Source: a candidate division Zixibacteria bacterium RBG_16_53_22
Lineage (GTDB): Bacteria; Zixibacteria; MSB-5A5; UBA10806
Direction: 5' to 3'
Length of the DNA: 64,000 nucleotides
Assembly (NCBI GenBank): GCA_001775395.1
Contig: MEWP01000131.1
Location: 16,350 to 80,349 of the forward strand
The notes beneath the pieces are model-generated. The model saw only the letters and a program-made list of their open reading frames with translations. It ran no database searches and had not been told where the DNA came from. The translations under genes were made by a program, and so were the position numbers. Of the stretch, positions 1-64,000 are shown piece after piece. Numbering within the stretch: position 1 is the first letter of the stretch; each line of letters starts with the position of its first letter.

Positions 1-1
1 T

Positions 2-199
2 GCCGAGGCCTCCATGAAGGTCATGGCCCTGGAGGCGCTTGAAATTATCGAGGGAATACTCGATGGCAAGCGGGGTCATGCCGAGACCCTTTCGCCGCTT
101 TTCCGAAAGGCAGTCCTCAGGCCATATTTCACGAGATACATCATTATCTCATTGATATTAATAACCTTAGCGATAATCACCTTAGTTATCTTGCTTTGA
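2..199 (+). CDS. 3' end of a CDS entering from upstream (hypothetical, hydrophobic C-terminus)
   Basis: The reading frame is open from the window edge, with M at 14 and a stop at 197-199. The C-terminal 20 residues are strongly hydrophobic. No recognisable domain. Confidence 0.2.
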   Translation, partial: AEASMKVMALEALEIIEGILDGKRGHAETLSPLFRKAVLRPYFTRYIIISLILITLAIITLVILL

Positions 200-276
200 G
201 ATCGAATTTCGACTTCCCCCGTGCTCTAATTAAATTCTAAGTCAATCAGCCGATATATCTTAGCAGGAGGAGTATA

Positions 277-849
277 ATGACACGAGTACCTGCTGGGAGA
301 ACATCGTCGGTAAGGGCGTTGAATAAGAACTTCATTCTGCAAACCGAGTTCATCGCAAAGCCGCGATCGCGGATCGTTACCTCGGTGGCGCTGGATGGGC
401 AGATCATTCACAAGGTGGAGCGAACCTACGACAGCCAGATAGAAAACGACGAGGATTTGAGGCTGGCCGAGGCGGCGGTCGCCACGCAACATCAAAACCT
501 GGCCAAGAAAATGCAGACCAGCGGCGCTGATTTCATAAAACAGACGCGCTCCATAAAAATATCGGCTATCGACAGGTTGGCGCTGGTGCCGGGGGTTTCA
601 TCGGTAACCGATGTGGAAGAAAAGCTGAATTCGCCCAATGCCCACGCCATTTATGCTCAATCGAAATATATTTCGGACATAGCCGATGCCGTGACGCTTT
701 CCACAAAAATGGGCCCTCTGAAGATAGCTGCCATGATATCCGACCAGGGCAAATTCATACTGGCCAAGAGCGAGGGCAAACCGTTCATACTGACACTCAA
801 GCCCGATGCCGATATCCGCATGGTATTAAGCGAGGCAATTAAGGAATGA
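277..849 (+). CDS. Roadblock/LC7 (MglB-like) domain protein
   Basis: The C-terminal half (GPLKIAAMISDQGKFILAKSEGKPFILTLKPDADI) matches the roadblock fold pattern. Its stop overlaps the start of the next gene (ATGA). Confidence 0.45.
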   Translation: MTRVPAGRTSSVRALNKNFILQTEFIAKPRSRIVTSVALDGQIIHKVERTYDSQIENDEDLRLAEAAVATQHQNLAKKMQTSGADFIKQTRSIKISAIDRLALVPGVSSVTDVEEKLNSPNAHAIYAQSKYISDIADAVTLSTKMGPLKIAAMISDQGKFILAKSEGKPFILTLKPDADIRMVLSEAIKE

Positions 850-1583
850 ACAAGATATTATCGACAATCAGGTCAGTGCCAGGCGTCTGGGGCGCAATCG
901 CTATCGACAAAAAAAGGGCCCTGACTTACCAGTTGCTTCCTTCGACTTACGATGCCGAAATTGTCAAGAGTTTCGCCATACCGACATTGAACCTGGGCCG
1001 GACCTTCGAAAGAAATGTGATCATCGATTTCTTCTTCGAGAACGGCAAGGGACGCCTTTACAACCGGCCCGAGGCGGTCGTATTGGTGCTGGGGCGATTC
1101 GAGCTCGATTTCGACCTGCTGAATTCGATTTGCAAGGAGGCCGTGTCGGCAATCTGCCGTAGATTCGCCAGGGCCGAGGTGCACGATGGCGGAATCGTCA
1201 GCTCCGACGGTTCCAATGTCAGTTTCGAATTTCTGCTCAAAGCCGTCAATATTCTGGCCTCGAACGCGCAACAGAAAATTGGAGCGTATCTTGTCACGAA
1301 GCATTTAAGAAACGCCAAAGACAAACTGGTGGAAAAATACGATTTTCTCTCAACTCTCACGGTAGACAACAATGGTGTTGCGTATCTGATAAAGGGGTAT
1401 CCTCCGTATAAGGGCGACGATCTCCTGCAGGGATTCGCGCACTGGGCCAATCTTTTTATCTCAAACTGCGCCAAATCGACTGATAAGCTCGACGCCGCCG
1501 ATATACTCGAGCTGACGATCGAAATCAAGGATAAGCTCGAGATGACCGGCTTCTACCAGCTCTACGCAGATATAGGCTTGTAG
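846..1583 (+). CDS. Roadblock/LC7 domain protein (second, longer paralog)
   Basis: N-terminal IRSVPGVWGAIAIDKKRALTY resembles the roadblock motif (vpGvlgavlvd.dG). It is translationally coupled to the previous ORF. Confidence 0.45.
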   Translation: MNKILSTIRSVPGVWGAIAIDKKRALTYQLLPSTYDAEIVKSFAIPTLNLGRTFERNVIIDFFFENGKGRLYNRPEAVVLVLGRFELDFDLLNSICKEAVSAICRRFARAEVHDGGIVSSDGSNVSFEFLLKAVNILASNAQQKIGAYLVTKHLRNAKDKLVEKYDFLSTLTVDNNGVAYLIKGYPPYKGDDLLQGFAHWANLFISNCAKSTDKLDAADILELTIEIKDKLEMTGFYQLYADIGL

Positions 1584-1633
1584 ACAGACGATTCCTCATC
1601 CGGGAGTTCCGGCCGTACCGGCAAGTTCATTCT

Positions 1634-1665
1634 TGACATTCCGCGCTTATAAAATCTAATTATCC
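1634..1665 (+). promoter_or_regulatory. Putative sigma-70 promoter for the M16 peptidase operon
   Basis: TTGACA at 1634, followed about 18 nt later by TAATTA. A strong GGAGGA Shine-Dalgarno sits just before the ATG at 1701. Confidence 0.3.
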
Positions 1666-1700
1666 CCAATTGACTCAATTCCGAATGAAGTGGAGGAAGG

Positions 1701-3011
1701 ATGAAAGCATTTCTTTCGGCGGTCGTGTCGATATTCATTTCAGTATCGGCCGCCGCCGCCACCGAGACCACCATTTACACGCTTCCCAACGGCATGCAGG
1801 TTATACTCAGGGAAAATCACGCGTCGCCTTTGGTTTCATCGGTGGTGGTGGTCAGGGCTGGAAGCAAGTTCGAAACCGCTCAAAACAACGGATTCACGCA
1901 TCTGCTCGAGCACATGCTGTTCAACGGCACCGAGAAACGCACACGGGAGGAGTTTAACGAGGGAATCAAGGACCACGGGGGTTACATCAACGCTTTTACC
2001 CGGCAGGAGATGACCGGATACCTGATAGTAATACCGCGGGAGTTCATGGAATTCGGACTCGATATCCAGGCCGACCAGCTTTTCAACTCGATCCTGCCGG
2101 AAGCCGAGTTTCCGAAGGAGAGGGATATCGTAGTCGAGGAGATCAGGAAAGATAACGACAATGTGGAAAATGTCGCCCAGGATTTTTTTAACTCGGTGGT
2201 TTTTGCGGAGACACCATATGAGCGGCCGGTAATCGGGTATGAGAGCACAATCCGCAGCGTGACACGGGATGAAGTCATGGCATACTACAAGGCGCACTAT
2301 GTGCCCAATAACATGATCGCCCTTATAATCGGCGATTTCGAAACGCCCGAGATGAAAAAGCTGGTCGACCGATATTTCGGCAAGCCCTCAGCGGGGAATA
2401 TGCCGTTGTCACCCGATTTCCAGATCTCATTTCCTTTTGGACCCGAGATTAAGATCAAGCGCCATCCCCACGCCGAAAATACCTATATTCAGATTTCGTT
2501 TCCGGCGCCAGTCTACAGCGATCCGAATTTCTTCGCATTTGATGTCTTGAGCCAATACCTCAATTCCGGCGAATCATCTCCCCTGTCACAGGCTTTGACC
2601 GCAGGAGAAAGCCCGCTGGCCGGCGAGGTTTCAGTCGGCCTGGAAATGCAGAAAGAGTTCAGCCTGATGAACGTCTCTGTTAAGACGGATAAACCAGAGA
2701 ATGTCGAACCAATCTTGAAGAAAACACTCGAGGTGTTGCAAGGGTTGCCTGCTTATCGGTTCGGCCAGGAGGATATCCGCCGCGTGGTGGTGCCGAACAA
2801 GGTGAACGAGATCAGGCTCGAGGAAAAACTGCATTATTATGGTATCATGAAGGCGCCCTATCTGGCGACTTGCGGTTACGATTTCCTCGAAAATTATGTC
2901 GATCATTTGTCGGCTGTCACGCCTGAGCTGGTGGCCTCGGTAGCAGTCAGGTATTTTGCCGATCCCAAATATGTCGTCTGCGCTTTAGAGCCGGCGCCGG
3001 AGGTGGAGTGA
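1701..3011 (+). CDS. M16 family zinc metallopeptidase (insulinase-like), secreted, catalytic subunit
   Basis: Signal peptide, HLLEHMLFNGT (HxxEH zinc motif) and downstream NGFTH..EH. Length 436 aa. Confidence 0.85.
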   Translation: MKAFLSAVVSIFISVSAAAATETTIYTLPNGMQVILRENHASPLVSSVVVVRAGSKFETAQNNGFTHLLEHMLFNGTEKRTREEFNEGIKDHGGYINAFTRQEMTGYLIVIPREFMEFGLDIQADQLFNSILPEAEFPKERDIVVEEIRKDNDNVENVAQDFFNSVVFAETPYERPVIGYESTIRSVTRDEVMAYYKAHYVPNNMIALIIGDFETPEMKKLVDRYFGKPSAGNMPLSPDFQISFPFGPEIKIKRHPHAENTYIQISFPAPVYSDPNFFAFDVLSQYLNSGESSPLSQALTAGESPLAGEVSVGLEMQKEFSLMNVSVKTDKPENVEPILKKTLEVLQGLPAYRFGQEDIRRVVVPNKVNEIRLEEKLHYYGIMKAPYLATCGYDFLENYVDHLSAVTPELVASVAVRYFADPKYVVCALEPAPEVE

Positions 3012-4381
3012 TGATTAAGACAAGAATGCTCAAATTGCCTGGCCTTACGGCGCTCGCCGCATCTGCAATTTGGATTGCGGGAATGCCAACCGATTTGCAG
3101 GCGCAGGCCAATGATAAATACAGCAAATTCGTGCATGAGGTTCTTCCCAATGGCCTCGATTTGATAATCAGCCACAACCCCGATAGTCGGGTATTCGCGA
3201 TAAATATACTCGCTAAGAATCGGGCCGCCAATGAGCCCGAGGGCAAGACGGGAATCACCGATTTTGTCAACCGTATGCTGGCGCTGGGCGCCGACAGCAT
3301 GAACGCCGAGCAGATACAAAACAGGCTCGATGATATCGGCGCGGAGCTGACAACAAACGATAACCCTTATATACCCTACGACGACAGATATACCTCGCGC
3401 TCGTTCTCGTTTATCAAGTTCGAAACAATCGACGAGTACGCCGAGCAGGGAACCAAACTGCTCTTTGACATCGTTGCCAGAGCCCAATTCCCCGAATCCG
3501 AAATCGGCAAGACCAAGAAGAAGGTTATGGGCATACTGGGAATGTCATCGGGTTCCACTTACCAGGTTTGCCGCGACCTGATGTACAAAAACCTGTTCAA
3601 GGGACATCCGTTCGGCAACCCGGTTATGGGCTCCATGGAGACGGTGGGCTCATTCATGCGGGAGGACCTGGTTGCTCACCATAGGCATTTCTACGCCCCC
3701 AATAACATGATCATGGCCGTGGCCACCAACCTCGATCCGGAGATTGTCAAGGCTTGGGTCTATTTGACGTTCGGTACAATGCTTGGTGATAGTACTCCTT
3801 ATGCAAATGGCCAGTCGGTCGAGAAGCCTAAAGGTATCGTAACCGCTCATCAGGAGATGGACAAAGAGCAGGTCTACATCTATATGGGGATGATAACTCC
3901 GGGCCTGAAATCGCCGGACGCGCCCGCTATTCATATGGCCTCGACTATAATATCGTCGCGCATGGGCCTGAATCTTCGGGAAAAGCAGGGCCTGGCCTAT
4001 TCCGTAGGCATGGGCGTGGAATTCATGCCCGATTATGGCTGGGCCGTAGCCGACATGGGCACCGGATTTAAGAACATGGAGATTGCCCAGCGAGGAATGG
4101 TGGAACGGATCAATAGCATCAAGAATGAGGCGCCATCCGAGAAGGAGCTTCAAAAAGCGCAGAACTCCACCTGGGGCTCGATGCTTCTGGCGCGGGCCTC
4201 GCGTATCAACCAGGCGTTCTACATGTGCAAAAATCAATTCCTCGGTGCCGGATACGATTACGAAAACGATTACCTGACCAAAGTCCGAAAAGTCAAACCG
4301 CAGGATGTTCAGCGCGTGGCGAAGGCATATTTCGATACCGGCAATATGGTCGTGGCAACCGTGGGAAAGCGGGGACAATAG
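3008..4381 (+). CDS. M16 family peptidase-like protein lacking HxxEH (non-catalytic partner)
   Basis: Signal peptide and M16-like architecture. It overlaps the upstream gene (GTGATGA). No HxxEH is present (GITDFVNRMLALG sits at the equivalent position). Confidence 0.75.
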   Translation: MMIKTRMLKLPGLTALAASAIWIAGMPTDLQAQANDKYSKFVHEVLPNGLDLIISHNPDSRVFAINILAKNRAANEPEGKTGITDFVNRMLALGADSMNAEQIQNRLDDIGAELTTNDNPYIPYDDRYTSRSFSFIKFETIDEYAEQGTKLLFDIVARAQFPESEIGKTKKKVMGILGMSSGSTYQVCRDLMYKNLFKGHPFGNPVMGSMETVGSFMREDLVAHHRHFYAPNNMIMAVATNLDPEIVKAWVYLTFGTMLGDSTPYANGQSVEKPKGIVTAHQEMDKEQVYIYMGMITPGLKSPDAPAIHMASTIISSRMGLNLREKQGLAYSVGMGVEFMPDYGWAVADMGTGFKNMEIAQRGMVERINSIKNEAPSEKELQKAQNSTWGSMLLARASRINQAFYMCKNQFLGAGYDYENDYLTKVRKVKPQDVQRVAKAYFDTGNMVVATVGKRGQ

Positions 4382-4431
4382 CATCCGCCATACAACAAAA
4401 TCAGAATTGCGGTAGCGATAACAAAATTTAG

Positions 4432-4740
4432 GGGCGTTCAAATGAACACCCCTACAGAATGAAATTTCCACTTTGGGGGTGGCGTCAGGTCTTCAGACCT
4501 GACGCTCAGCCTGTTGACAAAATGGCTATGATGAGGAAAAATCTCGATACTCGGAAATGACAATTCTGCATGTTGTAGGGGCGTATCGCCATACGCCCCT
4601 ACATTAAATTACCCGACACCTCAACTCAATTTATTACCGATTTGCCATCAACCTCGGCGTCAGGTCTTCAGACCTGACGCTTTTTTTTGCGTGGCGTCGT
4701 ATCGCCTTTCAGCTGAGGTCGAGGTCTCTCGAGACCTGAC
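4432..4740. repeat. Cluster of short palindromic hairpin repeats; two copies are identical 26-mers
   Basis: ggcgtcaggtcttcagacctgacgct occurs identically at 4481-4506 and 4656-4681. Related hairpins are aggtctctcgagacct (4718-4733), gtaggggcgtatcgccatacgcccctac (4574-4601, 12-bp stem) and aggggcgttcaaatgaacacccct (4434-4457). Confidence 0.55.
4657..4688 (+). terminator. Rho-independent terminator (11-bp stem plus T8)
   Basis: gcgtcaggtct-tc-agacctgacgc followed by tttttttt. Confidence 0.6.
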
Positions 4741-4761
4741 CCGACGCTTTTCTTCTCATCA

Positions 4762-4786
4762 ACAAAAAAACCGGGGACCACCCCGC
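4762..4786 (-). terminator. Rho-independent terminator downstream of the icd/leuB-family gene
   Basis: On the minus strand: cggggtggtccccgg followed by TTTTTTTT. It lies about 65 nt after the stop at 4852. Confidence 0.6.
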
Positions 4787-4851
4787 ACTCGCCCAAGACT
4801 CGGCAGGGGTAAACAGGGGTCCCGGGCTACAAACAATATCAAGAATCGATT

Positions 4852-5976
4852 TTACATCTTCCCCACCACGGCCTGGGCTATTTCCAGCGTGGTGTTCTGG
4901 CCGCCCATATCATACGTGCGGACCTTCCCCTCGCGGATAACGGCGGCAATGGCGTCTTCCAGCGATTCGGCAGCCGAGGTCTCGCCCAGCCAGTCGAGCA
5001 TGAGCTTGACTGTCAAGAGCGTGGCCATGGGGTTGACCTTGTACATGCCGGAATATTTCGGGGCGCTGCCATGTGTCGGCTCGAACACGGCGTAGTTGTC
5101 GCCGATATTGCCCGAACTGGCGAAACCCAGGCCTCCGACCAACTGCGCCGCCAGGTCGGAGATGATATCGCCGAACATGTTCGAGGTCACCAGCACCGAG
5201 TAATCCTGCGGATTCTTTAATAGCCACATGCACATGGCATCGATATTGGCCTCATAAAACCGAATACCCGGATAATTCTTGGCTACCTCGCGGGCGGTGC
5301 GAACGAACAGCCCCGAGGTTTCCCTCAGCACGTTGGGTTTTTCCACCACGGTAACGCTTGGCTTGCCGTGCTTTTTGGCGTATTCGAAAGCGTCGGTGAC
5401 GATGTTGCGGCTGGCCCGCTTGGTGATGATGCGCAGCGATATGGCCATTTCGTTGGCCGGAGTGCTCGAAAAGCGTTTCATCTTCGCGTTGTTCTTCTCC
5501 GTCGCCTGCCGGAAATCATCGGGCACGGGGAAGAATTCGACCCCCGAATATAGGTCCTCGGTGTTTTCTCGAAATACGGTCAGGTCGATATCATCGCGGT
5601 AATTGAGAGGATTCCCGGGATAGGCCTTGCACGGCCTCAAGTTGGTGCGCAGGTCGAACATTTGGCGGAGTTTCACGATAGGCGAAGCATACGCGATGCT
5701 TTTTCCGCGCAGTTCGGAAGCCAACTCCGCCTCGGCCTCCTCCTTCGGCTTGGAGGTTATGGCGCCGAAGAGAGCGCAGGTCGTGTTCTTGAGGATATTG
5801 ATGGTCCGATCCGGGAGAGGATTCCCCTCCTTGCGCCAGTTTTCCCAGCCGATTTCGGCCGGAATATATTCAGCATCGAGTTTGATCTTATCCAGAACAA
5901 TTTTGGCGGCGTCCAAAACATCATTGCCAACACCATCGCCAGGCATCCAGGCGATCTTGTATTTAGCCATCTCCAA
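4852..5976 (-). CDS. Isocitrate/3-isopropylmalate dehydrogenase family protein (probably NAD(P)-dependent)
   Basis: N-terminal [13 protein letters not shown] glycine-rich motif, 374 aa, and family-typical C-terminal [17 protein letters not shown]. It is a stand-alone gene with no leu neighbours. Confidence 0.8.
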
Positions 5977-6315
5977 CTCCTTTTTACGATTTCTTTCGAA
6001 TTTGCTGGCCTAAATCTATCAATAGGAATTGGCTGAGCAAGCAAAAAGTGTGTGACGATCACCTGGCCTTTATCGTCAGCCGGCTACAGAATAATATTGG
6101 CTTCCAGACTTCAGAAGTTGTCACATGGTCCGTGGTATGCCAAAGACAAGGCGCTGATTGAGGAAAGCCGGGCCCACGCAAAATACGTACCCTGTCCTCT
6201 ATATGAGAGGCATAAAGCGTCGTCTCTCAACGCGAATTGGACAGCTTAAGCACAACGTGATGAGGACTTCTGAAGCCTGCTATTTATTCTCAGAGTGCAG
6301 CAGGTGCAGGGAGGC

Positions 6316-7227
6316 TTACAACCGTATGCGCAGGGTTAAACGGTGCGTGTCGCTGAAATCATTTTTCGAGGGTACATAGGCATAGTCGAAGAAATAAGCC
6401 CTGAACGATATTCCTCCACCGATCGAGAATCCGCGCGAATCATAGTTAATGCCATAACCCGCGCGAAGGGAAAACATGTCTTGATAAATGTACTCTCCGC
6501 CGAGATTGAATTTATTGCTCTTATTCCCCCAATGTGGGATTACATAATCGCCGGAGAAAATGATCCCCCGCAGCCGCGAATCTTCCATGGGACTGCAGGA
6601 TGCGCCAATGCGGACCTCGCGGGGCAAGTCAAATGGCTTGTCGATGAATTTTGGCCTGGTGCCCAAATTTCGAACCGACATTCCCAGGGCCAACTCCGGC
6701 AACGGCATGTAAATGGCGCCAAGATCGATTGCGAAAGCCGAGGCGCTTTCGATGTCGAGTTTCTGATAGGCCCACTTGAGCGAATTGCCAAGCGACAGCC
6801 TGTCGCCGAACGGGCGCGCCAAAAATACCGAAAGAGTGAAATTGTGATCATCGAACGTGCCAAGCGGCTCGCTCGATGGGTTCGAATCGCGACGCTCGAT
6901 ATCGCTGGTCTGGCCGAGATAAAGCCCCAGGCCGAACCTTAAATCGCCCGATCGCGTAATGGCCGAAAAATGCTCCATCGAGGCATCGGTAAGATATGAA
7001 ACATGCATGAGCGAAATCTCGCTGCTCTGCATATGTGCCGCCGAGGCGGGATTGAAATAAGGCGCGCCGGCGTCTCCGGACACGGCCGTGAAAGCCTCCC
7101 CCATGGCCGCAGCTCGGGAGCCCGAGCCGATCAACATGAAAAGAAACGAGCCGGATTCGGACTGGGCGTATGACATGCCGTAGCCCAGGACAACAATGAC
7201 AATGGCGATCGCTGATTTGTGCATCAT
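6316..7227 (-). CDS. PorV/PorQ-like (FadL-like) outer-membrane beta-barrel protein, T9SS-associated, paralog 2
   Basis: Signal peptide and N-proximal motif SRAAAMGEAFTAVSGDAGAPYFNPAS. The C-terminus ends in an aromatic residue. Confidence 0.5.
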   Translation of the reverse strand: MMHKSAIAIVIVVLGYGMSYAQSESGSFLFMLIGSGSRAAAMGEAFTAVSGDAGAPYFNPASAAHMQSSEISLMHVSYLTDASMEHFSAITRSGDLRFGLGLYLGQTSDIERRDSNPSSEPLGTFDDHNFTLSVFLARPFGDRLSLGNSLKWAYQKLDIESASAFAIDLGAIYMPLPELALGMSVRNLGTRPKFIDKPFDLPREVRIGASCSPMEDSRLRGIIFSGDYVIPHWGNKSNKFNLGGEYIYQDMFSLRAGYGINYDSRGFSIGGGISFRAYFFDYAYVPSKNDFSDTHRLTLRIRL

Positions 7228-8216
7228 TAGAATCCCAATTTAAGGGCAAATAGATGCCCGTCCGACGTGCCGTGCTGACCTATCAAATATGCATACTCTA
7301 TGGCGGCCGACCGGTCCCCTTTGAGGTACGCCAGCGATCCCCCGAAAGTGGGGCTGCCCCGGTCGATTCCGATTCTCAGCCCGGCCCAACGCTTGTGCAT
7401 CTCGACCTCGTTAAACTTGCCCTCCTCGTATTCGTCCTCCACGAGTTGGATAACTTTCCTGGTGAACCAATATTCGGCGCCGGCCCTGAACAGCGTCCCG
7501 GTCTTGTCGCTTTTTTCGAAATCGACAGCCGGAATGACCCTGCCGTCAAGCAGATTGCCCGCCAGACCGAATTTGAATATCACCGGGTATTTCTCCTCGT
7601 AGGTTGTGCCATCGCCCCAATAAGCATTGGTGTCCCACCTGTAGGTGGAACCGAGGTTCTGAACCACACCGCCGAGCGAAATGAGCTCCCTGTAACGGAA
7701 TAAAAATCCGGCATCGACACCGATGGTGAAAACATCCAGCTCATCGAGCTTCTCCTGGAGATATCGCAGGCTGGCCCCGAGTGCGGCCGAACCATTGATC
7801 GCCTTGCCGAATGACAGAGTAAAAGCATTTTGATTGTTGTTGATATTGCCAATAATCTGCTGCGATGAGCCGCGGCCCACTATATCCGATACGCCGGCAT
7901 TGACCCAACTGGCGGCCATGACAGCCTCGCTCCTGATCGGAAATGAGATAGCGATGTGGCCGAGGTGCCGATCCAGCGAGAGGGCCTTATAGCTGAGACT
8001 GGTCCCCAGACGCATTTCGAATCCCAGCCCGGCGGGATTGAAGTAGGTGGCCTCGGGCCCCTCGGCAATTGCGGTGAAGGCCCCGCCCATCCCAAGCGGC
8101 CTGGCTCCGACTCCACTTCGCATGAAGGCGCCCGAATAGCCGGCGTCACCCTCACCGGCCATGGCGCAGGAGGCGGAAAACATAAGAACCGATATTATGC
8201 CAGCAAGTTTGTTCAT
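7227..8216 (-). CDS. PorV/PorQ-like (FadL-like) outer-membrane beta-barrel protein, T9SS-associated, paralog 1
   Basis: Signal peptide and GARPLGMGGAFTAIAEGPEATYFNPAGLG motif. The terminal F is typical of outer-membrane proteins. Its stop overlaps the start of paralog 2. Confidence 0.5.
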   Translation of the reverse strand: MNKLAGIISVLMFSASCAMAGEGDAGYSGAFMRSGVGARPLGMGGAFTAIAEGPEATYFNPAGLGFEMRLGTSLSYKALSLDRHLGHIAISFPIRSEAVMAASWVNAGVSDIVGRGSSQQIIGNINNNQNAFTLSFGKAINGSAALGASLRYLQEKLDELDVFTIGVDAGFLFRYRELISLGGVVQNLGSTYRWDTNAYWGDGTTYEEKYPVIFKFGLAGNLLDGRVIPAVDFEKSDKTGTLFRAGAEYWFTRKVIQLVEDEYEEGKFNEVEMHKRWAGLRIGIDRGSPTFGGSLAYLKGDRSAAIEYAYLIGQHGTSDGHLFALKLGF

Positions 8217-9715
8217 TTGATCACCACGACCTTTCCCCAGAGGTCCTCGCCGTAATCGAGCTCCACGCGGTAGAAATAAATCCCGTTGGCGACTATCTTT
8301 CCCTTATCATTGGTGCCGTCCCAGACAATGTCATCCGATTCAACGCCTCCGATTCTATCACGATCGACTGCAACCGTCTTTACCAACTCAAGATTGAAAT
8401 CGTAGATTTTCACCGATGCCCTGGTATTTCTATCCGGCCTGAAATGGACCGTCGAGCCTTTCCTGGTGGAATGATACGGAGAGAATGGGGATGGATAAGC
8501 ATAATGATTGGCAGGATCGAGTTGAGAGCGATATACCCGCCATTCTCCGTCAGATCGGCGCGCGGCGCCATCCGAGCCGCCGGCCCAGACGATATCACCG
8601 ACGACGTCGACTGCGTAAAATGGCGCGTTGTCCTGGTAAAAGGTCTGCCTTTGGGGATCACGGAGACCGGACAGAAGGGTCCAGGAGCTGTAATCGCCGT
8701 TAGATTGATAGAGCCCGAAACTGGTGGCGACATATACCGTATCGCCATTGAAGGCGAAATCCCAGGCCTCGACATCGGGATTATCCGATGGACCAATGAT
8801 ATTGGCTATATGCCAGGTCGCGCCGTCGTCCGTGGTGTAAGCCACTCGTCTCTCCTCCCCCGAAACGACTGCCCGACAAGCGGCCCATACCGTCTTGACA
8901 GTGTCGATCAAATTAATTCCCAGGGCCACCACGTGGTTTCCGGGAAGCTTGAGGGAATCGGGCAAAGTCGTGTCGGATACCGAGAAGGCGTACTGCTCGA
9001 TTGAATCCGGGTAAGTATGAAAGGCGCCAGTGATAGTATCGGCATAGAAGAAAAATCTATATATCCCCCTGGCGGCGCCGCCCCAAACCGAGAAGATATC
9101 CGGGAAATCGGTGGTATCCGTTTTGACAGAGAAAAAGCGATTGCCGAGGCTTCGAAATACGCTTCCATCAAAATCGGCGGAATCGGTGTTGACACTATCA
9201 AGCTGCGTGGGAAACAAGTTGGTCCAGGTGACACCCCAGTCCGTGGAACGGATGAGGCCGCCATAAAAGCAGGCGCCGAAAGCCAGCGAATCATGAAGCG
9301 ACAGGTCGTAGGCAAGCATGCCGACCCGGGTGGCCTGCATCGGCTGTCTATTAATCCAAACCGAATCGGGACGCCCCAAAAAGGAAATCCCATCTCCTTC
9401 GGGATACTCATCGCCCTGGAATTCGCGCGAGTGCGAGGTAGCGACCCAGACAGCCCGATCGTTGGCCGAGAGAGCCGAGACCTCGTCGGCCGCAAGGGGC
9501 TCGTGGCCATAGGTGGTCCAGGTAGCTCCACTGTCGCTGGTGGCTGAGGCGCCCCCGCCTGTGCCGAGCCAAATGGATGTGGAATCGTGGTCGATATCGA
9601 TTACGGAGTTGGATGTCATACCGGTCCGCCCGCCCTGGACAGTCATCTCGATTTCGGCATGCGCCAGGCCCACGAGGGAAAGCGGCAGGAATAAAGCGAG
9701 GAGTTTTCTCATCAC
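8213..9715 (-). CDS. Secreted BNR/Asp-box repeat protein with a T9SS C-terminal sorting domain (type A)
   Basis: Signal peptide and SxDxGxTW repeats (SDSGATWT, STDWGVTWT, TDDGATWH). The roughly 70-aa C-terminus (KIYDFNLELVKTV...GIYFYRVE...VVVIK) is typical of a Por secretion tail. Confidence 0.65.
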   Translation of the reverse strand: MMRKLLALFLPLSLVGLAHAEIEMTVQGGRTGMTSNSVIDIDHDSTSIWLGTGGGASATSDSGATWTTYGHEPLAADEVSALSANDRAVWVATSHSREFQGDEYPEGDGISFLGRPDSVWINRQPMQATRVGMLAYDLSLHDSLAFGACFYGGLIRSTDWGVTWTNLFPTQLDSVNTDSADFDGSVFRSLGNRFFSVKTDTTDFPDIFSVWGGAARGIYRFFFYADTITGAFHTYPDSIEQYAFSVSDTTLPDSLKLPGNHVVALGINLIDTVKTVWAACRAVVSGEERRVAYTTDDGATWHIANIIGPSDNPDVEAWDFAFNGDTVYVATSFGLYQSNGDYSSWTLLSGLRDPQRQTFYQDNAPFYAVDVVGDIVWAGGSDGAARRSDGEWRVYRSQLDPANHYAYPSPFSPYHSTRKGSTVHFRPDRNTRASVKIYDFNLELVKTVAVDRDRIGGVESDDIVWDGTNDKGKIVANGIYFYRVELDYGEDLWGKVVVIK

Positions 9716-9720
9716 GACCT

Positions 9721-10149
9721 CTAGTAGGCTGTTATTATTTGTGACGGGGTGTTTGATCGATTTTCCTGCTTGTCATATGCATAAAAAATAAACGTGTAAT
9801 CACCGGATTGGCTGGTGGGCAGCGGTGATGGAATAATATAAGTATAGCAACCATCGTTGGCGGTGGAGTCTCCATTGACCCCATCGTCATGCAAGAGAAA
9901 CCGAATGCCGTTGGAGGTGCTGTCCGGCCTGGTTACCATGTAATAAACAGAATCGATATCATCCAATCCGTCGGGATCAAATGCGTTAACGGCTAAATAC
10001 GAGGAATCGGGCGAGCCTTTTTCCAGCGAATCGGGCGCGACAAGGTCGAATAATACAGGACCATACCGGACGTCGATGACCTTTTTCTCGCAAGAAATAG
10101 CGACCAAAATGGATAAAATTGCTGCGCTAAAGCTGAATTTTGTTAACAT
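9721..10149 (-). CDS. Small lipoprotein with Asp-rich (possibly Ca-binding) motifs
   Basis: Signal peptide plus lipobox (LVAISC). Motifs DPDGLDD and HDDGVNGDSTANDG. It is the first gene of the T9SS mini-operon. Confidence 0.5.
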   Translation of the reverse strand: MLTKFSFSAAILSILVAISCEKKVIDVRYGPVLFDLVAPDSLEKGSPDSSYLAVNAFDPDGLDDIDSVYYMVTRPDSTSNGIRFLLHDDGVNGDSTANDGCYTYIIPSPLPTSQSGDYTFIFYAYDKQENRSNTPSQIITAY

Positions 10150-10249
10150 CGGGCCGCCTATTAATTAAAGTTGTTACCCCAAAAAGCATTAGTAAATTAT
10201 AATAGGCGGCCTCCGATCTAAAGTAAAGATAAAAAAGGGGTTAATGTAA

Positions 10250-11182
10250 TTAAGATCGTATTTTTTCGGGGTAAAGCGCGGCTCCAAATCTCAGGCCTCC
10301 GGTTGAAACTACAAGTGTATCTTGCTCTATTATACTCAGGAAGGCCAGAAATATTCCCAAGCCCGGCAAAATAAGTTCGGCCCGATCTGGATCAAATGGA
10401 ATCAACTCCCGGCGCCGGGCCAGATTGGCATGCTCAAATTTATGGGCAAGCTTCGAAAGAAGGTCCAAAGTCAGGGGCGACCCGTGAATACGCGCAGGAA
10501 CATAATTTATGAGACCAGCTATCACAGCGGCCGCTGAGGTAATAGTGCCGCCGGTGGCAATGACAGCGGAATTTCCCAGGCTTGGGAATTCCGCCAGCGG
10601 GTTCATCAGATAGTCGACCCCCCGTCCTGTGTAATAGCCATAGAGGTCCTCGGTATCATCTGGAAGCGATTCAAGAAGCTTGAGCGCACCTATCGGGATG
10701 CTTTTAGAATCGAGGATCGTCCCTTTCGATGCAGCCGCCAATTCCGTTGAGCCGCCGCCAACATCGATCAGGATGATTTCGTCAGTCGACAAATCCAGGT
10801 TATACATGGCTCCAAGAAAAGATAATTCGGCTTCATTGCTGCCTGAAATTATTTGAAGATCGAGGCTGGTTTCCCGTTTCAAGGCCTTGGCGAATTCATC
10901 TGAATTTTCGGCCAATCTTAGGGCCTCAGTGCCCAGAAGATAAGCAGCCTCCCATTCCGATTCTCGCACGAACCGCGTGACCGCTGCTGCTGTTCGCTGC
11001 ATAGCTGATTCAGTGAGTCTCCTGGCCGATATTGACCCTTCTCCCAGACGCGTGGTGGCCTTCTTATCGGAAATGACCTCCAAACTCCTGCCATCAACCC
11101 GCGCCACGAGGGCCAGCGTTGAATTTGTGCCTATATCGACTACGAGGCGTTGTTCAGCGGGCACTGATAGAGCTCTTTCCAA
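10250..11182 (-). CDS. Ppx/GppA family phosphatase (short form)
   Basis: LVVDIGTNSTLALVA N-terminal motif and IDVGGGSTEL second ASKHA motif. 310 aa. Confidence 0.8.
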   Translation of the reverse strand: MERALSVPAEQRLVVDIGTNSTLALVARVDGRSLEVISDKKATTRLGEGSISARRLTESAMQRTAAAVTRFVRESEWEAAYLLGTEALRLAENSDEFAKALKRETSLDLQIISGSNEAELSFLGAMYNLDLSTDEIILIDVGGGSTELAAASKGTILDSKSIPIGALKLLESLPDDTEDLYGYYTGRGVDYLMNPLAEFPSLGNSAVIATGGTITSAAAVIAGLINYVPARIHGSPLTLDLLSKLAHKFEHANLARRRELIPFDPDRAELILPGLGIFLAFLSIIEQDTLVVSTGGLRFGAALYPEKIRS

Positions 11183-12551
11183 CGCGGGATTTTGCGGGGC
11201 CCGTGGAATCGGTCATCGTGAGCCATAGCAATTCACCTTGACCTACCAGACTGCCCTGTGTGAAAACATAATCTGGAATATTTAGATAACGATACCTGCT
11301 TCGGATAACCTGCCAATAGAACCTGGCCAGTTCCACGGCCTCGCACTCCGGCAAGATCATGTCGGCGGCAGGCGTAATCTCGTCCTCGGAAAGTTCCAGT
11401 CTCGGCTGGGTGCGGCAAAGGCGGATGGCACGGGTGGTCATATTATCAAGGTCGGGCATCTTGAACGCCGGGACATATAAATAAAATGCATTTTTGGCCT
11501 TATTCTTGGCTATCAAAGGAATCTCTCCGGTGAGGATTTTTGCAAATTCGCCGACACTGCTTTCGCCCCTGCCACCCTTGAATTGGAAACGCCAATACGG
11601 AAAATAGTCCTTTCCCTGCTCGTGCAAGGCCGACCTGGTCTTTGTAAGCCTGTAACCATCAGATACGACAATATATGATTTATGGCAATTCCGACAATAA
11701 TAAATAAGCGAAAACTCGGAAACGGGCAAATCCGCTCCGCAATTGGGGCATCGATGCGGTATCGGTTTGAATTCGTCGCCAATTACCAGGCCGGTTTCTC
11801 CCGATCTATCTTCAAATGGCTCAGATGTCTCGTTGATAATCCTTTTTGAAAGACCATCGATAAAATAGGTGACCGGCATCCCGCCAACGGTGGCCGACAG
11901 GGCCCAGACCGGATAATAGATTATCGAGAGCCCCTCCCCTATCATCTCGGAGATGACATGTTCCTTACCCTCGAGGGCGAAACCGAGATTAAACGCGAAC
12001 ATGCCCATAGCTGATTGTTTAGCATCGTCAGGACTTACTCTGATACCGAGAGGAATCGACCTCGGGAGCAAGATGTCTTTAGCAAAAACGCTTAAAGGAA
12101 TGACCTCCGGCCGCACGCCGAGGCTCTCCAGGCCGAATGCCTTATTCTCGAAAGCTGGAATAGTCAGATCAAAATGACGGCATCTCTGATGAAAAATGGT
12201 CTTGCTCGGTATGACAGCCTGATCGAGCTCGATCTCATCATCTTCGTATTTTTTCTCAGACATGAGCGAATAAGACATGCCCCGGAAACGATAAAATGGA
12301 AGGAAATACAACCGGGTTGTGTCTAAAGCCACGGTGGACAAACGGCCATTGTCCCTCAGATGTTTCTCGACTGCGCATTTCAAGGCGAAGTTATCGAGGT
12401 CGCTTGGATAATAATATTTCAGGATCCTGCCTGGCGCCCCGATCCGCATAACCAGCCCGCAAAATACGCATTGCATGCTGATAGCACCCTCGAGTGTCAA
12501 GAGAGACGAGCCACATCCGGGACAGTTGAAACTGGTCTTGTAATCGGCCAT
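11154..12551 (-). CDS. Double zinc-ribbon protein with an internally duplicated module (function unknown)
   Basis: The module CPGCG..CVFCG + YYYPSD..LYFLPFYRFRG repeats as CPNCG..YCRNCH + ..DYFPYWRFQFKG..FYLYVPAF. Its 3' end overlaps the ppx start by 29 nt. Confidence 0.6.
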   Translation of the reverse strand: MADYKTSFNCPGCGSSLLTLEGAISMQCVFCGLVMRIGAPGRILKYYYPSDLDNFALKCAVEKHLRDNGRLSTVALDTTRLYFLPFYRFRGMSYSLMSEKKYEDDEIELDQAVIPSKTIFHQRCRHFDLTIPAFENKAFGLESLGVRPEVIPLSVFAKDILLPRSIPLGIRVSPDDAKQSAMGMFAFNLGFALEGKEHVISEMIGEGLSIIYYPVWALSATVGGMPVTYFIDGLSKRIINETSEPFEDRSGETGLVIGDEFKPIPHRCPNCGADLPVSEFSLIYYCRNCHKSYIVVSDGYRLTKTRSALHEQGKDYFPYWRFQFKGGRGESSVGEFAKILTGEIPLIAKNKAKNAFYLYVPAFKMPDLDNMTTRAIRLCRTQPRLELSEDEITPAADMILPECEAVELARFYWQVIRSRYRYLNIPDYVFTQGSLVGQGELLWLTMTDSTGPAKSRVGKSSISAR

Positions 12552-12563
12552 TTTCGACCGCTT

Positions 12564-13685
12564 TTATTCGTTTCCGGCCAGACGCTCGCCGCAATTGGTG
12601 CAGAATTTCGATCCGGGAGTCAGCCTGGCACTGCATTTGGGGCAAACCGGCTTCTCACCAAGCTTTTTCCCGCAGGCGAAACAGAAATTGGCTTCCAGTG
12701 GCAAATCGGCGCCGCATTCGGGGCACTTATTCGCCGATACAATAGGGTTACCGCACTTGTAGCAGAATCGAGAATTCTGCGGCGTATCAATGCCGCATTT
12801 CTGGCATGTGATGGTCGGCAATGCCTCGGTCTTCAGATCGCGCTCGTTCGGCGAAAATGCGTTGGATAGCATCGCAGGCACCATCAGGCCAATACCAGCC
12901 CCCAGCCCCATGCCGGCCCCGGCCTGGGCAGGGTCACTGCCCGACGACATCGCCTTGGCCAGTGAATACTTGAGGAATTTGTTGAGGTCCCCAACAGCCG
13001 CCATCGAGGACTTCTCGTCGATCATCTTCTGGACCTCGTCCGGAGGGGTAATGGAGGTGATATAAAAATCAATAAGCTCCATGCCATATTTGCCGAATTC
13101 ATTGGCGATCTTCTCTTTTATCTCGCGGCTCATTTCATCATATCGCTTTGGCAAATCGAGAATGGTATCGAGCCGCTCACCAAAGATGTCATTAATCCTG
13201 GCGACTATAACGTCGCGAAGATAACCGGAGATAATATCTGTCGAAAACGCCGCCTCTCGCCCCACCAGAGAATTGATGAACAAGAGCGGCTCTACAATGC
13301 GGCAGGTGTAGACTCCATATCCACGAAGCCGCACCAGGCCCAGCTCCGTGTCACGGAATGCGACCGGATCGCGCGTACCCCATTTGAGATTGGTAAAGAC
13401 TTTGTGATTGATAAAATAGACCTCACACCTGATTGGGGATTTAAAGCCCCACGGCAACGATAGCGTGCGGGTCAAGAGCGGCACGTTGAGCGATGTCAGT
13501 GAGTGCCTTCCCGGACCCAGGATATCGTACCCCTTGCCGGATTTGAAGAAAACGGCCGATTGCGAATCCCTGACGATCAACTGCGCTCCGGCCTTGATAT
13601 CGAGCGAGCCTTTTTCGGGAATGCGGTGAATCATGTCGGTCGGGCTCATGTCGACCCATTCGAGAATCTCCATCATTACTGACAT
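12564..13685 (-). CDS. SPFH/band-7 (stomatin-like, COG4260-type) protein with C-terminal triple zinc ribbon
   Basis: SPFH-like N-terminal region. The C-terminus has CQKCG..CYKCG, CPECG..CFACG and CPKC..CTNCG zinc ribbons. Confidence 0.7.
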   Translation of the reverse strand: MSVMMEILEWVDMSPTDMIHRIPEKGSLDIKAGAQLIVRDSQSAVFFKSGKGYDILGPGRHSLTSLNVPLLTRTLSLPWGFKSPIRCEVYFINHKVFTNLKWGTRDPVAFRDTELGLVRLRGYGVYTCRIVEPLLFINSLVGREAAFSTDIISGYLRDVIVARINDIFGERLDTILDLPKRYDEMSREIKEKIANEFGKYGMELIDFYITSITPPDEVQKMIDEKSSMAAVGDLNKFLKYSLAKAMSSGSDPAQAGAGMGLGAGIGLMVPAMLSNAFSPNERDLKTEALPTITCQKCGIDTPQNSRFCYKCGNPIVSANKCPECGADLPLEANFCFACGKKLGEKPVCPKCSARLTPGSKFCTNCGERLAGNE

Positions 13686-13801
13686 ACCAAGCCTCCAAAT
13701 ATTACAGGTCTTTTTTCATAATCGAATACGCGACTACCCCGCCTATTCTATTATCGGCCGGAATTTGGGCCAATGGAGGATTCCATCCTCGTGCCCCGCC
13801 T

Positions 13802-13948
13802 GGGCGCGATTGCGCGGCCCCGCCCGCGGGGCCCCGGGCGAAAGCCCGTCGCATGTGACATAAACATGCCTCCGATCTCGTCTCAGGCATTCCGGCGGCA
13901 CGCGGGCTTTCGCCCTCCTGGCCCCTTTGGGGCCAGGCGCAATCGCGC
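13802..13948. repeat. GC-rich nested inverted repeat (two ~47-bp arms, each with an internal hairpin)
   Basis: Left arm ggcgcgattgcgc-ggccccgcccgcggggcc-ccgggcgaaagcccg. Right arm is its imperfect reverse complement cgggctttcgccc-tcctggcccctttggggcc-aggcgcaatcgcgcc. A GNRA-like gggc-gaaa-gccc stem-loop is embedded in the left arm. Confidence 0.5.
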
Positions 13949-14039
13949 CGCGCGGCGCAGCCGTTTAAAAAGAAAAACGCGATGGCGGAAGAAAGGCCGT
14001 CGCACGCTAAAATTCGTATTGAATTTATGGGGGAATTAC

Positions 14040-14116
14040 TGGTCGGGGCGAGCCGATTTGAACGGCCGACCACTTGCACCCCAAGCAAGTGCGCTACCAG
14101 GCTGCGCCACGCCCCG
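14040..14116 (-). tRNA. tRNA-Pro (anticodon GGG)
   Basis: Minus-strand sequence CGGGGCGTGGCGCAGCCTGGTAGCGCACTTGCTTGGGGTGCAAGTGGTCGGCCGTTCAAATCGGCTCGCCCCGACCA. Cloverleaf with a 7-bp acceptor stem, anticodon loop TTGGGGT and GTTCAAATC T-loop. CCA is encoded. Confidence 0.9.
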
Positions 14117-14150
14117 AACCGTTTGGATAATAATAAACACTGGTGATAAA

Positions 14151-14492
14151 TCAAGAGAAAAGTTTTAGGATATCCTCGAGTTCAAGCCGGATTTCATGCA
14201 GCAGCGCGCGGGTCCTTTCGGCTGACGAGTTCTCGGTAACCTGCTTGCCTTCTTTCTTGAGAAAATTGCGGGCTCCCTCGATTGTGAAGCCTTGTTCGTA
14301 TAGCAGGCGTTTGATCTGCATTATCCGCTGGATATCCTTGGCCTGGTAAGTGCGATTGCCGGCCCGGTTCTTGCGAGGCTTGATGTGAGGAAATTCCTTC
14401 TCCCAGAATCGCAGCACGTATGGCACAACACCCACCATTTCGGCCACCTCGGAGATGGAATAGTACATTTTCCCTTGAAGTCCTTTTGGCAT
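14151..14492 (-). CDS. MerR family transcriptional regulator
   Basis: N-terminal [27 protein letters not shown] (MerR signature), followed by a coiled-coil tail. Confidence 0.7.
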
Positions 14493-14496
14493 AATG

Positions 14497-15720
14497 CTAC
14501 GAGCCTTCGGTGCCGCCCATGATATAGGGTCTCAGGCGTGTGACACGCGACTCAACACCCCCTTCGTAGAATATGATTTCGAGTTTATCATCGATGGCAA
14601 CTTGCCTGAAACTCCTGACGGCCTGGCCTTCGCCGTTGCGCACATAAGAATAACCGCGTTCGAGTATGGACCGCGGCGAAACCACCTCGAGTTTTTCGAA
14701 TGTCGATTGGAAGCGTTGCTTGAGCGTGGTCATGCGATGCGACAGATGAATATTGACTAACTTCCGCAGTTCCTCGCAGCGATGGGTCCTCTGGATTATG
14801 ATATCGAGGGGGCGCTTCAGGCCATAGCGGGAACCAAGTTCCACCAACCGCAACTTGAGCTGACTCAGTATATCTGTAATATCATCCCCAAGTCGCCCCA
14901 CCAGCTCATCTACACGCATGGCCAGTTGATTAATATCGGGCGCCGCCATTTCCGCCGCCGCGGATGGTGTTGGGGCGCGCAGGTCGGCGACAAAATCGGA
15001 AATCGAGAAATCTATTTCATGCCCAACAGCCGAGATGACCGGCAGTTCCGACTCGTAGATGGCCCGTGCCACCGTTTCCTCATTGAACGCCCAGAGGTCT
15101 TCTAACGAGCCGCCGCCACGTCCGACTATCAGCAGATCGACCAGTTCCAGCCTATTAAAGCCTCGGATTGCTTTGGCAATTTGCCCTGCCGCGCCTTCGC
15201 CCTGAACCTGCACCGGCCAGATTATGATCTCGACATTCGGCGCCCGGCGCCGGGTTATGTTTAAAATGTCCCTGATAGCGGCGCCTGTAGGCGAGGTTAC
15301 AACGCCGATACGCATCGGAAATCTCGGGATGGGCACTTTGTGGGCGGGATCAAATAGCCCCTCATCGGACAGCCGTCTCTTCAACTCCTGAAAGGCAATC
15401 TCAAGCTCGCCGATCCCGGCTGGTTGTAGACTCGTGATATTTAATTGGTATTGGCCCGATTTTTCATAGACTGTCACCTGTCCAAAAGCCCTGACTTTCA
15501 TACCATCCTGGGGTTCGAAAATCAGCGAATTACCGGCCCATTTCCAGATGACACATTTGATCTGCGCGGCCTGGTCCTTCAATGTAAAATAGCGATGGCC
15601 CGATGAATGCCTGAGGTAATTCGAGATTTCGCCCTCAACCCAAATCCTGACGAAATTACTCTCAAGTAATTCTTTAATTGACCTTGTTAACTCGCTGATT
15701 GTGTATATCTTATCAGACAT
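14497..15720 (-). CDS. xseA: Exodeoxyribonuclease VII large subunit
   Basis: The N-terminal OB-fold region and full-length XseA-like sequence (407 aa) are recognised by eye. Confidence 0.9.
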   Translation of the reverse strand: MSDKIYTISELTRSIKELLESNFVRIWVEGEISNYLRHSSGHRYFTLKDQAAQIKCVIWKWAGNSLIFEPQDGMKVRAFGQVTVYEKSGQYQLNITSLQPAGIGELEIAFQELKRRLSDEGLFDPAHKVPIPRFPMRIGVVTSPTGAAIRDILNITRRRAPNVEIIIWPVQVQGEGAAGQIAKAIRGFNRLELVDLLIVGRGGGSLEDLWAFNEETVARAIYESELPVISAVGHEIDFSISDFVADLRAPTPSAAAEMAAPDINQLAMRVDELVGRLGDDITDILSQLKLRLVELGSRYGLKRPLDIIIQRTHRCEELRKLVNIHLSHRMTTLKQRFQSTFEKLEVVSPRSILERGYSYVRNGEGQAVRSFRQVAIDDKLEIIFYEGGVESRVTRLRPYIMGGTEGS

Positions 15721-15723
15721 ATC

Positions 15724-16614
15724 TTATTGCTTCAACAATCGCCGTATCTTACAGGCCTTGACAGTATTCGACAGCAGCGCCGCAATAGTCATGGGACCGA
15801 CCCCGCCAGGTACAGGCGAAATCGCCCCGGCCACCGCCTTCACCGATTCGAAGTCGACATCTCCCACTACCCTCTTCCCTTTGGGATGCGTTAGATCGGC
15901 AATCTCATTTGTTCCAACGTCTATAACAATCGCCCCAGGCTTGACCATATCGGCGGTTAAGAATCCGGCCTTCCCCATGGCGGCGATTATGATATCCGCC
16001 TGCCTGGTGTATGATACTATGTCTTTGGTGCCGGTATGGCATAGCGTCACGGTGGCATTCGTGAAACTGGTTTTTGAGGCCAGCATGGTAGCCAATGGCT
16101 TGCCGACCAGGAGGCCCCTGCCCAAAATCACCACGTGTTTACCGGCCGGGTTATGGCCGCTGCGATTCAAGAGCTCAACTATTCCCAAAGGCGTGGCCGG
16201 CTCGAAAAGAGGCCGGCCCGCCAACAAAAGCCCCTGATTGAATGGATGAAAGCCATCGACATCCTTGGCGGGATGAATTGTGACCGTGATCGCCGGCTCA
16301 TTTATTCCCTCGGGAAGCGGTGATTGAATCAGGATGCCGTCGATATCTTCTCGCTTGTTGAGCCCGACTATTAGCTCCTGGATTTGATCATGGGAACTGC
16401 TCTTGTCCTTTTTTATGACTTCTGAAAAAATCCCGATTTTTTCGCAGGCCGAGGCCTTCATTCTCACATACAGCGCTGAGGCCGGATTATCGCCGACAAG
16501 CACCGCCGCCAGCCCCGGCACGATCCCCTTGGAACGGAGAGCATCGATCTCGATCTTAAGCTCTTCCTTTATCTGGTCGGCTACTTTCTTGCCATCGATG
16601 ATTTGAGCTGCCAT
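15724..16614 (-). CDS. folD: Bifunctional methylenetetrahydrofolate dehydrogenase/cyclohydrolase
   Basis: FolD motifs YVRMKASACEKIG and GGVGPMT. 296 aa. Confidence 0.9.
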   Translation of the reverse strand: MAAQIIDGKKVADQIKEELKIEIDALRSKGIVPGLAAVLVGDNPASALYVRMKASACEKIGIFSEVIKKDKSSSHDQIQELIVGLNKREDIDGILIQSPLPEGINEPAITVTIHPAKDVDGFHPFNQGLLLAGRPLFEPATPLGIVELLNRSGHNPAGKHVVILGRGLLVGKPLATMLASKTSFTNATVTLCHTGTKDIVSYTRQADIIIAAMGKAGFLTADMVKPGAIVIDVGTNEIADLTHPKGKRVVGDVDFESVKAVAGAISPVPGGVGPMTIAALLSNTVKACKIRRLLKQ

Positions 16615-17435
16615 CAGAATCTCTTCTGGCTTCCCGGCTCGCCCTCCTCGGAGGGCATATTATACATTATTCGCTGAATCGATTTCGCCTTGCCGGTACC
16701 GGGATCGGCCTCTACCACCACCGCGGCCAGGCGCACATCGTCCGTGGCGGTATTGAATTTGTTCGGAAGCGCGTTGATAATGCGATAAAGCGCGTCATTT
16801 ATTTGCACTCCTATAATCGACGTATAAGGGCCTGTCATGCCAACATCGGTGATATAAGCCGTGCCTGACGACAGAACACGCTCGTCCGCTGTCTGGACAT
16901 GGGTATGCGTGCCGAATACGCCGGCTACGCGGCCGTTTAGATACCAACCCATAGCCTGCTTCTCGGAGGTTGCCTCGGCGTGAAAATCGACGAATATGAG
17001 CTTCGTTCTCCTGGAAACCTCGGCGACAATCCTATCCGCGGTCTTGAATGGACAATCGATGTTCCACATGAAAATCCGCCCCTGGAGGTTTATGACGGCT
17101 ACCTCTTCCCCGTTCCGGGCGGTGTAAATATTATACCCCAGGCCGGGAGCTCCCGATGGGTAATTCGCGGGTCTGAGGAGCCGGGGTTCGGCCTCGAAAT
17201 AGGAATGAATCTCCCTGCGATCCCAGATATGGTTGCCCGATGTTTGACAATCGACCCCATACGACGATATTTTCTGAGAGATCTCCTTGGTCAAACCAAA
17301 GCCGGCGGCGGCGTTCTCGACATTGGCTATGACAAAATCGTATTCTGCCCGCTGCTTCTTGCATTCGAATAAATAGCTCGCCAGGCATACGCGCCCTGGC
17401 TTGCCGGTGATATCGCCAACGAAAAGTACTCTCAC
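16614..17435 (-). CDS. ymdB: YmdB-like metallophosphoesterase (TIGR00282 family)
   Basis: [15 protein letters not shown] start, GNH motif and HTH..TAD metallophosphatase motifs. 273 aa. Confidence 0.8.
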   Translation of the reverse strand: MRVLFVGDITGKPGRVCLASYLFECKKQRAEYDFVIANVENAAAGFGLTKEISQKISSYGVDCQTSGNHIWDRREIHSYFEAEPRLLRPANYPSGAPGLGYNIYTARNGEEVAVINLQGRIFMWNIDCPFKTADRIVAEVSRRTKLIFVDFHAEATSEKQAMGWYLNGRVAGVFGTHTHVQTADERVLSSGTAYITDVGMTGPYTSIIGVQINDALYRIINALPNKFNTATDDVRLAAVVVEADPGTGKAKSIQRIMYNMPSEEGEPGSQKRF

Positions 17436-17878
17436 TTATAGCCCCCTCCGAATAACTCCGCGATTGCCCTGTGAATGCGGTGGAAAAATGGAGTGCCCGG
17501 CATATACATCAGCGCGCAACCCTTAATTGGATTGATTCCAAGGCGGCTCACCAGAGCCAATAGATGCCTGTCATAGCAACCCTGCTGCAGCCAGATGTGC
17601 TCGGCGCCGCTGGCCGCGACCTCATCTATTATCGACTGCGCATTTTCAGGCCTGGTGCCGATAATGACCGCCTGCGGCTTCTCGGGAAGCGATTTGAATG
17701 AATCGTAGAAGTTGACGCCGTTGAAATTCCCGCCTTGAGGTCCAATCGCATACACCCTCTTCCCCAGCGCGACAAGCGAGTCGTGGATCGAGCGCGTGAA
17801 ATTGAGCCTGTTTCGCGAAACCCCGACAATTGCAAAGCTGTCCGATTCGTAAAATTGCCTGACCCGATTACTTGGCAT
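17432..17878 (-). CDS. CoA-binding domain protein (YccU-like)
   Basis: AIVGVSRN..RxS...L...G..V..IGP CoA-binding pattern. 148 aa. Confidence 0.65.
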
Positions 17879-19436
17879 AATCCACCGCCCTGACCTCGCG
17901 AATGACAGTCACCTTGATCTGCCCGGGATATTCCATATCCGATTCGATCTTGCGGGCAATTTCATTCGCCAGGCTGACACTGGCGACGTCATCGACCTGA
18001 TCGGCCTCGACAATGACTCTAATCTCTCTGCCGGCCTGGATTGCATAGGCCTTGGCCACCCCCTTGAATCCATCGGCCATCTCTTCTAACTTTTCCAGCC
18101 GCTTGATATAACCCTCGAGAGTTTCCCGGCGGGCGCCCGGCCTGGCCCCGGAAATGGCATCGGCAGCCTGCACCAGCACCGCATAAGGCGTCTCCATCGG
18201 GATGTCCTCGTGATGACTGGCAATGGCGTTTAATATGACTGGATTTTCATTGAACTTGGAAGCGAATTCTACTCCGATTTGCGTATGGGTACCCTCGGTT
18301 TCACGATCGATGGCCTTGCCGATATCGTGCAGCAACCCGGCTCTCTTTGCCAGGGTGCCGTCGAGTCCGAGTTCGGCGGCCAAAATTCCGCAAATCATGG
18401 CGACTTCCTTGGAATGCTGCAGAACATTTTGCCCGTAGCTGGTGCGGAAATTGAGCTTACCCAAAAGCTTTACAATTTCGGGATGGACCCCATGGACCCC
18501 TACGTCAAAACAGGCCTGTTCACCGGTCTCGCGAACAATGACCTCCATCTCCTTTTCGGCCTTGCCGACAACCTCCTCGATCCGCGATGGGTGAATGCGC
18601 CCGTCAATAATTAACTTCTCCAATGCCATGCGGGCAACCTCACGTCGTACCGGATCATAACCGGAGAGAATGACGGCCTCGGGGGTATCATCCACAATGA
18701 CATCGATTCCGGTGGCTGTTTCGAACGAACGAATATTGCGACCCTCCCGTCCGATTATGCGGCCTTTCATCTCATCGGATGGCAGATTTACCACCGAGAC
18801 GCACGATTCGGCGGAGTAATCGGAGGCGCATCGCTGAATGGCCTGGATAATGACGTTGCGTGCCTCCTTCTCGGCGTTACGTTCGGCCTCCTCCCTGATT
18901 TCCTTGATTATGCCGGCCGCCTCGCGTCTGGCCTCGGCCTCGAGATTGGAGATAAGGAGCTTCTTGGCCTCATCGGAGGTCATGCCGGCGATCTTCTCGA
19001 GTTGAGTATTCTGCTCGGTGATAAGCCGCTCCAGGTCCTTCTCCTTGGTCTCGGCCACCTTCTCCTTAACCGCCAGGGCCTTCTCCCGATGAGTAATCTC
19101 CCCCTCTTTCTTATTTAATACATCTACTTTGCGATTAAGATTGTTCTCCTTGACAGCCAGGGCCTGCTCGAGTTTGGTGATCTCGGATTTCTTGACCTGG
19201 GTTTCGCGTTCGAATTTCTGCTTGGCCTTGAACCATTCATCCTTGGCCTCCAGCAGCGCTTCCTTCTTCTTGATTTCGGAGGCCTTCTCGGCCTCGGCGA
19301 TTATTTTCGTCGCCAATGCCTCAGCCTTGGCGATCCTGCCCTCCCCCGTCTTGCGGGAGATGACAAGGCCGATCAGGAAGGCCGACACGATTAGGATAAG
19401 GCCTGCCCCGATCACATAGTACAAAGACGTCTCCAT
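17868..19436 (-). CDS. rny: Ribonuclease Y
   Basis: N-terminal transmembrane helix, long coiled coil, KH domain ([12 protein letters not shown]) and HD domain (HSKEV..LLHDIGK). Confidence 0.9.
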
Positions 19437-19472
19437 AAAACCTCCAAATGGGGCGGACGCTTTTATATTAAA

Positions 19473-19751
19473 TTACAAAGCCTCGGAGAGTCGGCGGGCT
19501 AAATCGGAAATCCGACGCTCCATATCGGGCGAGCCTTCAGGATTATCACGGCACCTGAACAGCTCATCGGCGATATTTAGCGCGGCCAAAACCGCCACTC
19601 TGGCCTCTGCGATATTGGGGTAGTTTTGGGAAACCTCCCTCATCTTCAAGTCCAGATATTGGGCGGCCTTCTTTATGTATTCGGTATCGACCTCGGAAAC
19701 AAGGCTATACTCCTTGCCGAAAATCGAAACCATAACCCGATTCTTCTCCAT
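19473..19751 (-). CDS. zapA: Cell division protein ZapA
   Basis: VSIFGKEYSL..-type N-terminus typical of ZapA. 92 aa. Located upstream of rny. Confidence 0.65.
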   Translation of the reverse strand: MEKNRVMVSIFGKEYSLVSEVDTEYIKKAAQYLDLKMREVSQNYPNIAEARVAVLAALNIADELFRCRDNPEGSPDMERRISDLARRLSEAL

Positions 19752-19769
19752 GACAGCGTCCGCTATATA

Positions 19770-20051
19770 TTAAGTCCAACTATCCTCAAGAGCCGCCAGC
19801 TTCCCAACAAGTTTCTCCAGGCGGTCCCTGACCTCCTGAAGCCCGCTGTCGGGTCGGGCTTGCCGCAGAGCCTTGCCACGGGCAGCCAGAGCCTTCTTCT
19901 GTTCGGCAAGCTGCCCGGCAAACTCCCCGATCCGGCGTCTCAATGATTCGTTCTCCTTCTCGAGTGTGCTTTTTTCCTTCTTCAGATAGGCGATCATTTC
20001 GATCGCGCGACCGACATTGATTTCCAGATTTTTTATTATACCCTTATCCAT
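19770..20051 (-). CDS. Coiled-coil protein, ZapB-like / DUF904-like
   Basis: 93-aa all-coiled-coil protein immediately upstream of zapA. Confidence 0.4.
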   Translation of the reverse strand: MDKGIIKNLEINVGRAIEMIAYLKKEKSTLEKENESLRRRIGEFAGQLAEQKKALAARGKALRQARPDSGLQEVRDRLEKLVGKLAALEDSWT

Positions 20052-20068
20052 ATGGCCAATCTTATAAT

Positions 20069-22453
20069 TTATGCCCTTAATTCCGCCCCAAACCTGACCT
20101 TCAGGGCTGAGACTATTTTTTCCAGCGCCTGGCCCACCTCTTCATCGGTGAGCGTCCTATCGGCGAGACGGAATTTCATGCCGAAAGCCAGGCTCTTCTT
20201 GCCGTTGGGTATGCCTTTCCCGCGATACAGGTCGAATACCCAGACTTCGTCCAAAAGGCTGCCGGCAGCTTTACTTATTTCATCCTCTATCGTCCTGGCC
20301 GGAATGTCCTCATTGAGCACAATTGCAATATCTCTATCGGCCGACGGGTACCTGGCGAGTTCCCTGGCCGTGATGGTTTCCGGCGTCAATTCGACCAGAT
20401 TCTCAAAATCGAGTTGGGCGATATAGACCTGTTCCTTAATATCCACGGACTCAGCTACAGACTTCGAGATCCGCCCCATCCGGCCCGCCGGTCTGCCGCT
20501 TATATTTACATCAAAAGAGTACCCTTTTTCAAATACGAAATGATCGGAGCAAACCAGCTCGATTTTCCCCAATTGCAGATGGCTCACCAGGTCCTCGATA
20601 AGACCTTTCAACGAAAAGATATCCCTGGCACGCCACTTGGCGCCCCAGAAATCGGGAAACTCCATACCGCAGAGAGCAATACCGAGATATGAACACTGCC
20701 TTGGAAGCTGTCCTTTCCCGTCGGGATTATAGACATCCCCAATTTCAAACAGAGCCAAATTTGGCTCCCGGAAATTGAGGTTTCGCCTGATGACCGGAAA
20801 CATTGTAAGAAAAAGGTCCGGCCGAACTACGGCCATTTCCTCGGACAGAGGATTCATTAGCCTGACCGATGATTCCAGTTGCCCCAGTTTGGACGACAGC
20901 CTGATGTCACCGAGGGTAACGGGGAAAATCTCCATAAGTCCCGCGCCAACCAGATAATCTCGCGTTTTCTCGCGAATCCTTTGATATTTCGTTTCCGGAG
21001 TTACAAGTGAGCCGCCCGGCCTGAACGACGCCGGGATTCCATCGAAGCCATGAATCCGGGCAATCTCTTCGATCAGGTCAACCTCGCGTGTCAGGTCCGG
21101 CCTGAAAGAAGGCTGTATGACAACGAAGTTGGCATCCAGCGTGTAGCTTATGTGCAAGTCGGATAGGATACGCGCTATCTCGTTATCTTCTATTTTGACG
21201 CCGAGCAGTTGTTCTACTCGCGATGGTCGAAGCTCGATATTGACCGGGGCAAAGGCCCTCGGATAGGATTCCACGATATCCAACAGCGGCTGGCCGCCGG
21301 CAATGCCGCTTATCGCCTCGCTGGCCCGATGATTGGCGAAAGGGGCCATCTCGGGGTTGGCACCGCGCTCGAAACGGCGGGACGATTCACTCGACAGCCC
21401 CAGGCTCTTCGACCCGCGGCGAATGGTGACCGGGTCGAAGTAAGCGGATTCGAGAAGGACAACGCTGGTCCGATCGCTGACTTCGGAATCAAGCCCGCCC
21501 ATTATCCCGGCGATGGCAACTCCCCTGGCGCCGTCAGTGATTAACAGATGTTCGGCATTCAGACTGCGCTCGATATTATCGAGGGTAACGAATTTTTCAT
21601 CGCGGCGAGCCCGTCTAACCACGACGAGGGGATTGGAAAATTTATCATAATCGAATGCGTGCAGGGGCTGACCCAATTCCATCATTGCGATATTGGTGAT
21701 ATCGACGACGTTGTTTATCGGCCGCATCCCAAGGTAGTGCACCATAATTTTCAGCCAGAGCGGCGATGGTTTCACTGAGACATTTCGTATTACCCTGGCC
21801 GTATATCTGGGGCAGCCGACCGGATCCTCGATCTCGACCGCGACAGCCCCGGATGTCGGTTCGTTTATTTCACGAATGTTAATATCAGGAAGATGGGCCC
21901 GCCCGCCGCCGAGTGCCTGTAATTCAACGGCAATCCCGATATGGGAGAGGCAGTCGGGCCGGTTGGGTGTTATCTCGAGTTCAAAAATGATATCGCGATA
22001 GTTAACGATTTTATCTAACGGCGTCCCCGGCTTAATATCGGGTGGCAGAACCGAGATGATATCGCTCTCGGGGGAAAGATCAAGCTCAGCCTCCGATAAA
22101 ACCATGCCAAAAGATTCAACGCCGTGAATTTCGGCCTTCTCGATATTCACGCCGCCTGGCAATCTGGCGCCGATGGGAGCAAAAAGCACGTTTTGCCCCT
22201 TGGCCACATTGGGGGCCCCGCATACAACTTGAAGATTTTTCTTGCCCGTTTGGACTTCGCATTTTGAAAGCCTATCAGAACCATCGATAGCTGTAACGGA
22301 GTCTATGCGGGCGGAGATAACGCCGGATATCTCATAGCCGCGGCGCTCGATGGCCTCGACCTCGCTGCCGGACATAGTCAGCTTATCGGCGATCTTTTCA
22401 TACGGCCAATCGCAATCGATAAGTGTCCTGAGTAAATTCAGCGAAATCTTCAT
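20069..22453 (-). CDS. pheT: Phenylalanine--tRNA ligase beta subunit
   Basis: 794 aa. tRNA-binding, B3/B4 and B5 domain architecture, with a FDSAS-like C-terminus. Confidence 0.95.
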   Translation of the reverse strand: MKISLNLLRTLIDCDWPYEKIADKLTMSGSEVEAIERRGYEISGVISARIDSVTAIDGSDRLSKCEVQTGKKNLQVVCGAPNVAKGQNVLFAPIGARLPGGVNIEKAEIHGVESFGMVLSEAELDLSPESDIISVLPPDIKPGTPLDKIVNYRDIIFELEITPNRPDCLSHIGIAVELQALGGGRAHLPDINIREINEPTSGAVAVEIEDPVGCPRYTARVIRNVSVKPSPLWLKIMVHYLGMRPINNVVDITNIAMMELGQPLHAFDYDKFSNPLVVVRRARRDEKFVTLDNIERSLNAEHLLITDGARGVAIAGIMGGLDSEVSDRTSVVLLESAYFDPVTIRRGSKSLGLSSESSRRFERGANPEMAPFANHRASEAISGIAGGQPLLDIVESYPRAFAPVNIELRPSRVEQLLGVKIEDNEIARILSDLHISYTLDANFVVIQPSFRPDLTREVDLIEEIARIHGFDGIPASFRPGGSLVTPETKYQRIREKTRDYLVGAGLMEIFPVTLGDIRLSSKLGQLESSVRLMNPLSEEMAVVRPDLFLTMFPVIRRNLNFREPNLALFEIGDVYNPDGKGQLPRQCSYLGIALCGMEFPDFWGAKWRARDIFSLKGLIEDLVSHLQLGKIELVCSDHFVFEKGYSFDVNISGRPAGRMGRISKSVAESVDIKEQVYIAQLDFENLVELTPETITARELARYPSADRDIAIVLNEDIPARTIEDEISKAAGSLLDEVWVFDLYRGKGIPNGKKSLAFGMKFRLADRTLTDEEVGQALEKIVSALKVRFGAELRA

Positions 22454-23469
22454 CAGAATTGCCTTAAGAATCGTACATCATTATCGTATAAGAGCCTGAT
22501 GTCACCTATGCTGAACCGTAACATCGTGATCCTATCGACCCCCATCCCGAAAGCATAGCCGGTGTATTTCTCGGGGTCATAGCCGACCGCCTTGAAAACC
22601 TCGGGATCCACCATGCCGGCGCCGGAGATCTCCAGCCATCCGGAGTACTTGCAGACACGGCATCCCTTGCCGCCGCAGAGGACACACGAGAAATCGTATT
22701 CGGCCGATGGTTCCGTAAACGGAAAGAAATGAGGCCTGAAACGGACATTCATATCGGGCCCGAACAACTCGCGCGCAAAGGAGATGATGACACCTTTCAG
22801 GTCCCCGAATGTGACACGCTCATCGACATACAGCCCCTCGCACTGATAGAAGACCGGGGAATGCGAGGCATCGGGAGCATCCGAGCGATAGCATCTCCCC
22901 GGCGCGATTATTCTGACAGGCGGTTTTTGAGACTGCATGGTCCGAATCTGCACAGGTGAGGTGTGTGTCCGCAGCAGGATACCCTTTTCGACATAGAATG
23001 TATCGGACAGATCGCGCGAGGGGTGGTCCTCCGGCGTGTTGAGGGCGTCGAAATTGTAGAAGTCGGTTTCAATATCGGGCCCGGCGGCGACCGCGAAGCC
23101 CATCCCGCGGAATATGCTCACTATAAGATCGACCGTTTGAAGAAGCGGATGCCGCCTGCCTACGAAAGACCGTCGGCCGGGCAAGGTATGGTCTATGCCC
23201 GAGAACGTTTTTTCCGAGCCGGCCAATTGAAGCGCCCTGGTCTCGGCCAGGTCGCTTAAGCGCTTGCGGATTTCGTTAAGGCGCGCGCCCGCCTTTGGCC
23301 TGCTCTCGTTATCGAGCGTGCCCAGTTGGCGCGACAATTCCGCCAGGCGCCCCTTGCGCCCCAAAAAGGCGTTGGAGGCGTTTTCGAGGCTGTTCTTATC
23401 AGCGGCCTTCTCGATGGCCGATAAAGCCTCTCTCTCGATACTATTCAAAAGGTCAATGAATTCGCTCAT
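22453..23469 (-). CDS. pheS: Phenylalanine--tRNA ligase alpha subunit
   Basis: Class II aminoacyl-tRNA synthetase motifs (FRPHFFPFTEPS, GAGMVDP). Its stop overlaps the pheT start. Confidence 0.95.
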   Translation of the reverse strand: MSEFIDLLNSIEREALSAIEKAADKNSLENASNAFLGRKGRLAELSRQLGTLDNESRPKAGARLNEIRKRLSDLAETRALQLAGSEKTFSGIDHTLPGRRSFVGRRHPLLQTVDLIVSIFRGMGFAVAAGPDIETDFYNFDALNTPEDHPSRDLSDTFYVEKGILLRTHTSPVQIRTMQSQKPPVRIIAPGRCYRSDAPDASHSPVFYQCEGLYVDERVTFGDLKGVIISFARELFGPDMNVRFRPHFFPFTEPSAEYDFSCVLCGGKGCRVCKYSGWLEISGAGMVDPEVFKAVGYDPEKYTGYAFGMGVDRITMLRFSIGDIRLLYDNDVRFLRQF

Positions 23470-23546
23470 AAAGACAAGACGGGCTTTTCAGTCAAAAGCC
23501 CGCCAGGAATCAATAAAAGGTGAAAGATTGTCGAGGTTCGGCGATC

Positions 23547-23897
23547 TCACCCACTCCTGGCCAATTCGGCCAGTTTGGCAAAAGCGGCTCCGTCTCGGGC
23601 CGCGATATCGGCCAATACCTTTCTGTTCAATTCCACGCCGGCTTTCTTGAGACCATTGATAAACTGCGAATAAGACATACCGTTAAGCCTGGCGGCGGCG
23701 TTGATTCTGATTATCCACAGACTTCTGAAGTCGCGCTTTTTCTTGCGACGGTCGATGAATGAGTACATCAGCCCCTTCTGCACCGTCTCGCGGGCCGTGC
23801 GATACAGGCGGCTTCGACCACCATAATTTCCCTTGGCGGCATCGAGAAATTTCTTATGTCTGCGGTGAGCAGCTACGTTATTGGTTGCGCGTGGCAT
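23547..23897 (-). CDS. rplT: 50S ribosomal protein L20
   Basis: [35 protein letters not shown] is canonical L20. Confidence 0.95.
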
Positions 23898-23925
23898 TTG
23901 TCTACTCCATTACTCCATTTTCAAA

Positions 23926-24120
23926 TTAATAGGGCAACATCCTGTTGACACGCCCCTCGTCGCTCTTATGTACCAGGGTCGCTTTCCTGAGGTGACGCTT
24001 GCGTAAGGTCGTCTTCTTGGTAAGAATATGCCCCTTATTGGTTTTCATTCTCTTTATCTTGCCGGTGCCTGTCTTCTTGAATCTCTTGGCAGCGGATCGA
24101 TTAGTCTTCAACTTAGGCAT
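23926..24120 (-). CDS. rpmI: 50S ribosomal protein L35
   Basis: [24 protein letters not shown] is canonical L35. Confidence 0.95.
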
Positions 24121-24216
24121 CGAATCTCCTTTATATGCCGAATATATTTATTTTCAAATACAATGGCAACAAAAATTTACACTAATCTATTAAACAATTT
24201 GTTAAAAGATTGTCGC

Positions 24217-24735
24217 TTATTTCCTCTTAAGCTGGAACATGGCCGACAGGTTACGCCCCTCGAATTTCGGCGGTATTTCGGTATCGGCGACCTCAGCCAG
24301 GTCGACCAAAAGCCGTTCCATCACCCGCTGGCCATAATCCTTGTGCATCATCTCGCGGCCCCTGAATACGATCGTCGCTTTCACCTTACATCCTTCTTCC
24401 AGGAATTCGCGAATGTGCCGCAGCTTAAACTGATAGTCATGCTCCTCGGTCTTGGGCCGGAAACGCACCTCTTTGAGCTGAATGACATGCTGCTTCTTCT
24501 TGGCGGCTTTGGCCTTCTTCGATTGTTCGTAAAGGTACTTGCCATAGTCCATGATTCTGCAGACCGGGGGCCTGACATTGGCGGCAACCTCGACCAGGTC
24601 CAGGCCTCGGCTGGCGGCGATATCGAGAGCCTGGGCGGTCGGCACGACCCCGATCTGGGAACCGGTTTCGTCGATCAACCTGACCTCCGGAACCCGGATT
24701 CCGCGATTAATTCTGGCATTTGGTTCGGTAGCTAT
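24217..24735 (-). CDS. infC: Translation initiation factor IF-3 with a non-AUG (AUA) start
   Basis: The reading frame extends upstream of the first M/TTG. It encodes ..TEPNARINRGIRVPEVRLIDETGSQIGVV, which matches the IF-3 N-terminus. An ATA at 24733-24735 is preceded by GGAGGA with a 6-nt spacer. Confidence 0.85.
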   Translation of the reverse strand: MATEPNARINRGIRVPEVRLIDETGSQIGVVPTAQALDIAASRGLDLVEVAANVRPPVCRIMDYGKYLYEQSKKAKAAKKKQHVIQLKEVRFRPKTEEHDYQFKLRHIREFLEEGCKVKATIVFRGREMMHKDYGQRVMERLLVDLAEVADTEIPPKFEGRNLSAMFQLKRK

Positions 24736-24764
24736 AACTGATCCTCCAATAAAAAAGTTGAAAT

Positions 24765-26699
24765 TTAATCGATCTTTTTCTGCGCTTCCAGGCCCTTGAG
24801 CATCTCGATTGCCTGGTCAAGACTGTATTTGCCGATATCGCCGGCCCTGTGCCTGCGCAAAGCAACCTGTCCGGCCGCGGCCTCTATCTTGCCGACCACA
24901 GCCATATACGGCACTTTCAGGCTCTCGGCGTCGCGTATCTTCTTGCCGATCTTTTCATTCGATATATCGATCTGAGCCCGGAGCCCGGCCCCTTTAAGCG
25001 CGGCAAGGACTTTCTCCGCGTACGGCGCCGCCTCGTCGGTAACCGGCAACACCCTGATTTGTTCGGGCGCCAGCCAGACCGGGAAATTACCGGCGTAATG
25101 CTCGATCAGGATACCGAAAAACCTCTCCATCGAGCCAAGTAATGCGCGATGGATCATGATCGGGCGCGCTCGGGTACCGTCCTCGGCGCTATACTCTATT
25201 TGGAATCGCTCCGGCAAATTAAAATCGACCTGAATTGTGGTGCATTGCCAGGAACGGCCGAGATTGTCCTTAATCTTGATATCGATCTTGGGCCCGTAGA
25301 AGACACCCTCGCCGGGATCGACCTGATAGTTCAACTTCGCGGTTTCGAGAGCCAATCTGAGCGCTTCCGTGGCCAGATCCCAACCCTCGATAGTGCCGAC
25401 GAATTTCTGCGGCCTGGTCGAAAGGAAAACGTCATAGTCCTCAAAACCGAACGTGCGCAGGAAGAATAAGTTGAATTCGATGGTGCGCACGATCTCGACG
25501 GTGAGCTGGTCGGGACGGCAGAAAATGTGGGCGTCATCCTGGGTGAAACCGCGAACCCTCATCAGGCCGTGAAGCACGCCGGATCGCTCGTATCTGTAGA
25601 CGGTTCCCAGTTCCGCCCAGCGGATCGGCAGCTCGCGATAACTGCGCGTCTTTGATTTATAAATCTGGATATGAAACGGGCAGTTCATCGGCTTGATTTC
25701 GTATTGCACATTCTCGATAGGCATCGGCGAATACATGTTCTCGGCATAGAAACCGGTATGGCCCGAGGTGTTCCAGAGATCGAGCTTGGCTATATGCGGC
25801 GAATAGACAATCTCGTACCCGTTCCCGAGATGCTCCTCTTTCCAGAAGGCCTCGATGATATGCCGAACCATCGCCCCTCGGGGATGCCAGAGCACCAGGC
25901 CGGATCCGACATCGTCGACGATCGAGAACAGGTCGAGGTCACGGCCCAGGAAACGGTGGTCGCGCTTCCTGGCCTCCTCGATTTTCTGCAGGTGCTCATC
26001 GAGCATCTTTCGCTCGGGGAATGAGACCCCGTATATGCGTTGAAGCATCTTGTTCTTCTCGTCACCACGCCAATAGGCGCCGGCGACCGAGAGAAGCTTG
26101 ACAGCCTTGATATACCCGGTGGATGGCAGGTGCGGTCCGCGACACATATCGGTGAAATTGCCATGGCTATAAAAACTGACAGTCTCGTCGCTCCACTCCG
26201 ATGCCATTTCTGCCTTGTAGATGTCGCCGGCGGAACGAAACTCCTTTATCGATTCCAGGCGGTTGGCCTCGCGGCGATCGAAAGGCAGGTTGCGCGACAC
26301 GATCTCGGCCATCTTCTTCTCGATCTTCTCGAGTTCGGCGTCGGTCAATTTTTGCGGCATATCGAGGTCATAATAGAATTTGGCCGAAAAATCATCGGGA
26401 ATGGCCGGTCCGATGGCGAGTTTGGTGTCCGGGAAAAGCTCAAGCACGGCGGATGCCATGAGATGAGCCGAGGAATGCCAGAAAACCTCGCGCCCCTGGG
26501 GATCATCCCAGGTGAGGATGCGAACTTCGCTGTCTTTCGAAATGGGATAATTCAAATCGACTACTCTGCCATCGACGACGGCCGCCAGCGCTTTCAGGGC
26601 CAGAGACCTCGAAAGCGTCTGCGCGACCAGCGCCGGCGTCACCGGAGCGTCGAATTCCCTACGACCGTTGTCGGGTAATTTTATCTCTATTTTGGACAT
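24765..26699 (-). CDS. thrS: Threonine--tRNA ligase
   Basis: 644 aa with TGS and editing domains, class II motifs, and an anticodon-binding C-terminus. Confidence 0.95.
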   Translation of the reverse strand: MSKIEIKLPDNGRREFDAPVTPALVAQTLSRSLALKALAAVVDGRVVDLNYPISKDSEVRILTWDDPQGREVFWHSSAHLMASAVLELFPDTKLAIGPAIPDDFSAKFYYDLDMPQKLTDAELEKIEKKMAEIVSRNLPFDRREANRLESIKEFRSAGDIYKAEMASEWSDETVSFYSHGNFTDMCRGPHLPSTGYIKAVKLLSVAGAYWRGDEKNKMLQRIYGVSFPERKMLDEHLQKIEEARKRDHRFLGRDLDLFSIVDDVGSGLVLWHPRGAMVRHIIEAFWKEEHLGNGYEIVYSPHIAKLDLWNTSGHTGFYAENMYSPMPIENVQYEIKPMNCPFHIQIYKSKTRSYRELPIRWAELGTVYRYERSGVLHGLMRVRGFTQDDAHIFCRPDQLTVEIVRTIEFNLFFLRTFGFEDYDVFLSTRPQKFVGTIEGWDLATEALRLALETAKLNYQVDPGEGVFYGPKIDIKIKDNLGRSWQCTTIQVDFNLPERFQIEYSAEDGTRARPIMIHRALLGSMERFFGILIEHYAGNFPVWLAPEQIRVLPVTDEAAPYAEKVLAALKGAGLRAQIDISNEKIGKKIRDAESLKVPYMAVVGKIEAAAGQVALRRHRAGDIGKYSLDQAIEMLKGLEAQKKID

Positions 26700-26777
26700 A
26701 AAAACAAAAAAACGACTACTCGGAAGGAGTAGTCATCAATCAAATGTGATAAATGAAAAAATTGTCTCCTTCCAATA

Positions 26778-26854
26778 ATGGTGGGCGATACTGGAATCGA
26801 ACCAGTGACCTCTTGCATGTCAAGCAAGCACTCTAACCATCTGAGCTAATCGCC
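26778..26854 (-). tRNA. tRNA-Val (anticodon GAC)
   Basis: Minus-strand sequence GGGCGATTAGCTCAGATGGTTAGAGTGCTTGCTTGACATGCAAGAGGTCACTGGTTCGATTCCAGTATCGCCCACCA. Anticodon loop TTGACAT and GGTTCGATTCC T-loop. Confidence 0.9.
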
Positions 26855-27077
26855 CCTCGCTACCATGACCATCTTGCCAGGGATAAGCAAGAAACCACCG
26901 CGAATAATTTCGATCAAGATTGTTCTTTCCTATCCAAAGGCAAATATCTATGGCGGGCCTGATTGGCCGGCTCGCGATTAATATATTCCCTTGCCGGAAA
27001 CGTGGCAAGCGAAAAATTGCTCCATTTGACCTATCGGGGGGCGTCCGAAAGCCATGCGTCATGTTCCCTTGCGGCCG

Positions 27078-28013
27078 CTACAAGCCCTTGGCAAGATTCA
27101 CGAAGATGCCGGCCCCGGCATATTCTGCCTTGAGCGAGTCGACCAGTCGGTCCATCCGAGCCGGCGATAGATTGAGATCGGCCCAGGACGTATCGTATAG
27201 CGGGGAATGGTTGGGATAGTAGCGATTGTCCAGGAAATCCATTTGATGCCCGATGTGATTTGAAAGATGAACCAGGGCAATCCAGGGATCCGAGCCTGCA
27301 AGGGTCTCTTCATGATGAAAGGCGACAGCGCGGCAGATGGACTCAGGCAAATTCCACTTGACGCAAAGGCAGGCGCCGATATCGGCATGTGAAAACCCGA
27401 GCACCTTTATCTCGGCGCCGTATTCCGCCAGCGCCTGGTCGCGCTCCAGGGCCTTCTTGATTTCCAATAGCGCATCTTTGAGCTCCGAGGCGATAATCAG
27501 TTTTCCGATATCGTGCAGGAGACCGGCCGAAAATGCCACCTCTATCTCGGGCAGTGATGTAATTCTGATTTGGCGCGCAATGATCCTGGCCACTATGGCA
27601 GTCGCCAGGGAATGACGCCAGAAATAATCGAGATATCCGGCGTCCGGATTCTCCCTGCGTGAAAACATCTCGAACACCGAGGCCGAAATGACAAGCGATT
27701 TTACGACCTCCAGGCCAAGAATCAAAACCGCCTGCTTGACATTGGTCACAGTTCGCGAAACGCCGTAGAAGGCCGAGTTGGTCAGTCGGAGGACCTTGGC
27801 GGTCAGGGCCGGGTCCTCGGACATGATGTTGGCGACGTCGTATGCTGAGGTATCGGGATTGTTGATTACTTCGTTTATCTGGTGGAAAACCGACGGGGGA
27901 GTTGGCAGGCTGTGGATGTGCGAAACGATATGTTTCATCTTACGGCGGATTCGGTCGTCGGCATGATCCGACGCGATCAGCAGTTTCGATGTTTTGAGAA
28001 GCGTTTCATTCAT
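27078..28013 (-). CDS. HDOD domain signalling protein
   Basis: HD-related output domain pattern (LLHDIGKLI, HHE). 311 aa. Confidence 0.7.
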   Translation of the reverse strand: MNETLLKTSKLLIASDHADDRIRRKMKHIVSHIHSLPTPPSVFHQINEVINNPDTSAYDVANIMSEDPALTAKVLRLTNSAFYGVSRTVTNVKQAVLILGLEVVKSLVISASVFEMFSRRENPDAGYLDYFWRHSLATAIVARIIARQIRITSLPEIEVAFSAGLLHDIGKLIIASELKDALLEIKKALERDQALAEYGAEIKVLGFSHADIGACLCVKWNLPESICRAVAFHHEETLAGSDPWIALVHLSNHIGHQMDFLDNRYYPNHSPLYDTSWADLNLSPARMDRLVDSLKAEYAGAGIFVNLAKGL

Positions 28014-28341
28014 CCTTTTCGATGCCCATCTTCCTTATGATTCTCTCCGCAAGTTCGGCCAGGCAATTGGGATCGTCATAAAATCCGTCATCGATTCGGC
28101 GTTTGATTTCCGTGAATTTTTCCTCTTTTGATTCCACATTATCCGCCGATCCATGGCCGGCATTTATCTCGTATTTATCAAGCAGCACGTAGAGCGCTCG
28201 GCTCTTGACCACGGCTGCGGCAGTGGCCTCGATGACATCGCTGCGGTCATAATGGCCGCACGCCACGTGTTTCCTCGCCAGCTCCATGCGTTGTTCGTCT
28301 TCATTCATCTTGGACCCCTGACAGGTCACTTGCTCTTTCAA
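28006..28341 (-). CDS. flgM: Anti-sigma-28 factor FlgM-like protein
   Basis: C-terminal KFTEIKRRIDDGFYDDPNCLAELAERII matches the FlgM C-terminal helix pattern (K..IK..I..G.Y.vd...A). Confidence 0.5.
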   Translation of the reverse strand: MKEQVTCQGSKMNEDEQRMELARKHVACGHYDRSDVIEATAAAVVKSRALYVLLDKYEINAGHGSADNVESKEEKFTEIKRRIDDGFYDDPNCLAELAERIIRKMGIEKDE

Positions 28342-28380
28342 ACGAAACCGCCCCGGGCCAATGACGTCATGCCGAAAATG

Positions 28381-28812
28381 CTATCGGCACTTGACTATGG
28401 AAGACGCCTTGCCGTCTCTACCCGTCTTCTGACTTGCGGCCGGCCTGTTTTCGGTACCCTTCTTCGGACCGATCCCGGCCTTGCTTCTCATTTCACCCTG
28501 CTTCTCGACCAACTCGACCAGCCTCGATTCGCTCCGCTGGGTAACCTCGTTGACTTCCTCGATAAGCGACCTGGCCTCGACGCTGATTTGGGACGCATCC
28601 CTGCCCTCGGAGGCCTCGATGCGCGCGATTTCATAATCGATATTCTTTATGGTCGAGACAGCCTCGTCATTCGGCTCAATCCTGTTAGCGACATTTTCTG
28701 CCGCTTCCTCCGAGAGGCGAGCGATCTCACCGATCAGGAAGGAATCCATCTTCTGCAGGAGATTCAACTTCTCCTGCAGCAATTTCTCCAGTTTCAAGGA
28801 CGCCGGTTTCAC
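28381..28812 (-). CDS. Hypothetical coiled-coil protein (possibly flagellar-associated)
   Basis: 143 aa, helical, no signal peptide. Sits between the sigma-28-type promoter and the flgM-like gene. Confidence 0.35.
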   Translation of the reverse strand: MKPASLKLEKLLQEKLNLLQKMDSFLIGEIARLSEEAAENVANRIEPNDEAVSTIKNIDYEIARIEASEGRDASQISVEARSLIEEVNEVTQRSESRLVELVEKQGEMRSKAGIGPKKGTENRPAASQKTGRDGKASSIVKCR

Positions 28813-29062
28813 TGAACCTCCAATAGGGCAATCTGATTCTGCCCGGCATTTCAGGTCCTCAATTTCAACTTCCGCGATACGACTGCTGCTGCGGCCAGAG
28901 GCTCAACAACGCCGCATCTGGGCATTTTACCAACATCGGAATCGAGACCTGTCAACGTCATCTCAAAGAAGAGTGGTTTAAACATTACGATTCGGGATAA
29001 TTCCAAGAACGGATTCTCGACCCCGGAATTCCCGGACTATTGCAAATATGGCCACATTAATA

Positions 29063-29092
29063 TTATCGGAAAATCCCGAAAATGCTTGATAT
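29063..29092 (-). promoter_or_regulatory. Sigma-28 (FliA)-type promoter
   Basis: Minus strand TCAAGCAT-N11-TCCGATAA against the consensus TAAAGTTT-N11-GCCGATAA. About 250 nt upstream of the 28812 ORF and flgM-like genes. Confidence 0.4.
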
Positions 29093-29150
29093 GAAAATAT
29101 CGAAGCCAAAACCCGCTCGACGCGCCCCTAAATGACAAGATTCATGGAGG

Positions 29151-29402
29151 TTACGGCTGTGATTTCTTGCCCTTCTTGGCTTTTATCATCCTGGCCAGCT
29201 CCTGCAAGTCCTCTTTTAGCGAGATCGAGGTCTTGACGTTTTCCTGCTGGATTTTCTTGAATATCTCGTCGCGATAAACGCTCACTTTTTCGGGAGCGGT
29301 AACTCCGAGTTTGACCTGCTTGCCTTGAATGCCAAGCACCGCCACCTTGATTTCCCCGCCTATCGCTATGGCCTCACCGACTTTGCGAGTCAAAATTAAC
29401 AT
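29151..29402 (-). CDS. csrA: Carbon storage regulator CsrA
   Basis: [47 protein letters not shown] is canonical CsrA. Confidence 0.85.
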
Positions 29403-29725
29403 AACTCCCCCTCATACTTTTCCTCGTCGCCGACCGGTTGCGTTGCATTCCCGAGCCGGATCATCAGGGGCTGTTGACTGATCCCGAGGCTCCGGCCAGG
29501 ATAGGGCTTGGTTCCGTTCTCTCTCATAATCCGATTGCAATATCCCCCGCGGCCGGCAATGCCGGATTGCGAATGCAAAAACGTCAAATTAGCAGGCGCC
29601 GATTCGGGACGGATAAATCCCGGGGTGTCGATTTTGATTGGGCCGTGGCCGCCGGCTCCAAGGGAAGGTTGCGGTGTGGAAAGCGCCGTTCGGCCTATTT
29701 CCCGGCCAACATCGGATTCGCGCAT
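29396..29725 (-). CDS. Hypothetical low-complexity ORF at the position usually occupied by fliW
   Basis: ORF of 109 aa that overlaps both neighbours. No convincing FliW similarity; it may not be expressed. Confidence 0.2.
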
Positions 29726-30297
29726 TTTGAATCATCCTCGATATAGGTGCCGCGTTGACTATTTTGCCCCCCGGAGATTGCGATATTCCCGAAAGCCTCT
29801 TCGCTGTTGCTGATCTCATGTATCAATTGCATGGTCTGCGAAATCATCGTTATCGATTGCTCGATAAGAAATTCATTCCTCGTTTTCTGATCGCTTATGT
29901 GCCGGTATATCTCGAGCATCGTATCTTTGAATCGCTCGAGGCCTTCGAATCGAGGATTGTCGAAGACGGAAAGAATCCTGGCAATGCTTTTTCTCTCGGA
30001 TTCCGCCATTATGCCTCTGGCGATGCGGGAGAGAACGGTGCGCCGGATTTTCTCGAGATTGGCGGCCTCCAGGGCAAGGGCGCTTATCCTGTCTTTGTCG
30101 GGCCCGATTCCGTCCAAATCGCCCCGCAAGAGTTGGCGCTGATGCTCGTTCAATAACTCCAGGTATTCTTGAAAAACAGCCTGCTCCCTGGTCAAAATAT
30201 CGATGAGCTCATTCAGGTTATTGTCCACAGTTTTTTCCGGCATAAATCGGTTTTTCGAATCCTCCTGGTGCCATCCATTTTCTCGACATATTCTCAC
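29695..30297 (-). CDS. FlgN-like flagellar chaperone family protein
   Basis: NLNELIDILTREQAVFQEYLELLNEHQRQLLRGDLDGI resembles the FlgN (PF05130) N-terminal pattern. The true start is probably the internal M at about 30243. Confidence 0.45.
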   Translation of the reverse strand: MRICRENGWHQEDSKNRFMPEKTVDNNLNELIDILTREQAVFQEYLELLNEHQRQLLRGDLDGIGPDKDRISALALEAANLEKIRRTVLSRIARGIMAESERKSIARILSVFDNPRFEGLERFKDTMLEIYRHISDQKTRNEFLIEQSITMISQTMQLIHEISNSEEAFGNIAISGGQNSQRGTYIEDDSKCANPMLAGK

Positions 30298-31136
30298 GTT
30301 TCTTTATCAGGCGGCACACCATTGTGCTCCGCCATTGCGCCTGCTTCCATGCCCCAGAATCCGTCATTTCTCCAATTAGCTTCCGGACGCCTCTGCGCTA
30401 TCCGGGAAGCGATTAAATCTTGTAAGACCGCCATCTATCCCGATTCGTATTGCCTGCCCGGCCTTAGACTTGGCCCAACCTCGTGAGCTGACTCACACCG
30501 GCTAACAGTTCGTGCAAGCCTTAACGGCTCGGTCAGACATCTTCGAATTGCGCCTATCGGCGCCTTCCCCTTCTAAGTTGCTGTGGTTGAATGCCCTGCA
30601 CAGTTCAATCGGATTCGGTATTCATGATTCTGCAAGCCGGGTCAACCTCCAATATAGTAACGAGCCGGCCCCTAACGATAGTTTCGGTTTTCTCATTAAG
30701 GGCGACGCTGATGGCGACATCTGGACTGATCTCGACAGCCTCGAGGATCGTAATTCGCGGCAACATGCAAACACCGATCGGCCGATGCAATAGAACAACA
30801 ATCCGGCAGGCCTGAGAGCAAGTGGCATGCCTGAATGGCCAGGTGCAAGAAAGCATTGCCAACATGCATCGATAAACACGTAAACCAGTTACCCGAAATG
30901 AATTACAGTCTACCGATGGTTGTGCCGGGCAATATCATATTCACGCTCTTTCGGTCCAGGGCGCCTTATCAAGAAATACTTTCACATTCTCGGGATACTT
31001 TTTCTGTATGAAAAATGCCGCCTAAATCAAGACGGCTCTCTATTTCGAAAATAAGACCTGTGACCAGACCCGGATTATGTCAATTACATTGCGATTATTC
31101 CCATTCTCGACGCCACGTCTCGAGTTGCCTCGCCGC

Positions 31137-31544
31137 TCATTTTATTTTTCCCACCTCAGAGGGATTTGCCTTTATTTTGGCAGCCAGCAAGGCGATTTTC
31201 TTCAAAAGGTCATCGATCCTGAAAGGCTTGAGAAGCACATCGCAGGGCTGAAAGGCCCTGATCTCGCTGTCGGAGTTGTCGAAGATGACGCCTGTGATGA
31301 TTAGAACCGGAGTTTTTATGGAGGCCGCCCGGATCCGTCGAACCAGCTCGAGCCCGCTGATGCCCGGAATCCCAAGATCGGTAATAATCAAATCGTAATT
31401 ACTCGCCCTGGCCAGCTTCCACCCTTCCAGGCCATCGGCCGCCGACGTGACCGAATAGCCATAAAGCGCCAATATCTCATTGATGACGTCACGGACATCC
31501 GCTTCGTCTTCCACCACCAAAACCGAGAATGCGGGCATGGTCAA
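31137..31544 (-). CDS. Response regulator, receiver domain only (CheY-like)
   Basis: VLVVEDE..., phospho-acceptor IITDLGIPG, LIITGV and KPF motifs. Confidence 0.8.
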   Translation of the reverse strand: MTMPAFSVLVVEDEADVRDVINEILALYGYSVTSAADGLEGWKLARASNYDLIITDLGIPGISGLELVRRIRAASIKTPVLIITGVIFDNSDSEIRAFQPCDVLLKPFRIDDLLKKIALLAAKIKANPSEVGKIK

Positions 31545-31918
31545 TCTCGCCTTCGCTTAATCTTCGAGAGAATAGCCGTGATTTTTTCGGAATCGCTGAT
31601 AATCGATTCCATGCTGCTTTCGATATCGTACAATATGCCGCCGTTGGAGAGCTTTTCTTCGCCGTCACCCGGCGCGCCCTTGCCTCTCTTATCCGCCCCC
31701 GCCGCCGACAGAACCTGGTTCATTTGCTTGACGGTCTGCGTGGCCTGGTTGACAAGTTGTGAGAGACGCTGGTTTAGCTCCACGCCGAGGTCCTGCCGAT
31801 GCGCGATCTTGGCTGCGGCCACGGCAATATTCAAAGCCAGAAGCTGTATCTCACCCGAGACGCTTTCGAGATATTTGAGGAGGTCCTCCTCACTGCGTTT
31901 TTTATCCATTATGCTCAA
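31541..31918 (-). CDS. Small protein with an MCP-signalling-domain-like segment
   Basis: IQLLALNIAVAAAKIA resembles the conserved MCP core [15 protein letters not shown]. 125 aa, with no sensor or HAMP region. Confidence 0.35.
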   Translation of the reverse strand: MSIMDKKRSEEDLLKYLESVSGEIQLLALNIAVAAAKIAHRQDLGVELNQRLSQLVNQATQTVKQMNQVLSAAGADKRGKGAPGDGEEKLSNGGILYDIESSMESIISDSEKITAILSKIKRRRD

Positions 31919-32286
31919 GGCGCCAAGAGCTCCTTGACCTGGGTCTTGAGTTCATCGAGATTGGGCGATTTTACCAGGTATGCATCGGCCAGCCACGACG
32001 TAAAATTGTTCTTATATGTCGAGTAAGCCGAATTCAGGATGACGGGAAGATCCGATTTCATGCCTCTCAGGCGCTCGAGAACCTGCAATCCATCCAAAAG
32101 CCCCATCTTGATGTCGAGGATGACGAGATCGACGCTGGTGTCGGCGCCGATGAACTGCAGCGCTTCCTCGCCGCTCGCGACTGAATGAGTCTTGTAACCC
32201 TCCCCCTCAAGCTCGCACTGATAGAGCGAGCGTATATCCTCCTCATCATCGACGATTAGAATATTTTTCATTTCTCCTCCGTGCAC
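31915..32286 (-). CDS. Response regulator, receiver domain only
   Basis: ILIVDDEED, LVILDIKMG and YLVKSP receiver motifs. Confidence 0.8.
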   Translation of the reverse strand: MHGGEMKNILIVDDEEDIRSLYQCELEGEGYKTHSVASGEEALQFIGADTSVDLVILDIKMGLLDGLQVLERLRGMKSDLPVILNSAYSTYKNNFTSWLADAYLVKSPNLDELKTQVKELLAP

Positions 32287-33989
32287 AGCGGCAATTCGAT
32301 ATAAACCTGAAGATTATTTTTTTCGTCGGACGACACGCCGATTCCCCCACCATAATGTTGCAGTATTTCAAGCGCCACGGCGGTATCCTGGCTTTTTAAG
32401 TCTCCTCTGCTTTCGCGAAATACTCTATAGAAATCTTCGGCAAAATTCGGATAATTATCAGTCCCCATTATGTAAATCAATCCGGATTGCCCATTATTGC
32501 CCACCCTGACCAGCAAGTCCTGCATTCCGCCGGCTATCTGCGAGGCTCGGCGCATGATTGCCATCATCGCCTGATAGAAGAGCCCCTGGTCGATGAGGAT
32601 CCGAAGCTGCTCGGCGCCGGGATCAGCGTGCAGCGCCGGCAACTCAGCGCTGGTTGGGCTGGCCAGCATCCCCAAAGCATCCTTCAATAGGCCGACAAGA
32701 GGAAATTTGCCCTCTTTCTTCTCGCTGAGGGTCACCACGCTCGAGAAACGATCCAGGGCGTGCTCGATTCGAGATACTTGCTTGGATACTATCTCCAGGA
32801 CCTTAAAGGACTTATCTTCGGCGGTGAGCTTTTTCAAGCTTGAGTTGGCGTATCCCCCTATCACCGTCAAGGGATTTCTTATCTCGTGAGCGACCTCGAG
32901 CGCCATCCTGGCGACACTAGAGAGCTTCTCGGCTTTGACCAGGTTTTCGCGCGACTGAATTATCTTTTCGTTGGCCTCTTTGAGACGGCAAACCTGCTGT
33001 TCAAGCTTGCCATAGAGACGGGAGTTTTCGATGGCATCGGCGGCGTACTTGGCAAAAATCTCCAAGACGTTCAGGTCGGACTGCGAAATCGGCTTGCGAG
33101 TTATCAGGTTGTCGGCCAGGAGAACCCCCTGAAAATTGTCATGCGAAATGAGCGGCACGACCGCCATGGAGTCGGTGCCAAACAACTCGACCAGGTGGCG
33201 GCTGCTCTGGCAATCGATGCAATCGGCGGTGGTAATGAGCGACCTGCCCTCCTTGATTGCGCGGATGATGAAATTGTCATCGTCGGTCAGCGGGATTTTC
33301 AAGGAAGCCACCAGGCGATTGACATGGATGTCCTCGACATTGCCGGATGTCGATTTATAAAGCCTTAATGTCTCCTCGAGACTGAGTTTCCTTCGCGCCA
33401 GGTCCTGCCAGATGGAGCCGGCTTCCTCCGGTGTCGAGGGGCCGGTGGCCAGGCAACCCCAGAGATGGGTCCGCGATTCGTTCGAAAGCAACACGAACCC
33501 TCTGTTGAAAGCCAACCCGGGTCCGGCTGTGACGCCCAGCAGGATGATGCGGAGGATATCGGAAAGGTTGCGGGTTTCGGCGAATGCCTTAATGACCTGG
33601 TTGATTATGTCCAGGATATAAATCTTGTGCTCGAGTCCGGCCGCCGAATCGGCCTCGGCAGTTCTATCGAGCAGAAAGCAGGCCACCTCGCCCTTGATAT
33701 GGTCCGGGCATGGGTAACAGTGCAGCTCGCAATGCACCTCGCCGATTTCGCCGGAGAGCACATATCTGGCCATCGACGGCACGCCGTCCAACGCGGCCCG
33801 CACGGCTCCAATCACTTCGCTGGAATCCGATGGAATCAACGGGCGAATATCATCGGGATCGGAACCGATCGATTGGCCGGCGAATTGGTCACTCTGACAG
33901 CGGAAATTCGAGATGCGCCAATTGCTGCTGAGCCGGAAGAATATCCCCGTCCTGGACATGCGGGTCTGTTCCGTCTGAGCCGGCAACAT
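32268..33989 (-). CDS. GAF domain sensor histidine kinase
   Basis: GAF region followed by the H-box HEIRNPLTVIGGYANSS, then a divergent ATPase region with a G2-like GGGIGV. Confidence 0.7.
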   Translation of the reverse strand: MLPAQTEQTRMSRTGIFFRLSSNWRISNFRCQSDQFAGQSIGSDPDDIRPLIPSDSSEVIGAVRAALDGVPSMARYVLSGEIGEVHCELHCYPCPDHIKGEVACFLLDRTAEADSAAGLEHKIYILDIINQVIKAFAETRNLSDILRIILLGVTAGPGLAFNRGFVLLSNESRTHLWGCLATGPSTPEEAGSIWQDLARRKLSLEETLRLYKSTSGNVEDIHVNRLVASLKIPLTDDDNFIIRAIKEGRSLITTADCIDCQSSRHLVELFGTDSMAVVPLISHDNFQGVLLADNLITRKPISQSDLNVLEIFAKYAADAIENSRLYGKLEQQVCRLKEANEKIIQSRENLVKAEKLSSVARMALEVAHEIRNPLTVIGGYANSSLKKLTAEDKSFKVLEIVSKQVSRIEHALDRFSSVVTLSEKKEGKFPLVGLLKDALGMLASPTSAELPALHADPGAEQLRILIDQGLFYQAMMAIMRRASQIAGGMQDLLVRVGNNGQSGLIYIMGTDNYPNFAEDFYRVFRESRGDLKSQDTAVALEILQHYGGGIGVSSDEKNNLQVYIELPLCTEEK

Positions 33990-33991
33990 CG

Positions 33992-34873
33992 CTAATTCTT
34001 TCCCAGTCTCCCCTGGGTTTGCAGAAACAGCCTGTTTTCCGATTCCAACCTCAACGATAGGCTTCTGGGGTGGTCTGACTGCTGGGGAGTCAGCTTTTGA
34101 GTCATGGCCATGATGTTCGAGGCTTCCTTATCGATAGCTTTCAAGCGTTTTATTACCGACGGGCCGGAGCCTTTCATGGTCATCATCAAAAACTGCGCAT
34201 TGCCGGCGATAATGGCCAGGGGATTAGTGATTCTCTGGTTCAATGTGTTCGCCAGGTCCTCCCCGAATGGGGCTTTCTCTGCGCTTGGCCTTTTTTTCCT
34301 TTCGGTCTCCAGATCCGCCTTCAGCCGCTCAATTTCCTCCTGCATTGCAGTGGTCGCCTCCTGCGCCTTGATGCGCTCGATCAGCAATGCGATAACCGAG
34401 CCTGCCGCGGCCACGATCTGGGAATCGCGCTTGCGATACATATCGGGTTCGTCATGCGAGAGATTGATAATCCCGCACGTTTCCTTATTGAATATGATCG
34501 GGACAGACAGGAATGACCTCGTATGGGTCCCACCCTTCGATTTCCTGAGATTATTGAGCATTATGGGACGCTTATGTTTTGCGACCCAGGCCGAGATCCC
34601 GCTGCCAAGCTCGAAATTGACGAAATCGATTAGATCGGCTCGCCGGCCGATATTGCGGATTTCCTCCAGTTTGCCGGTCTGGCTGGAAAACATATAGATC
34701 GACGCGGAGCGAAAATCGATAATTTGCCCCAACAGCTTCAGGATTTCTTCCACGCGTTCCAGGGTGGCCCCGGATCTCTGCACCAAGGAGGAGATTTCGC
34801 TCAAGATCTCAATTTCCTGTTCCGGACTTATTGTGGGTATTCTGGATTCCCCCGACACATTACCTCCAATCAA
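33992..34873 (-). CDS. GAF domain protein with a His-less DHp-like segment (pseudo histidine kinase, no ATPase domain)
   Basis: GAF followed by a coiled coil, then QRITNPLAIIAGNAQFLMM. Gln occupies the H-box His position and no HATPase_c region follows. Confidence 0.55.
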   Translation of the reverse strand: MIGGNVSGESRIPTISPEQEIEILSEISSLVQRSGATLERVEEILKLLGQIIDFRSASIYMFSSQTGKLEEIRNIGRRADLIDFVNFELGSGISAWVAKHKRPIMLNNLRKSKGGTHTRSFLSVPIIFNKETCGIINLSHDEPDMYRKRDSQIVAAAGSVIALLIERIKAQEATTAMQEEIERLKADLETERKKRPSAEKAPFGEDLANTLNQRITNPLAIIAGNAQFLMMTMKGSGPSVIKRLKAIDKEASNIMAMTQKLTPQQSDHPRSLSLRLESENRLFLQTQGRLGKN

Positions 34874-35058
34874 ACAAGCATGTCTCTTTTATTATCTTTG
34901 AGAATTTGGGAAAATTCCTTCATCATCGGCATAAGCCAACCGGCGCGATATTTCCGGCTCTCCGGGCGGCGCAGAGCACCAGCCACAAGGCCCGCGGGTC
35001 GCAGCGACCAAGGATTTCATCGAGAAAAAAAGGGCCGCACTAATCGCCATGGCAGAAG

Positions 35059-35802
35059 TCATTTGGCGAGCAGGTCCTTTTTGCGAAGCTCCACTTGCTG
35101 ATTGTATATGAACTGCACAACCAGCTTTTGGAGATTTTCATCGAAAGTTCCCGCCCCGGGAGGCAGGAATTCATCAATTTGCCTGATGTCATGATCGCCG
35201 AAATTGCGCCGGGTGACAAATTCGGCCCCAATAAGATACCCTTTGGCCTTGGAACCCTCGCATCTCTTGATCACAGCCAGAATTCCGTCGAGAGTCTGGC
35301 GGCCTTTCAGGGTGAAACTCACGATAATGAATCCCCTTTCGGAAACTTTGACCGGGCTTTCGAAAAGCACCCCGCCGGCCGAGATATTGAGAAGCGTCCC
35401 CAGCAATTCAGGACCGGGGTTGTCCGCCCTGGCGGTATCCAGAGTCTTGAATTGCATTTTGCCCGAGAGGTCGAGCCTGACAAATTTCCGCCTCTGGGTA
35501 CGGTTGATATCCGAGGTTCTCTCGATTCTCATGGTCTTTTCATCACCATCGAAAAGGTCCAGGATGCTGGCCTTGAATGAATAGACGGCATCGCGCCTGC
35601 TGTATATCACTTCCACGGCATCTCCCTTGTGAAGATGATTTTGGCCGCTTTGCCTTAGCGGCATTTCGAGCACGTACGAGTCATGTTTGATATCCTCGAT
35701 CCGGCTGACGAATTCCGAGCGTTCTCCGAATTTCTCCAGCGCCAGCACTACCCTATCCCACAACCCCAGCGTTTCGCGAGTGGCCATAGAAGCTCTATGC
35801 AT
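35059..35802 (-). CDS. PilZ domain protein, YcgR-like (flagellar brake-type c-di-GMP receptor)
   Basis: RRKFVRL (RxxxR) and LNISAGGV (DxSxxG-type) PilZ motifs. The N-terminal domain is YcgR-N-like. Confidence 0.7.
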   Translation of the reverse strand: MHRASMATRETLGLWDRVVLALEKFGERSEFVSRIEDIKHDSYVLEMPLRQSGQNHLHKGDAVEVIYSRRDAVYSFKASILDLFDGDEKTMRIERTSDINRTQRRKFVRLDLSGKMQFKTLDTARADNPGPELLGTLLNISAGGVLFESPVKVSERGFIIVSFTLKGRQTLDGILAVIKRCEGSKAKGYLIGAEFVTRRNFGDHDIRQIDEFLPPGAGTFDENLQKLVVQFIYNQQVELRKKDLLAK

Positions 35803-36002
35803 GGGCCGCCTCGATATAACGACCGTGGTTAATATGGAAAGATGCGCTTGCGCCTTGAGATTTATGAAGCAATGTGGTTACGCGAAAAAATGCCGGCAGG
35901 ATTTCGGTAATTATTCCTGCTGAAAATCGAAACATCATCTGATTTTTCCCCTCATGCCCGGTAAGACAGTCCGTATAGCATCCCTACTATCGGCAAGGCT
36001 GT

Positions 36003-36395
36003 TTAATCCTGAATCAGGCGCGACGTTTCATCCTGCAACGTCATTTGTCGCGCTCGCCGCGCCGAGGCCACCAGGACGCCTAACTCCGACCGCGAAAATC
36101 CGAATTCCTCGCCCACAGCCTCGGGCCGGGCGCCGCTCTCGAGCCTGGCCAATGCCAACTTTACTTTGGCGCTGTAGTCGGGCTCGCGCGAAACGGATGA
36201 CGTTGGCGTCGCTCCATCGGATTTAGCCGATACTGCCGGGATTCCTTCCGCCGGAATCGCCGACGAATGTCCGACAATTGCGGCGTTCTCGGGGAATTCT
36301 CCTCGGCGCTTGTCGATAAACACAAGAAATACCAGCACGGCCACCAGGACCGCATTGGACAGGGCCATTATCGTCAATATCGTTGCTCCGCTCAT
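36003..36395 (-). CDS. Small membrane protein with a possible C-terminal HTH
   Basis: N-terminal transmembrane helix. The C-terminal ARPEAVGEEFGFSRSELGVLVASARR resembles an HTH. Lies directly downstream of fliA. Confidence 0.35.
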   Translation of the reverse strand: MSGATILTIMALSNAVLVAVLVFLVFIDKRRGEFPENAAIVGHSSAIPAEGIPAVSAKSDGATPTSSVSREPDYSAKVKLALARLESGARPEAVGEEFGFSRSELGVLVASARRARQMTLQDETSRLIQD

Positions 36396-36469
36396 AGAAT
36401 CTCCTGAAGATGCCTTGAAATCATTTTCGTCGCCTTGCTGTCTTCTTGATTCGTCTTCCTCGCCGGCGA

Positions 36470-37228
36470 TCAGATGGCGAATTTATCCCTGATCATGCCG
36501 CGCAGACGGGTTACTGCCCTGGTATGTATCTGTGAAACACGCGATTCGGAAATCAGCATGATCTCCCCGATCTCCTTCAGGGTCAACTCCTCATAGTAAT
36601 AGAGGGATATGACGAGCCTTTCCTGCTCGCTGAGACCGCTGATAGCGTGAATCAGAAATACTCTCAATTCCGTCTTCTCCATGTCGTCGAGTACATCAAC
36701 CGAAGTCGAATTTTCGATAGTCTCGATGCGCGGCACCTGCCGGTTATCGTCCTCGCGGCAGATTAGCTCATCGAGCGAAAGCAGAGTTGTGACACTGACG
36801 TCTTTCATCGCGTATCGTAGCTCCTCCGCCGATATGCTCAATGTCCTGGCAAGCTCTGTATCCGAAGGTCCCCGCCCCAGTTCCGCCTCGAGCTTGCTTA
36901 CGGCTTTTTCGATATTTCTGGCTTTAGCCCTGGTCGAACGCGGTACCCAATCGAGGGCTCTCAATTCATCGAGTATGGCGCCGCGGATTCTCGGCACGGC
37001 AAAGGTCTCGAATTTCACTCCGCGGCCGGGGTCAAAATTGTTGAAGGCCTCGATGAGGCCGATGACTCCCGTATTAATCAAGTCATTTAGCTCGACCGAT
37101 TTTGGAAACCCCGCCGCCATTCTGCCCGCCACGTTCTTGACGAGAGGCAGATAGTCCGATAACAGCTTGGTCCGCATATCGGAATTGTTGGTTTCTTTGA
37201 ATCTCGCCCACGTTGCTAAATTGGCCAT
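36470..37228 (-). CDS. fliA: RNA polymerase sigma factor FliA (sigma-28)
   Basis: Regions 2 and 4 of a sigma-28 (LISESRVSQIHTRAV.., YYYEELTLKEIG). The start is set at MANLATWARF; the longer ORF in the track runs through the flhG-like stop. Confidence 0.85.
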   Translation of the reverse strand: MANLATWARFKETNNSDMRTKLLSDYLPLVKNVAGRMAAGFPKSVELNDLINTGVIGLIEAFNNFDPGRGVKFETFAVPRIRGAILDELRALDWVPRSTRAKARNIEKAVSKLEAELGRGPSDTELARTLSISAEELRYAMKDVSVTTLLSLDELICREDDNRQVPRIETIENSTSVDVLDDMEKTELRVFLIHAISGLSEQERLVISLYYYEELTLKEIGEIMLISESRVSQIHTRAVTRLRGMIRDKFAI

Positions 37229-37265
37229 AACCCCGTCCTGTTTAATTATTGATATATCCCTGTTA

Positions 37266-38027
37266 TTATCGTCCCACTTTAGCGGACACTCGAAATGCCG
37301 GCTCCATCGCCTCGGCCGCCGTTTCACTCTGCAACATGGCGATAGCCGCCAGGTCCAGATGCTGTATTGAATCGACCTCGAAATCGCGGCCTGGATTGAC
37401 GCGCCGAATGAATCCACAGTTTTGAATCCTGGCTACGGGAATTTGCCCGGCCAGGATATCGAGGCGGGCCTTGACCGAAGCCGCTTGTTCAACTGAATCG
37501 ACAAATGAGGTGACAGCACCGACATTGGAAGCAATGCCCTCGTCGTTCAGCGACTTCAAGAGACGGCATGACGAAGCCACCGAGATTGAATCGGGCCTGG
37601 TGAAGAGCATTATCCGATCGCTCGATCCGGCGGCGAGTAACGACAGCGGATGGCCTCCCGAGGGCGGGTCGAGAATCAGAAAATCATATTTCTCCGAGAG
37701 CGAGCCTGTTAGCCATACCAACTTCTTGAGATCATCAAGCGACGGATCCAATACCGGCGGGGGAAGACATGTAAGGACATCGAAACCCGGCTCGGCTGAA
37801 ACGACAGCATCTTCGATCCGGTCATCCGCATCGAGAAGAGCCGAATATGAAATAGCCTCCTGTCCACCGAGTCCAAGTCCGCCCCACCCGAAGCAGAGGT
37901 CGAAAAGAAGCACTCTCTGCTCCAGGCCCGCGAGATATCGCGCCAGGCCGACACCGACCGTAGTCCGACCCGTTCCGCCGGCCCCCGAAATGAGAGCGAG
38001 CGTCTTTGCCCGCGGACTTACCGGCAT
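37266..38027 (-). CDS. MinD/ParA-family (FlhG/FleN-like) protein with a degenerate Walker A
   Basis: ISGAGGTGRTT sits where the deviant Walker A KGGxGKT should be; the signature Lys is Ala and the second Lys is Arg. It lies immediately upstream of fliA. Confidence 0.6.
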   Translation of the reverse strand: MPVSPRAKTLALISGAGGTGRTTVGVGLARYLAGLEQRVLLFDLCFGWGGLGLGGQEAISYSALLDADDRIEDAVVSAEPGFDVLTCLPPPVLDPSLDDLKKLVWLTGSLSEKYDFLILDPPSGGHPLSLLAAGSSDRIMLFTRPDSISVASSCRLLKSLNDEGIASNVGAVTSFVDSVEQAASVKARLDILAGQIPVARIQNCGFIRRVNPGRDFEVDSIQHLDLAAIAMLQSETAAEAMEPAFRVSAKVGR

Positions 38028-38578
38028 CTCGTTACCTCAATCGAGGGCGCCACTTCATATTCGGTGCTCTTTTTCGAAATCGGGAAAACTGCCAATTCTC
38101 GAAGGACTGACAGCTTTGATATCCCCGATATTTTGCAGAATGAGAATCGATATGAAAATCGCATCCATGATTGGCGCCAGGCCGCAATCCGTCCGGCGGC
38201 TGGCATTAGGACTGGGAAGTATTTTTCGAATTTCCCGGCTGAAAAATCAACTGACGACATTAACCATCTCCATTCGGAACCAATTGGAGCAAGGCCCATG
38301 CCGCCGGCTCGCCCGAATGACGACTTGTGCAAGCTGTTATTTCTTAGTGAATTATGCTGATGATCGAAATTTAGACAGCGAGATTAAAAACGCCTCTGGG
38401 AAAATACTGCCCAATCTCTGTTCAATTTTTTCCTATCGGAACAGAACGGTGATTATTCCGAGGTTTGCGCGGGCAAGAGCCGTTATGCCAGTTATCATCA
38501 TATCCAACCGCGCCATAACTGCTATTATGAATCGGAACTTTATGGGGATTCGCGGCTGTGGATTCTTGGCTATCGATT

Positions 38579-39835
38579 CTAATGTCGCCAGGTCTTCTTG
38601 GCGCCCCTGCCATTACCGTCAAATTTGCCTGTGAGGCTGCGAATTGTCAAGTCGCCATCGATATGAGTCAGTTTGTCATCGAATACTCTCACTTCGGGAA
38701 TTTTTATATTAGCTCCTTCAGGGTTGATCTTCATATCGAGCGGACGAGAACTCAGAGTATTGCAGACATCACGATCGACAGCGTTCATCGATATTGAAAT
38801 GCTAAGTTTCCCGGGGCTTAACCTGATATCCGGCGAGACGGGCTCCTCCGGTTCGAGCATGAATTTCAGTGCCTTGACATTGCTCTCCATCGCCGTCAGG
38901 AGGATTTCCTTCATTTCGTCTATCCTGGCCTGTCGGATGTTGCCTTTTTCAGTGGAATCGAAAGGCGCTTGTCTGACATTGATCCGCTTTGAGCCGTATT
39001 GGTCGGGCGCCACGGCCATCTCGTATTTTCCGCCGGCGTTAGCATGCTTTAGAAAAATAGCTCTTTGCCTGATTCGGGATCTCGGCTTGAGCTTGAGTCC
39101 CGTCGCGACATATATCAGCCACCGGGGAAATTGAGATATCAGCACACCCCTGATGACTCTTGGCCCGGCGGTTACGGGCATGTCGTCTTTGAACAGGTCT
39201 CTTAAATCAAACGCAAGAATCGTGATCGGATTTTGAACCATAGGATTAATATCAGGCAATTCATCAATTGAAGGGCGAGGGAATATGGTCTGTTCGATAT
39301 TACCAATCTCAAGCAGGATTGGTATTGGATAATGCGAGACCATTTTCCTTAACAGCTTGACGCTGATAGTGCCGTATTTCAAACATCCCGCGGAATCAGC
39401 GACGTAAATCTGTATGCGGCCCTCGGATTTTGGATGCTTGCAAATGTCCCGGATCTTGAAAGTTACGACCTTGCCGCCATTTGTCACCTTTGAATATTCA
39501 TTTGGCCCGAGGGCTTTCATGTCCTCATGGCTATAATCCAGTTCACTCCCATTTTCAGGTGGCGCTTTGATACTGACGGTATTATTTGAGTTTGCCAGCG
39601 CCATATGAATTAAATCGGCATTCAGATGAATTTGCTCTTTCGACTCAATTGGGCAGGCACACCTTGGATGGACGTTCGGCGGAAATTCGCAATTCTGCGC
39701 TTCGAACATGAACGGCTCGATTCTCGACTGCAATGTCAAATCATGATAATCGTGTACAGGCGCAATCTGCATTTGAAACGGTTCATCCGTTAGGGCCGCG
39801 ATAGGCGGAGTCGGAATTTCGGGCACGCTATTCAT
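38579..39835 (-). CDS. Hypothetical 418-aa protein at the position usually occupied by flhF
   Basis: Long ORF with no P-loop and no recognisable domain. Confidence 0.45.
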   Translation of the reverse strand: MNSVPEIPTPPIAALTDEPFQMQIAPVHDYHDLTLQSRIEPFMFEAQNCEFPPNVHPRCACPIESKEQIHLNADLIHMALANSNNTVSIKAPPENGSELDYSHEDMKALGPNEYSKVTNGGKVVTFKIRDICKHPKSEGRIQIYVADSAGCLKYGTISVKLLRKMVSHYPIPILLEIGNIEQTIFPRPSIDELPDINPMVQNPITILAFDLRDLFKDDMPVTAGPRVIRGVLISQFPRWLIYVATGLKLKPRSRIRQRAIFLKHANAGGKYEMAVAPDQYGSKRINVRQAPFDSTEKGNIRQARIDEMKEILLTAMESNVKALKFMLEPEEPVSPDIRLSPGKLSISISMNAVDRDVCNTLSSRPLDMKINPEGANIKIPEVRVFDDKLTHIDGDLTIRSLTGKFDGNGRGAKKTWRH

Positions 39836-40019
39836 ATCAATCTTATATCAAATGAGCAATCGCCGTGCCAATGCCCTGATCGAAGGTCGGTTCTGGCGGT
39901 AAACTCATTCATGACTTCGAATTAAATGCCAGGCGGTGACGCGTGGTCACAAGCTTACGGGGAATTGGAGACTGCAGTTATTTCTATGACAAAGGCAAAA
40001 TTTTCCTGACGGATTGAAC

Positions 40020-40047
40020 TTGATTTTTCGGCAGTATCCCCTATTAT
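40020..40047 (+). promoter_or_regulatory. Putative sigma-70 promoter for the S8 protease gene
   Basis: TTGATT-N16-TATTAT, about 75 nt upstream of the ATG at 40123. Confidence 0.25.
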
Positions 40048-40122
40048 AAAGTCGCAACTCTTCGCTCATCTTTGATTTGGGAACTGAGGGCCCTGGTTCA
40101 GTTAAATTCAAAAGCAAAATAA

Positions 40123-43100
40123 ATGAATTATCCATTAATCACAGGAGAACTTATGCGCAGGAACGCAATCGCGGTGGTGGCATTGTTGCTCATTCTGACC
40201 TCGAATGCCATAGCCGGCACGCTCGTAACCCCTCTCGACGAGATGGTTGCCTCGGCCGATCCCAACCGGAAAATCGGGGTCGTTGTCGCCATGGCCGATA
40301 TGGTAGACAATAAAATTCTGAATGAAAGCCTCAAGAGCCGGTCGGCGACCTTTGCGGAACGTCATTACGAAGTTATCACCACCCTCCAGGCCAAGGCAAC
40401 TTCAACGCAGAGTCAGGTTCTAGACCTTCTAAATGATCTGGAGGCCCGGGGAAAGGCCGAGAAAATCCGAAACTTCTGGATTTCCAACATGATCTCCTTC
40501 GAGGGAACACCGGATGCTATCAGGCAGATCGCTGATCGAAGCGATGTCGACAAGGTCTATTTCGATTTCCCGGTCGAAAATATCGAGCCGTTCCGCGGTG
40601 GCGATGCGCCTCCCATGATTACCAGCCACACAAACGGCCTCGATGTCATCCATGCCCCGCAGGTTTGGGCCATGGGATACACCGGCGCCGGGCGAATCGT
40701 CTCCAATATCGATACCGGCGTTGACGGCACTCACCCGGCCCTTTCCGCCCGCTGGCGAGGCAATAACGGCCATCCGGCAAGCGAATGCTGGAAGGACCCC
40801 GTCCAGAATACGCCTACGCCCACCGATGATGGCCAACACGGCACGCACACCATGGGCACAATCTGCGGCCGCAGCACAACCACTTACGACACAGTCGGCG
40901 TAGCCATCAATGCCCAATGGATTGCCGCGGGAGCGATCGACGATGGTTCGACTATCGCTCAAATTATCGAATGTTTCCAGTGGATTGCCGATCCCGACGG
41001 CAATCCCGGCACCACCTCCGATGTCCCCGATGCAGTAGGTAATTCATGGGGATGGTCGCCGATCTATCATGGCGTGCCGCCTTGTGATGACACATTCTGG
41101 TCGGCCATCGATGGCTGTGAGAACGCCGGCGTAGTGGTTATATTCTCTGCCGGCAACGAGGGGCCAGGCGCCAATACGCTTCGCACGCCCGCCGACCGGG
41201 CCACCACTTATTACAATGCCTTCTCGGTTGGCGCAATTGACGGCCACGCGGCCGGATACCCTATCGCCTCCTTCTCTTCTCGAGGCCCCTGCTCATGCGC
41301 CACGGGCGATATGGCGATCAAGCCCGAGTGCGTGGCGCCCGGTGTTGATGTCTACAGCTCGATTCCGGGCGGCGGTTACGATGGCACCTGGGATGGCACC
41401 TCGATGGCCTCGCCCCATATTACCGGCTCTGTGGCTATAATCAGGCAGGTCAATCCCAATCTAGATGTCGATACTATCAAGGACATAATCCTGCAATCGT
41501 GCGTGGATCTTCCTGCCCCCGGCAACGGCGAGGACAATACCTATGGACACGGCGTCTTAAATCTCCAAACCGCGGTTCAACTTGCCATGACCGGATTCGG
41601 CTTTGCGGATGGCTATGTCAGGGACGCCGGGACCTCGGCGCCTTTGCCGGCCACAGTGTCGGTCGTTGGCGCGGCCAATCAGGTTAATGCCAACGGCTCG
41701 GGTTATTATATAATGGGACTGGCGGCTGATACGACCTATACTCTCAGGGCTTCGTATTTCGGATATACCCCTCTGGATCATAGCGCAGCCATACTGCCCA
41801 ACGACACAACGTCACAAAATTTCCTGCTGTCGCCGGCGCCATCGGCCATCCTTCAAGGGAATGTGACCGACAGCGCAGGAGCCCCGATCGCCGGGGCTAT
41901 CGTCACGGTCTTGAATACGCCCATTATTCCCGATACGACCGATGCCAGCGGATTCTATCAATTCCCGGCCATACCCACAGGTTCTGTTTACCAGGTAGGC
42001 GCTACCGCCCCCAGCCACAGCTTCGATCGAGATTCCATATTGATTCAAAGCGGCACCAACATTTTGAATTTTGTCCTCTATTCGGTTGAATCGTTCGAAT
42101 ACAGCAATGGAGGCTACATAGGCACCGGTGTCTGGCAATGGGGCGTGCCGACTGCCGGCCCGCCCGGAGCCCATTCGGGGACCAAAGTCTGGGGCACGGT
42201 CTTGAATGGTGAGTATCCAGATAATGTGGACGATAATCTCATCAGCAGCAATTTCGTGATCAGCGCTCCCAACTCGCGTCTGGAATTCTGGCATTGGTAT
42301 TCGATGGAATCGACCTGGGATGGCGGAAACGTCTCGATATCGACCAACGGCGGCGCCACCTGGAGTTTGATCACCCCCCTGACCGGCTATCCCGATCAAA
42401 GCGTCTACGCATTAGACGATCAACCGGGATTTAGCGGCTCCAACGGCGCCTGGTCGTTAGTCAGGTTCAATTTGAACAGCTACGTGGGACAGACAGTCAA
42501 GATTCGCTGGCGGTTTTCGTCGGACGGATTGATAACGGATTACGGATGGTATATCGACGACGTTGCCATATATGTGCCCGATCCACCCAATATCACTTAC
42601 AATCCGACATCCTACAGTGTCCAGGCGGCGCCGGGCCAGATCGAAATCAGGAGCCTCAATATCGGCAATACCGGTCCCGGGTCCCTCGATTACTATCTGT
42701 CGACCATAACAAATAATCTAATCCTGAACGACGGCCGGTCGGTCCCATTCAATATCACCGCCCTTAAACCAAAGCCGATCGATTACGTTTCCATCGAAAC
42801 AAAATCGGGCATTGTCACGCAGCCGATTTACCCGCCGGTGATAGCCGGCAGCGGCGGCCCCGATACCTACGGGCACTACTGGATCGATTCCGACGAACCG
42901 GGCGGCCCGCCGGCGACATATGTCGATATTTCCGGCGTAGGAACTCCGATATCCCTGAGCGATGACAATTACCTGGGTCCGTTTTCAATCGGATTCAGTT
43001 TCCCCTATTTCGAAAACAACTACACTCAGCTCTATATCTGCTCCAATGGGTATGTTTCCTTTGGAAACGGCTATAACTCAAATGACTTTGTCGGCATACC

Positions 43101-44577
43101 CAGCACCGGTACGCCCAACAACTTTGTTGCCGCGCTCTGGGAGGATGTTAACCCCGGCGCGGGCGGCACGGTTCGATACTACTACGATTCCGCCAATCAG
43201 CGATTCATTGTCAGCTTCGACGACGTGCCATACTGGCTTTATGGCGGCAGCCTCGATTTCCAAATGGTCCTTTATGCCAACGGCAAGATCGAGATGAATT
43301 ATGGGACGCTCAGTCCGGGATCGCACAATTTAAATACCTGCACGGTGGGGATCGAAAACGCCGGCGGCACGGACGGCCTCCAAATCTCCTATAATTCGGC
43401 ATACCTCCACAGCAACCTCAGCATCAGAATCTCAGCCTCATGGCTTTCCGCGGAGCCATCGAGCGGCAACGTGGCGCCGGGCGGGAATGCCTCGCCGACA
43501 ATTACATTCGACGCCAGGAATCTCGTAATTGGCACGTATACCGGCAATATCAACCTCGATTCGAACGACCCGGACACTCCCAATATCGATATTCCCGTAA
43601 CGTTCATTGTCGGCGCCGGCGGAACGCCGAATATAGTCGTAATCCCGGGCGCAGTCGGAGATACATTGGTCCAGGGCCAGTCGGCCGTGCATACTCTCAA
43701 AATCAAGAACACCGGGACCGGGACCCTGGGAATCACTTTCGCCGATTCAGCAGCCTGGCTGAGTGTTCCCGCCGGGTCGTATTTCATATCTCCCGGCGAC
43801 AGCATTTTCAGCAATATTACACTTAACGCCACGGGCTTGACGCCGGGTACTTATTCCGGCAGAGTCTGGGTGAACTCAAACGATCCCGACCAGCCGGCTC
43901 TTAATGTTCCGGTCACATTGCTTGTGATTCCAGTCGGCGCGCCGGAGATAAACCTGTCCAGAACCGCTTTTGTCGACACCGTCTTGGAGGGCAATTCGAT
44001 TGCCCGATATTTGTATATCACCAATAGCGGCACCGCGACTCTCCTCTATGGCGTGCACGACAATCGCGCCTGGATAACTGCTGCCCCCGATACGGGCAAT
44101 GTGCCGGTATCGTCGACCGACACTATAACGGTTACATTCAGCGCCGCGGCTTTGACACCGGGAACGTATGCCGGCCAGGTAAATGTCAATTCAAACGACG
44201 CCGATGAAAGTTCGACGATATTGCCGGTAACGCTTCTTGTAATGCAGTCAAGCGCCGGATGCAGCTACGCGGCGGGCGATATCAACAGCGATGGGACCGC
44301 AAACGGCCTCGATGTTACTTATGGTGTGTCATTCCTCAAGGGTGGCGCCGCACCACCGGATACCTGTTTTGATTGCCCCGTTATCGATGAAGATCTCTTG
44401 GCGGCCGGCGATGTCAATGGCAGTTGCGGCTTTAACGGCATAGATATCACATTTTTCGTCGCCTATCTTAAAGGGTTGCAGCCGGGACTGCTTTATTGCC
44501 CCGACTGCCCTCCGGCAAGCACCGAGGCCCCGGCCATAATTAAACATGAGTCGCAGGCAAAGGCGATCGCCAGATAA
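40123..44577 (+). CDS. Secreted S8 (subtilisin-like) serine peptidase, 1484 aa, with a beta-rich middle region and a dockerin-like C-terminus
   Basis: Signal peptide and catalytic triad (SNIDTGVD, HGTHTMGTI, GTSMASPHITG). The C-terminal GDINSDGTANGLD and GDVNGSCGFNGID loops match dockerin-type Ca-binding motifs. Confidence 0.85.
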   Translation: MNYPLITGELMRRNAIAVVALLLILTSNAIAGTLVTPLDEMVASADPNRKIGVVVAMADMVDNKILNESLKSRSATFAERHYEVITTLQAKATSTQSQVLDLLNDLEARGKAEKIRNFWISNMISFEGTPDAIRQIADRSDVDKVYFDFPVENIEPFRGGDAPPMITSHTNGLDVIHAPQVWAMGYTGAGRIVSNIDTGVDGTHPALSARWRGNNGHPASECWKDPVQNTPTPTDDGQHGTHTMGTICGRSTTTYDTVGVAINAQWIAAGAIDDGSTIAQIIECFQWIADPDGNPGTTSDVPDAVGNSWGWSPIYHGVPPCDDTFWSAIDGCENAGVVVIFSAGNEGPGANTLRTPADRATTYYNAFSVGAIDGHAAGYPIASFSSRGPCSCATGDMAIKPECVAPGVDVYSSIPGGGYDGTWDGTSMASPHITGSVAIIRQVNPNLDVDTIKDIILQSCVDLPAPGNGEDNTYGHGVLNLQTAVQLAMTGFGFADGYVRDAGTSAPLPATVSVVGAANQVNANGSGYYIMGLAADTTYTLRASYFGYTPLDHSAAILPNDTTSQNFLLSPAPSAILQGNVTDSAGAPIAGAIVTVLNTPIIPDTTDASGFYQFPAIPTGSVYQVGATAPSHSFDRDSILIQSGTNILNFVLYSVESFEYSNGGYIGTGVWQWGVPTAGPPGAHSGTKVWGTVLNGEYPDNVDDNLISSNFVISAPNSRLEFWHWYSMESTWDGGNVSISTNGGATWSLITPLTGYPDQSVYALDDQPGFSGSNGAWSLVRFNLNSYVGQTVKIRWRFSSDGLITDYGWYIDDVAIYVPDPPNITYNPTSYSVQAAPGQIEIRSLNIGNTGPGSLDYYLSTITNNLILNDGRSVPFNITALKPKPIDYVSIETKSGIVTQPIYPPVIAGSGGPDTYGHYWIDSDEPGGPPATYVDISGVGTPISLSDDNYLGPFSIGFSFPYFENNYTQLYICSNGYVSFGNGYNSNDFVGIPSTGTPNNFVAALWEDVNPGAGGTVRYYYDSANQRFIVSFDDVPYWLYGGSLDFQMVLYANGKIEMNYGTLSPGSHNLNTCTVGIENAGGTDGLQISYNSAYLHSNLSIRISASWLSAEPSSGNVAPGGNASPTITFDARNLVIGTYTGNINLDSNDPDTPNIDIPVTFIVGAGGTPNIVVIPGAVGDTLVQGQSAVHTLKIKNTGTGTLGITFADSAAWLSVPAGSYFISPGDSIFSNITLNATGLTPGTYSGRVWVNSNDPDQPALNVPVTLLVIPVGAPEINLSRTAFVDTVLEGNSIARYLYITNSGTATLLYGVHDNRAWITAAPDTGNVPVSSTDTITVTFSAAALTPGTYAGQVNVNSNDADESSTILPVTLLVMQSSAGCSYAAGDINSDGTANGLDVTYGVSFLKGGAAPPDTCFDCPVIDEDLLAAGDVNGSCGFNGIDITFFVAYLKGLQPGLLYCPDCPPASTEAPAIIKHESQAKAIAR

Positions 44578-44596
44578 GATACATGCATCCGCACAA

Positions 44597-44626
44597 AGCC
44601 CCCTTCCGGTGAAGGGGGCTTTTTTG
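44597..44626 (+). terminator. Rho-independent terminator
   Basis: agccccctt-ccggtg-aagggggct followed by tttttt. It lies 20 nt after the S8 peptidase stop. Confidence 0.7.
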
Positions 44627-44694
44627 TAATCGGGGTATTTTTCGTATCGGGACGTGACCTTAACTCGTCCTGGCGCACGCCAAAACAGATTATC

Positions 44695-45690
44695 TCATGC
44701 TTTGGCCAGTACCGAGGCAATCGCCGCTACATTGACAATATCATCAACCGAACAGCCGCGAGAGAGGTCGTTGGCCGGCTTGGCGAGACCCTGGATAATG
44801 GGGCCGATAGCTTCGGCGCCGGCGAACCGCTGGGTGAGCTTGTAGCCGATGTTGCCGGAATCGAGATCGGGGAATATTAATACGTTGGCGTTCCCTGCAA
44901 CCGCGGAATCGGGGGCTTTGCGTTTGGCCACCGACGGCACCACGGCGGCGTCGAGCTGAAGTTCACCGTCGACTGCCAGGCCGGGCGCCTTCTGTCCGAC
45001 AATCTCGAGCGCCTTGAGAACCTTGTCAATCCGCTCATGTTTGGCTGAGCCTTTGGTCGAAAACGACAGCATCGCCACGCGCGGCTCCTGCCCGACCAGC
45101 CTCCGCATCGTATCAGCCGATGATATGGCAACCGAGGCCAGTTGACCGGGATCGGGATCCGGCAGAACAGCGCAATCCCCGAACACGAATACCTTGTCGC
45201 GTTCTCCCTGGAATTCGGGAAGGACCATAAGAAAGCATGAAGAGACAACGTCAATTCCTTTGGCCAGCCCGATTATCTGGATGGCGGCGCGTAAAACGTC
45301 GCCGGTGGTCGAAAGCGCCCCGGCCACAGAACCATCGACACGTCCGTGACGAACCATCATGGCCCCGAAATAGAGCGTGTTTTTCATTGTCTTTTCGGCT
45401 TCAACAGGGGTCATCCCTTTTTCTTTGCGAAGGCGGTAATAGTCATCGGCGTAAAAATCGAACATCGCATCGGACTGGGGATCGACCATCTCGATCTTAT
45501 CGGGGTTAACGATGAATTTCTTACAGATCTTCCGGATTTCGTCGGCGATTCCCAAGAGCACCGGAGTGCAAATCCCCTCCGAAAGCAGCTTCTTCGCCGC
45601 CTGAACCGTCCTTTCCTCGCTGCCTTCCGGCAGTACTATTCTTCCTTTCAGTTTGCGCGCTTTGTCCTGAATGCTTGTCATGATATTCAT
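44695..45690 (-). CDS. pta: Phosphate acetyl/butyryl-transferase (short Pta family)
   Basis: 331 aa with family-typical SxGD and DLSRG-containing C-terminal half. Confidence 0.8.
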
Positions 45691-45741
45691 CTAAATCCTG
45701 CCTTTATGAGCCAGGGGCCCGATCATGAGCCTGCGGCTCAA

Positions 45742-46831
45742 TCACTCCCTGTGTGATAAGTAAGCATGTATGAAATTATCAATCTCGCCGTCCATGACGG
45801 CGTTAACGTTCGATGTTTCATATTCGGTGCGATGGTCTTTCACCATCGTATATGGCTGAAAAACATATGACCTGATTTGCGAACCCCATTCGATTTTCTT
45901 CTTAGAGGCCTCAATCGTGGCCATCTTGGCCCGCTCCTCTTCCAAAGCCTTCTGGTAGAGCCTTGCCCGCAGGACTTTCACGGCCGATTCGCGGTTCTTG
46001 TGCTGAGAGCGTTCGGTCTGACACTGGACCACGATTCCGGTCGGGATATGGGTGATTCTGACCGCGGATGATGTCTTGTTGACATGTTGCCCCCCGGCGC
46101 CGGAGGCCCTGAAGGTATCGATTTTCAGGTCGTCGGGTTTGATTTCGATATTGATATCTTCATCGGTTTCAGGGTAGATGAAGACAGACGCGAATGAAGT
46201 ATGCCGGCGCTTGTTGGCGTCGAACGGCGAAATCCTCACGAGGCGGTGGACGCCTGATTCCGATTTGAGGTACCCGTAAGCGTGCGGGCCCTTGATTTCG
46301 AGCGTGGCCGACTTGATGCCGGCCTCGTCACCGGCCTGATAATCCATCATGTCTGTTTGGAAGCCGTGATTTTCGGCCCAGCGAAGATACATGCGCAGGA
46401 GCATGCTGGCCCAATCCTGCGACTCGGTCCCACCGGCGCCGGGATGGATCGCCAATATGGCATCCTTGGCATCCTCCTCGTTCGAGAGGAAACTCTGGAA
46501 TTCGAAATCATCCAGCTTCCGGGCGATCGCGCCCAGATGAGAGCCGATTTCCTGGCGAAGCTCCGTATCGCCATCGGCCTGCGACAGACCGAGCAACTCG
46601 GAGGTTTCCTCGATCTCCTTTTGAAGCGCTTCCCAGTCGGCGACAGTTTTTCTGGTTGTATTGAGCTTTTTTAAGATCGCCTGAGCTTTCTGGTTGTCGG
46701 CCCAGAAATTGGCGCCCTGCGTCTCCTTCTCGAGGTCGGCGGCCTCGCTGCGGAGTCGGTCTATCTCAAAGATACCCCCGAAGTTTATCTAAACGCGATT
46801 TGAGCTCATTGACATCGACGGTAGTTTCCAT
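45742..46831 (-). CDS. prfB: Peptide chain release factor 2 (programmed +1 frameshift at about 46768)
   Basis: Frame 0 reads METTVDVNELKSRLDKLRGYL then TGA, within CGGGGGTATCTTTGAG (internal SD plus CUU UGA). The +1 frame continues through GGQ (SGAGGQHVNKT) to 45742. Confidence 0.9.
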
Positions 46832-48061
46832 TTATTTTTTTCCCACTTTGAAATAATGCCTTTTTCCGATTTTAATAATTAGCCCCTCGCGGAGGGGCAC
46901 TTGAAAATCCTTGTCTACAACCGTTTCACCGTTTATTTTTACGCCGCCCTGCTTGATGAGCCTCATGGCAGCGCCGTTAGTTTTGACTATGCCGGAGGCG
47001 GTGATGACTCTGGGCAGCCACATCTTGTCATCGGCCGATTCAATCAGCAGGTCGGGAATATCATCAGGCACTTCCCGCTTGGAAAATTGCTTTTCGAACC
47101 CCGCCTGGGCGGCATCTGCGGCTCCGGGGCCATGATAGATTTCCACCAGCCTCCGGGCCAGACTCTTTTTCAATGTCATCGGGTTAATATCAGGCTGCTC
47201 GAGCTGGCGCTTGATTTCCTCCAGTTCGTCCGCGCTGATATCGGTGGCCAGCCTGAAATAGTCGTAAATCAGGGTATCGGGAATCGACATCGTCTTGCCG
47301 AACATCTGGTCCGGCTCATCGCAGATAGCGATATAATTGCCCAGCGATTTCGACATCTTCTCGACGCCATCCGTGCCGACCAGAATAGGCATTGTCATGA
47401 CCACCTGAGGCTCCTGGCCATACTCGCGTTGCAGATCGCGCCCCACGAGGAGATTGAATTTCTGATCGGTGCCTCCAAGCTCGACGTCAGCCCGAATCGC
47501 CACCGAATCATACCCCTGCACCAGCGGATACATGAATTCCAGCATGCTGATCGGCTTGCCCTCGCTATAACGCTTGGCAAAATCATCACGCTCGAGGATT
47601 CGGGCCACGGTATATCTCGATGTCAAGGCCAGAACATCTTCGAATTTCATCCCCGAACACCAGCGGGAGTTGAAATCGATGACAGTTTTCTGCGGATCGA
47701 GCACCCTGAATATCTGACTTTTGTATGTCTCGGCGTTGCGCACGACATCCTCGCGGGTCATGGCGTTGCGGGTGCTGCTTCTGCCGGACGGGTCACCGAT
47801 CATGCCGGTGAAATCGCCGATCAGGAATACGACAGTATGTCCGAGGTCCTGGAACGTCTTCAACTTCCTTATGGAAACCATGTGCCCTATATGCAAATCC
47901 GGAGCAGTAGGATCGAAGCCTTGTTTAATTACAAGCGGTTTGCCGGTCTGATACGATCTTTCGAGTTTATCCGAAAGCTCCTGCTCGCGGATAATTTCGA
48001 CTGCACCGCGCTTTATAAGCTCAAGTTGTTCTTGCGGTTTTAACATCGCCAATTGGAACAT
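46832..48061 (-). CDS. tyrS: Tyrosine--tRNA ligase
   Basis: HIGH-like HIGHMV, KMSKS and a C-terminal S4 domain. 409 aa. Confidence 0.95.
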
Positions 48062-48164
48062 ACCTCCCCGAAAATTGTAAAATTAATTATTATATGACCT
48101 TATTGCAAGTAAATTGTGGCGATTTGCCTTGACAGCCACCTTGCAGATACATAATTGAATTATT

Positions 48165-50318
48165 ATGCCAAGCTTTTTGAAATATCGACCGCGTGGCCGT
48201 TCAAAATCGGTATATATCGGCCTAGCCCTGTTGATTTCGACAGTTATCATTGGGCTGGTCTCCATCAGCGCCTTCGAGCGTGATCTGCCATCTCTGGCAC
48301 AGCTTCACGATATCAGACCCAGCCTTATCACAAAGGTGTATGACCGGAATGGAGTTCTGCTCAAGGAGTTTTACAATCAGAGGCGTATCCTGGTGCCGTT
48401 CGACCAATTGCCGCCTTACCTCATCGATTGCCTTCTGGCCACCGAGGACAGAAGATTCTACAGCCATTGGGGGGTCGATATCAGGCGTATATTCGGGGCC
48501 ACACTTCATAACGTCATGAATCTCAGCCTTACTCGCGAGGGCGCCTCAACTATAACCCAGCAGCTCGCCAGGTCGCTATTCCCCAGGGTCCTGTCACCTG
48601 AAAAGAATTATTTCAGAAAAATCAAGGAGGCCCTGACCGCCGTCAAGATCGAGAGGACTTATTCCAAGGATGAGATTCTCCAGATGTACTTGAATCAGCA
48701 TTACTATGGCAGGGGAGCTTACGGCATCCAGGCCGCGGCCCAGTTCTATTTCTCGAAAAACGCCTGGGATCTTTCGATTCAGGACTGCGCTGTGCTGGTT
48801 GGACTTCTCAAAGCGCCGAACAGATACTCGCCCATCGAGCATCCCGACCGGGCCTTGATGCGTCGCAATATTGTATTCAACTCACTGGTGGACTATGGCA
48901 AGATTTCGCAGGAGACGGCCGACAGCCTGAAGCTCCTTCCTCTCGAAATCAGGCCCAACCAGGGGAATTTCGGCGAGGCCCCCTATTTTACCGAGTTGGT
49001 GCGCCAATATCTTTATGAGACTTTCGGCGAGGAGGGCTTATATGCGTCGGGATTGACAATTTATACCACCCTCGATGCCGAAATGCAGAAAGCCGCCGAA
49101 CAAGCGCTGGTCGCCAAATTGGATGAAATACAAATGGAGACTCAGAGCCGCTATGGAATCAACGATCCGCTATATACGATCATAGCGCCGGATACCACCA
49201 GACGCGAAGGCAAGAAAAGAGTCTACAAGCAGATTCAGGGGATGCTTCTTGCCATCGATAACGAAACCGGCGGCGTGCTGGCATTTGTCGGGGGCCGCGA
49301 CTTCGACAAGAGCAAATTTATCAGGGTGACGCAGGCGTTGCGCCAGCCGGGATCGGCTTTCAAGCCTTTCGTCTATACCACCGCCATCGACAATGGATTC
49401 TCGCCGCCCGATCTATTCCTCGATTCCCCAATAGTTCTCACGGTTGGCGGCGAAGAATGGCGTCCCGATAATTTCGACCTGTCCTTCAACGGCGAAATGA
49501 CGCTTCGGGATGGCCTGAAGGACTCCAGGAACCTGATTGCGATCAAGCTGATGATGGACCCGCTTGTCACTCCGCAGCAGGTCGCAGAATACGCCAAGCG
49601 CATGGGAATCAGCACCCCGCTCGTGCCGGTGCCATCGCTGGCGATAGGTTCATCCGAGGTTACCATGTGGGATATGGTGCCGGCATTTTCGATATTCCCC
49701 AACGGCGGCGTTCGTAAAGAGCCATTTTTCATAAGCAAGATTATCGATCGTAACGGCAACCTGGTCATGGAAAAATCGCGGATCGACCAGGAGGAGGCGC
49801 TTTCTCCCCAAACCGCCTATATCATGACCAATATGCTGCAGACTGTGGTCGACCACGGCACGGGGTATGGCGCCCGAGCTCGCGGATTCACTCGCCCCGC
49901 CGGCGGCAAAACCGGGACCTCCAATAATAACACCGACAACTGGTTTATCGGATTCACGCCGCAAATTACCTGCGGGGCGTGGGTTGGCTTCGATGACAAG
50001 ACCAAGATCGGAATCGGGAAAGGTGAGGTTGGCGCCACAACTGCGCTCCCTGTCTGGACCGAGTTCATGAAGGTGGCTACGGCTAAGCTGCCGGTGCGTG
50101 ATTTTCCCATACCCCCCGGCATATACACAGCCACCATCTGTTTGGAATCGGGGAAATTGGCCGTTGAGGGATGCAGCAAAGTCGTCACCGATATATTCAC
50201 TGATGCCACCCTGCCCAAGGAGGAATGCGATCTGAATCATAAGGATTCGCGCTATTCGAGAGATGATCAAAAGCGGTTCAGGATCGACGATAGGAGTAGG
50301 AACAAAGACAGGTTTTGA
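48165..50318 (+). CDS. mrcA: Penicillin-binding protein 1A family (bifunctional transglycosylase/transpeptidase)
   Basis: N-terminal transmembrane helix, GT51 motifs (EDRRFYSHWG, RKIKE), and transpeptidase SxxK (SAFK), SxN and KTGT motifs. Confidence 0.9.
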   Translation: MPSFLKYRPRGRSKSVYIGLALLISTVIIGLVSISAFERDLPSLAQLHDIRPSLITKVYDRNGVLLKEFYNQRRILVPFDQLPPYLIDCLLATEDRRFYSHWGVDIRRIFGATLHNVMNLSLTREGASTITQQLARSLFPRVLSPEKNYFRKIKEALTAVKIERTYSKDEILQMYLNQHYYGRGAYGIQAAAQFYFSKNAWDLSIQDCAVLVGLLKAPNRYSPIEHPDRALMRRNIVFNSLVDYGKISQETADSLKLLPLEIRPNQGNFGEAPYFTELVRQYLYETFGEEGLYASGLTIYTTLDAEMQKAAEQALVAKLDEIQMETQSRYGINDPLYTIIAPDTTRREGKKRVYKQIQGMLLAIDNETGGVLAFVGGRDFDKSKFIRVTQALRQPGSAFKPFVYTTAIDNGFSPPDLFLDSPIVLTVGGEEWRPDNFDLSFNGEMTLRDGLKDSRNLIAIKLMMDPLVTPQQVAEYAKRMGISTPLVPVPSLAIGSSEVTMWDMVPAFSIFPNGGVRKEPFFISKIIDRNGNLVMEKSRIDQEEALSPQTAYIMTNMLQTVVDHGTGYGARARGFTRPAGGKTGTSNNNTDNWFIGFTPQITCGAWVGFDDKTKIGIGKGEVGATTALPVWTEFMKVATAKLPVRDFPIPPGIYTATICLESGKLAVEGCSKVVTDIFTDATLPKEECDLNHKDSRYSRDDQKRFRIDDRSRNKDRF

Positions 50319-50813
50319 TATCCTGATATCGATTTCGAGCTTAGAATTATATGACACTTTATGACCTCTCTGGCCGGTTGAAATAATTTTCGGCCTTCAG
50401 AATTTATTATTGGCGTATGAGCGTGCAGATCCTGGCCCGTTGCGCTGGAATACCGATTGCCCGTGCCAAAATGTATGGGGTTATTGGCAGATGAGCTTTC
50501 GACCCGGATTCTCTCCGTCTGGCTCCTTGAATTAAGCCCTTCCGCATTTCTTGCGTCTCTATCCGTGCTCGTGGCTTCGCCCACAGGCATCCGTAGGAAA
50601 GGCACTGGGACCTTGTATCCCACGAGTGAGAGGATCAACCGGCTGGAGATTGGTCCTCCCACTAACCGGCGCGCTACGAAAGAAAATGCAAAATGCACAT
50701 TCTTTTTATACTAAATCGTTGGCAGACAAGTGGCGAATTTCGCGGGGTGAACCCCGGGCCTCAATAGAACAAGTTGGGAATCTTTCCGGGTATATGATTT
50801 TTCAACGCGCAGG

Positions 50814-51221
50814 TTACGTGTCGGGTAGAATCTTGATGATAACCCGTCTTGATCGCGGGCCATCGAATTCGCAGAAATAAATCCCCTGCCAGGTGCCCAA
50901 CACTATGTGGCCATCGGCAACAAATAAGGTCACGTGCGCCCCGACAATGCTTGATTTAATATGGGCATCGGAGTTACCCTCGGTATGGCGGAAGTTGGCG
51001 TTTTCGGGTATAAGCTTCTCGAGATAACTGATGATATCGGTTTGAACGGTGGGGTCGGCATTCTCATTGATAGTTACCGCCGCGGTAGTATGCGGCACGA
51101 AAACATGCGCGATCCCCTCCTTTATACCGGACTCCTCGATAATTTTTTGAACCCTGACGGTAATGTCGATCAACTCGTTACGATCCTTGGTAAGCAGGCT
51201 CAATTCGCGTAAACTACTCAT
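50814..51221 (-). CDS. yjbQ: YjbQ/UPF0047 family protein
   Basis: Family-typical ..LIDIT..V......G......H...... pattern. The start is set at MSSLREL rather than the upstream M in the track. Confidence 0.7.
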   Translation of the reverse strand: MSSLRELSLLTKDRNELIDITVRVQKIIEESGIKEGIAHVFVPHTTAAVTINENADPTVQTDIISYLEKLIPENANFRHTEGNSDAHIKSSIVGAHVTLFVADGHIVLGTWQGIYFCEFDGPRSRRVIIKILPDT

Positions 51222-52152
51222 TGACACCGACCAGCGCCTCGGCAAATGCCTGGGCATCGAAATCAATCAGGTCGTCGGCCTTCTCGCCCAGGCCCACATA
51301 CTTAATAGGGATTCCGTATTTTTCTGCCGCGGCTACCAGGACTCCCCCCTTGGCAGTACCATCGAGTTTGGTCATGACTATGCCAGAGAGGCCGACCGCG
51401 TCATTGAATAGTTCGATTTGCGAAAGCCCATTCTGGCCGGTGGTGGCATCCATGACAAGGAGAATCTCATGGGGTGCGTCCGGCATGGCCTTGCCGATGA
51501 CCCGTTTGATTTTCTTGAGCTCCTCCATGAGATTAGTCTTGGTCTGCAGCCTTCCCGCAGTATCGATTAGAACGAGGTCAAAATCGCGGGCCATGGCGGC
51601 CTTGACCGCGTCGAACGCCACGGCGGCCGGATCCGACCCGCTTTTCTGTCGAATAAGTTGTGCGCCGACACGCAGGGCCCAAATTTCGAGCTGTTCGCAC
51701 GCCGCGGCCCTGAACGTATCGGCCGCCGCCATCATGACTTTGCCGCCCGAGGCAATGGTCCTCTGAGCGAGCTTGGCGATTGTGGTCGTCTTCCCGGAGC
51801 CATTGACTCCAACTATCAATATCACGCGAGGACCGGAGGTCAGTGCCTTCGCTTCTTCCGGAGGTTTGAATCTCTGCGCGATGATATTGGCCAATGCCCT
51901 CTGAGGATCTGCTTCGGACTGGCTTTTTTTCAGTTCCTCGATAATCTTTGGCGCCGCCAAGGCTCCGACATCGGCCAGAATTAAGGCCTCCTCAAGCCTC
52001 TCGAGCGTTTCATCATCGAGAGCCCCGCCTCGTCCGAGTATAGCGGATATGCGTTCTGTTATCGCCTGTCGAGTTTTCTTGAGCCCGGAGAAAAACCTGT
52101 TCGGCCCCACCTTACCCCTTGCCCCCTCGCCCATCGCCGTTGCCGTTGCCAT
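51214..52152 (-). CDS. ftsY: Signal recognition particle receptor FtsY
   Basis: NG domain with GVNGSGKTTT, DTAGR and TKLDGTAKGG. Confidence 0.9.
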   Translation of the reverse strand: MATATAMGEGARGKVGPNRFFSGLKKTRQAITERISAILGRGGALDDETLERLEEALILADVGALAAPKIIEELKKSQSEADPQRALANIIAQRFKPPEEAKALTSGPRVILIVGVNGSGKTTTIAKLAQRTIASGGKVMMAAADTFRAAACEQLEIWALRVGAQLIRQKSGSDPAAVAFDAVKAAMARDFDLVLIDTAGRLQTKTNLMEELKKIKRVIGKAMPDAPHEILLVMDATTGQNGLSQIELFNDAVGLSGIVMTKLDGTAKGGVLVAAAEKYGIPIKYVGLGEKADDLIDFDAQAFAEALVGVNE

Positions 52153-55100
52153 TGCCGAATTTTACGGATACGACCTTCGAGACACCCGGAGTTTCCATCG
52201 TCACGCCGTAGAGAACGTCAGAGGCCTCCATGGTCAGCTTGTTGTGAGTGATGATGATAAACTGCGTGCCCTCGGAGAATTTCTTGATGAGCTTCAAAAA
52301 TCTCATGAGATTGGCGTCGTCCAAAGGCGCGTCGACCTCATCGAGGATACAGAACGGGCTCGGCTTTACCAGGTAAATCGCAAATAGGAGAGATATGGCG
52401 GTCAGAGCCCTTTCTCCTCCCGAAAGCTGGGCAACCGAAAGCAGACGCTTCCCGCCGGGCCTGGCGAATATGCCTATCGGGCTTTCGAGCGGGTTATTGG
52501 CATCCTCGAGCTCTAAGTGCGCCTCCCCGCCCTCGAACAGCGTCTGGAATACGCTTTCGAAATTTTCCTGTATTTTGGCATAGGTTTCACGGAATCTGGC
52601 CTCGGCCGTAGTGTTGATTTTGCTGATCGCCTCCATGAGTGATTCCTCGGCGGCCACCAGGTCATCGCGCTGGCGAACCAGGAAATCGAGGCGGTCCTTT
52701 TCGCGTTCGTAATCCTCAGCGGCGACCAGATTGACCGGATCCATTCGCTGGAGCTTCTGCCTGATTTCATCGCCCTCGATTTTAAGCATCTCAGCCGTCT
52801 TACCGCCGGGAAGCGGCATGGGATCGACAGTAACTACGTTGAACTCCATTCGCAGACGGTCGAATATAGAATGTCGGCTCGACTGCAATCCTTGTTGTTC
52901 AAGTTCGAGGGTGTGAAGGTCGGCAGTCAGCCTATCTTTTTCCTTACGGTGGGTGGACAATTCGTCGTCGATACGCCCGGTTTCTTCCATTAATTCGGTG
53001 AGCTTATCCTCGATAGCCCGAAGCCCGGCCTGAACCTCGCGACGCTCCGCAAGAATATCGTAGACGCTGGTCTCCAGTTCCTCGTTCCTCGATGTTGAAT
53101 TCTTTATCGTATTCTCGGCCACCTCGATAGCCGCCCGATGAGCCGCGATCATTTTCTCAGCCTCGAAGCGCAGTTCACCCCCATGCTCGATATCGGACCT
53201 GAGTTTGGCGGTCAGGCTGTCATGTTCGATTGCCCTGATGCGGGCTTCTGTCAAGCTGCTTTCAAGACGCGAGACGGAACCGCGAACCTCCAAGAGCTCC
53301 GTAGATACGGCATTTAGTTTCTCGGCGCCCAGCCGAACTTGATTCTCAAGCTGTCCGAGTTCGGCCTGTATACCCTTCAACCTCTCATCGTAAAATGCAA
53401 TTTCGCTCGATATGCCCCGGCCCTGGCTGACCGCCGCGGAATATCGGTTTTCGCGCTCCCGGAAATCGAATTTCAACTGCCCCAGCTCGGCATCTATCTT
53501 GCGCTTATCCTCATCGAGACGCCGGAGGTCTTTTTCTACCGATGTCAGTTCTTCCTTCTGCACTTGCAGGGCCTCGAGATTGCGCTCGAACTTGGCCTCG
53601 GACGACCTTATGCGTTCGCTGATTTGTTCGATATCGGAGGTGACGTCAACCAAATCCTGACGGCGTCCCAAAGCGGTTTGACCCGGTTTGCCCCCGGAGA
53701 TAACGGCATTGGGGGCGTGATGGTATCCATCGAGGGAAACCAGATTGTACCGGCGCCATTGGCCGTCTGCCTCGAGCATGGCCTTCCTGCTATCGAAAAT
53801 AGCCGTATGACCCAAGAGGAGATTTACGGCAATACGATAATCATCGGGGTAGCCGACAAGCGTATCGGCAAATCCGACGAAACCCTCGATGCCATTGGGT
53901 CTCTCGACAGCAAAGGACGACAACTCGATCTTCCCCAGAACGAGGAAACTGGCCCGTCCGCCGGCATTTCCCAGGAGATATTCTATGCCGGATTCAGCGT
54001 CAGACATGCTCTTGACCGGGATGACTTCTGCCAAATTGCCCAGCGCCGAGGATACGGCGTCACGGTACTGCTCGGGCACCTGCAGGACCTCCATCAAGGG
54101 CAGCATCATGCCGGATGGCTTTTCAGTCCAGGACATCAATGTCTTGGCGCCGCTGGAATAACCCTCGCCCGTCTCGATCAATTGGCTTAGCAGTTCTTTG
54201 CGGGCGGCGTGCCCTGAAAGCTCGGCGCGATCCCGGGCAAGGGCATCCCGAAGGCGATCCAAGGTGTTATCGAGTTCGACGATATTCGAAATCATCGCCG
54301 CCTTTTTTTGGTTGAGCTTTTCGATATCATTATCGAGTTTCCGGCGCTCCTGTTCGAGGGCGTTAAGGCCGTCCTGCTCGGCGCCACGAGATTGATCGAT
54401 GGCGGCGGTATCGCCCTGGATTTCCTGAAGCTTCTGATCGAGACCCGTTCGCATCTGGGCAATCGAGGCTGCCTCGGCTCTCAAGGCGGATATCTTCTCG
54501 GTCGAGGCCGCGTTCCGTTCGCGAAGCTCGTTTACGGCCGTCTCGCGGGGCAGCAGGGCGGACACCTTTTCGGCAAGCTCGTTTTCAATCGAAGATAAAT
54601 GCTCCGAAAGTGTTATCTTGTGCGAATCGAGCTGCTCCAGACGCGAGCCATTCTGCTCAATGCCATCCTGAAGCGCCGCGATTCGGCTGTCGAGGGCGGC
54701 CATCTCATTCCTGCTTTTCTCGATATCGTGGCCGGCGGTCTCGACCTTGTGCTTGCCGAGTTTGATCTCGCCTTCTATCTCGGAGGCCTTCGATGACAAC
54801 TCGGCCACCTTTTGTCTGTGCTCGGATGCCAGGCGCTCGTGTTCGGAAATCTTGAGTCTGGTTTCCTGCAGGTTGAGTTCCCGTTTCTCAAACTCGATAT
54901 TCAGCGAATCTATTTCAAGCTGAAGGGCGCTCCTGCGATCCTCTATCTCCTTGAATTTCGCCTGGGTCTCGTACAGGGAGCTCGCGCCCAGGGCAAGCTC
55001 GATATTCTTGAGCTCATCCTTGAAGCGCGAGAACTGCCTGGCCTTGGCCGCTTGTCGCCGCAACTGGCCGACCTGTTTATCGATTTCGATGATAATATCG

Positions 55101-55675
55101 CCGAGGCGAAGAAGGTCGGCCCGCGTGGCCTCCAACTTGGCGATGGCCTCTTTCTTGCGATGCTTATACTTGGTGACGCCGGCGGCTTCCTCAAACAGGC
55201 CACGGCGGTCCTCGGCCTTGTCGGAAAGGATGGCGTCAATCATGCCCTGTTGTATGACACTATAGGCGTGCGGCCCCATGCCCGTATCATAGAAAAGCTC
55301 CATGATATCTTTGAGTCGACACTGGCTCTTATTGAGGAGGTATTCCGATTCTCCCGACCTGAAAAGCCGCCTGGTGATGACGATTTCGTCATACTCGACC
55401 GGCAATAGGCCGCGGTCATTCTTGATAGTAAGGTTAACCTCGGCCAATCCCAGCGGCTTTAGCTGAGCAGTGCCATTGAATATTACTTCTTCCATCTTGG
55501 CGCTTCGCAGGGCGGAGGTGCGTTGTTCACCTAACACCCAGCGGATGGAATCGAGTATGTTGGTCTTGCCACAGCCATTGGGACCCACGACGGCGGTAAC
55601 GTCGCCATTGAATTCGAGTATGGTTTTTTCGGGAAACGACTTGAAGCCGAGGATTTCCAATTGCGATAAATACAC
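52112..55675 (-). CDS. smc: Chromosome segregation protein SMC
   Basis: 1187 aa with N-terminal Walker A GPNGCGKTN, long coiled coils and hinge, and C-terminal signature LSGGE plus Walker B. Confidence 0.95.
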   Translation of the reverse strand: MYLSQLEILGFKSFPEKTILEFNGDVTAVVGPNGCGKTNILDSIRWVLGEQRTSALRSAKMEEVIFNGTAQLKPLGLAEVNLTIKNDRGLLPVEYDEIVITRRLFRSGESEYLLNKSQCRLKDIMELFYDTGMGPHAYSVIQQGMIDAILSDKAEDRRGLFEEAAGVTKYKHRKKEAIAKLEATRADLLRLGDIIIEIDKQVGQLRRQAAKARQFSRFKDELKNIELALGASSLYETQAKFKEIEDRRSALQLEIDSLNIEFEKRELNLQETRLKISEHERLASEHRQKVAELSSKASEIEGEIKLGKHKVETAGHDIEKSRNEMAALDSRIAALQDGIEQNGSRLEQLDSHKITLSEHLSSIENELAEKVSALLPRETAVNELRERNAASTEKISALRAEAASIAQMRTGLDQKLQEIQGDTAAIDQSRGAEQDGLNALEQERRKLDNDIEKLNQKKAAMISNIVELDNTLDRLRDALARDRAELSGHAARKELLSQLIETGEGYSSGAKTLMSWTEKPSGMMLPLMEVLQVPEQYRDAVSSALGNLAEVIPVKSMSDAESGIEYLLGNAGGRASFLVLGKIELSSFAVERPNGIEGFVGFADTLVGYPDDYRIAVNLLLGHTAIFDSRKAMLEADGQWRRYNLVSLDGYHHAPNAVISGGKPGQTALGRRQDLVDVTSDIEQISERIRSSEAKFERNLEALQVQKEELTSVEKDLRRLDEDKRKIDAELGQLKFDFRERENRYSAAVSQGRGISSEIAFYDERLKGIQAELGQLENQVRLGAEKLNAVSTELLEVRGSVSRLESSLTEARIRAIEHDSLTAKLRSDIEHGGELRFEAEKMIAAHRAAIEVAENTIKNSTSRNEELETSVYDILAERREVQAGLRAIEDKLTELMEETGRIDDELSTHRKEKDRLTADLHTLELEQQGLQSSRHSIFDRLRMEFNVVTVDPMPLPGGKTAEMLKIEGDEIRQKLQRMDPVNLVAAEDYEREKDRLDFLVRQRDDLVAAEESLMEAISKINTTAEARFRETYAKIQENFESVFQTLFEGGEAHLELEDANNPLESPIGIFARPGGKRLLSVAQLSGGERALTAISLLFAIYLVKPSPFCILDEVDAPLDDANLMRFLKLIKKFSEGTQFIIITHNKLTMEASDVLYGVTMETPGVSKVVSVKFGNGNGNGDGRGGKG

Positions 55676-55706
55676 GTCCCTCTCCTTTTAACGCCCCCTG
55701 GGAAAT

Positions 55707-56255
55707 TTACTCAACTCTAAAATTGGCCAGCACACTGGCCATCATGCGATAAGCCGTGCGCGAGGTCGGGTCTTGCCCCTCCGAACCCACAATCATGTTA
55801 TAGTAGGGGAGCCCGATTCCTTTGTCAAACGTTGTTCTGATAAGCGCTCCGGATCGCAAAACGGTCACGGCATTGAAAAGGTTTGGCCGCGGGTCGAGAT
55901 CGATTGCAATGCCCACGCCGTCGGTCGATATCTTCGCGATAAAATGCTTTTTGGGCAGCGAAAACGTATCGTAATCGCCGGATTCGGCCCTGATGACAAT
56001 GAAGCGCTTGATGATATCATGCGATTGCGGGTCGATGCTCGAGGTCAGCATCACCTTCAGGCTCCGGTTGGGAAAGGCGGTAGCGATATCGGGCAGAATT
56101 TCGGCCGCCGGCTTGATAAGGTCAAGCCGACCCGGCATGCAAACGAGGCATGCTTTTATGCCCCGACTGACCTCGTGAAAGGCCACCGGCTCGATTCTCA
56201 TCCGGCGCTCGTGAAATATCCTGGCCGCCTGCTCGGCGAAACTATTCAGTTTCAT
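55707..56255 (-). CDS. Hypothetical protein
   Basis: 182-aa ORF between rodZ and smc, with no motif I can assign. Confidence 0.4.
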   Translation of the reverse strand: MKLNSFAEQAARIFHERRMRIEPVAFHEVSRGIKACLVCMPGRLDLIKPAAEILPDIATAFPNRSLKVMLTSSIDPQSHDIIKRFIVIRAESGDYDTFSLPKKHFIAKISTDGVGIAIDLDPRPNLFNAVTVLRSGALIRTTFDKGIGLPYYNMIVGSEGQDPTSRTAYRMMASVLANFRVE

Positions 56256-57021
56256 TTTTCGTGGTATCCTTTGCAGGAATACTGATTAGAAAATTATTAA
56301 GCCTTTTCGAGCTGCCTCCGATGCCCGAGATTTGAATGCCGTTGAGATATCCTGCGATCCCGTCATTGCGCGACAGCCATATCCGAAATGCGCTGTCAGC
56401 GGAGAACGACTTGCCGGAATCGCGAGGCATGGTACCTATGAAAGCAGTATCGTTGTCGGCTACGACGCATGCCCAGATTTCTTTTTCGGCCGTTTCCAGT
56501 GTCAGCCAGGCGCCGGCAAAGAATTCCGGGTTTGATGCCGGCCTTTCCCACGGCCGATCCCATTTTATTTCCGCCCGGCGCAACAGCCCTCTGGCAGGAA
56601 TGAAATCCTCGTCCTCGGGGCCGGAGATATCCACTCTCCGCGAGCGAACCGCGATGATTATCAGGATAATTACCAAGATGCCGACTGTTAGAACGATCGG
56701 CAGCTTATAATCGACTTTCCTGGTCGTTTCCAGGGACGGCGCGGCTGGTGTGGGCTGAGCAACGATGCCCTGGCCGCCCTTGTCGTCGCTCACCGGGCCA
56801 TCGATTTTTTCGTATATCTCCCGTATATCGATACCGAGAGCCTCGGCGTAAATTTTCGCAAACGATTTCAGGTAGACTCGCCCCGGCAGCAGGTCCCATC
56901 GGCCTTCCTCCAGAGCCTCGATGAAATGCGGATTGAGCTTGGTTATCGCGGCTACCTGGTCGATTGTCAGCCCCTTGCTCTCGCGCGTCGTCCGAAGTTT
57001 GTCGCCTAATGATTCCGGCAC
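56242..57021 (-). CDS. rodZ: RodZ-like cytoskeleton protein (HTH-XRE N-terminus, transmembrane helix, DUF4115-like C-terminus)
   Basis: HTH LGDKLRTTRESKGLTIDQVAAITKL and a single TM segment (ILVIILIIIAV). The periplasmic C-terminal domain is RodZ-like. Confidence 0.6.
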   Translation of the reverse strand: MPESLGDKLRTTRESKGLTIDQVAAITKLNPHFIEALEEGRWDLLPGRVYLKSFAKIYAEALGIDIREIYEKIDGPVSDDKGGQGIVAQPTPAAPSLETTRKVDYKLPIVLTVGILVIILIIIAVRSRRVDISGPEDEDFIPARGLLRRAEIKWDRPWERPASNPEFFAGAWLTLETAEKEIWACVVADNDTAFIGTMPRDSGKSFSADSAFRIWLSRNDGIAGYLNGIQISGIGGSSKRLNNFLISIPAKDTTKNETE

Positions 57022-57599
57022 GATTCCACCTCCTCATACAGCTTTCTAAAAAGCTTCGTGGGGAACCCTATGACGGTATCGAATTCGCCCTCGTAGTGAT
57101 CGACGAGAAAAGAGCCCATGCCCTGAATACCGTAGGCGCCGGCCTTATCGAGAGGTTCGCCGCTGGCCACATATCGGCGAATATCGTTCTCGCCAAGCCG
57201 GTTGAATACGACCCTGGTAACATCATAGCCGGATATTTCAATGTTCGCGCTTGATATTATCAAGGAAAGTCCAGTAAAAACATTGTGTCCCTCGCCGGAA
57301 AGTTTCTGAAGCATGGCAACCGCCTCCTCCGGGGAGGCCGGCTTGCCGAGAATATGATTTCCCAGGACCACAACAGTATCCGCGCCGATTACGAGGTTCT
57401 CGGGATATTTCCGGGCCACCAGGGATGCCTTAGCCCTGGACAGGCGGATGACATGCTCGGCGGGAGATTCATTGTCGAGTGGCGATTCATCGAGATCGGC
57501 CGGGACAACCCTGAAATCGTACCCCATCGCGGCGAGTATATCTCGTCTTCTGGGCGAGCTTGATGCCAAAATCATCTCCTGCAAAATAATCGTCGTCAC
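57006..57599 (-). CDS. maf: Maf-like nucleoside triphosphate pyrophosphatase
   Basis: ILASSSPRRRDIL near the N-terminus, full-length Maf pattern. Confidence 0.85.
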   Translation of the reverse strand: MTTIILQEMILASSSPRRRDILAAMGYDFRVVPADLDESPLDNESPAEHVIRLSRAKASLVARKYPENLVIGADTVVVLGNHILGKPASPEEAVAMLQKLSGEGHNVFTGLSLIISSANIEISGYDVTRVVFNRLGENDIRRYVASGEPLDKAGAYGIQGMGSFLVDHYEGEFDTVIGFPTKLFRKLYEEVESCRNH

Positions 57600-58033
57600 C
57601 CCTCCAACACGAATGTCACCGGGCCTTCGTTGACAAGTTTCACTTTCATTCTGGCTCCGAATTCCCCGGTCTTGATATCCAGGCCGCTTTCTTTAAGCTT
57701 GTCCACGAAATAGTCAAAAAGCTTGCGAGCATGGTCGGGCGGCATAGCCGATGAGAAGCTCGGGCGCCGCCCCTTGGTGATATCTGCAGAAAGCGTAAAT
57801 TGCGATACGGCAAGGAGCTGGCCGCCGACATCTTTCACCGACAGGTTCATTTTCCCGGCCTCATCCTCAAAAATACGCAGGCCGAGAACGCGGTCTGAAA
57901 GAAAGTCCGCATTTTTCTCGGAATCCCCCTTGTCGGCGCCAACAAGCAGCAGAAGCCCACGACCGGTTGAACTGATGGTATTATTGAAGACCTCGACAGA
58001 AGCCTCGGAAACTCTCTGTAGAACAACCTTCAA
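57596..58033 (-). CDS. dtd: D-aminoacyl-tRNA deacylase
   Basis: MKVVLQRVSEASV start, SQFTL and a GPVT-containing C-terminus. 145 aa. Confidence 0.9.
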   Translation of the reverse strand: MKVVLQRVSEASVEVFNNTISSTGRGLLLLVGADKGDSEKNADFLSDRVLGLRIFEDEAGKMNLSVKDVGGQLLAVSQFTLSADITKGRRPSFSSAMPPDHARKLFDYFVDKLKESGLDIKTGEFGARMKVKLVNEGPVTFVLEG

Positions 58034-58197
58034 AACCCCTCCAGAATTACTTTAGATTACTATCTGCAGTCGTTTCAGTCAATAGAAAATAGCCGATTTC
58101 TGGGGGTTTTATCTTCTTTCGGGATAGATGGATGGCGGGAAATTCAAAAAAAAAGGCCTCTCGAGGGGGCCACATTATTCGAAAAATCGCAACCCCG

Positions 58198-58584
58198 CTA
58201 TCTTGTTCTTAGCGAATCCTCGATAATCGACATCAGATCGCGGCCTGTGATGGCGGCGTCGCGCATGATAGCGGCATCGTCAGCCAGATCACATTTTGGG
58301 TATTCCTCTATGAGTTTCGAAAAGAGCGGTACGGCCTCCTCGGGCTTTTTCAGGTGTTCAAACTGAACATACCCGGCCATGAATAAAGCCTTATAGCGAT
58401 ACTGGCTTTCAGGAAAACTATCGACGATGGCCTTATATTTCTCGATAGCCGCGGTGTATTGGGCTGAGGTCTCTGCCTTCTGGCCTTCTTCGAAAAGCAC
58501 TATATCTCTGGGTAGCTTTTTGTCGCAGCTTTCACCGAATGCGAAAAAGAATAGCAGCCCCATAACCGCCACCAAACTTCTCAC
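58198..58584 (-). CDS. Secreted TPR-like repeat protein
   Basis: Signal peptide followed by TPR-like helices (YKALFMAGYVQF..). Confidence 0.5.
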   Translation of the reverse strand: MRSLVAVMGLLFFFAFGESCDKKLPRDIVLFEEGQKAETSAQYTAAIEKYKAIVDSFPESQYRYKALFMAGYVQFEHLKKPEEAVPLFSKLIEEYPKCDLADDAAIMRDAAITGRDLMSIIEDSLRTR

Positions 58585-58608
58585 GCAATCCTCCTTGGCA
58601 GGATTATC

Positions 58609-61236
58609 TTAACCAATCTTATCGGCGACCCCGGAGGCCTCCGAGTGGAATTTTAGCCCGTCGATATCAGCGTCCACCACTATCCTGGAGCCGGGCGCGA
58701 CATTCCCCGCAAGAATAAGATTGGCCAAATGGTCTGTCAAGGTCCGTTTTATGACACGCTTCAGAGGCCTGGCCCCGAATTGGGGATCATACCCCTCTTT
58801 GGCCAGAAACTGCCTGGCCTTCTCTGTCAATTCAACCGTATGGCCATTTGCCAGAAGTCTGCCTTGCACGTCGGCGAATTCCAAATCGACAATTTTTTCG
58901 ATTTCATTTTCGGTCAACGGCTTGAATACGACAATTTCATCAATCCTATTCAGGAACTCCGGGCGATGCGAGATGCGCAACAGACCCAATACCCGCGATT
59001 TGATATTTTCATAAAGCCTGGCCGGATCGCTTGAGCCCGATATCCGATATTCATTCATTATCAGGTCGGAACCGAGATTCGATGTCATGATGAGAATCGT
59101 ATTCCGGAAATCAACCGTGCGGCCCTGACTGTCGGTCAAGCGGCCGTCGTCGAGAACCTGCAGGAGTACATTGAATATGTCCTGGTGCGCCTTCTCGATC
59201 TCATCGAGAAGAATAACGGCATATGGGCGGCGCCTGACAGCCTCGGTCAGTTGGCCCCCTTCCTCGTAGCCGACATATCCCGGCGGCGCGCCGATCAGCC
59301 TCGATACGGAAAACCTCTCCATATATTCCGACATGTCTATCCTGACGAGGGCTTCCTGCGAGCCGAATAGAAACTCGGCGAGGGTCTTGGCCAGCTCGGT
59401 CTTGCCGACTCCGGTCGGCCCCAGGAATATGAATGAGCCGGTTGGGCGGGTCGGGTCGGAAAGTCCGGCGCGCGAGGAGCGAACAACCTGGCTTGTGAGC
59501 TTGACCGCCTCATCCTGGCCGATTATGCGGCGATGCAGATATTCCTCGAGATGCAGCAACTTGTCCGTTTCGGTTTCGGTTAAGTGCGTGATCGGGATAC
59601 CGGTCCATTTGGAGACGACCTCGGCAACGTCTTCCTCGTCGATTTCCTCCTTGACCATCTTGCGTTCTCTTTGAACCTCGGCCAGCTCGGCGGATTTCCT
59701 GGCGATCTTACCCTCGATCTCGCTGGTCTCTCCGTAACGAAGCCTGGCCGCGGTTTCGTAGTCTGCCCGGCGAATCGCCTCCTCGATTTCGAACTTTATC
59801 TTTTCCTGCCGCTCCTTGAGGGAATTTAATTCCGAAACCAACTTCTTCTCCTGCTCCCATTGCGACTTGAGCTGGTCGCGTTCCTTGTATAACTTGTCGA
59901 GTTCCTCCTGGAGCGCTTTGAGCCGAGCCTGGGCGTTGCGATCTTTCTTCATTCCCTCCTTCTCGACCTCGAGCTGGCGAGTCTGCTTCACGATTGTATC
60001 GAGTTCCTCCGGCATCGAGTCGATCTCGAGACGGACATTGGCCGCGGCCTCGTCGATCAGGTCGATGGCCTTATCCGGCAGGAATCGATCGGTGATATAT
60101 CGATGCGACAGTTGCGCGGCCGCCACTATGGCGCCATCGGTGATCCTTATCCCATGATGAATCTCGTAGCGATCTTTGAGACCCCGCAGAATCGAAACGG
60201 TGTCCTCCACCGACGGCTCGGCTACGAGAATCGGAGCCAGGCGACGTTCCAGGGCCGGGTCCTTTTCGATATTCTTGCGATATTCATCGAGAGTGGTGGC
60301 GCCGATCATGTGAAGCTCGCCGCGGGCCAACGCCGGCTTTAGCATGTTGGAGGCATCGAGCGCCCCCTGGGCGGCGCCCGCGCCGACTATGGTGTGGAGC
60401 TCATCGACAAAGAGGATTATCTCGCCGTTTGACTTTTCCACCTCTTTGATAATCGCCTTGAGGCGTTCCTCGAATTCGCCGCGGAATTTGGAACCGGCAA
60501 TCAGCGCCCCCATATCGAGCGCCACGATACGTTTGGATTTCAACGACTCGGGGATCTCACCCTGAGCAATCTTGAGCGCCAGACCCTCGGCGATAGCGGT
60601 CTTGCCGACTCCCGGCTCACCGATCAACACCGGATTGTTCTTGGTTCGCCGCGAGAGAATTTTGAGTACCCGACGAATTTCATCGTCGCGGCCGATTACC
60701 GGATCGAGCTTCCCCTTCTTGGCCAGCGCGGTAAGGTCGCGCGAGTATTTGTCGAGGACCTTGTATTTCGATTCGGGGTTTTCATCCGTCACGCGTTGGT
60801 TCCCCCTGATTTTGGTCATGGCGGCATAGAGCTTGTCTCGCGTGAGGCCCAGTTCCGAGAGAATCTGCGAGGCCTTGTCGGATTTGACATCGACCATGCC
60901 GATCAGAATATGTTCGACCGAGATGAATTCGTCTTTGAGGCGGTCGGCCTCGGATTGAGCCGCCTGAAGAATCCTCTGCAGGTCGGGCGAAATGTACAAT
61001 TGATGTTGGCCGGAAATTCGGGGCAGCATCTCTATCTCATCGTCGACCCTGGTCAACAAGCGGTTGCTGTTTACTCCCGCCTCCGCTAGCAGGTCGCCGA
61101 CTATCCCCTCGTCGCTGGTGAGCAGGCCTTTCATCATGTGCAGGCCGGTGATCTCGGCGTGCGATTTGGAATCGGCCAATTCCTGGGCATATTCCAAGGC
61201 CTCGCGCGAGCTCTGTGTCAATTTTTCCAGGCGCAT
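58609..61236 (-). CDS. clpB: ATP-dependent chaperone ClpB
   Basis: 875 aa with two AAA+ modules ([20 protein letters not shown]) and the long middle coiled coil characteristic of ClpB. Confidence 0.95.
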
Positions 61237-61307
61237 AATTTATTTCCCCCTGAATTCCAAAATCCCTTATCTGGATAACATGAGAAACGGATAAGGCAAT
61301 GTTCCCC

Positions 61308-62444
61308 CTACTTTTTCAATCCTATCTTGTCGCCCATCTCCTCGAGCATTTTCTTTTCTTCGTCAGTCATCTTTTGAGGAATCTTAATTTCGATTTCGAC
61401 AATCTGGTCGCCTTTACGGCCATTCTGTGTCAGGCCGAAACCCCTCATGCGAAACCTGGCGCCGGTCCTGGTGCCAGGCGGGACCTTCAATTCGACCTTC
61501 TTGTCGGTTATGGTGCGAACCCTGATTTTCGTTCCGTGGACCGCCTGCGCGATATTGATAGGAACCCGGCAATAGATATCGAGGCCCTCGCGCCAGAAGA
61601 ATTGATGCTGGGTGATATTGACCTGCAAATACAGGTCGCCGGGCGGGCCGCCATTGGTTCCGGGATTGCCGAGCCCTTTAAGCCTGATATTCTTTCCATT
61701 CTCGATGCCTGCAGGAATCGTGACCGCAATTTCGCGCGGCCGGCGGACAGTGCCTCTGCCGGCGCAGGTCGGGCAGACCTCGGTGACTATCTGGCCCCGT
61801 CCCAGGCACTTTGGGCAGGGACGAGATACCGCGAAATTACCCTGCACAAAACTGATTGTGCCTCTCCCCTGACATTCGGGGCAGGTCTTCGGCGCCGAGC
61901 CCGATTTGGCGCCGGTGCCGCGGCATACGGAGCATTGCTCGCTGACATTGACACGAACGGTCATCCTGCCACCTGTTGCAGCGGTTTTAAATGGCACGTC
62001 GACCTCGCTATAGAGATCCTCTCCTTGCGCGGCTCGCCTCCCCCGCGCGCCAGGCATGCCGGCGCCGGGCCTATCGCCGAATAAGGACGAAAATATATCC
62101 GCGAACGAGCCGAATCCTCCGAACTCGCCGAAAATCGAGGAGAGATCCTCGAAATCAACTCCCCCCTCGGTCCCGGCTCTCGGCCTGGCCCCTCCCCTGC
62201 CGAAACCTCCATAATCGCCAAGTCCTCCGGCTCCGTATTTCCGCATCTGATCGTACTGACTGCGCTTTTGCCTGTCGGAGAGAACGTCGTACGCCCCCGA
62301 AATCTCCTTGAATTTGTTCTCGGCCTGCTTATTTCCGGGATTGGTGTCGGGATGATATCTCTTGGCCAGTTTGCGATAGGCTTTCTTTATCTCATCGTCG
62401 TTGGCGGTTTCCGGAACGCCGAGTATTTGATAAAAGTCTTTCAT
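61308..62444 (-). CDS. dnaJ: Chaperone DnaJ
   Basis: J domain with HPD, G/F-rich region and four CxxCxGxG zinc-finger repeats. Confidence 0.95.
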   Translation of the reverse strand: MKDFYQILGVPETANDDEIKKAYRKLAKRYHPDTNPGNKQAENKFKEISGAYDVLSDRQKRSQYDQMRKYGAGGLGDYGGFGRGGARPRAGTEGGVDFEDLSSIFGEFGGFGSFADIFSSLFGDRPGAGMPGARGRRAAQGEDLYSEVDVPFKTAATGGRMTVRVNVSEQCSVCRGTGAKSGSAPKTCPECQGRGTISFVQGNFAVSRPCPKCLGRGQIVTEVCPTCAGRGTVRRPREIAVTIPAGIENGKNIRLKGLGNPGTNGGPPGDLYLQVNITQHQFFWREGLDIYCRVPINIAQAVHGTKIRVRTITDKKVELKVPPGTRTGARFRMRGFGLTQNGRKGDQIVEIEIKIPQKMTDEEKKMLEEMGDKIGLKK

Positions 62445-62697
62445 TGTTCGATCACGATCTTCCCCCTGATGGAGTTACCTCAGACTTCAATAATAATATC
62501 ATGCGCAGATGAAATGGCATAAATACGTATACCGAAATCGAGACGGGATAAATCGCCAGTCTGCTGTTGAGCTCTTCGATTGCCATCGAAGCCACCCTGT
62601 CCAACGATAATAATGGAATCCAACCCCTCACCGTGGTGGTGACAAATACAACCGCCGGGCCGGCCAACTCCAGACGCTTGCGGATTACCACGCACGT

Positions 62698-62726
62698 ATT
62701 ATAGCGGCAATTCAGACAAATGACAA
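62698..62726 (-). promoter_or_regulatory. Near-consensus sigma-70 promoter upstream of dnaJ
   Basis: Minus strand TTGTCA-N17-TATAAT, about 250 nt upstream of the dnaJ ATG. Confidence 0.4.
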
Positions 62727-62856
62727 GGGGCAGACGCGGGGGTCTGCCGCCCAAGTGAACGTGCGCTCGCTTCTTAATCCCTGCCGCGCCAAGCGGCATA
62801 GTCGGTCCTTGCACGATCTTAGAGGTGGTTCTAAATCCGCCTCCAATTTAGGCCTG

Positions 62857-64000
62857 TTACTTGACGACCTCGTAATCGGCGTCGACAGCGCCGTCGCCTG
62901 ATCCGCCACCATTTGCCGGGCCCTTGTTCGATCCTGCTTGTCCAGACCCTTGGCCGGCGCCCTGAGCCTGATACATCTTCGCCGAAATCTCATGCCAGGT
63001 TGACATGAGCGCCTCGGAGGCCGATTTTATCTCCTCTGCCTGCTCGCGCTTGACCGCCTCCTTGAGCCGGTTAAGCGCGGCCTCTACCCTCGATTTCGAG
63101 TCGGTGTCGATCTTGCCCTCGTACTCCTTGAGTTGCTTCTCTGTCTGATAGATCTCCTGGTCGGCGCGATTCTTTGTCTCGGTCTTCTCTCTGATGGCCT
63201 TGTCCTCGGCGGTATGAGCCTCGGCGTCCTTGACCATTTTTTGAATCTCCTGCTCGGAGAGCCCGGAAGATGCCGTAATCCGAATCGACTGCTCTTTACC
63301 AGTGGCCTTATCCTTGGCCGACACATTCAGGATGCCGTTGGCGTCGATATCGAATGTGACTTCGACTTGGGGCATGCCTCTCGGGGCGGGCGGGATACCG
63401 TCAAGTGCGAACCTGCCAATCGTCTTATTGTAGGCTGCCATTTCGCGCTCGCCCTGGAGGACATGGATTTCCACCGACGTTTGATTGTCGGCGGCGGTGG
63501 AGAATATTTCCGATTTGCGGGTCGGGATAGTCGCGTTACGTTCGATCAGCTTCGTAAATACTCCGCCGAGCGTTTCGATTCCCAGCGACAGCGGAGTCAC
63601 GTCAAGCAACAGCACGTCCTTGACATCGCCGGCTAACACGCCGCCCTGAATAGCGGCCCCGATGGCCACAACCTCATCGGGATTCACTCCCTTGTGCGGT
63701 TCCTTGCCGAAAAGCCCGCGGACCGTTTCCTGTACCTTGGGCATCCGAGTCATACCACCGACAAGCACCACCTCGTCGATATTAGAGGCCGAAAGTTTGG
63801 CGTCGGCAATGGCCTTCCTACACGGCTCCACCGTCCGCTCGATCAAATCCTCCACCAGTTGCTCGAGTTTCGATCGTGTCAATGTGATATTCAGGTGACG
63901 AGGACCATTCTGGTCGGCTGTGATGAACGGCAGGTTTATGGATGTTTCGAGCGTGGTTGAAAGCTCGATCTTGGCCTTCTCGGCGGCCTCCTTAAGCCTC
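62857..64000 (-). CDS. dnaK: Chaperone DnaK (C-terminal part; N-terminus lies beyond the window edge)
   Basis: The frame is open to the window edge. It reads ..[47 protein letters not shown].. through to ..EVVK. Confidence 0.95.

What the first reader, a model, noticed from the sequence alone, without database searches (positions are those of the whole stretch)
6316..10149. Compact T9SS cargo locus: lipoprotein, BNR-repeat cargo with CTD, and two tandem PorV/PorQ-like barrels
Four co-oriented genes have overlapping or near-overlapping boundaries. The 500-aa BNR/Asp-box protein ends in a canonical type-A T9SS sorting domain. Directly downstream are two paralogous ~300-330-aa signal-peptide proteins sharing the G-x-R-x-x-G-M-G-G-A-F-x-A-x-x-x-x-x-x-A-x-Y-F-N-P-A motif of PorV/PorQ (FadL-like) shuttle proteins. 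Cargo genes paired with dedicated outer-membrane shuttle paralogs imply cargo-specific export adaptors. The upstream Asp-rich lipoprotein (DPDGLDD, HDDGVNGDSTANDG) could be a Ca-binding partner or anchor. This shows the organism has a T9SS, which helps place it phylogenetically (the exact phylum is not determinable here).
Basis: partly seen in the sequence, partly recalled or inferred. Interest (0 to 1): 0.55.

Follow-up and report, generated by a model that had tools for sequence, protein, structure and literature searches.

The report
Conserved T9SS-linked propeller and barrel module

Summary
The four minus-strand genes at 6316-10149 are real and tightly packed. The window comes from Zixibacteria bacterium RBG_16_53_22, where all four genes are annotated as hypothetical.

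The barrels are PorV/PorQ-family 14-stranded barrels. By sequence and by fold they are closest to PorV, not to FadL or BamG. Neither reaches the PorV or PorQ equivalog cut-off.

The 500-aa protein is a 7-bladed Asp-box propeller with a C-terminal beta-sandwich. That tail is not a canonical type-A sorting domain. It gives no TIGR04183 or PF18962 hit, although ordinary Zixibacteria cargo do pass TIGR04183. It resembles the PorU and PorZ tails and is more conserved than the propeller itself.

The order lipoprotein, propeller, barrel A, barrel B recurs in nearly all 80 related loci from Zixibacteria, Ignavibacteria, Calditrichota and KSB1. In 6 of 6 SprA loci examined in the Calditrichota clade, the module lies one to three genes downstream of the translocon gene.

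Best reading: a fixed surface complex like PorQ-PorZ. The tail is kept and docks onto a dedicated barrel. It is not variable cargo with private shuttles.

T9SS core genes in Zixibacteria could not be checked.

The parts
9721..10149 (-). Gene 1: small lipoprotein (142 aa) with one Ig-like 'choice-of-anchor X' domain. It is a short form of a family that is usually 270-500 aa long.
   Evidence: Signal peptide plus Cys (VAISC), with a Cys at this position recurring in homologues. NF041940 choice_anch_X scores 36.7 bits against a cut-off of 25. It lies directly upstream of the propeller in at least 58 of 74 loci with enough flank.
8510..9715 (-). Gene 2, N-terminal part: Sec signal peptide (residues 1-20, ...AHA/E) followed by a 7-bladed Asp-box beta-propeller (residues about 28-400).
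8213..8509 (-). Gene 2, C-terminal part: specialised T9SS-type beta-sandwich tail (residues 403-500, plus the stop codon).
   Evidence: FlgD_ig scores 24.8, below its cut-off of 27, and there is no TIGR04183 or PF18962 hit. The best matches are the tails of PorU (NF033707 29.2 bits; 6ZA2 1.2e-4) and PorZ (25.4 bits). A profile built from 22 ordinary tails found in the related loci (most of them with the YPNPFN type-A pattern) hits it at 42 bits, E 1.8e-11. It is more conserved than the propeller.
7227..8216 (-). Gene 3: barrel A (329 aa), a signal-peptide outer-membrane protein of the PorV/PorQ family. It forms its own orthologous group with an LSLDR motif.
   Evidence: NF033709 scores 86.4 bits, just under the cut-off of 90; its orthologue in L057 scores 118. 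The A3 profile hits PorV 6H3I_F at 9.8e-17. It lies directly downstream of the propeller in 70 of 73 loci. Its own profile scores 375 bits and the barrel B profile 122 bits.
6316..7227 (-). Gene 4: barrel B (303 aa), a 14-stranded PorV/PorQ-family barrel forming a second orthologous group.
   Evidence: NF033709 scores 158.6 bits against a cut-off of 90. PorQ (93 against 220) and PorV (74 against 250) are below their cut-offs. The A2 profile hits PorV 6H3I_F at 1.2e-34. The model has pLDDT 88 and 14 strands. Foldseek's top hits are PorV 8GL6_F (2.5e-15, TM 0.78) and 6H3I_F. It follows barrel A in 62 of 64 loci.
10199..10227 (-). Weak sigma-70-like promoter match in the 100-nt gap upstream of gene 1.
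   Evidence: It matches 9 of 12 consensus positions. The number of such sites in the region is not above the shuffled expectation, so this is only a possible operon start.
10250..11182 (-). Conserved upstream neighbour: Ppx/GppA-type exopolyphosphatase. It is shared gene order, not an assigned part of the module.
   Evidence: TIGR03706 scores 181 bits. The same neighbour precedes the module in 8 related loci (some named Zixibacteria) and, in the Calditrichota clade, lies between SprA and the module in L051, L082 and L084.
4852..5976 (-). Conserved downstream neighbour: isocitrate/homoisocitrate-type dehydrogenase. It is shared gene order only.
   Evidence: NCBIfam hits at 339 bits. The same family sits directly downstream of barrel B in 28 loci.

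Best explanation
The four genes form one co-transcribed, anciently conserved module that builds a fixed outer-membrane and cell-surface complex tied to the type IX secretion system.

The propeller protein is taken across the inner membrane by Sec. It is then exported through the T9SS translocon by means of its C-terminal beta-sandwich. Unlike ordinary cargo, it keeps that tail. The tail docks onto one of the two dedicated PorV/PorQ-family barrels encoded next to it. This parallels PorZ held by PorQ, and PorU held by PorV, in the Porphyromonas gingivalis attachment complex.

The second barrel either holds the Ig-like lipoprotein or acts as the PorV-like partner of the translocon.

Shown: the operon-like packing, the family and fold of each part, conservation of the gene order across phyla, the unusual conservation and divergence of the tail, linkage to SprA in a related clade, and type-A cargo in Zixibacteria.

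Inferred: that the tail is retained, which barrel binds what, whether the complex is part of the secretion machine or a conserved client of it, and what the propeller binds (possibly a surface glycan or lipopolysaccharide, as PorZ does).
For: - Tight packing: overlapping stop and start codons.
- The barrels are PorV-like and not FadL- or BamG-like.
- The same gene order is found in Zixibacteria, Ignavibacteria, Calditrichota, KSB1 and unnamed MAGs. Barrel A follows the propeller in 70 of 73 loci, barrel B follows barrel A in 62 of 64, and the lipoprotein precedes the propeller in at least 58 of 74.
- The barrels form two separate orthologous groups.
- The tail is a specialised variant. It has no TIGR04183 hit, while 7 ordinary Zixibacteria cargo score 29.5-41.2 bits against a cut-off of 23. 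Its best hits are the retained tails of PorU and PorZ.
- The tail is more conserved than the propeller: 49% against 40% mean pairwise identity, and 20 of 98 against 30 of 373 columns at 90% or more.
- Foldseek's top PDB hit for the whole protein is PorZ 5M11, at 2.7e-15.
- In 6 of 6 SprA loci examined, with SprA identity from 100% down to 41%, the module lies one to three genes downstream on the same strand.
- PorU and PorZ are known to keep their tails. [quoted passage not shown]
Against: - No member passes the PorZ, PorQ or PorV equivalog cut-offs.
- PorZ is not hit by sequence.
- There is one tail-bearing protein for two barrels, and no PorU-like sortase in the module.
- SprA linkage is seen only in the Calditrichota clade, not in the window or within 10 kb in Zixibacteria or Ignavibacteria loci.
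- T9SS core genes were not found in the roughly 30 window ORFs scanned.
- T9SS core genes were not looked for elsewhere in the genome.
- No binding, retention or surface exposure was tested.
Confidence: 0.55

Rival explanations
1. The propeller is an ordinary T9SS cargo (an enzyme or adhesin). The two barrels are private shuttle adaptors that only ferry it from the translocon to its release or attachment site, after which the tail is cleaved.
For: The tail is homologous to ordinary cargo tails of the same phyla: a local profile of such tails hits it at 42 bits, E 1.8e-11. The barrels are PorV-family proteins. PorV is a shuttle in P. gingivalis (PMC5562754 title). Some related loci (L057, L067, L070, L074) pair another tail-bearing protein with another PorV-family barrel.
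Against: Conservation of the gene order across phyla points to a fixed core function and away from variable cargo. The tail is more conserved than the propeller and fails the type-A model that true cargo of the same phylum pass. This is unexpected for a disposable signal. Linkage to the translocon gene points the same way.
Confidence: 0.2
2. A T9SS-independent uptake system. The two FadL-like barrels import hydrophobic or polymeric substrates, which the surface propeller and the lipoprotein capture.
For: The barrels have the FadL fold with the N-terminal NPA hatch motif. TodX and FadL are hit at 1e-5 to 1e-3 by sequence and 1e-8 by fold. Pfam UPF0164 (PF03687) is met at 40.5 bits against a cut-off of 21.4. 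From my own knowledge, that family was defined on Treponema proteins, and Treponema has no T9SS. Metabolic genes flank the module.
Against: PorV is a far better match than FadL or TodX by sequence (1e-34 against 1e-5) and by fold (TM 0.78 against about 0.65). Toluene_X scores 18.1, below its cut-off of 29.7. The propeller needs a route across the outer membrane, and it carries a T9SS-type tail. The module is linked to SprA in 6 of 6 loci.
Confidence: 0.1
3. A BAM accessory set like BamG-BamH of Bacteroidota, in which a FadL-like barrel anchors a surface lipoprotein next to BamA.
For: BamG is a FadL-family barrel that holds the lipidated tail of the surface lipoprotein BamH. Both are reported as conserved in six of the seven other FCB phyla (PMC12611786). 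The module contains FadL-fold barrels and a lipoprotein.
Against: The NCBIfam BamG model gives no hit on either window barrel at E<=1. The barrel profiles do not hit BamG chains in the PDB. Foldseek ranks BamG (9HIV_F 2.6e-7, TM 0.52) well below PorV. BamG-BamH has no tail-bearing propeller.
Confidence: 0.05

Closest known systems
PorQ-PorZ subcomplex of the P. gingivalis T9SS attachment complex
   Same: A propeller protein with a non-canonical C-terminal beta-sandwich, paired with a dedicated PorV paralogue (PMC10947112). PorZ 5M11 is the top Foldseek hit for the propeller model. Barrel B and barrel A score higher on the PorQ model than on the PorV model.
   Different: PorZ has two propellers and about 776 aa. 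The window protein has one, although forms of 780-860 aa exist in the family. All HMM scores are far below the equivalog cut-offs: PorZ 25 against 260, PorQ 93 against 220. From my own knowledge, porQ and porZ are not adjacent in P. gingivalis. Here there are two barrels plus a lipoprotein in one operon.
PorU-PorV pair and the SprA-PorV translocon complex (6H3I, 8GL6)
   Same: Barrel B is closest in sequence and fold to F. johnsoniae PorV. The tail's best sequence matches are to the PorU tail. The module lies next to SprA in the Calditrichota clade.
   Different: No PorU-like C25 peptidase is in the module. The PorV equivalog cut-off is not met (74 against 250). The barrels are about 300-330 aa, against 402 aa for the full-length PorV chain in the PDB.
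Type-B C-terminal-domain proteins with their PorP/SprF-like partners (for example SprB-SprF)
   Same: The same principle: a secreted surface protein is encoded next to a dedicated outer-membrane partner that anchors it (reference cited in PMC10947112).
   Different: The barrels here belong to the PorV/PorQ family, not to PorP/SprF; there is no TIGR03519 hit. CHU_C gives only weak sub-threshold hits (16.7 bits).
BamG-BamH of the Bacteroidota BAM complex
   Same: A FadL-fold barrel anchors a surface lipoprotein, and the pair is conserved across FCB phyla (PMC12611786).
   Different: There is no BamG model hit, and BamG is a weaker structural match than PorV. BamG-BamH has no tail-bearing propeller.
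FadL/TodX hydrophobic-compound channels
   Same: A 14-stranded barrel with an N-terminal hatch carrying the NPA motif.
   Different: These are much weaker matches than PorV. The Pfam Toluene_X score is below its cut-off.

Membership tests
PorV/PorQ family (NCBIfam NF033709) | Whole-protein HMM score at or above the curated cut-off of 90 bits | tested here: met
   Barrel B scores 158.6 bits. Barrel A scores 86.4, just below the cut-off, but its orthologue in L057 scores 118.
PorV/PorQ family (NCBIfam NF033709) | 14-stranded FadL-type barrel closest in fold to PorV | tested here: met
   The barrel B model has 14 strands and pLDDT 88. Foldseek's top hits are PorV 8GL6_F and 6H3I_F, with TM 0.76-0.78. 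Barrel A was not modelled; it was tested by sequence profile only.
PorV/PorQ family (NCBIfam NF033709) | Binds the C-terminal domain of T9SS substrates or associates with SprA/Sov | not testable with these tools
   Only gene linkage to SprA in related clades is available.
T9SS PorV equivalog (NF033710) | HMM score at or above 250 bits | tested here: not met
   Barrel B scores 74.1 and barrel A 23.2.
T9SS PorQ equivalog (NF033711) | HMM score at or above 220 bits | tested here: not met
   Barrel B scores 93.2 and barrel A 52.8.
T9SS PorZ (NF052228; Pfam PorZ_N_b_propeller) | HMM score at or above 260 bits over two propellers plus the tail | tested here: not met
   The window protein scores 25.4 bits, on the tail only. 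Among long forms, 13 of 29 match at E<=0.01, best E 1.1e-11; the one shown in detail (P0065) scores 39.4 bits on the tail only. PF21544 matches 2 of 31 members weakly. 5M11 is not hit by sequence.
T9SS type-A sorting domain (TIGR04183 / PF18962) | HMM score at or above the cut-off (23 / 27 bits) at the extreme C-terminus | tested here: not met
   There is no hit at E<=1, and 0 of 31 family members match PF18962. As a positive control, 7 other Zixibacteria proteins score 29.5-41.2 bits.
FlgD Ig-like domain (PF13860) | HMM score at or above 27 bits | tested here: inconclusive
   The window protein scores 24.8 bits. 28 of 31 homologues match at E<=0.01.
BNR/Asp-box propeller | Repeated S-x-D-x-G-x-T-W motifs on a beta-propeller | tested here: met
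   Three canonical motifs are read in the sequence. BNR matches 23 of 31 homologues. The model is a 7-bladed propeller.
Choice-of-anchor X domain (NF041940) | HMM score at or above 25 bits | tested here: met
   36.7 bits at residues 86-124 of the 142-aa lipoprotein.
PorP/SprF (TIGR03519) | An HMM hit | tested here: not met
   No hit at E<=1 on any of the four proteins.
FadL/OmpP1/TodX (PF03349) | HMM score at or above 29.7 bits | tested here: not met
   Barrel B scores 18.1 bits and barrel A has no hit.
BamG (NF053685) | HMM score at or above 250 bits | tested here: not met
   No hit on either window barrel at E<=1. The only hit is 31.5 bits, on the third barrel of L057.
Type IX secretion system (as a whole) | SprA/Sov, GldK/L/M/N and PorU present in the same genome | not tested
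   No core gene was found among about 30 window ORFs. SprA is shown only in the Calditrichota clade.

The most novel reading that the evidence does not exclude
The module is the attachment or shuttle unit of the T9SS in FCB phyla outside Bacteroidia, possibly the ancestral form. A single-propeller PorZ counterpart is held through a retained tail by a PorQ-like barrel. The second barrel serves as the PorV of the SprA translocon. An Ig-like lipoprotein takes the place of a fourth subunit. If so, this four-gene operon would be a compact, syntenic marker and a tractable minimal model for how T9SS cargo are collected and fixed to the cell surface.
Probability: 0.25. Interest if true: 0.7.

Novelty: new variant of a known kind. 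Interest (0 to 1): 0.5.

Why it matters
T9SS biology rests almost entirely on two Bacteroidia models. In those models the attachment-complex genes are scattered, and PorQ-PorZ is poorly understood.

This is a four-gene operon that keeps a tail-bearing propeller, two distinct PorV-like barrels and a lipoprotein together across several phyla, and that sits next to SprA in one of them. It gives a natural co-evolving set for structure prediction, for contact inference and for knock-outs in cultured carriers. L034 is named Ignavibacterium album, and L084 carries an SprA that NCBI names as Caldithrix abyssi.

It also shows that, at least in this case, sub-threshold FlgD_ig-type tails in these phyla include a specialised class distinct from ordinary type-A signals. 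That matters for automated cargo counts.

All four proteins are annotated as hypothetical in the source genome.

Tried and rejected
- **PorU next door?** In L057, L067, L070 and L074 a tail-bearing protein of about 1150 aa precedes a third PorV-family barrel, which looks like porU-porV. It has no NCBIfam, Pfam or PDB sequence hit, so it was not called PorU.
- **BamG and generic FadL identities.** Rejected.
- **T9SS core genes in the window.** About 30 larger ORFs were scanned. All were housekeeping genes: SMC, ClpB, PheST, ThrRS, PBP1A, RNase Y, FolD, XseA, Pta and FliA. There was also an S8 protease.
- **SprA in Zixibacteria.** The SprA search listed only Calditrichota-type proteins in its top 120. 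No SprA fragment was found in any other fetched locus or in the window.
- **Literature.** No paper in the library holds both 'Zixibacteria' and 'T9SS' or 'type IX secretion'. The Caldithrix genome paper reports no Bacteroidetes-type gliding machinery.
- **Other tail-bearing ORFs in the window.** None was found with either tail profile.
- **Rfam on 5500-11500.** No match.
- **Promoter and terminator scan.** Not above the shuffled expectation.
- **Antisense ORFs inside the four genes** (for example 6343-6942 +). Treated as shadows of the coding strand and not tested; the minus-strand ORFs are the ones with exact database proteins and family matches.

Full report
**What is there.** The region 6316-10149 holds four minus-strand ORFs exactly as described: 10149-9721 (142 aa), 9715-8213 (500 aa), 8216-7227 (329 aa) and 7227-6316 (303 aa). 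A 5-nt gap, an ATGA overlap and a TAATG overlap separate them. All four are exact matches to GenBank proteins OGC90807, OGC90806, OGC90805 and OGC90804. These are annotated as hypothetical proteins of candidate division Zixibacteria bacterium RBG_16_53_22, on a contig of 109.5 kb. So the genes are real and the phylum is known. Rfam finds nothing in the region. The promoter and terminator scan is not above chance.

**The lipoprotein.** The 142-aa protein has a hydrophobic leader ending in VAISC. A leader ending in Cys at this position recurs across its homologues. It passes the NCBIfam choice-of-anchor X model with 36.7 bits against a cut-off of 25. Elsewhere its homologues are usually 270-500 aa with repeated Ig-like units. 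The window has a short form, as do its close relatives L002 and L007.

**The propeller.** The 500-aa protein has a Sec signal, three canonical Asp-boxes and a confident model (pLDDT 89, pTM 0.85). The model is a 7-bladed propeller followed by a beta-sandwich.
- Foldseek ranks PorZ (5M11) first at E 2.7e-15, ahead of the HTCS sensors, GH74 and Ycf48, but with a low TM-score.
- By sequence profile, the first blade matches Reg_prop repeats of HTCS sensors, and the tail matches the tail of PorU (6ZA2, 1.2e-4). PorZ itself is not hit.

**The barrels.**
- Barrel B passes the PorV/PorQ family model with 158.6 bits against a cut-off of 90. Barrel A scores 86.4, just under it.
- Neither reaches the PorV, PorQ or PorV2 equivalog cut-offs, and there is no BamG or PorP/SprF hit.
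- Profiles built from 30 orthologues each hit F. johnsoniae PorV (6H3I_F) at 1.2e-34 (barrel B) and 9.8e-17 (barrel A). TodX and FadL appear only at 1e-5 or weaker.
- The barrel B model (pLDDT 88, 14 strands) is closest to PorV in the translocon complexes 8GL6 and 6H3I (TM 0.76-0.78). TodX and FadL follow at about 1e-8, and BamG at 2.6e-7.
- The two barrels are 24% identical.

**The tail is not a canonical type-A signal.**
- TIGR04183 and PF18962 give no hit at E<=1, and FlgD_ig scores 24.8 against a cut-off of 27.
- Of 31 family members, 28 match FlgD_ig and none matches Por_Secre_tail.
- This is not a property of the phylum. Seven other secreted proteins from Zixibacteria loci (L002, L007, L009, L016, L017) pass TIGR04183 at 29.5-41.2 bits. 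Most of the ordinary tails collected from the related loci show the usual YPNPFN...WDG...GIYFY...K-x-x-LLK pattern.
- A profile of the 22 ordinary tails collected from the related loci still recognises the window tail (42 bits, E 1.8e-11). So it is a homologous but specialised variant.
- Its best curated matches are the tails of PorU and PorZ.
- Across 66 module copies the tail is more conserved than the propeller: 49% against 40% mean pairwise identity, and 20 of 98 against 30 of 373 columns at 90% or more. That is what one expects of a retained interaction domain and not of a disposable signal.

**Conservation of the module.** A scan of one genome per species with the propeller alignment returned 80 loci. 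By record name they are 21 Zixibacteria, about 20 Ignavibacteria, 3 Calditrichota, 2 KSB1, several 'Bacteroidota' MAGs and 20 unnamed.
- Where the contig has enough flank, barrel A follows the propeller in 70 of 73 loci. Barrel B follows barrel A in 62 of 64. The lipoprotein precedes the propeller in at least 58 of 74.
- Barrel A and barrel B are two separate orthologous groups. Each scores 330-375 bits on its own profile and 120-150 on the other. They are therefore an ancient pair, not a recent tandem duplication.
- Variants exist. There are propellers of 660-860 aa, a tandem propeller in L081, a rearranged order in L080, and a third barrel in L057-type loci.
- The family comprises 488 clusters at 50% identity with E<=1e-30.
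- The only other recurrent neighbours are housekeeping genes: an isocitrate-type dehydrogenase downstream (28 loci), Ppx upstream, and a site-2 protease in Ignavibacteria.

**Link to the translocon.** In L051 (Calditrichaceae) a 2096-aa protein upstream is SprA. It hits 6H3I_A at 1.5e-91 and scores 123.6 bits on PF14349. It is followed by an M28 peptidase, PrmA, Ppx and then the four-gene module. I looked up five further SprA homologues with identities down to 41%. All five show SprA, then one to three housekeeping genes (an M28 peptidase and Ppx in some, PrmA in all), then lipoprotein, propeller, barrel and barrel on the same strand. That makes six of six. One of these SprA clusters is named by NCBI as the T9SS translocon of Caldithrix abyssi. 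The window shares Ppx directly upstream of the module but has no SprA within its 64 kb.

**Interpretation.** In P. gingivalis, PorU and PorZ are both substrates and components of the T9SS. Their tails are not cleaved. [quoted passage not shown] The module here has the same logic: a propeller with an atypical, highly conserved tail next to dedicated PorV/PorQ-family barrels.

I therefore favour a fixed surface complex in which the tail stays docked on one barrel. The second barrel would hold the lipoprotein or partner the translocon. I put this at 0.55. The docking, the retention of the tail and the division of labour between the barrels are inferences.

It is weakened by the conservation across phyla, the linkage to SprA and the nature of the tail (0.2). 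A T9SS-independent FadL-type uptake system (0.1) and a BamG-BamH-like set (0.05) fit the data less well.

**Limits.**
- I could not scan the Zixibacteria genome for SprA, GldKLMN or PorU. About 30 window ORFs are housekeeping genes.
- The paper library holds nothing on T9SS in Zixibacteria.
- The resemblance to PorZ is at the level of architecture and one Foldseek ranking. It is not family membership.

**Verdict.** It is wrong about the canonical type-A tail and about this being a cargo locus. What is here is an uncharacterised, widely conserved variant of the T9SS barrel-plus-tail pairing. It is of moderate interest, mainly as a compact handle on T9SS attachment outside Bacteroidia.

Noticed in passing
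window 40123-44577 (+): A 1484-aa secreted S8 subtilase with CarboxypepD_reg, MAM-like, choice-of-anchor D/J and BACON/HYDIN-type Ig domains. Its last 140 or so residues carry two D-x-N-x-D-G-type repeats (GDINSDGTANGLDV and GDVNGSCGFNGIDI) that look dockerin-like. It has no T9SS tail.
   Followed up: partly
L057 3405-7946; also L067, L070, L074, L073: In the loci with the long (about 840 aa) propeller form, a TonB-dependent-receptor-like gene is followed by a protein of about 1150 aa with its own C-terminal-domain variant (...GIYIYHVDSPYGEKIGKFAVVR). This protein has no Pfam, NCBIfam or PDB sequence hit. Next comes a third PorV-family barrel scoring 214 bits. The layout resembles porU-porV, but the protein is not PorU by any model.
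   Followed up: partly
L051, L082-L086 (SprA loci of the Calditrichota clade): SprA is followed on the same strand by PrmA (ribosomal protein L11 methyltransferase), often with an M28 peptidase and Ppx, before the module. This housekeeping 'spacer' is itself conserved down to 41% SprA identity. The Caldithrix abyssi genome paper states that no Bacteroidetes-type gliding machinery was found.
   Followed up: partly
window 4852-5976 (-) and 28 related loci: An isocitrate/homoisocitrate-type dehydrogenase sits directly downstream of barrel B on the same strand, in the window and in 28 loci carrying varied taxon names (many unnamed). This is an unexplained conserved adjacency of a metabolic gene to an outer-membrane module.
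   Followed up: no
window 11154-12551 (-) and 12564-13685 (-): A 465-aa protein with several CxxC zinc-ribbon-like motifs and no family hit overlaps the end of Ppx. Next to it is an SPFH/Band-7 protein with three C-terminal zinc ribbons.
   Followed up: no
L081 9983-12964; L043; L080: Module variants: a tandem duplication of the propeller gene in a KSB1 MAG (L081) and apparently in L043, and a rearranged order (barrel A, lipoprotein, propeller, barrel B) in L080.
   Followed up: no
window 36470-37417 (-): A FliA/WhiG-type flagellar sigma factor scoring 267 bits on TIGR02479. This suggests, but was not checked further, that the organism is flagellated, as Caldithrix is reported to be.
   Followed up: no

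Follow-up and report, generated by a model that had tools for sequence, protein, structure and literature searches.

An obligate SPFH and zinc-ribbon gene pair in Zixibacteria, probably of the YdjI/YdjG kind, with a lineage-specific Ppx/GppA neighbour

Genes for SPFH scaffolds sit beside dedicated partner genes in the SPFH-NfeD operons (QmcA-YbbJ, YqiK-YqiJ and FloA/FloT-NfeD) and in HflK/C-FtsH, and in these systems the scaffold organises the activity or localisation of its partner. To our knowledge, the YdjI/YdjG (SamI/SamG) envelope-stress module has been studied only in Bacillus, with PspA as its readout. YdjI (SamI) is a Band_7_1 SPFH protein that has no membrane anchor and in which a low-complexity linker is followed by a zinc finger (PMC8581546; bioRxiv 10.64898/2026.02.06.704340). 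Its partner YdjG (SamG) has a published layout of two ribbons, an alpha/beta domain and a transmembrane (TM) segment through which YdjI is anchored in the membrane, and is reported to match the Pfam family Zn_Ribbon_TF (PF08271). YdjI in turn brings PspA to the membrane. The link of YdjI and YdjG to PspA, mentioned in the initial annotation of the locus described here, is present in the literature (PMC8581546; PMC11237479; bioRxiv 10.64898/2026.02.06.704340). The last of these sources describes a starvation-like transcriptional state in B. subtilis upon loss of SamI. A literature search on COG4260 returned no prior description, and no paper coupling an SPFH protein to an exopolyphosphatase was found, in keeping with what the initial annotation had supposed.

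The locus lies in a stretch of 64,000 nucleotides (the window) from a Zixibacteria MAG. Three minus-strand open reading frames are packed together, encoding in turn an SPFH protein, a protein with two zinc ribbons (ZnR2) and a short Ppx/GppA phosphatase. This gene content and the accompanying domain calls had been proposed initially and are correct. The features discussed below are as follows.

12564..13685, minus strand: SPFH gene, 373 aa (ORF list, Pfam).
11154..12551, minus strand: ZnR2 gene, 465 aa (ORF list).
11787..12551, minus strand: N-terminal module of ZnR2, aa 1-255, with ribbon cysteines C10, C13, C28 and C31 and an alpha+beta domain.
11154..11786, minus strand: C-terminal module of ZnR2, aa 256-465, with ribbon cysteines C268, C271, C286 and C289 and a second alpha+beta domain.
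10250..11164, minus strand: Ppx/GppA gene, most likely 304 aa from GTG 11164, overlapping the ZnR2 stop by 11 nt (Pfam).
13745..13773, minus strand: candidate sigma-70-like promoter, TTGGCC-17-TAGAAT, some 60 nt ahead of the SPFH start codon (consensus scan).
13692..13696, minus strand: Shine-Dalgarno-like GGAGG, ending 6 nt before the SPFH ATG (read from the sequence).
10157..10215, minus strand: hairpin with a 12-bp perfect stem and a 35-nt loop, in the 100-nt spacer after Ppx.

The ORF list reproduces the coordinates given earlier, including a 12-nt gap (12552-12563) between the SPFH stop and the ZnR2 ATG. The 29-nt overlap reported between ZnR2 and Ppx stands for the longest Ppx ORF (TTG 11182, 310 aa, 10250..11182), but not for the probable start of translation. 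TTG 11182 was rejected in favour of GTG 11164 because the latter is preceded by GGAAAGAG, because the orthologous loci L004-L006 show the same 11-nt overlap geometry with no earlier start available, and because an independent gene call on the identical contig also begins Ppx at this GTG.

The product of the first gene is, by its predicted domain content, a YdjI/SamI-type SPFH protein. It matches Pfam Band_7_1 (PF13421) with an E-value of 5.2e-63 and 212.9 bits (cut-off 24) over aa 27-229, covering profile positions 8-210 of 211, and carries three Zn_Ribbon_1 matches. These C-terminal ribbons span aa 294-368, with CxxC motifs at aa 294/308, 321/335 and 348/362. Between the two parts runs a Gly/Ala-rich hydrophobic low-complexity linker (aa ~255-277), where KD(19) reaches its maximum of 1.53, and no clear TM helix is seen. 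The linker and all 12 ribbon cysteines are invariant across homolog alignments. Homologs are abundant, the best 120 of >5,700 matches being 59-93% identical, while a PDB sequence search returned zinc-finger noise only. An AF2 model based on 20 close homologs reached a pLDDT of 39, too low for use, and gives the SPFH-ZnR2 interaction proposed below no structural support.

ZnR2 matches no Pfam family above cut-off, and the PDB sequence search gave only ribosomal zinc-ribbon noise. It shows a weak match (E 0.018) to Zn_Ribbon_TF, the family reported for YdjG. Each half of the protein is a zinc ribbon followed by a PepSY/cystatin/NTF2-like domain, the YpeB-related/NTF2-like alpha+beta fold expected of a YdjG-type partner. 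In the structural model, the domain of the N-terminal module consists of a helix and a curved sheet and bears the LPFYRFRG motif; the C-terminal module bears PYWRF, and its final ~15 residues are disordered. The internal duplication noted initially is statistically supported: when the two halves of a 23-sequence ZnR2 alignment are compared by hhalign, they match with a probability of 95.4% (E 5.8e-9, 195 columns). Across 38 diverse homologs, none of the eight ribbon cysteines varies. No TM helix is found in ZnR2 of the window or in any of 198 full-length family members, and KD values of at least 1.9 occur in only two of the 198, in both cases within a conserved beta-strand. The family comprises about 1,450 clusters at 50% identity, and distant relatives of 521-565 aa also lie directly behind Band_7_1 genes with zinc ribbons.

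The locus and the B. subtilis module both feature a Band_7_1 SPFH protein that lacks an anchor and carries a linker and C-terminal zinc finger, a partner with N-terminal zinc ribbon(s) and a YpeB/PepSY/NTF2-like domain, and a shared operon for the two genes. The differences concern gene order, which is reversed in Zixibacteria (SPFH first), the number of SPFH ribbons (three, whereas YdjI is described with a single zinc-finger motif), and the partner, which in Zixibacteria repeats the ribbon-plus-domain unit twice without a TM helix, whereas YdjG-type partners end in a C-terminal TM segment. PspA and the TPM-domain YdjH, present in the Bacillus operon, are unlinked in the window, and a Ppx/GppA gene is attached in one clade of this Gram-negative-type candidate phylum. 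The absence of a PspA homolog, already remarked upon initially, agrees with Pfam on the neighbouring genes and on ten further window ORFs, which contain neither PspA nor TPM domains; none was seen among the Pfam-labelled related loci either. The locus thus lacks the output by which the Bacillus system is functionally defined. Pfam likewise detects no NfeD domain in the genes adjoining the SPFH gene, and the locus differs from the SPFH-NfeD and HflK/C-FtsH systems in that its SPFH protein is anchored neither by a TM helix nor by a hairpin and its partner has a fold unrelated to NfeD or a protease.

Relatives and look-alikes of the partner are encoded on plasmids and chromids of Paracoccus, Vibrio and Tsukamurella (Proteobacteria and Actinobacteria), where the SPFH gene also comes first and the partner lies directly behind. 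The protein behind the Band_7_1 gene of Paracoccus pFER4 matches the ZnR2 profile by hmmsearch (1.9e-14) and hhalign (96.5%, E 8.7e-10), and its Vibrio counterpart matches at 1e-11. For Tsukamurella, the same layout is apparent by inspection and the HMM match is marginal (E 1.7e-4). The Paracoccus and Vibrio proteins share PxWxF and YxPxW motifs with the ZnR2 module. All three partners have two ribbons but, unlike ZnR2, only one alpha/beta domain, and a TM helix at the C-terminus; their dyads lack Ppx. In Paracoccus, a GYF_2 domain takes the place of the ribbons at the end of the SPFH protein, whose gene adjoins TelA and DUF2927. DUF4178 proteins behind Band_7_1 in polyamine operons of Ralstonia and Novosphingobium share only the ribbon with ZnR2 and were for this reason not counted in the same partner family. 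The first 10 residues of B. subtilis YdjG, taken from a primer only (MIISYKCPNC), resemble those of the Vibrio protein (MLIDTKCSNC). The suggested kinship of ZnR2 with YdjG is drawn from the published architecture and from homology to these look-alikes rather than from the YdjG sequence itself.

The conserved unit is the two-gene SPFH-ZnR2 pair, which is obligate. ZnR2 follows SPFH directly in 102/102 related loci with enough DNA, namely 31/31 genome loci and 71/71 metagenome loci with downstream DNA, the latter collected by a scan seeded with the SPFH alignment. In most genome loci the two genes are 12-18 nt apart or overlap by 8 nt; some metagenome loci have gaps of several hundred nt. The flanks, by comparison, vary. 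A recurrent gene was sought among 90 upstream genes and none was found: they fall into 59 clusters, the largest of which has 8 members. This variable upstream content is consistent with the SPFH gene heading the transcription unit, for which the sigma-70-like candidate upstream, a weak 9/12 match to a consensus that may not be that of Zixibacteria, could serve as promoter.

Co-transcription of all three genes had been proposed from their tight packing, which supports it, and is almost certain on this basis. A scan detected no terminator-like site at the SPFH/ZnR2 or the ZnR2/Ppx junction. Sigma-70-like matches within ZnR2 (11316-11289 and 11697-11670, consensus scan) suggest that Ppx may also own a promoter. 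Upstream of the operon lie tRNA-Pro, MerR and XseA, and Ppx and genes for secreted proteins lie downstream; across 9500-14600, Rfam identifies nothing besides tRNA-Pro. The 3′ arm of the hairpin after Ppx stops 5 nt short of the following gene's ATG. Its fold z is -2.9, and its sequence is kept in 9 loci, Ppx-linked and unlinked alike, with little covariation (2 pairs). It probably marks a boundary or a 5′ leader of the downstream gene block.

By its predicted features, the third protein is a short two-domain Ppx/GppA, an ordinary one of its lineage. It matches Ppx-GppA (PF02541) with an E-value of 2.4e-45 over profile positions 1-276 of 285. Among solved structures, Aquifex aeolicus Ppx/GppA comes closest (2j4r, 1t6c; E 1e-34), and alignment to 2j4r shows that DIGxNS, the catalytic Glu and DxGGGSTE are kept. 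Length, two-domain ASKHA organisation and catalytic motifs are thus those of the A. aeolicus enzyme and other ~300-aa Ppx proteins, whereas sequence identity is modest and the operon context different. The score against the NCBIfam exopolyphosphatase model TIGR03706 (181 bits) is below the 307-bit cut-off, and the scores against the GppA and Ppx equivalog models fall far short of theirs; either polyP or pppGpp may therefore be the preferred substrate.

The linkage of Ppx to the pair extends beyond the window and is far from general. A neighbourhood census, which the initial annotation had suggested might show the three genes never to be linked elsewhere, found Ppx behind the pair in 19 other loci, out of 80 that are informative (14/30 genome, 5/50 metagenome); in the remaining 61 the pair occurs alone. 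Conversely, unrelated genes and no pair lie upstream of 7/7 other sampled Ppx orthologs (45-50% identity). These orthologs keep the catalytic-family signatures, and four of them were placed on a tree, where they fall within the clade of linked Ppx proteins. A downstream block of secreted-protein genes is retained in 21/21 Ppx loci with downstream DNA (14 linked, 7 unlinked). The pair without Ppx and Ppx without the pair indicate that both halves work when not adjacent. Ppx is a lineage-specific neighbour and probably not a core component of the module, and the three-gene functional unit envisaged initially is not supported in that form.

This leads to an explanation that is reasonably probable, in which SPFH and ZnR2 form an obligate module of the YdjI/YdjG (SamI/SamG) kind and Ppx is a co-transcribed, non-core neighbour. 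The SPFH protein, a soluble Band_7_1 protein, would on the model of other SPFH proteins assemble into oligomers that form a scaffold beneath the membrane. ZnR2 would be its dedicated partner, built of YdjG parts duplicated in one chain without a membrane anchor, and may bind the SPFH oligomer, probably ribbon to ribbon, as an adaptor or regulator. Membrane contact, if any, could be made through the hydrophobic SPFH linker or through an unlinked protein, and a role of the pair in membrane stress may be supposed. In one large Zixibacteria clade, Ppx lies immediately behind this pair and, since its start overlaps the ZnR2 stop, would be co-transcribed and probably translationally coupled. Ppx would then act as a hinge between two separately conserved blocks, SPFH-ZnR2 upstream and secreted-protein/PorV-like genes downstream.

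The alternative of a true three-component system, in which the SPFH/ZnR2 scaffold recruits or regulates Ppx/GppA and thereby ties polyphosphate or (p)ppGpp turnover to the state of the membrane or envelope, is unlikely. Ppx here would hold the place of the TPM 'phosphatase'-domain YdjH/SamH in Bacillus, and no gene is found more often behind the pair (16 of 78 downstream genes fall into the largest cluster, 7 into the next). The linkage seems to go back to the ancestor of a large clade and is found also in the deep branch L024. Moreover, an overlap of 1-11 nt between Ppx and the ZnR2 stop is present in 19/19 linked loci, which span identities of 28-50% for Ppx and 29-53% for ZnR2. An overlap kept down to 29% ZnR2 identity could reflect selection for co-expression, and Ppx might in this respect matter to the module. 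The starvation-like state upon SamI loss is at least thematically close to (p)ppGpp and polyphosphate. Short overlaps are, however, common among co-directional neighbours in compact genomes, linked Ppx proteins have no distinguishing domain or extension, and the census described above separates the two halves in both directions. A more specific form, whereby in the Zixibacteria clade the platform positions or gates Ppx/GppA so that polyphosphate/(p)ppGpp hydrolysis is switched by the membrane state, is somewhat less likely again.

A function in zinc handling, with the pair as a zinc buffer or sensor, is very improbable. SPFH and ZnR2 together hold five Cys4 sites with 20/20 ribbon cysteines invariant, and the largest upstream cluster is a CDF zinc exporter (Cation_efflux + ZT_dimer) directly preceding SPFH in its 8 loci. 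This neighbour is limited to one sub-lineage and missing from the window, Cys4 ribbons commonly serve as structural or interaction modules, and YdjI and YdjG carry ribbons too, within a membrane-stress system. Anti-phage defence through an SPFH-based abortive-infection or sensor system, one of the options raised initially, is hardly credible. ZnR2 does evolve fast relative to SPFH (in the deepest loci, identities are 21-25% for ZnR2 and 56-58% for SPFH), which is reminiscent of conflict systems, and one homolog on a Vibrio plasmid lies near a TIR-domain gene. Yet no PADLOC family matches SPFH or Ppx, ZnR2 has only noise-level ribbon matches (E 0.02-0.08), and the proteins carry no effector domain such as a nuclease or an NTPase. 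The window locus is surrounded by housekeeping genes (XseA, FolD, RNase Y and tRNA-Pro), and the pair occupies the same syntenic place across the phylum-wide genome set, unlike mobile defence islands. Mere adjacency, with separate transcripts and no shared function even between SPFH and ZnR2, is just as hard to credit: the sigma-70-like sites inside genes would allow it, but the invariant and mostly close (<=18 nt) SPFH-ZnR2 order amid varying flanks, the overlapping or nearly abutting genes with terminator-free junctions, and the recurrence of the dyad in Proteobacteria and Actinobacteria all speak against it.

The reading of SPFH and ZnR2 as a YdjI/YdjG-kind module implies that the conserved core of this module is the dyad of SPFH and zinc-ribbon partner, which stands without linked PspA or YdjH in Zixibacteria and whose TM-anchored form adjoins Band_7_1 genes in Proteobacteria and Actinobacteria. 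The large, Pfam-less ZnR2 family would be a duplicated soluble derivative of the YdjG-type partner and receives here its first structural and contextual annotation. This raises the question of how a soluble SPFH scaffold is targeted once its partner has lost the membrane anchor. The link of Ppx to the pair is probably circumstantial. Should it prove functional, it would gain real interest from the starvation-like phenotype that Bacillus samI mutants show. A platform that gates Ppx would give a YdjI/YdjG-type module an output independent of PspA and would connect envelope stress to stringent or polyphosphate signalling by a route not described before.

Three tightly packed genes on the minus strand, previously proposed as an operon, encode an SPFH protein, a 465-aa duplicated zinc-ribbon protein (ZnR2, matching at 100% identity a hypothetical protein from candidate division Zixibacteria bacterium RBG_16_53_22) and a short Ppx/GppA phosphatase (Ppx). 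An ORF listing confirms their coordinates and the 12-nt gap between the first two.

Features of the three-gene locus
Upstream of the SPFH gene: tRNA-Pro(GGG) and a MerR gene
13773-13745 (-): sigma-70-like site, a candidate promoter, 5′ of the SPFH gene
5′ of the SPFH ATG (-): Shine-Dalgarno-like GGAGG, read from the sequence
12564-13685 (-): SPFH gene, from the ORF listing
11154-12551 (-): ZnR2 gene, from the ORF listing
10250-11182 (-): Ppx gene as the longest ORF, from TTG 11182, from the ORF listing

The 29-nt overlap described in the initial annotation holds for the longest Ppx ORF, whose TTG 11182 is probably the wrong start. GGAAAGAG stands before GTG 11164, from which the overlap with ZnR2 shrinks to 11 nt. 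GTG 11164 is the most likely start, because its geometry recurs in orthologous loci devoid of any earlier start codon and an independent gene call on the identical contig gives a Ppx of 304 aa from this codon. Between tRNA-Pro(GGG) and the promoter-like site lies a GC-rich nested-hairpin element of ~165 nt (13795-13960, minus strand), with two pairs of perfect 13-nt inverted repeats (13803-15/13937-49 and 13836-48/13903-15). The spacer containing it, 360 nt long, folds at -168 kcal/mol (z -4.2). The element has no Rfam match, occurs once within the window and is not kept in the closest syntenic locus, L011.

The first gene encodes a Band_7_1 SPFH domain (5e-63) followed by three Cys4 zinc ribbons, as initially annotated, and has no clear transmembrane (TM) helix. 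This is the architecture of Bacillus subtilis YdjI/SamI, published as a soluble protein whose low-complexity region is followed by a zinc finger (PMC8581546; bioRxiv 10.64898/2026.02.06.704340). For ZnR2, sequence searches of Pfam, NCBIfam and the PDB returned ribbon noise only. A 23-sequence alignment resolves two ribbon + domain modules, and the halves match each other by hhalign (95.4%, E 5.8e-9), bearing out the earlier reading of two copies of a ribbon and beta-region module. The AlphaFold2 model is confident (pLDDT 84.4, pTM 0.81), and Foldseek finds no whole-chain relative.

Searched with a profile, 1.84 billion cluster representatives yielded 1,450 ZnR2 relatives at E <= 1e-3, and 703 of them also pass E <= 1e-10; the majority are 450-520 aa long. 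Named members come from Zixibacteria, one Elusimicrobiota MAG and unclassified bacteria. All eight ribbon cysteines are kept without exception in 38 diverse members; no TM helix occurs in the 198 full-length members, 176 of which carry exactly four CxxC motifs. Two related loci (L033, 4273-6588, and L034) apparently split the family into three adjacent overlapping genes, whose products correspond in turn to the ribbon (242 aa), the N-module (324 aa) and the C-module (206 aa), with no SPFH gene within 5 kb. In five others (L082, L101, L102, L111 and L118), an extra short gene with a single ribbon + domain module sits between the SPFH gene and a full two-module ZnR2; in L101, a PAP2 phosphatase gene comes next.

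Neighbourhoods were surveyed in two scans, with genes assigned by tblastn and by hmmsearch with purpose-built profiles. The first, seeded with ZnR2 and restricted to one genome per species, gave 32 loci, nearly all from Zixibacteria MAGs; the second, independent and seeded with the SPFH protein, gave 80 metagenome loci at 50-82% SPFH identity. Wherever downstream DNA was present, ZnR2 directly follows the SPFH gene (31/31 and 71/71 loci), typically after a 12-18 nt gap or with an 8-nt overlap. Distant relatives of 521-565 aa likewise lie directly behind Band_7_1 genes with zinc ribbons. Genes upstream of the pair are very variable (90 genes in 59 clusters). Relative to the window, the deepest loci (L026-L032) retain 56-58% identity in SPFH versus 21-25% in ZnR2; evolution of the partner is much faster than that of the scaffold.

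Searching with the SPFH protein (tblastn) also revealed Band_7_1 genes on plasmids of Proteobacteria, Actinobacteria and Gemmatimonadota. In Paracoccus pFER4, Vibrio coralliilyticus and Tsukamurella, the Band_7_1 gene is directly followed by one for a partner with two ribbons at its N-terminus, then an alpha/beta domain bearing PxWxF and YxPxW motifs, then a TM helix at its C-terminus. YdjG has exactly this layout as published: a pair of zinc ribbons, an NTF2-like domain related to YpeB and a TM segment (Ravi et al. 2024). Ralstonia and Novosphingobium polyamine operons instead pair the Band_7_1 gene with a DUF4178 partner. The ZnR2 profile matches the Paracoccus (1.9e-14; hhalign 96.5%) and Vibrio (1e-11) partners, and marginally that of Tsukamurella (E 1.7e-4). 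Since the Paracoccus and Vibrio TM-type partners are homologous to ZnR2 and share the YdjG-like layout, ZnR2 is probably, to judge by sequence, a duplicated, anchor-less derivative of a YdjG-type partner, YdjG itself being compared through its published layout. The SPFH-ZnR2 pair is probably a new form of the known YdjI/YdjG module, differing from it in a duplicated, TM-less partner and in having no PspA or YdjH (SamH) linked to it in the window. On pFER4 of Paracoccus ferrooxidans (L125, 2689-7407), the order is TelA, DUF2927, Band_7_1 SPFH and the YdjG-like protein (2 ZnR + alpha/beta + TM). The SPFH protein there terminates in a GYF_2 domain, and the annotation of one Elusimicrobiota ZnR2-family member also names a GYF domain, pointing to domain swapping between the partners.

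The third gene encodes a two-domain Ppx/GppA enzyme (2e-45) with its catalytic motifs kept, closest to the Aquifex aeolicus homolog. Its score falls under the NCBIfam exopolyphosphatase cut-off, so that polyP and pppGpp are both candidate substrates. The pair in the proposed three-gene unit is probably a YdjI/YdjG-type module. Core membership of Ppx is not supported: it directly follows ZnR2 in 14/30 genome and 5/50 metagenome loci and is absent from the remainder. In those loci, an unrelated gene comes next (GGT, PDH E1, GNAT, methyltransferase or an opposite-strand gene), the sole recurrent alternative being a ~890-aa BNR/T9SS-type protein. On the ZnR2 tree, linkage spans one large clade and also appears in the deep branch L024; it has been lost at least three times. 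The enzyme falls in a discrete Zixibacteria clade (identity at least 43%, then a cliff to 37% or less). Seven further members on long contigs have neither SPFH nor ZnR2 upstream (0/7), a sample biased toward unlinked cases by the choice of the first four as not matching any ZnR2 contig in length; methyltransferases, endonuclease V and CBM96 proteins lie there instead. The four of these placed on a tree nest within the linked clade, next to the window enzyme.

Downstream of Ppx in the window is a conserved block (6316-10149, minus strand; also in L119-L122 and L130-L132) encoding a small choice-of-anchor-X protein, a BNR/FlgD_ig (T9SS-type) protein and two PorV/UPF0164-like outer-membrane proteins, followed by an isocitrate/isopropylmalate dehydrogenase (Iso_dh). 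Behind the seven unlinked Ppx genes its members are the small protein, the BNR/FlgD_ig protein, one of 328 aa and a UPF0164/PorV-like one, with Iso_dh seen where the locus extends that far. The block is kept in all 21 Ppx loci with downstream DNA, 14 of them linked to the pair and seven unlinked. A conserved hairpin (10157-10215, minus strand; stem GGaCGCCUAUU.../...AAUAGGCGgUCC) follows a conserved TTTTTAGCTTTAC-like motif and stops a few nt short of the ATG that opens the choice-of-anchor-X gene. It recurs in L004-L006, L008 and L119-L122, with or without the SPFH pair upstream of Ppx. Conservation is mainly at the sequence level, with just two compensatory pairs; the hairpin could sequester the RBS as a leader or serve the block as a processing site.

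Ppx thus lies at the junction of two separately conserved units, the pair and the block, either of which can separate from it. This position argues against Ppx belonging to the core of the SPFH module. In every linked locus, the Ppx start and the ZnR2 stop overlap by 1-11 nt, most commonly as a 4-nt ATGA; given this consistent overlap, a functional link may exist. An integrated effector of the SPFH/ZnR2 system is fairly unlikely, and a specifically membrane-gated one slightly more so. A role of the pair in zinc handling is unlikely; its basis is one neighbour in a single sub-lineage, a co-oriented CDF-type zinc/cation exporter (Cation_efflux + ZT_dimer) directly upstream of SPFH (L014-L016, L021, L023, L045, L048 and L052). 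Phage defence, an earlier suggestion, is unlikely: none of the three proteins has a PADLOC match above noise, and the surroundings are housekeeping and syntenic. Pure chance adjacency of the first two genes is excluded by their retention together in 102/102 loci.

For the pair as a YdjI/YdjG-type module, a mechanism may be sketched. In Bacillus, SamG/SamH recruit SamI, which restrains SamG/SamH signalling, as outlined in a preprint (bioRxiv 10.64898/2026.02.06.704340). The SPFH protein would assemble into a higher-order scaffold beneath the membrane, as YdjI/SamI and other SPFH proteins suggest by analogy. Lacking a TM helix, the Zixibacterial partner cannot anchor it. The two proteins would thus form a soluble or peripheral complex via their ribbons, the duplicated ZnR2 may act as a fused pseudo-dimer, and any membrane contact would be made by the conserved hydrophobic Gly/Ala linker of SPFH or by an unlinked protein. 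The attachment of Ppx to the pair is real, lineage-specific and dispensable for both sides; in this Zixibacteria lineage the enzyme would be co-expressed with it, and is most simply a housekeeping enzyme.

Follow-up and report, generated by a model that had tools for sequence, protein, structure and literature searches.

A predicted soluble, tandem-duplicated YdjG/SamG-like protein encoded beside a SamI-like SPFH gene in candidate division Zixibacteria

The window, that is, the whole stretch of 64,000 nucleotides analyzed here, encodes a 465-residue protein that matches a database entry of candidate division Zixibacteria RBG_16_53_22, the hypothetical protein A2W25_12800, with 100% identity and is called A2W25_12800 below. 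A2W25_12800 belongs with the YdjG/SamG proteins as a tandemly duplicated form that is predicted to be soluble, and its gene and that of a SamI-like SPFH protein make up a two-gene unit that stands alone. Sequence comparisons and gene linkage argue that this internally duplicated YdjG/SamG relative is probably dedicated, as a partner, to the SPFH scaffold of the YdjI/SamI type whose gene lies directly upstream. SPFH/flotillin-like scaffolds are ubiquitous and their working is poorly understood; the SamGHI-PspA system of B. subtilis is only now being dissected. Far beyond the Firmicutes, a SamG-like domain accompanies SamI-like SPFH genes in a two-gene unit lacking both PspA and SamH, and this stand-alone occurrence points to the SamG-like domain as a core partner of this SPFH subfamily. 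The protein overturns nothing known, and its interest for the SPFH/PspA field is moderate. Being soluble by prediction and probably easy to purify, it could serve structural and binding work on the module.

Architecture and family placement

The open reading frame given in the preliminary description exists as described, on the minus strand, and the encoded protein was divided as follows.

11154..12551, minus strand: gene for A2W25_12800, 465 aa, two modules each made of a zinc ribbon and an alpha/beta domain
12450..12530, minus strand: zinc ribbon 1, residues 8-34 (C10/C13/C28/C31), with invariant cysteines and a sub-threshold match to Pfam Zn_Ribbon_TF
11802..12422, minus strand: globular domain of the N module, residues 44-250
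11676..11762, minus strand: zinc ribbon 2, residues 264-292 (C268/C271/C286/C289)
11202..11618, minus strand: globular domain of the C module, residues 312-450, supported by the ribbon-less hhalign comparison of the two halves and by AF2 models

Both ribbons have the same CxxC-x14-CxxC spacing, with cysteines 10/13/28/31 and 268/271/286/289, and both show the two CxxC knuckles on beta-hairpins, kept in homologs, that characterize Cys4 zinc ribbons. Conservation of the cysteine pairs, on which the preliminary description had made its reading depend, was found at both depths of comparison: none of the eight varies among 44 homologs sharing 24-79% identity, and they are 99-100% conserved in 174 distant two-ribbon homologs. 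The globular domain of the N module consists of two helix-plus-strand (PepSY-like) units, residues 44-136 and 165-250, which are connected by a conserved IPAF strand and an SLGxR loop. The C module is a more diverged copy, in which a PFWRF strand, a VPAF strand, the helices and a last LxWLP-type strand can be recognized. Residues conserved throughout the superfamily are P85, R88, G145, R147, Y212, P214, and D232.

An AF2 model of the full-length protein, built from the 44-sequence alignment, reached a pLDDT of 86.2 and a pTM of 0.84; residues 1-450 are folded, mostly with high confidence, and residues 451-465 are disordered. No hydrophobic tail or transmembrane segment was found at the hydrophilic C terminus by a crude hydropathy scan, in which the highest KD19 window of the protein (1.69) falls within ribbon 1 and the transmembrane segment of YdjG, used as positive control, scored 1.56 at residue 315. 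The overall pI is 7.0, and that of the C-terminal domain (residues 301-465) is 9.4. By prediction, A2W25_12800 is most likely a cytoplasmic, zinc-binding, soluble protein that would carry two Zn per chain.

Sequence searches of Pfam, NCBIfam, PADLOC, and PDB returned no family for the globular parts. The ribbons gave sub-threshold matches only, the best in Pfam being DZR with 17.1 bits against a cut-off of 27.3 and Zn_Ribbon_TF with 15.0 bits against one of 29, and all NCBIfam matches were far under cut-off. The globular parts of distant family members likewise lack a Pfam or NCBIfam model. An exhaustive phmmer search (E <= 1e-3) recovered 569 cluster representatives at 50% identity, most of them 450-520 aa long with the same two-ribbon layout, and A2W25_12800 defines a family of this size that is absent from both model collections. 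Searching the PDB with Foldseek gave no significant match to a solved structure, and the AF2 model of the C half gave no structural matches of the PepSY type. The top Foldseek matches were long-hairpin pore-forming toxins with TM scores of 0.06-0.09, which were rejected as noise.

Internal duplication

The preliminary description had read the protein as two divergent copies of one zinc ribbon-led module of about 90 residues. A duplication was found, and each copy spans about 200 residues, so that the whole ribbon-plus-domain module is truly duplicated as judged from profile comparisons. In a direct BLASTP comparison of the N and C halves only the ribbons align (22 aa, E 0.01). Profiles built from 44 sequences matched the two halves with a probability of 96.7% (E 3.9e-10), mostly on the signal of the ribbons; with the ribbons removed, these profiles gave nothing significant and preferred another register, in which YYPVW is set against YFPYW. 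A more diverse alignment was assembled from 174 two-ribbon family members drawn from the phmmer search. With this alignment, hhalign detected a significant internal repeat between residues 1-255 and 256-465 (98.5%, E 2.5e-15, 195 columns), pairing residues 5-239 with 263-462. The match persisted after deletion of both ribbons (95.6%, E 1.2e-8, score 53.8, 143 columns); by comparison, 40 profiles with shuffled columns scored <=17.3 and a reversed one scored 22.1. The paired motifs include CPGCG/CPNCG, CVFCG/CRNCH, LPFYRF/FPYWRF, and FDLTIPAF/FYLYVPAF (N/C), and the alignment agrees with the secondary structure of the AF2 model for the following pairs.

Residues 85-89 (PFYRF) and 318-322 (PFWRF): strands
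Residues 130-134 (TIPAF) and 359-363 (YVPAF): strands
Residues 174-192 and 402-417: helices
Residues 197-222 and 435-445: strands

The evidence for duplication is thus the sequence profiles together with the matching order of secondary structure elements, not a superposition. A finer helix-plus-strand repeat was observed within the module, where residues 44-136 match 165-250 (90.6%, E 1.3e-6) and residues 165-250 match 395-465 (92.4%). The alternative register seen with the 44-sequence profiles is explained by this sub-repeat within each module. The pseudo-dimeric fold suggested in the preliminary description is plausible in the form of a single-chain pseudo-dimer, the AF2 model being confident overall (pLDDT 86, pTM 0.84).

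Relation to YdjG/SamG and linkage to an SPFH gene

The preliminary description could assign no named family; through its N module the protein finds a place among YdjG/SamG-like proteins, as a distant member. For this comparison, a profile of the retrieved B. subtilis YdjG sequence (P0225) and 110 relatives was aligned with the profile of A2W25_12800. Residues 53-306 of YdjG, which belong to its cytoplasmic part, matched residues 7-240 with a probability of 98.6% (hhalign, E 1.1e-15, 220 columns), and ribbon 1 aligned to the second ribbon of YdjG. Without ribbons, YdjG and the N module still matched (94.9%, E 4.1e-8, score 52), compared with <=18.7 for shuffled and 14.5 for reversed controls. 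Similarity could also be seen by BLASTP (E 4e-4, ~23% identity over 95 aa). The C module alone showed no significant similarity to YdjG (27% by hhalign). The database label of B. subtilis YdjG is "TFIIB-type zinc ribbon-containing protein".

YdjG and the N module of A2W25_12800 both have a zinc ribbon directly before the homologous alpha/beta domain (residues ~82-306 in YdjG), and the two proteins share the motifs h-Y-h-P-F-W and h-h-P-V-W and a D/N-G-x-(S/T)-G turn, as well as a globular part without Pfam model. The gene of each shares its operon with one for an SPFH protein of the Band_7_1 family bearing C-terminal zinc ribbons. YdjG has two consecutive N-terminal ribbons and a single globular domain, whereas A2W25_12800 has one ribbon per module (residues 10-31 and 268-289) and the whole module in tandem; the C-terminal transmembrane anchor of YdjG has no counterpart that the crude hydropathy scan could find. 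According to Ravi et al. (bioRxiv 10.1101/2020.09.24.301986), YdjG combines a pair of zinc ribbons with a YpeB-related NTF2-like domain and a transmembrane segment. PepSY-type domains (YpmB, 2gu3; the C-terminal domain of YpeB, 5boi) and cystatin/NTF2-like alpha+beta folds are also counted among the known systems closest to A2W25_12800. Two single-module metagenomic relatives of 324 aa, P0074 and P0076, combine a ribbon with an N-type module and carry motifs resembling those of the N module (LYFLPFWKL, GFGLRG and SLIYYPVWRLEF...VVVDGINGT). In contrast to A2W25_12800, with its two modules and no tail, they have one module followed by a hydrophobic C-terminal tail, as in YdjG, and their genes do not adjoin an SPFH gene.

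In B. subtilis, the gene order is pspA, ydjG, ydjH (TPM), ydjI, and this pspA-ydjGHI (= pspA-samGHI) layout was confirmed in the fetched locus (L038); the order in the window is the SPFH gene followed by that of A2W25_12800. The B. subtilis operon is an envelope-stress system in which the recruitment of soluble YdjI to the membrane, and of PspA by way of YdjI, depends on YdjG and YdjH (PMC8581546; bioRxiv 10.64898/2026.02.06.704340). Using B. subtilis queries, tblastn found neither PspA (PspA_IM30) nor YdjH (TPM_phosphatase) in the window or in 37 loci, a search of limited sensitivity, and both were also absent from the Pfam-annotated neighborhoods of three loci (L001, L002, and L004). The features of the SPFH gene and of the gene on the other side of A2W25_12800 are listed below.

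12564..13685, minus strand: gene for the SPFH partner, 373 aa, Band_7_1 domain (Pfam, E 5e-63) and three C-terminal zinc ribbons (DZR/Zn_Ribbon_1)
12573..12812, minus strand: the three zinc ribbons of the SPFH partner (six CxxC), residues 292-371
12855..12923, minus strand: conserved hydrophobic segment of glycine-zipper type in the SPFH partner, at about residues 255-277, AGAGMGLGAGIGLMVPAML, KD19 1.53
10250..11182, minus strand: gene for a Ppx/GppA-family phosphatase downstream of A2W25_12800, with a predicted start overlapping the 3' end of the A2W25_12800 gene

The SPFH partner aligns colinearly to B. subtilis YdjI, with 24% identity across 327 aa (E 8e-30), and is, by sequence, a YdjI/SamI homolog of like architecture. 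Its TAA stop codon lies 12 nt ahead of the ATG of A2W25_12800, in frame. Of the 33 full-length SPFH partner sequences recovered, 30 have their hydropathy maximum at the glycine-zipper-like segment, whose family motif is AGxGxGxGAGxGLMVPxML at residues 255-277. Its KD19 value of 1.53 compares with 1.56 for the transmembrane segment of YdjG and a maximum of 0.70 in B. subtilis YdjI, in which the equivalent region is much more polar. The segment is thus a candidate membrane-association element of the SPFH partner.

To follow this gene pair, 35 related loci were fetched from Zixibacteria, Ignavibacteria-labelled bins, Terriglobales, and unclassified bins; 34 could be evaluated, one (L029) being ended by a contig edge, and two pairs of loci were redundant. 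An SPFH gene encoding Band_7_1 and zinc ribbons lies directly upstream of the A2W25_12800 homolog, and co-directional with it, in all 34. The adjacency is kept even at 21-29% identity to A2W25_12800, and also in loci where all other neighbors differ (L002, L004, L026, and L030-L035). Across the loci the SPFH partner is the better conserved of the two proteins, with 55-83% identity versus 21-53% for A2W25_12800. The preliminary description had proposed binding either to a partner or to nucleic acids; the SPFH linkage and the homology to YdjG speak for the former, and the latter found no such backing.

Possible roles

Our preferred reading is that A2W25_12800 acts as a pseudo-dimeric adaptor or regulator of the SPFH scaffold. 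The anchoring role may have shifted from a tail-anchored YdjG to the SPFH protein itself, by way of the glycine-zipper segment, while the YdjG-like protein would have turned into a soluble tandem pseudo-dimer. Most likely, A2W25_12800 would then present two equivalent faces for binding to the SPFH oligomer. As contact sites, the candidates are the superfamily-invariant SLGxR loop (G145 and R147) and the turn at D232, and the protein may engage the three-ribbon tail of the SPFH partner. Such binding would control scaffold assembly, client access or signalling, independently of PspA. Against this adaptor model stand the B. subtilis two-hybrid data, where the strong contact of YdjI was with YdjH and not with YdjG (PMC8581546), while the dyad considered here has no YdjH. 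Furthermore, no fusion of the SPFH protein to an A2W25_12800-type protein occurs in the best 150 of the 569 cluster representatives, of which the longest has 618 aa, and the single-module relative P0076 has no adjoining SPFH gene, so that the module also occurs away from SPFH genes.

A comparison can be made with the NfeD/YuaF-type partners of stomatins and flotillins, which are presumed modulators of SPFH assembly (PMC2636767). Like A2W25_12800, these are encoded by a small dedicated gene adjoining the SPFH gene and apparently co-transcribed with it. NfeD proteins are, however, membrane proteins with an OB-fold, whereas A2W25_12800 is a predicted soluble tandem of ribbon and PepSY-like parts, and no sequence match to the NfeD families was found in the Pfam search. 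The likeness is one of role, not of family. More tentatively, the YdjG-like ribbon and PepSY-like module could be an ancient, direct and PspA-independent partner of Band_7_1 SPFH proteins and so a second partner class beside NfeD. In this lineage it would have turned into a soluble pseudo-dimer within one chain, clamping either the three-ribbon tails or neighboring subunits of a self-anchoring SPFH ring. If so, the two genes would be a minimal membrane-stress module and the pspA-samGHI system of the Firmicutes an elaboration of it.

The strict conservation of all eight cysteines of the two Cys4 sites, the three further Cys4 ribbons of the SPFH partner, and the envelope-stress function of the related B. 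subtilis operon would also fit a zinc/thiol redox or metal sensor, in which cysteine oxidation or loss of zinc would alter the conformation and so switch on the SPFH system during oxidative or metal stress, in the manner of Hsp33 or RsrA. We regard this as unlikely; it is purely inferential, Cys4 ribbons are mostly structural, and the conserved neighborhood contains no thioredoxin or redox gene. A sensor of this kind would be compatible with the adaptor model and does not exclude it.

The chance that A2W25_12800 works independently of the SPFH protein is small. Its adjacency would then be inherited synteny, as might be expected from the origin of most fetched loci in Zixibacteria-related bins, and its role would lie elsewhere, for example with the Ppx/GppA phosphatase. 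The gene for the latter is directly next in many loci and is probably co-transcribed with that of A2W25_12800 in the window, because its predicted start overlaps the 3' end. However, of the 35 fetched loci 17 have it downstream, for the most part those labelled Zixibacteria or closely related to them and not the more distant ones, while the SPFH adjacency stays at 21-29% identity where Ppx is absent and other neighbors differ. Independence is unlikely because the adjacency crosses phyla, and the separate link of YdjG and YdjI in the Firmicutes agrees with an association of the two proteins.

We consider it quite improbable that A2W25_12800 is a nucleic acid-binding regulator whose TFIIB-type or ribosomal protein-like ribbons bind DNA or RNA. 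This reading draws on sub-threshold matches to ribbons of the Zn_Ribbon_TF, L37ae, S27a, and Elf1 types, on the automatic JGI names of homologs ("RNA-binding Zn-ribbon protein", "RPC12/RpoP"), and on the pI of 9.4 of the C-terminal domain (residues 301-465). The ribbon matches are, however, under curated cut-offs and confined to knuckles of roughly 30 residues, no helix-turn-helix or other DNA- or RNA-binding domain accompanies these generic ribbons, and the pI of the whole protein is neutral. In addition, the conserved neighbor is an SPFH scaffold gene and not a gene of transcription or translation, and the homolog YdjG is a membrane protein active in protein recruitment.

SPFH and zinc-ribbon proteins occur in some defence contexts, but an anti-phage pair of SPFH scaffold and zinc-ribbon sensor is hardly credible here, since the A2W25_12800, SPFH, and Ppx genes all lack a PADLOC match and lie in a housekeeping neighborhood (XseA, FolD, YmdB, tRNA-Pro, and Ppx) with stable, not island-like, synteny. 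The tRNA-Pro gene is located upstream of the SPFH gene, as is a weak match to a sigma-70-like promoter.

13745..13773, minus strand: weak match to a promoter of sigma-70-like type ahead of the SPFH gene, 9/12 consensus

Junction of the SPFH and target genes and a hydrophobic segment

In the window, the gene for the SPFH protein (a YdjI/SamI homolog) lies directly upstream of that for the 465-aa two-module zinc-ribbon protein, and two features of the pair were read from the sequence.

12549-12566 (-), junction of SPFH stop and target start
12855-12923 (-), hydrophobic segment of the SPFH protein, residues ~255-277

At the junction, the target ATG is found 12 nt downstream of the SPFH TAA stop codon, both in frame. 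In a tblastn search of the window, the HSP of B. subtilis YdjG runs across this stop codon, and within the same HSP the last ribbon of the SPFH protein and the first ribbon of the target match the two N-terminal ribbons of YdjG. The hydrophobic segment occurs at the same position in the SPFH proteins of the related loci L001-L035 and is similar in hydropathy to the transmembrane anchor of YdjG, whereas the equivalent linker in B. subtilis YdjI is polar (Gly/Met/Asn/Gln). Residues ~255-277 may constitute a re-entrant or membrane-associating anchor.

Architectural variation among relatives of the target

L002 6001-7698, P0070, with a hairpin-tip insertion at residues ~95-250
L036 5001-5975, P0076, 324 aa

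Some distant family members, such as P0070, carry a low-complexity insertion of ~150 residues in the N module, at the tip of its long beta-hairpin; this tip corresponds to target residues ~100-118, which have low pLDDT. Additional N-terminal ribbons were observed in the relatives P0156, P0162, and P0190, the first of which also gave a weak match to GYF_2. P0076 and P0074, both of 324 aa, consist of one ribbon and an N-type module followed by a C-terminal hydrophobic tail, a single-module architecture resembling that of YdjG. No SPFH gene was found among the immediate neighbors of these single-module relatives; their neighbors are instead two genes lacking annotation, of 242 and 206 aa.

Genes flanking the SPFH pair

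6316-9715 (-), three genes 3' of the unit
9721-10149, small Ig-like (Big_3_2-like) protein, downstream of Ppx/GppA
10250-11182 (-), Ppx/GppA-family phosphatase, overlapping the target 3' end
14040-14116 (-), tRNA-Pro, anticodon GGG
14151-14492, MerR-family gene
16614-17435 (-), YmdB-family phosphoesterase (Pfam E 1e-103)

Of the 35 fetched loci, 17 share with the window a Ppx/GppA gene directly 3' of the target; most of these carry a Zixibacteria label or are closely related (named loci: L001, L008-L010, L012, L013, L015, L017-L022, L027, and L028). After the Ppx/GppA gene, the small Ig-like protein is encoded in one to three copies in tandem. The products of the three genes further downstream look like cell-surface or outer-membrane components: one of 500 aa has a FlgD_ig-like domain at its C terminus, one of 329 aa gave zero matches in a Pfam search, and one of 303 aa is UPF0164/PorV-like.

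Upstream, the tRNA-Pro (GGG) gene sits between the SPFH and MerR-family genes. The YmdB-family gene is separated by a CoA-binding protein gene (all within 16614-19436, -) from a nearby ORF at 17868-19436 (-), a putative RNase Y judging by eye, and the two are reminiscent of the rny-ymdB pairing of Bacillus.

What the first reader, a model, noticed from the sequence alone, without database searches (positions are those of the whole stretch)
44260..44480. Dockerin-like twin Ca-binding repeats at the C-terminus of a 1484-aa S8 subtilase in a T9SS-bearing organism
The last ~70 residues hold two 12-residue loops, D-I-N-S-D-G-T-A-N-G-L-D and D-V-N-G-S-C-G-F-N-G-I-D. These fit the dockerin/EF-hand-like Ca-binding pattern (positions 1, 3, 5, 9, 12), each followed by a hydrophobic helix (VTYGVSFLKG / ITFFVAYLKG). 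The same window encodes a T9SS cargo with a canonical CTD, yet this very large protease uses a dockerin-type module instead. That suggests cohesin-like anchoring, or an alternative cell-surface attachment route for this protein.
Basis: partly seen in the sequence, partly recalled or inferred. Interest (0 to 1): 0.5.

Follow-up and report, generated by a model that had tools for sequence, protein, structure and literature searches.

The report
Disulfide-stapled dockerin on a Zixibacteria protease
The tail of this giant secreted protease is a genuine but unusual, cysteine-rich dockerin (a calcium-dependent protein "plug") that Zixibacteria attach to many secreted enzymes, probably to hang them on the cell surface, although the matching "socket" is only tentatively identified.

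Summary

The module defines a large subfamily, seen so far in Zixibacteria, with 4-6 conserved cysteines (three inferred disulfides). It tags S8, C25 and M14 peptidases, a phosphodiesterase-like protein, a cupredoxin and others. It also occurs N-terminally, internally and in tandem, which argues for a binding module rather than a secretion signal.

Homologous proteases carry this module, a T9SS CTD or an IPTL-CTERM tail at the same position. No canonical cohesin was found.

A ~168-aa domain "X" is a candidate receptor, but this is unproven. It has only a weak cohesin-like N-terminal motif. It occurs as X+T9SS-CTD, X+dockerin and dockerin-X-dockerin proteins, and three X-CTD genes cluster with dockerin genes.

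Verdict: a new variant of a known kind, of moderate interest.

The parts
40123..44577 (+). CDS of the multidomain secreted S8 protease. It is 1484 aa from the first ATG. The deposited annotation starts at M11 (40153) and gives 1474 aa.
40153..40218 (+). Sec-type signal peptide (MRRNAIAVVALLLILTSNAIA|G).
   Evidence: Read directly from the translation. Inferred; no predictor was run.
40684..41553 (+). Peptidase S8 catalytic domain. The triad motifs are intact: D197 in SNIDTGVD, H239 in HGTHTMG and S427 in GTSMASPH.
   Evidence: Pfam PF00082, E 4e-43; motif positions.
41611..42078 (+). Two carboxypeptidase-regulatory-like beta-sandwich domains.
   Evidence: PF13715 and PF13620.
42199..42576 (+). 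InhA-like MAM / choice-of-anchor-J-like domain.
   Evidence: PF20773, E 4e-13. NF038128 scored 28.4 bits, just under its cut-off.
43666..44220 (+). Ig-like domains (HYDIN/VesB-like, BACON_2, DUF1573, choice-of-anchor-D-like) immediately before the dockerin.
44260..44514 (+). Cysteine-rich dockerin module, residues C1380-P1464. This is the feature under study.
44278..44313 (+). Ca-binding loop 1, DINSDGTANGLD (ligand positions 1, 3, 5, 9, 12 = D, N, D, N, D).
   Evidence: Family conservation: D 228/231, N 229/231, D 231/231.
44305..44337 (+). Helix 1 (residues 1395-1405, GLDVTYGVSFL).
   Evidence: DSSP on the AF2 model.
44338..44409 (+). Linker KGGAAPPDTCFDCPVIDEDLLAAG, carrying the conserved C1415 and the subtype-specific C1418.
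44410..44445 (+). Ca-binding loop 2, DVNGSCGFNGID, with the conserved C1435 at loop position 6.
44437..44469 (+). Helix 2 (residues 1439-1449, GIDITFFVAYL).
44497..44514 (+). C-terminal C-P-D-C-P-P (C1459, C1462). These cysteines are the inferred disulfide partners of C1435 and C1418.
   Evidence: Presence/absence covariation across 231 modules.
44515..44577 (+). Variable 20-residue tail (ASTEAPAIIKHESQAKAIAR) and the stop codon. It has no transmembrane or sorting motif.
   Evidence: The median tail after the module in the family is 19 residues.
44595..44622 (+). Intrinsic-terminator-like hairpin (12-bp stem followed by a T-run). The gene looks monocistronic.
8213..9715 (-). Context only: a 500-aa protein with a T9SS-type C-terminal domain.

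Best explanation
Residues 1380-1464 are a true dockerin: a duplicated EF-hand-like Ca2+ loop plus helix, with the type I dockerin fold. It belongs to a subfamily, seen here only in Zixibacteria, that is reinforced by two or three disulfides. In this protein the inferred pairs are C1380-C1415, C1435-C1459 and C1418-C1462.

Proposed mechanism:
1. The protease is exported by Sec through its signal peptide.
2. The module folds and oxidises outside the cytoplasm and binds two Ca2+ ions.
3. It then acts as a non-covalent plug that docks the protease onto a receptor protein on the cell surface. This gives a non-cellulosomal, mainly proteolytic 'dockerin secretome'.
4. The most likely receptor is the ~168-aa domain X. 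X is displayed by small or medium proteins anchored through a T9SS CTD or an IPTL-CTERM tail, and it also sits in dockerin-X-dockerin adaptor proteins. X may be a very divergent cohesin.

Shown: the motif, homology to dockerins, the predicted fold, modular use on many secreted proteins, alternation with CTD or IPTL-CTERM in homologous proteases, and the X architectures and gene clustering.

Inferred: Ca2+ binding, the disulfides, binding to X, surface location, and the route across the outer membrane.
For: Homology to dockerin:
- 24 of 28 module sequences hit Pfam Dockerin_1 at E<=1 (best 5e-8), and no other family recurs comparably (at most 3 of 28 members).
- Paralogous carriers pass the gathering cut-off, at 28.3 and 30.0 bits and 40-44 bits.
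- The A3 profile against PDB sequences returns 20 hits, all dockerins. The best is 4fl4_A, E 2.7e-4, spanning both repeats.

Fold:
- The AF2 model has pLDDT 87.5 and pTM 0.79, with helices at 18-28 and 62-72.
- All 29 Foldseek hits against the PDB are dockerins.

Family size and position:
- 3485 cluster representatives match at E<=1e-3 and 1425 at E<=1e-10.
- 208 of 210 carriers end within 60 residues of the module.
- 23 of 210 carriers have 2-3 modules, including copies directly after the signal peptide and internal copies.
- Module-only 110-aa proteins occur in tandem.

Cargo: S8, C25 (P0201, which shares the A2W25_ locus-tag prefix of this window's MAG), M14 x2, cupredoxin, Omp28-like and phosphodiesterase-like proteins, beta-helix, FG-GAP and LVIVD proteins.

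Positional equivalence with anchors:
- Homologous S8 proteases end in this module, in a T9SS CTD or in an IPTL-CTERM-type tail.
- One genome has the dockerin-type and CTD-type paralogs 5 kb apart, with PorV nearby.

Disulfides: cysteine presence/absence covaries in pairs. C56/C80 are both present in 226 modules and both absent in 5. C39/C83 are both present in 169, both absent in 56 and mixed in 6.

Candidate receptor X:
- Architectures seen are SP-X-CTD (P0318, P0319, L026), SP-X-IPTL-CTERM (P0315), SP-X-Doc, Doc-X-Doc, Doc-X-Doc-X-Doc and S8...X-X-Doc.
- In chromosome CP070742.1, three consecutive X...CTD genes lie within 7 kb of three genes with dockerin matches.
- Cohesin is the only Pfam family hit by more than one X sequence: 5 of 42, best E 0.0035.

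Precedent: in Cloacimonadota 'Ca. Stygibacter', S8 and C25 peptidases with C-terminal dockerins were reported together with a cohesin scaffoldin that carries a T9SS CTD (PMC8542988).
Against: - This copy is below Pfam's gathering score, and NCBIfam has no model for it.
- No canonical cohesin was detected. Only about 550 kb around dockerin genes could be screened, and only with a single-sequence phmmer.
- X's resemblance to cohesin is weak and confined to the first ~35 residues. hhalign gave 27-46% probability, and the X profile had no PDB hit. X could instead be a CBM or an X-module.
- This window's protease has no X domain, and no X gene lies in the 64 kb.
- The fold rests on a predicted model. 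A first prediction with a poorer alignment failed (pLDDT 54).
- How a CTD-less 1484-aa protein crosses the outer membrane is unexplained.
Confidence: 0.6

Rival explanations
1. Orphan dockerin-fold module with no cohesin-type partner. In this reading it is a Ca2+- and disulfide-stabilised C-terminal cap that stabilises large extracellular proteins or binds a non-protein ligand, such as a cell-envelope glycan, LPS or the substrate.
For: - No canonical cohesin was found.
- Dockerin-like modules without detectable cohesins are widespread (Peer et al. 2009; seen here only in reference lists; the content is from my own knowledge).
- Heavy disulfide stapling fits a stability role.
- Module-only small proteins exist.
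Against: - The helix faces are strongly conserved across hundreds of unrelated carriers (T21, Y22, V24, Y26, F27, K28, G29 and the equivalent positions in repeat 2). This suggests one shared partner.
- The domain grammar of X (X+anchor, X+Doc, Doc-X-Doc, enzyme+Doc) and the clustering of X-CTD genes with dockerin genes mimic scaffoldin systems.
- Tandem, N-terminal and internal copies are hard to explain as a cap.
Confidence: 0.25
2. A C-terminal secretion or sorting signal: either a divergent T9SS CTD (type B) or the tag of a so far unknown outer-membrane export or anchoring pathway, recognised and possibly removed by dedicated machinery.
For: - The module is nearly always at the extreme C-terminus (208 of 210 carriers).
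- It occupies the same slot as a T9SS CTD or IPTL-CTERM in homologous proteases.
- The carriers are the kinds of proteins that are T9SS cargo elsewhere, such as C25 gingipain-like peptidases and beta-helix, FG-GAP and LVIVD proteins.
Against: - The predicted fold is a helical EF-hand pair, not the beta-sandwich of T9SS CTDs.
- There is no match to CTD models or to a lineage-specific CTD profile.
- Copies occur right after the signal peptide, internally and in tandem, and there are poly-dockerin proteins.
- The tail after the module is variable and carries no conserved motif.
Confidence: 0.07
3. A chance EF-hand-like motif in a low-complexity tail, with no biological unit behind it.
For: The Pfam score of this single copy is sub-threshold.
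Against: - 41 close homologs of the tail alone were found, with E down to 9e-37.
- Thousands of family members exist.
- 13 columns are invariant in the module alignment A3.
- The structural model is confident.
- The loop pattern is unique in the 64-kb six-frame translation.
Confidence: 0.01

Closest known systems
Type I dockerins of clostridial cellulosomes (Pfam PF00404; for example C. thermocellum Doc435 in 4dh2, Cel9 dockerin in 4fl4, Xyn10B dockerin in 1ohz/2ccl)
   Same: - Two ~22-residue repeats, each a 12-residue D-x-N-x-D-...-D Ca loop followed by a helix.
- A C-terminal position on secreted enzymes.
- Near-identical repeats 1 and 2, as in dual-binding-mode dockerins.
   Different: - 4-6 conserved cysteines, giving 2-3 inferred disulfides.
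- Gly conserved at loop position 10 in both repeats (203 and 223 of 231 modules) where clostridial dockerins have the Ser-Thr recognition pair.
- A conserved K-G-G-x-P-P helix cap and a C-P-D-C-P-P end.
- A longer linker.
- A diderm host with T9SS.
- Cargo is mainly peptidases and non-CAZyme surface proteins.
- No canonical cohesin has been identified.
Cellulosome-like system inferred in Cloacimonadota 'Ca. Stygibacter' (Front Microbiol 2021, PMC8542988)
   Same: - A candidate-phylum bacterium, studied from MAGs, that is described as using a T9SS CTD for surface attachment.
- Signal-peptide-bearing S8 and C25 peptidases with C-terminal dockerins.
- A scaffold proposed to be attached to the cell through a T9SS CTD.
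   Different: - There, a 3755-aa scaffoldin with InterPro-detectable tandem cohesins and CBMs was found. Here no detectable cohesin was found, only the X domain with a faint cohesin-like N-terminus.
- Glycoside hydrolases were not prominent among the carriers sampled here.
- Whether the Stygibacter dockerins share the cysteine pattern was not checked.
T9SS C-terminal domains (type A PF18962/TIGR04183; type B PF13585/TIGR04131)
   Same: - The same position in the protein.
- The same kinds of cargo.
- Literally interchangeable with the dockerin in homologous Zixibacterial S8 proteases.
   Different: - Unrelated fold and sequence.
- A CTD is a secretion and attachment signal processed by PorU.
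- The dockerin also occurs N-terminally and in tandem.
Stabilised dockerins: the intramolecular clasp of the R. flavefaciens ScaA dockerin (PMC3821032) and X-module-dockerin dyads of type II/III systems
   Same: - The idea that flanking segments or a neighbouring module stabilise the small dockerin fold.
- X often lies directly upstream of the dockerin.
   Different: - Here the stabilisation would be covalent, through disulfides pinning both flanks to the linker and loop 2 (inferred).
- X also occurs without any dockerin, fused to a T9SS CTD or IPTL-CTERM. A pure stabiliser would not be expected to do that.

Membership tests
Dockerin type I (Pfam PF00404) | Tandem duplicated segment: a 12-residue Ca-binding loop with ligands at positions 1, 3, 5, 9 and 12, followed by a helix. 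| tested here: met
   The loops are D-I-N-S-D-G-T-A-N-G-L-D and D-V-N-G-S-C-G-F-N-G-I-D. The ligand columns are >=98% conserved at positions 1, 3 and 12 across 231 modules.
Dockerin type I (Pfam PF00404) | Score at or above Pfam's gathering cut-off (22.9 bits). | tested here: not met
   This copy scores 14.0 bits in the full protein, and 20.1 and 21.0 bits as an isolated tail, covering profile positions 1-56 of 57. Paralogous copies of the same subfamily do pass: 28.3 and 30.0 bits and 40-44 bits. 24 of 28 members hit at E<=1.
Dockerin type I (Pfam PF00404) | Three-dimensional dockerin fold. | tested here: met
Dockerin type I (Pfam PF00404) | Binds Ca2+ and needs it to fold. | not testable with these tools
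   Only inferred from the conserved ligand positions.
Cohesin-dockerin system | A cohesin partner encoded in the same genome and bound by the dockerin. | tested here: inconclusive
   The window genome could not be searched as a whole. phmmer with a CipA cohesin against about 530 kb flanking dockerin genes and against all fetched proteins gave only spurious short hits. The candidate domain X gives weak Cohesin hits: 5 of 42 members, best E 0.0035, with hhalign probability 27-46% and no PDB hit.
Cellulosome | Dockerin-bearing carbohydrate-active enzymes assembled on a multi-cohesin scaffoldin with a CBM. | tested here: not met
   The carriers sampled are peptidases (S8, C25, M14, M23), phosphodiesterase-like, cupredoxin, beta-helix, FG-GAP and LVIVD proteins. 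No glycoside hydrolase family appeared among the 25 most frequent families (of 42 matched) in the carrier census. No scaffoldin was found.
T9SS CTD type A (PF18962 / TIGR04183) | A C-terminal ~80-residue beta-sandwich matching the CTD models. | tested here: not met
   There was no CTD hit at E<=1 in Pfam or NCBIfam. A profile built from 60 Zixibacterial protease CTDs hits ORF 8216-9772 in the window but not this protein, even at E<=10 with filters off.
T9SS CTD type B (PF13585 / TIGR04131) | A match to the type B CTD models. | tested here: not met
   The only family reported for the tail at E<=1 is Dockerin_1. The predicted fold is helical.
Peptidase S8 (subtilase) | S8 catalytic domain with the Asp-His-Ser triad. 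| tested here: met
   PF00082, E 4e-43, full-length match. The motifs SNIDTGVD, HGTHTMG and GTSMASPH are present.

The most novel reading that the evidence does not exclude
Zixibacteria run a previously undescribed surface-assembly system.
- A disulfide-stapled dockerin tags a whole set of proteases and other exoproteins.
- Its receptor is not a canonical cohesin but the new ~168-aa X domain.
- X is displayed by T9SS-CTD- or IPTL-CTERM-anchored proteins and is chained by dockerin-X-dockerin adaptors.

In the boldest version, CTD-less dockerin cargo binds X-CTD proteins in the periplasm and rides through the T9SS with them ('hitch-hiking'). That would explain how a 1484-aa protein without a CTD gets out.
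Probability: 0.2. Interest if true: 0.75.

Novelty: new variant of a known kind. Interest (0 to 1): 0.55.

Why it matters
Dockerins are best known from Gram-positive cellulosomes. Here a distinct, cysteine-stapled dockerin subfamily has thousands of cluster representatives and is mostly missed by the precomputed Pfam annotation on record. It is the common tag of a proteolytic and surface secretome in an uncultured diderm phylum that also uses T9SS. It is interchangeable with T9SS and IPTL-CTERM anchors in otherwise homologous proteases.

If the X domain is the receptor, three things would follow:
- Cohesin-dockerin-type assembly would be linked to T9SS surface anchoring.
- Zixibacteria would be shown to organise extracellular protein degradation in sediments through such assemblies.
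- A naturally disulfide-stabilised, Ca-dependent docking pair would become available for protein engineering.

If no receptor exists, the finding adds a large, well-defined case to the open question of what 'orphan' dockerins do.

Tried and rejected
- Exact look-ups of the window protein, of P0042 and of P0201 in the contig index found no record. The rest of the RBG_16_53_22 genome could therefore not be inspected.
- AF2 with alignment A2 (whole short proteins) gave pLDDT 54 and a meaningless beta model. Only the trimmed alignment A3 worked.
The single-protein scan found only 7 loci, all Zixibacteria, so taxonomic breadth beyond this phylum is untested.
- The afdb50 fold library was unavailable.
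- The untrimmed A2 profile against the PDB gave only insignificant dockerin hits.
- Cohesin hunt: phmmer with CipA cohesin 7 against all ORFs of 91 sequences (530 kb) and against all fetched proteins gave only a 28-residue spurious match in L049 and faint N-terminal matches in X. Pfam on L049 gave nothing.
- X profiles against PDB sequences: A6 returned insignificant CBM4 hits and A7 returned nothing.
- hhalign of X against one or three cohesins gave 27-46% probability over 17-33 columns. That is not enough to call X a cohesin.
- Literature: no paper in the searched library holds Zixibacteria together with dockerin, cohesin or type IX secretion. The searches for disulfide-containing dockerins and for Latescibacteria were uninformative.
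- The neighbouring genes are housekeeping, flagellar or regulatory (Pta, RF2, sigma factor, PilZ) and give no functional link.
- Zn-binding by the CxxC...CxxC pairs was considered. It is thought less likely than disulfides because the module is extracytoplasmic and the second cysteine of each pair is absent together in about a quarter of modules (56 of 231). It is not excluded.
Full report
**1. What is there**

The + strand ORF 40123..44577 encodes a 1484-aa protein. It is 100% identical to a deposited hypothetical protein of candidate division Zixibacteria bacterium RBG_16_53_22. That annotation starts at M11 and gives 1474 aa (P0042).

The domain order is:
- a Sec-type signal peptide;
- a complete S8 subtilase domain (PF00082, E 4e-43) with intact D197, H239 and S427 motifs;
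- two carboxypeptidase-regulatory-like domains;
- an InhA-like MAM domain;
- a NIDO-like region (NIDO is on record for homologs, not this copy);
- three Ig-like domains.

The gene looks monocistronic. It has a weak promoter-like site upstream and a 12-bp-stem terminator at 44595-44622. Its neighbours are housekeeping, flagellar or regulatory genes.

**2. The observation**

Each is followed by the quoted amphipathic segment. A regex for this loop type matches nowhere else in the six-frame translation of the 64 kb.

The conserved unit is slightly larger than reported. It runs from C1380 to P1464 (44260-44514) and is followed by a variable 20-residue tail.

**3. Is it a dockerin?**

Sequence evidence:
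- On its own this copy is sub-threshold for Pfam Dockerin_1: 20.1-21.0 bits against a cut-off of 22.9, although it aligns to profile positions 1-56 of 57.
- NCBIfam has nothing for it.
- The tail has many clear homologs, 41 with E down to 9e-37. None of them carries a precomputed Dockerin_1 annotation.
- A trimmed alignment of 28 modules (A3) shows 13 invariant columns, including four cysteines.
- 24 of the 28 members hit Dockerin_1 at E<=1 (best 5e-8), and no other family recurs comparably (at most 3 of 28 members).
- The A3 profile against all PDB sequences returns 20 hits, every one a dockerin. The best is 4fl4_A at E 2.7e-4 across both repeats.

Structural evidence:
- AF2 with A3 gave a confident model (pLDDT 87.5, pTM 0.79) with a helix after each loop.
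- All 29 Foldseek hits are dockerins.

I therefore regard dockerin homology and fold as established, with the caveat that the structure is predicted.

There is no CTD hit at E<=1. A profile built from 60 Zixibacterial protease CTDs picks out ORF 8216-9772(-) in the window at E 4e-11 but does not touch this protein.

**4. What is special about it**

An exhaustive profile search finds 3485 cluster representatives at E<=1e-3 and 1425 at E<=1e-10.

In 231 non-redundant modules the Ca-ligand positions 1, 3 and 12 of both loops are at least 98% conserved. Position 10 is Gly in both repeats, and each helix ends in K-G-G.

Four cysteines are near-universal (profile positions 2, 37, 56 and 80). A further pair (positions 39 and 83) defines the 'C-x-C ... 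C-P-D-C-P-P' subtype, to which the window copy belongs.

Presence and absence covary pairwise:
- Positions 56 and 80: both present in 226 modules, both absent in 5, never mixed.
- Positions 39 and 83: both present in 169, both absent in 56, mixed in 6.
- Position 2 is never present without position 37.

From this I infer three disulfides: C1380-C1415, C1435-C1459 and C1418-C1462. These would pin both flanks to the linker and loop 2. This is inference. The sequences are phylogenetically related, and Zn binding by the CxxC pairs is not excluded. I am not aware of cysteine-stapled bacterial dockerins in the literature (own knowledge), and a text search did not turn any up.

**5. How the module is used**

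Distribution in genomes:
- All seven genome loci found are Zixibacteria MAGs, six of them in a single genome.
- The carriers there are two adjacent M14 carboxypeptidases, a 1889-aa C25 gingipain-like peptidase, a cupredoxin, an Omp28-like protein, a phosphodiesterase-like protein and NIDO/MAM proteins.
- P0201, which shares the A2W25_ locus-tag prefix of the window's MAG, is another C25 peptidase with the module.
- A census of 81 further carriers adds beta-helix, LVIVD, FG-GAP, PKD and BNR proteins.

Position in the protein:
- The module is C-terminal in 208 of 210 carriers.
- 23 of 210 carriers have two or three copies, often one right after the signal peptide and one at the end, or internal copies.
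- There are 110-aa proteins that are only a signal peptide plus the module, encoded in tandem.
- One 720-aa protein consists of tandem dockerin-like repeats.

These facts argue against a C-terminal secretion signal and for a binding module.

Alternation with anchors:
- The closest homologs of the protease end either in this module, in a T9SS CTD (PF18962...KKMVMLK), or in a tail of the form PTLSEWGM-hydrophobic stretch-RRR. That tail is annotated PF18203 and matches the IPTL-CTERM sorting motif as I know it.
- In genome GCA_037441845.1 a dockerin-type S8 (P0050) and a CTD-type S8 (P0101) lie 5 kb apart, with a PorV gene 5 kb upstream.

So the dockerin occupies the slot that surface-anchoring signals occupy in paralogs, in a lineage that has T9SS.

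**6. The partner**

The whole genome could not be searched.

A single-sequence cohesin search was run with CipA cohesin 7, after verifying that query against 1aoh. It covered about 530 kb around dockerin genes plus all fetched proteins. It gave nothing convincing.

It did draw attention to a conserved ~168-aa domain, here called X, that lies between the two dockerins of ~390-aa Doc-X-Doc proteins.

Architectures of X:
- SP-X-T9SS CTD (P0318, P0319, L026 154-984);
- SP-X-IPTL-CTERM (P0315);
- SP-X-Doc (P0313, L080);
- Doc-X-Doc and Doc-X-Doc-X-Doc (P0163);
- S8...X-X-Doc (P0065-P0073).

In the 3.74-Mb chromosome CP070742.1, three consecutive genes each have an N-terminal X and a C-terminal T9SS CTD. 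They sit within 7 kb of three genes with dockerin matches.

This grammar (receptor plus anchor, receptor plus dockerin adaptor, enzyme plus dockerin) is that of anchoring scaffoldins, adaptor scaffoldins and enzymes in cellulosomes.

Whether X is a cohesin is unresolved:
- Cohesin is the only Pfam family hit by more than one X sequence (5 of 42, best E 0.0035). The hits always cover only the first strands, around the 'PGDTVxIPVwV' motif.
- hhalign gives 27-46% probability over 17-33 columns.
- The X profile finds nothing in the PDB.

X could instead be a CBM or a dockerin-stabilising X-module. The dockerin-less X-CTD proteins speak against the X-module reading.

The window protein itself has no X domain, and the window encodes none.

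**7. Comparison with what is known**

The closest mechanistic precedent is the cellulosome-like system inferred for Cloacimonadota 'Ca. Stygibacter'. There, S8 and C25 peptidases and GH18 and GH57 enzymes carry C-terminal dockerins, and a 3755-aa cohesin scaffoldin carries a T9SS CTD (PMC8542988).

No paper in the searchable library links Zixibacteria with dockerin, cohesin or T9SS.

**8. Verdict**

- The dockerin reading is supported.
- The T9SS-CTD alternative is refuted.
- The 'cohesin-like anchoring' is plausible and now has a concrete candidate, but it is unproven.

I file the module as a new variant (cysteine-stapled, mainly on peptidases and other non-CAZyme surface proteins, in a diderm with T9SS) of a known kind (type I dockerin).

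My confidence:
- It is a dockerin-fold Ca-binding module: about 0.95.
- It mediates non-covalent docking to a surface receptor: about 0.6.
- X is that receptor: about 0.35.

How the CTD-less protease crosses the outer membrane remains open.

Noticed in passing
window 45742-46830 (-), shift site CTT TGA at 46771-46766: The release factor 2 gene shows the classic programmed +1 frameshift. A short ORF (METTVDVNELKSRLDKLRGYL*) ends in GGGGG TAT CTT TGA G, and the PCRF/RF-1 domains continue in the +1 frame (ORF 45742-46596 has PF03462 and PF00472).
   Followed up: partly
window 27078-38027: A run of flagellar and regulatory genes: HDOD protein (27078-28013), FlgN (29695-30297), GAF histidine-kinase-like proteins, a PilZ/YcgR-like protein (35059-35802), a sigma-70-family factor (36470-37417) and a MinD/ParA-like P-loop protein (37266-38027). 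This suggests the Zixibacterium is flagellated.
   Followed up: partly
window 38579-39835 (-) and 37471-38634 (+): The 418-aa ORF divergent from the protease gene has no Pfam or NCBIfam match and no signal peptide. The nearby 387-aa + strand ORF, which overlaps its 3' end by about 55 bp, also has no match. Which of the two, if either, is a real gene was not resolved.
   Followed up: no
L091 5425-10861 (+) and 11259-17113 (-) (CP070742.1 1379349-1400212): Three consecutive genes each have an N-terminal X domain and a C-terminal T9SS CTD (739, 734 and 291 aa). They lie next to three genes with Cys-dockerin matches. This may be a scaffoldin-like gene cluster.
   Followed up: partly
P0184 (720 aa, JGI metagenome) and P0183 (1187 aa): P0184 consists almost entirely of tandem Cys-bounded dockerin-like modules of a related subtype (CGDVNSD..IN..D...L..YMF.GGP.P ... 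DL.YLV.Y...GGPAP.C), giving 14 matched half-repeats. P0183 also shows 14 matched stretches, but its sequence was not inspected. The function of a poly-dockerin protein is unclear.
   Followed up: no
L001 9615-9947 and 10001-10333: Two tandem 110-aa genes encode only a signal peptide plus one Cys-dockerin module (P0006 and its neighbour), in a 1.9-Mb contig. Free dockerins might be competitors or regulators of docking.
   Followed up: no
P0099, P0105; P0102, P0108, P0112, P0113, P0122: Other homologous S8 proteases end in further tail types. One is a second dockerin-like variant (...DLNYLAVYLFAGGPPPCGG...). The other is a conserved unknown tail (...APYNQPPYAPDGDTA..CTVT...AP). The protease family therefore samples at least five different C-terminal modules.
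   Followed up: no
L002 1000-6252: Two adjacent M14 carboxypeptidase genes (993 and 747 aa) in one Zixibacteria MAG both end in the Cys-dockerin.
   Followed up: partly
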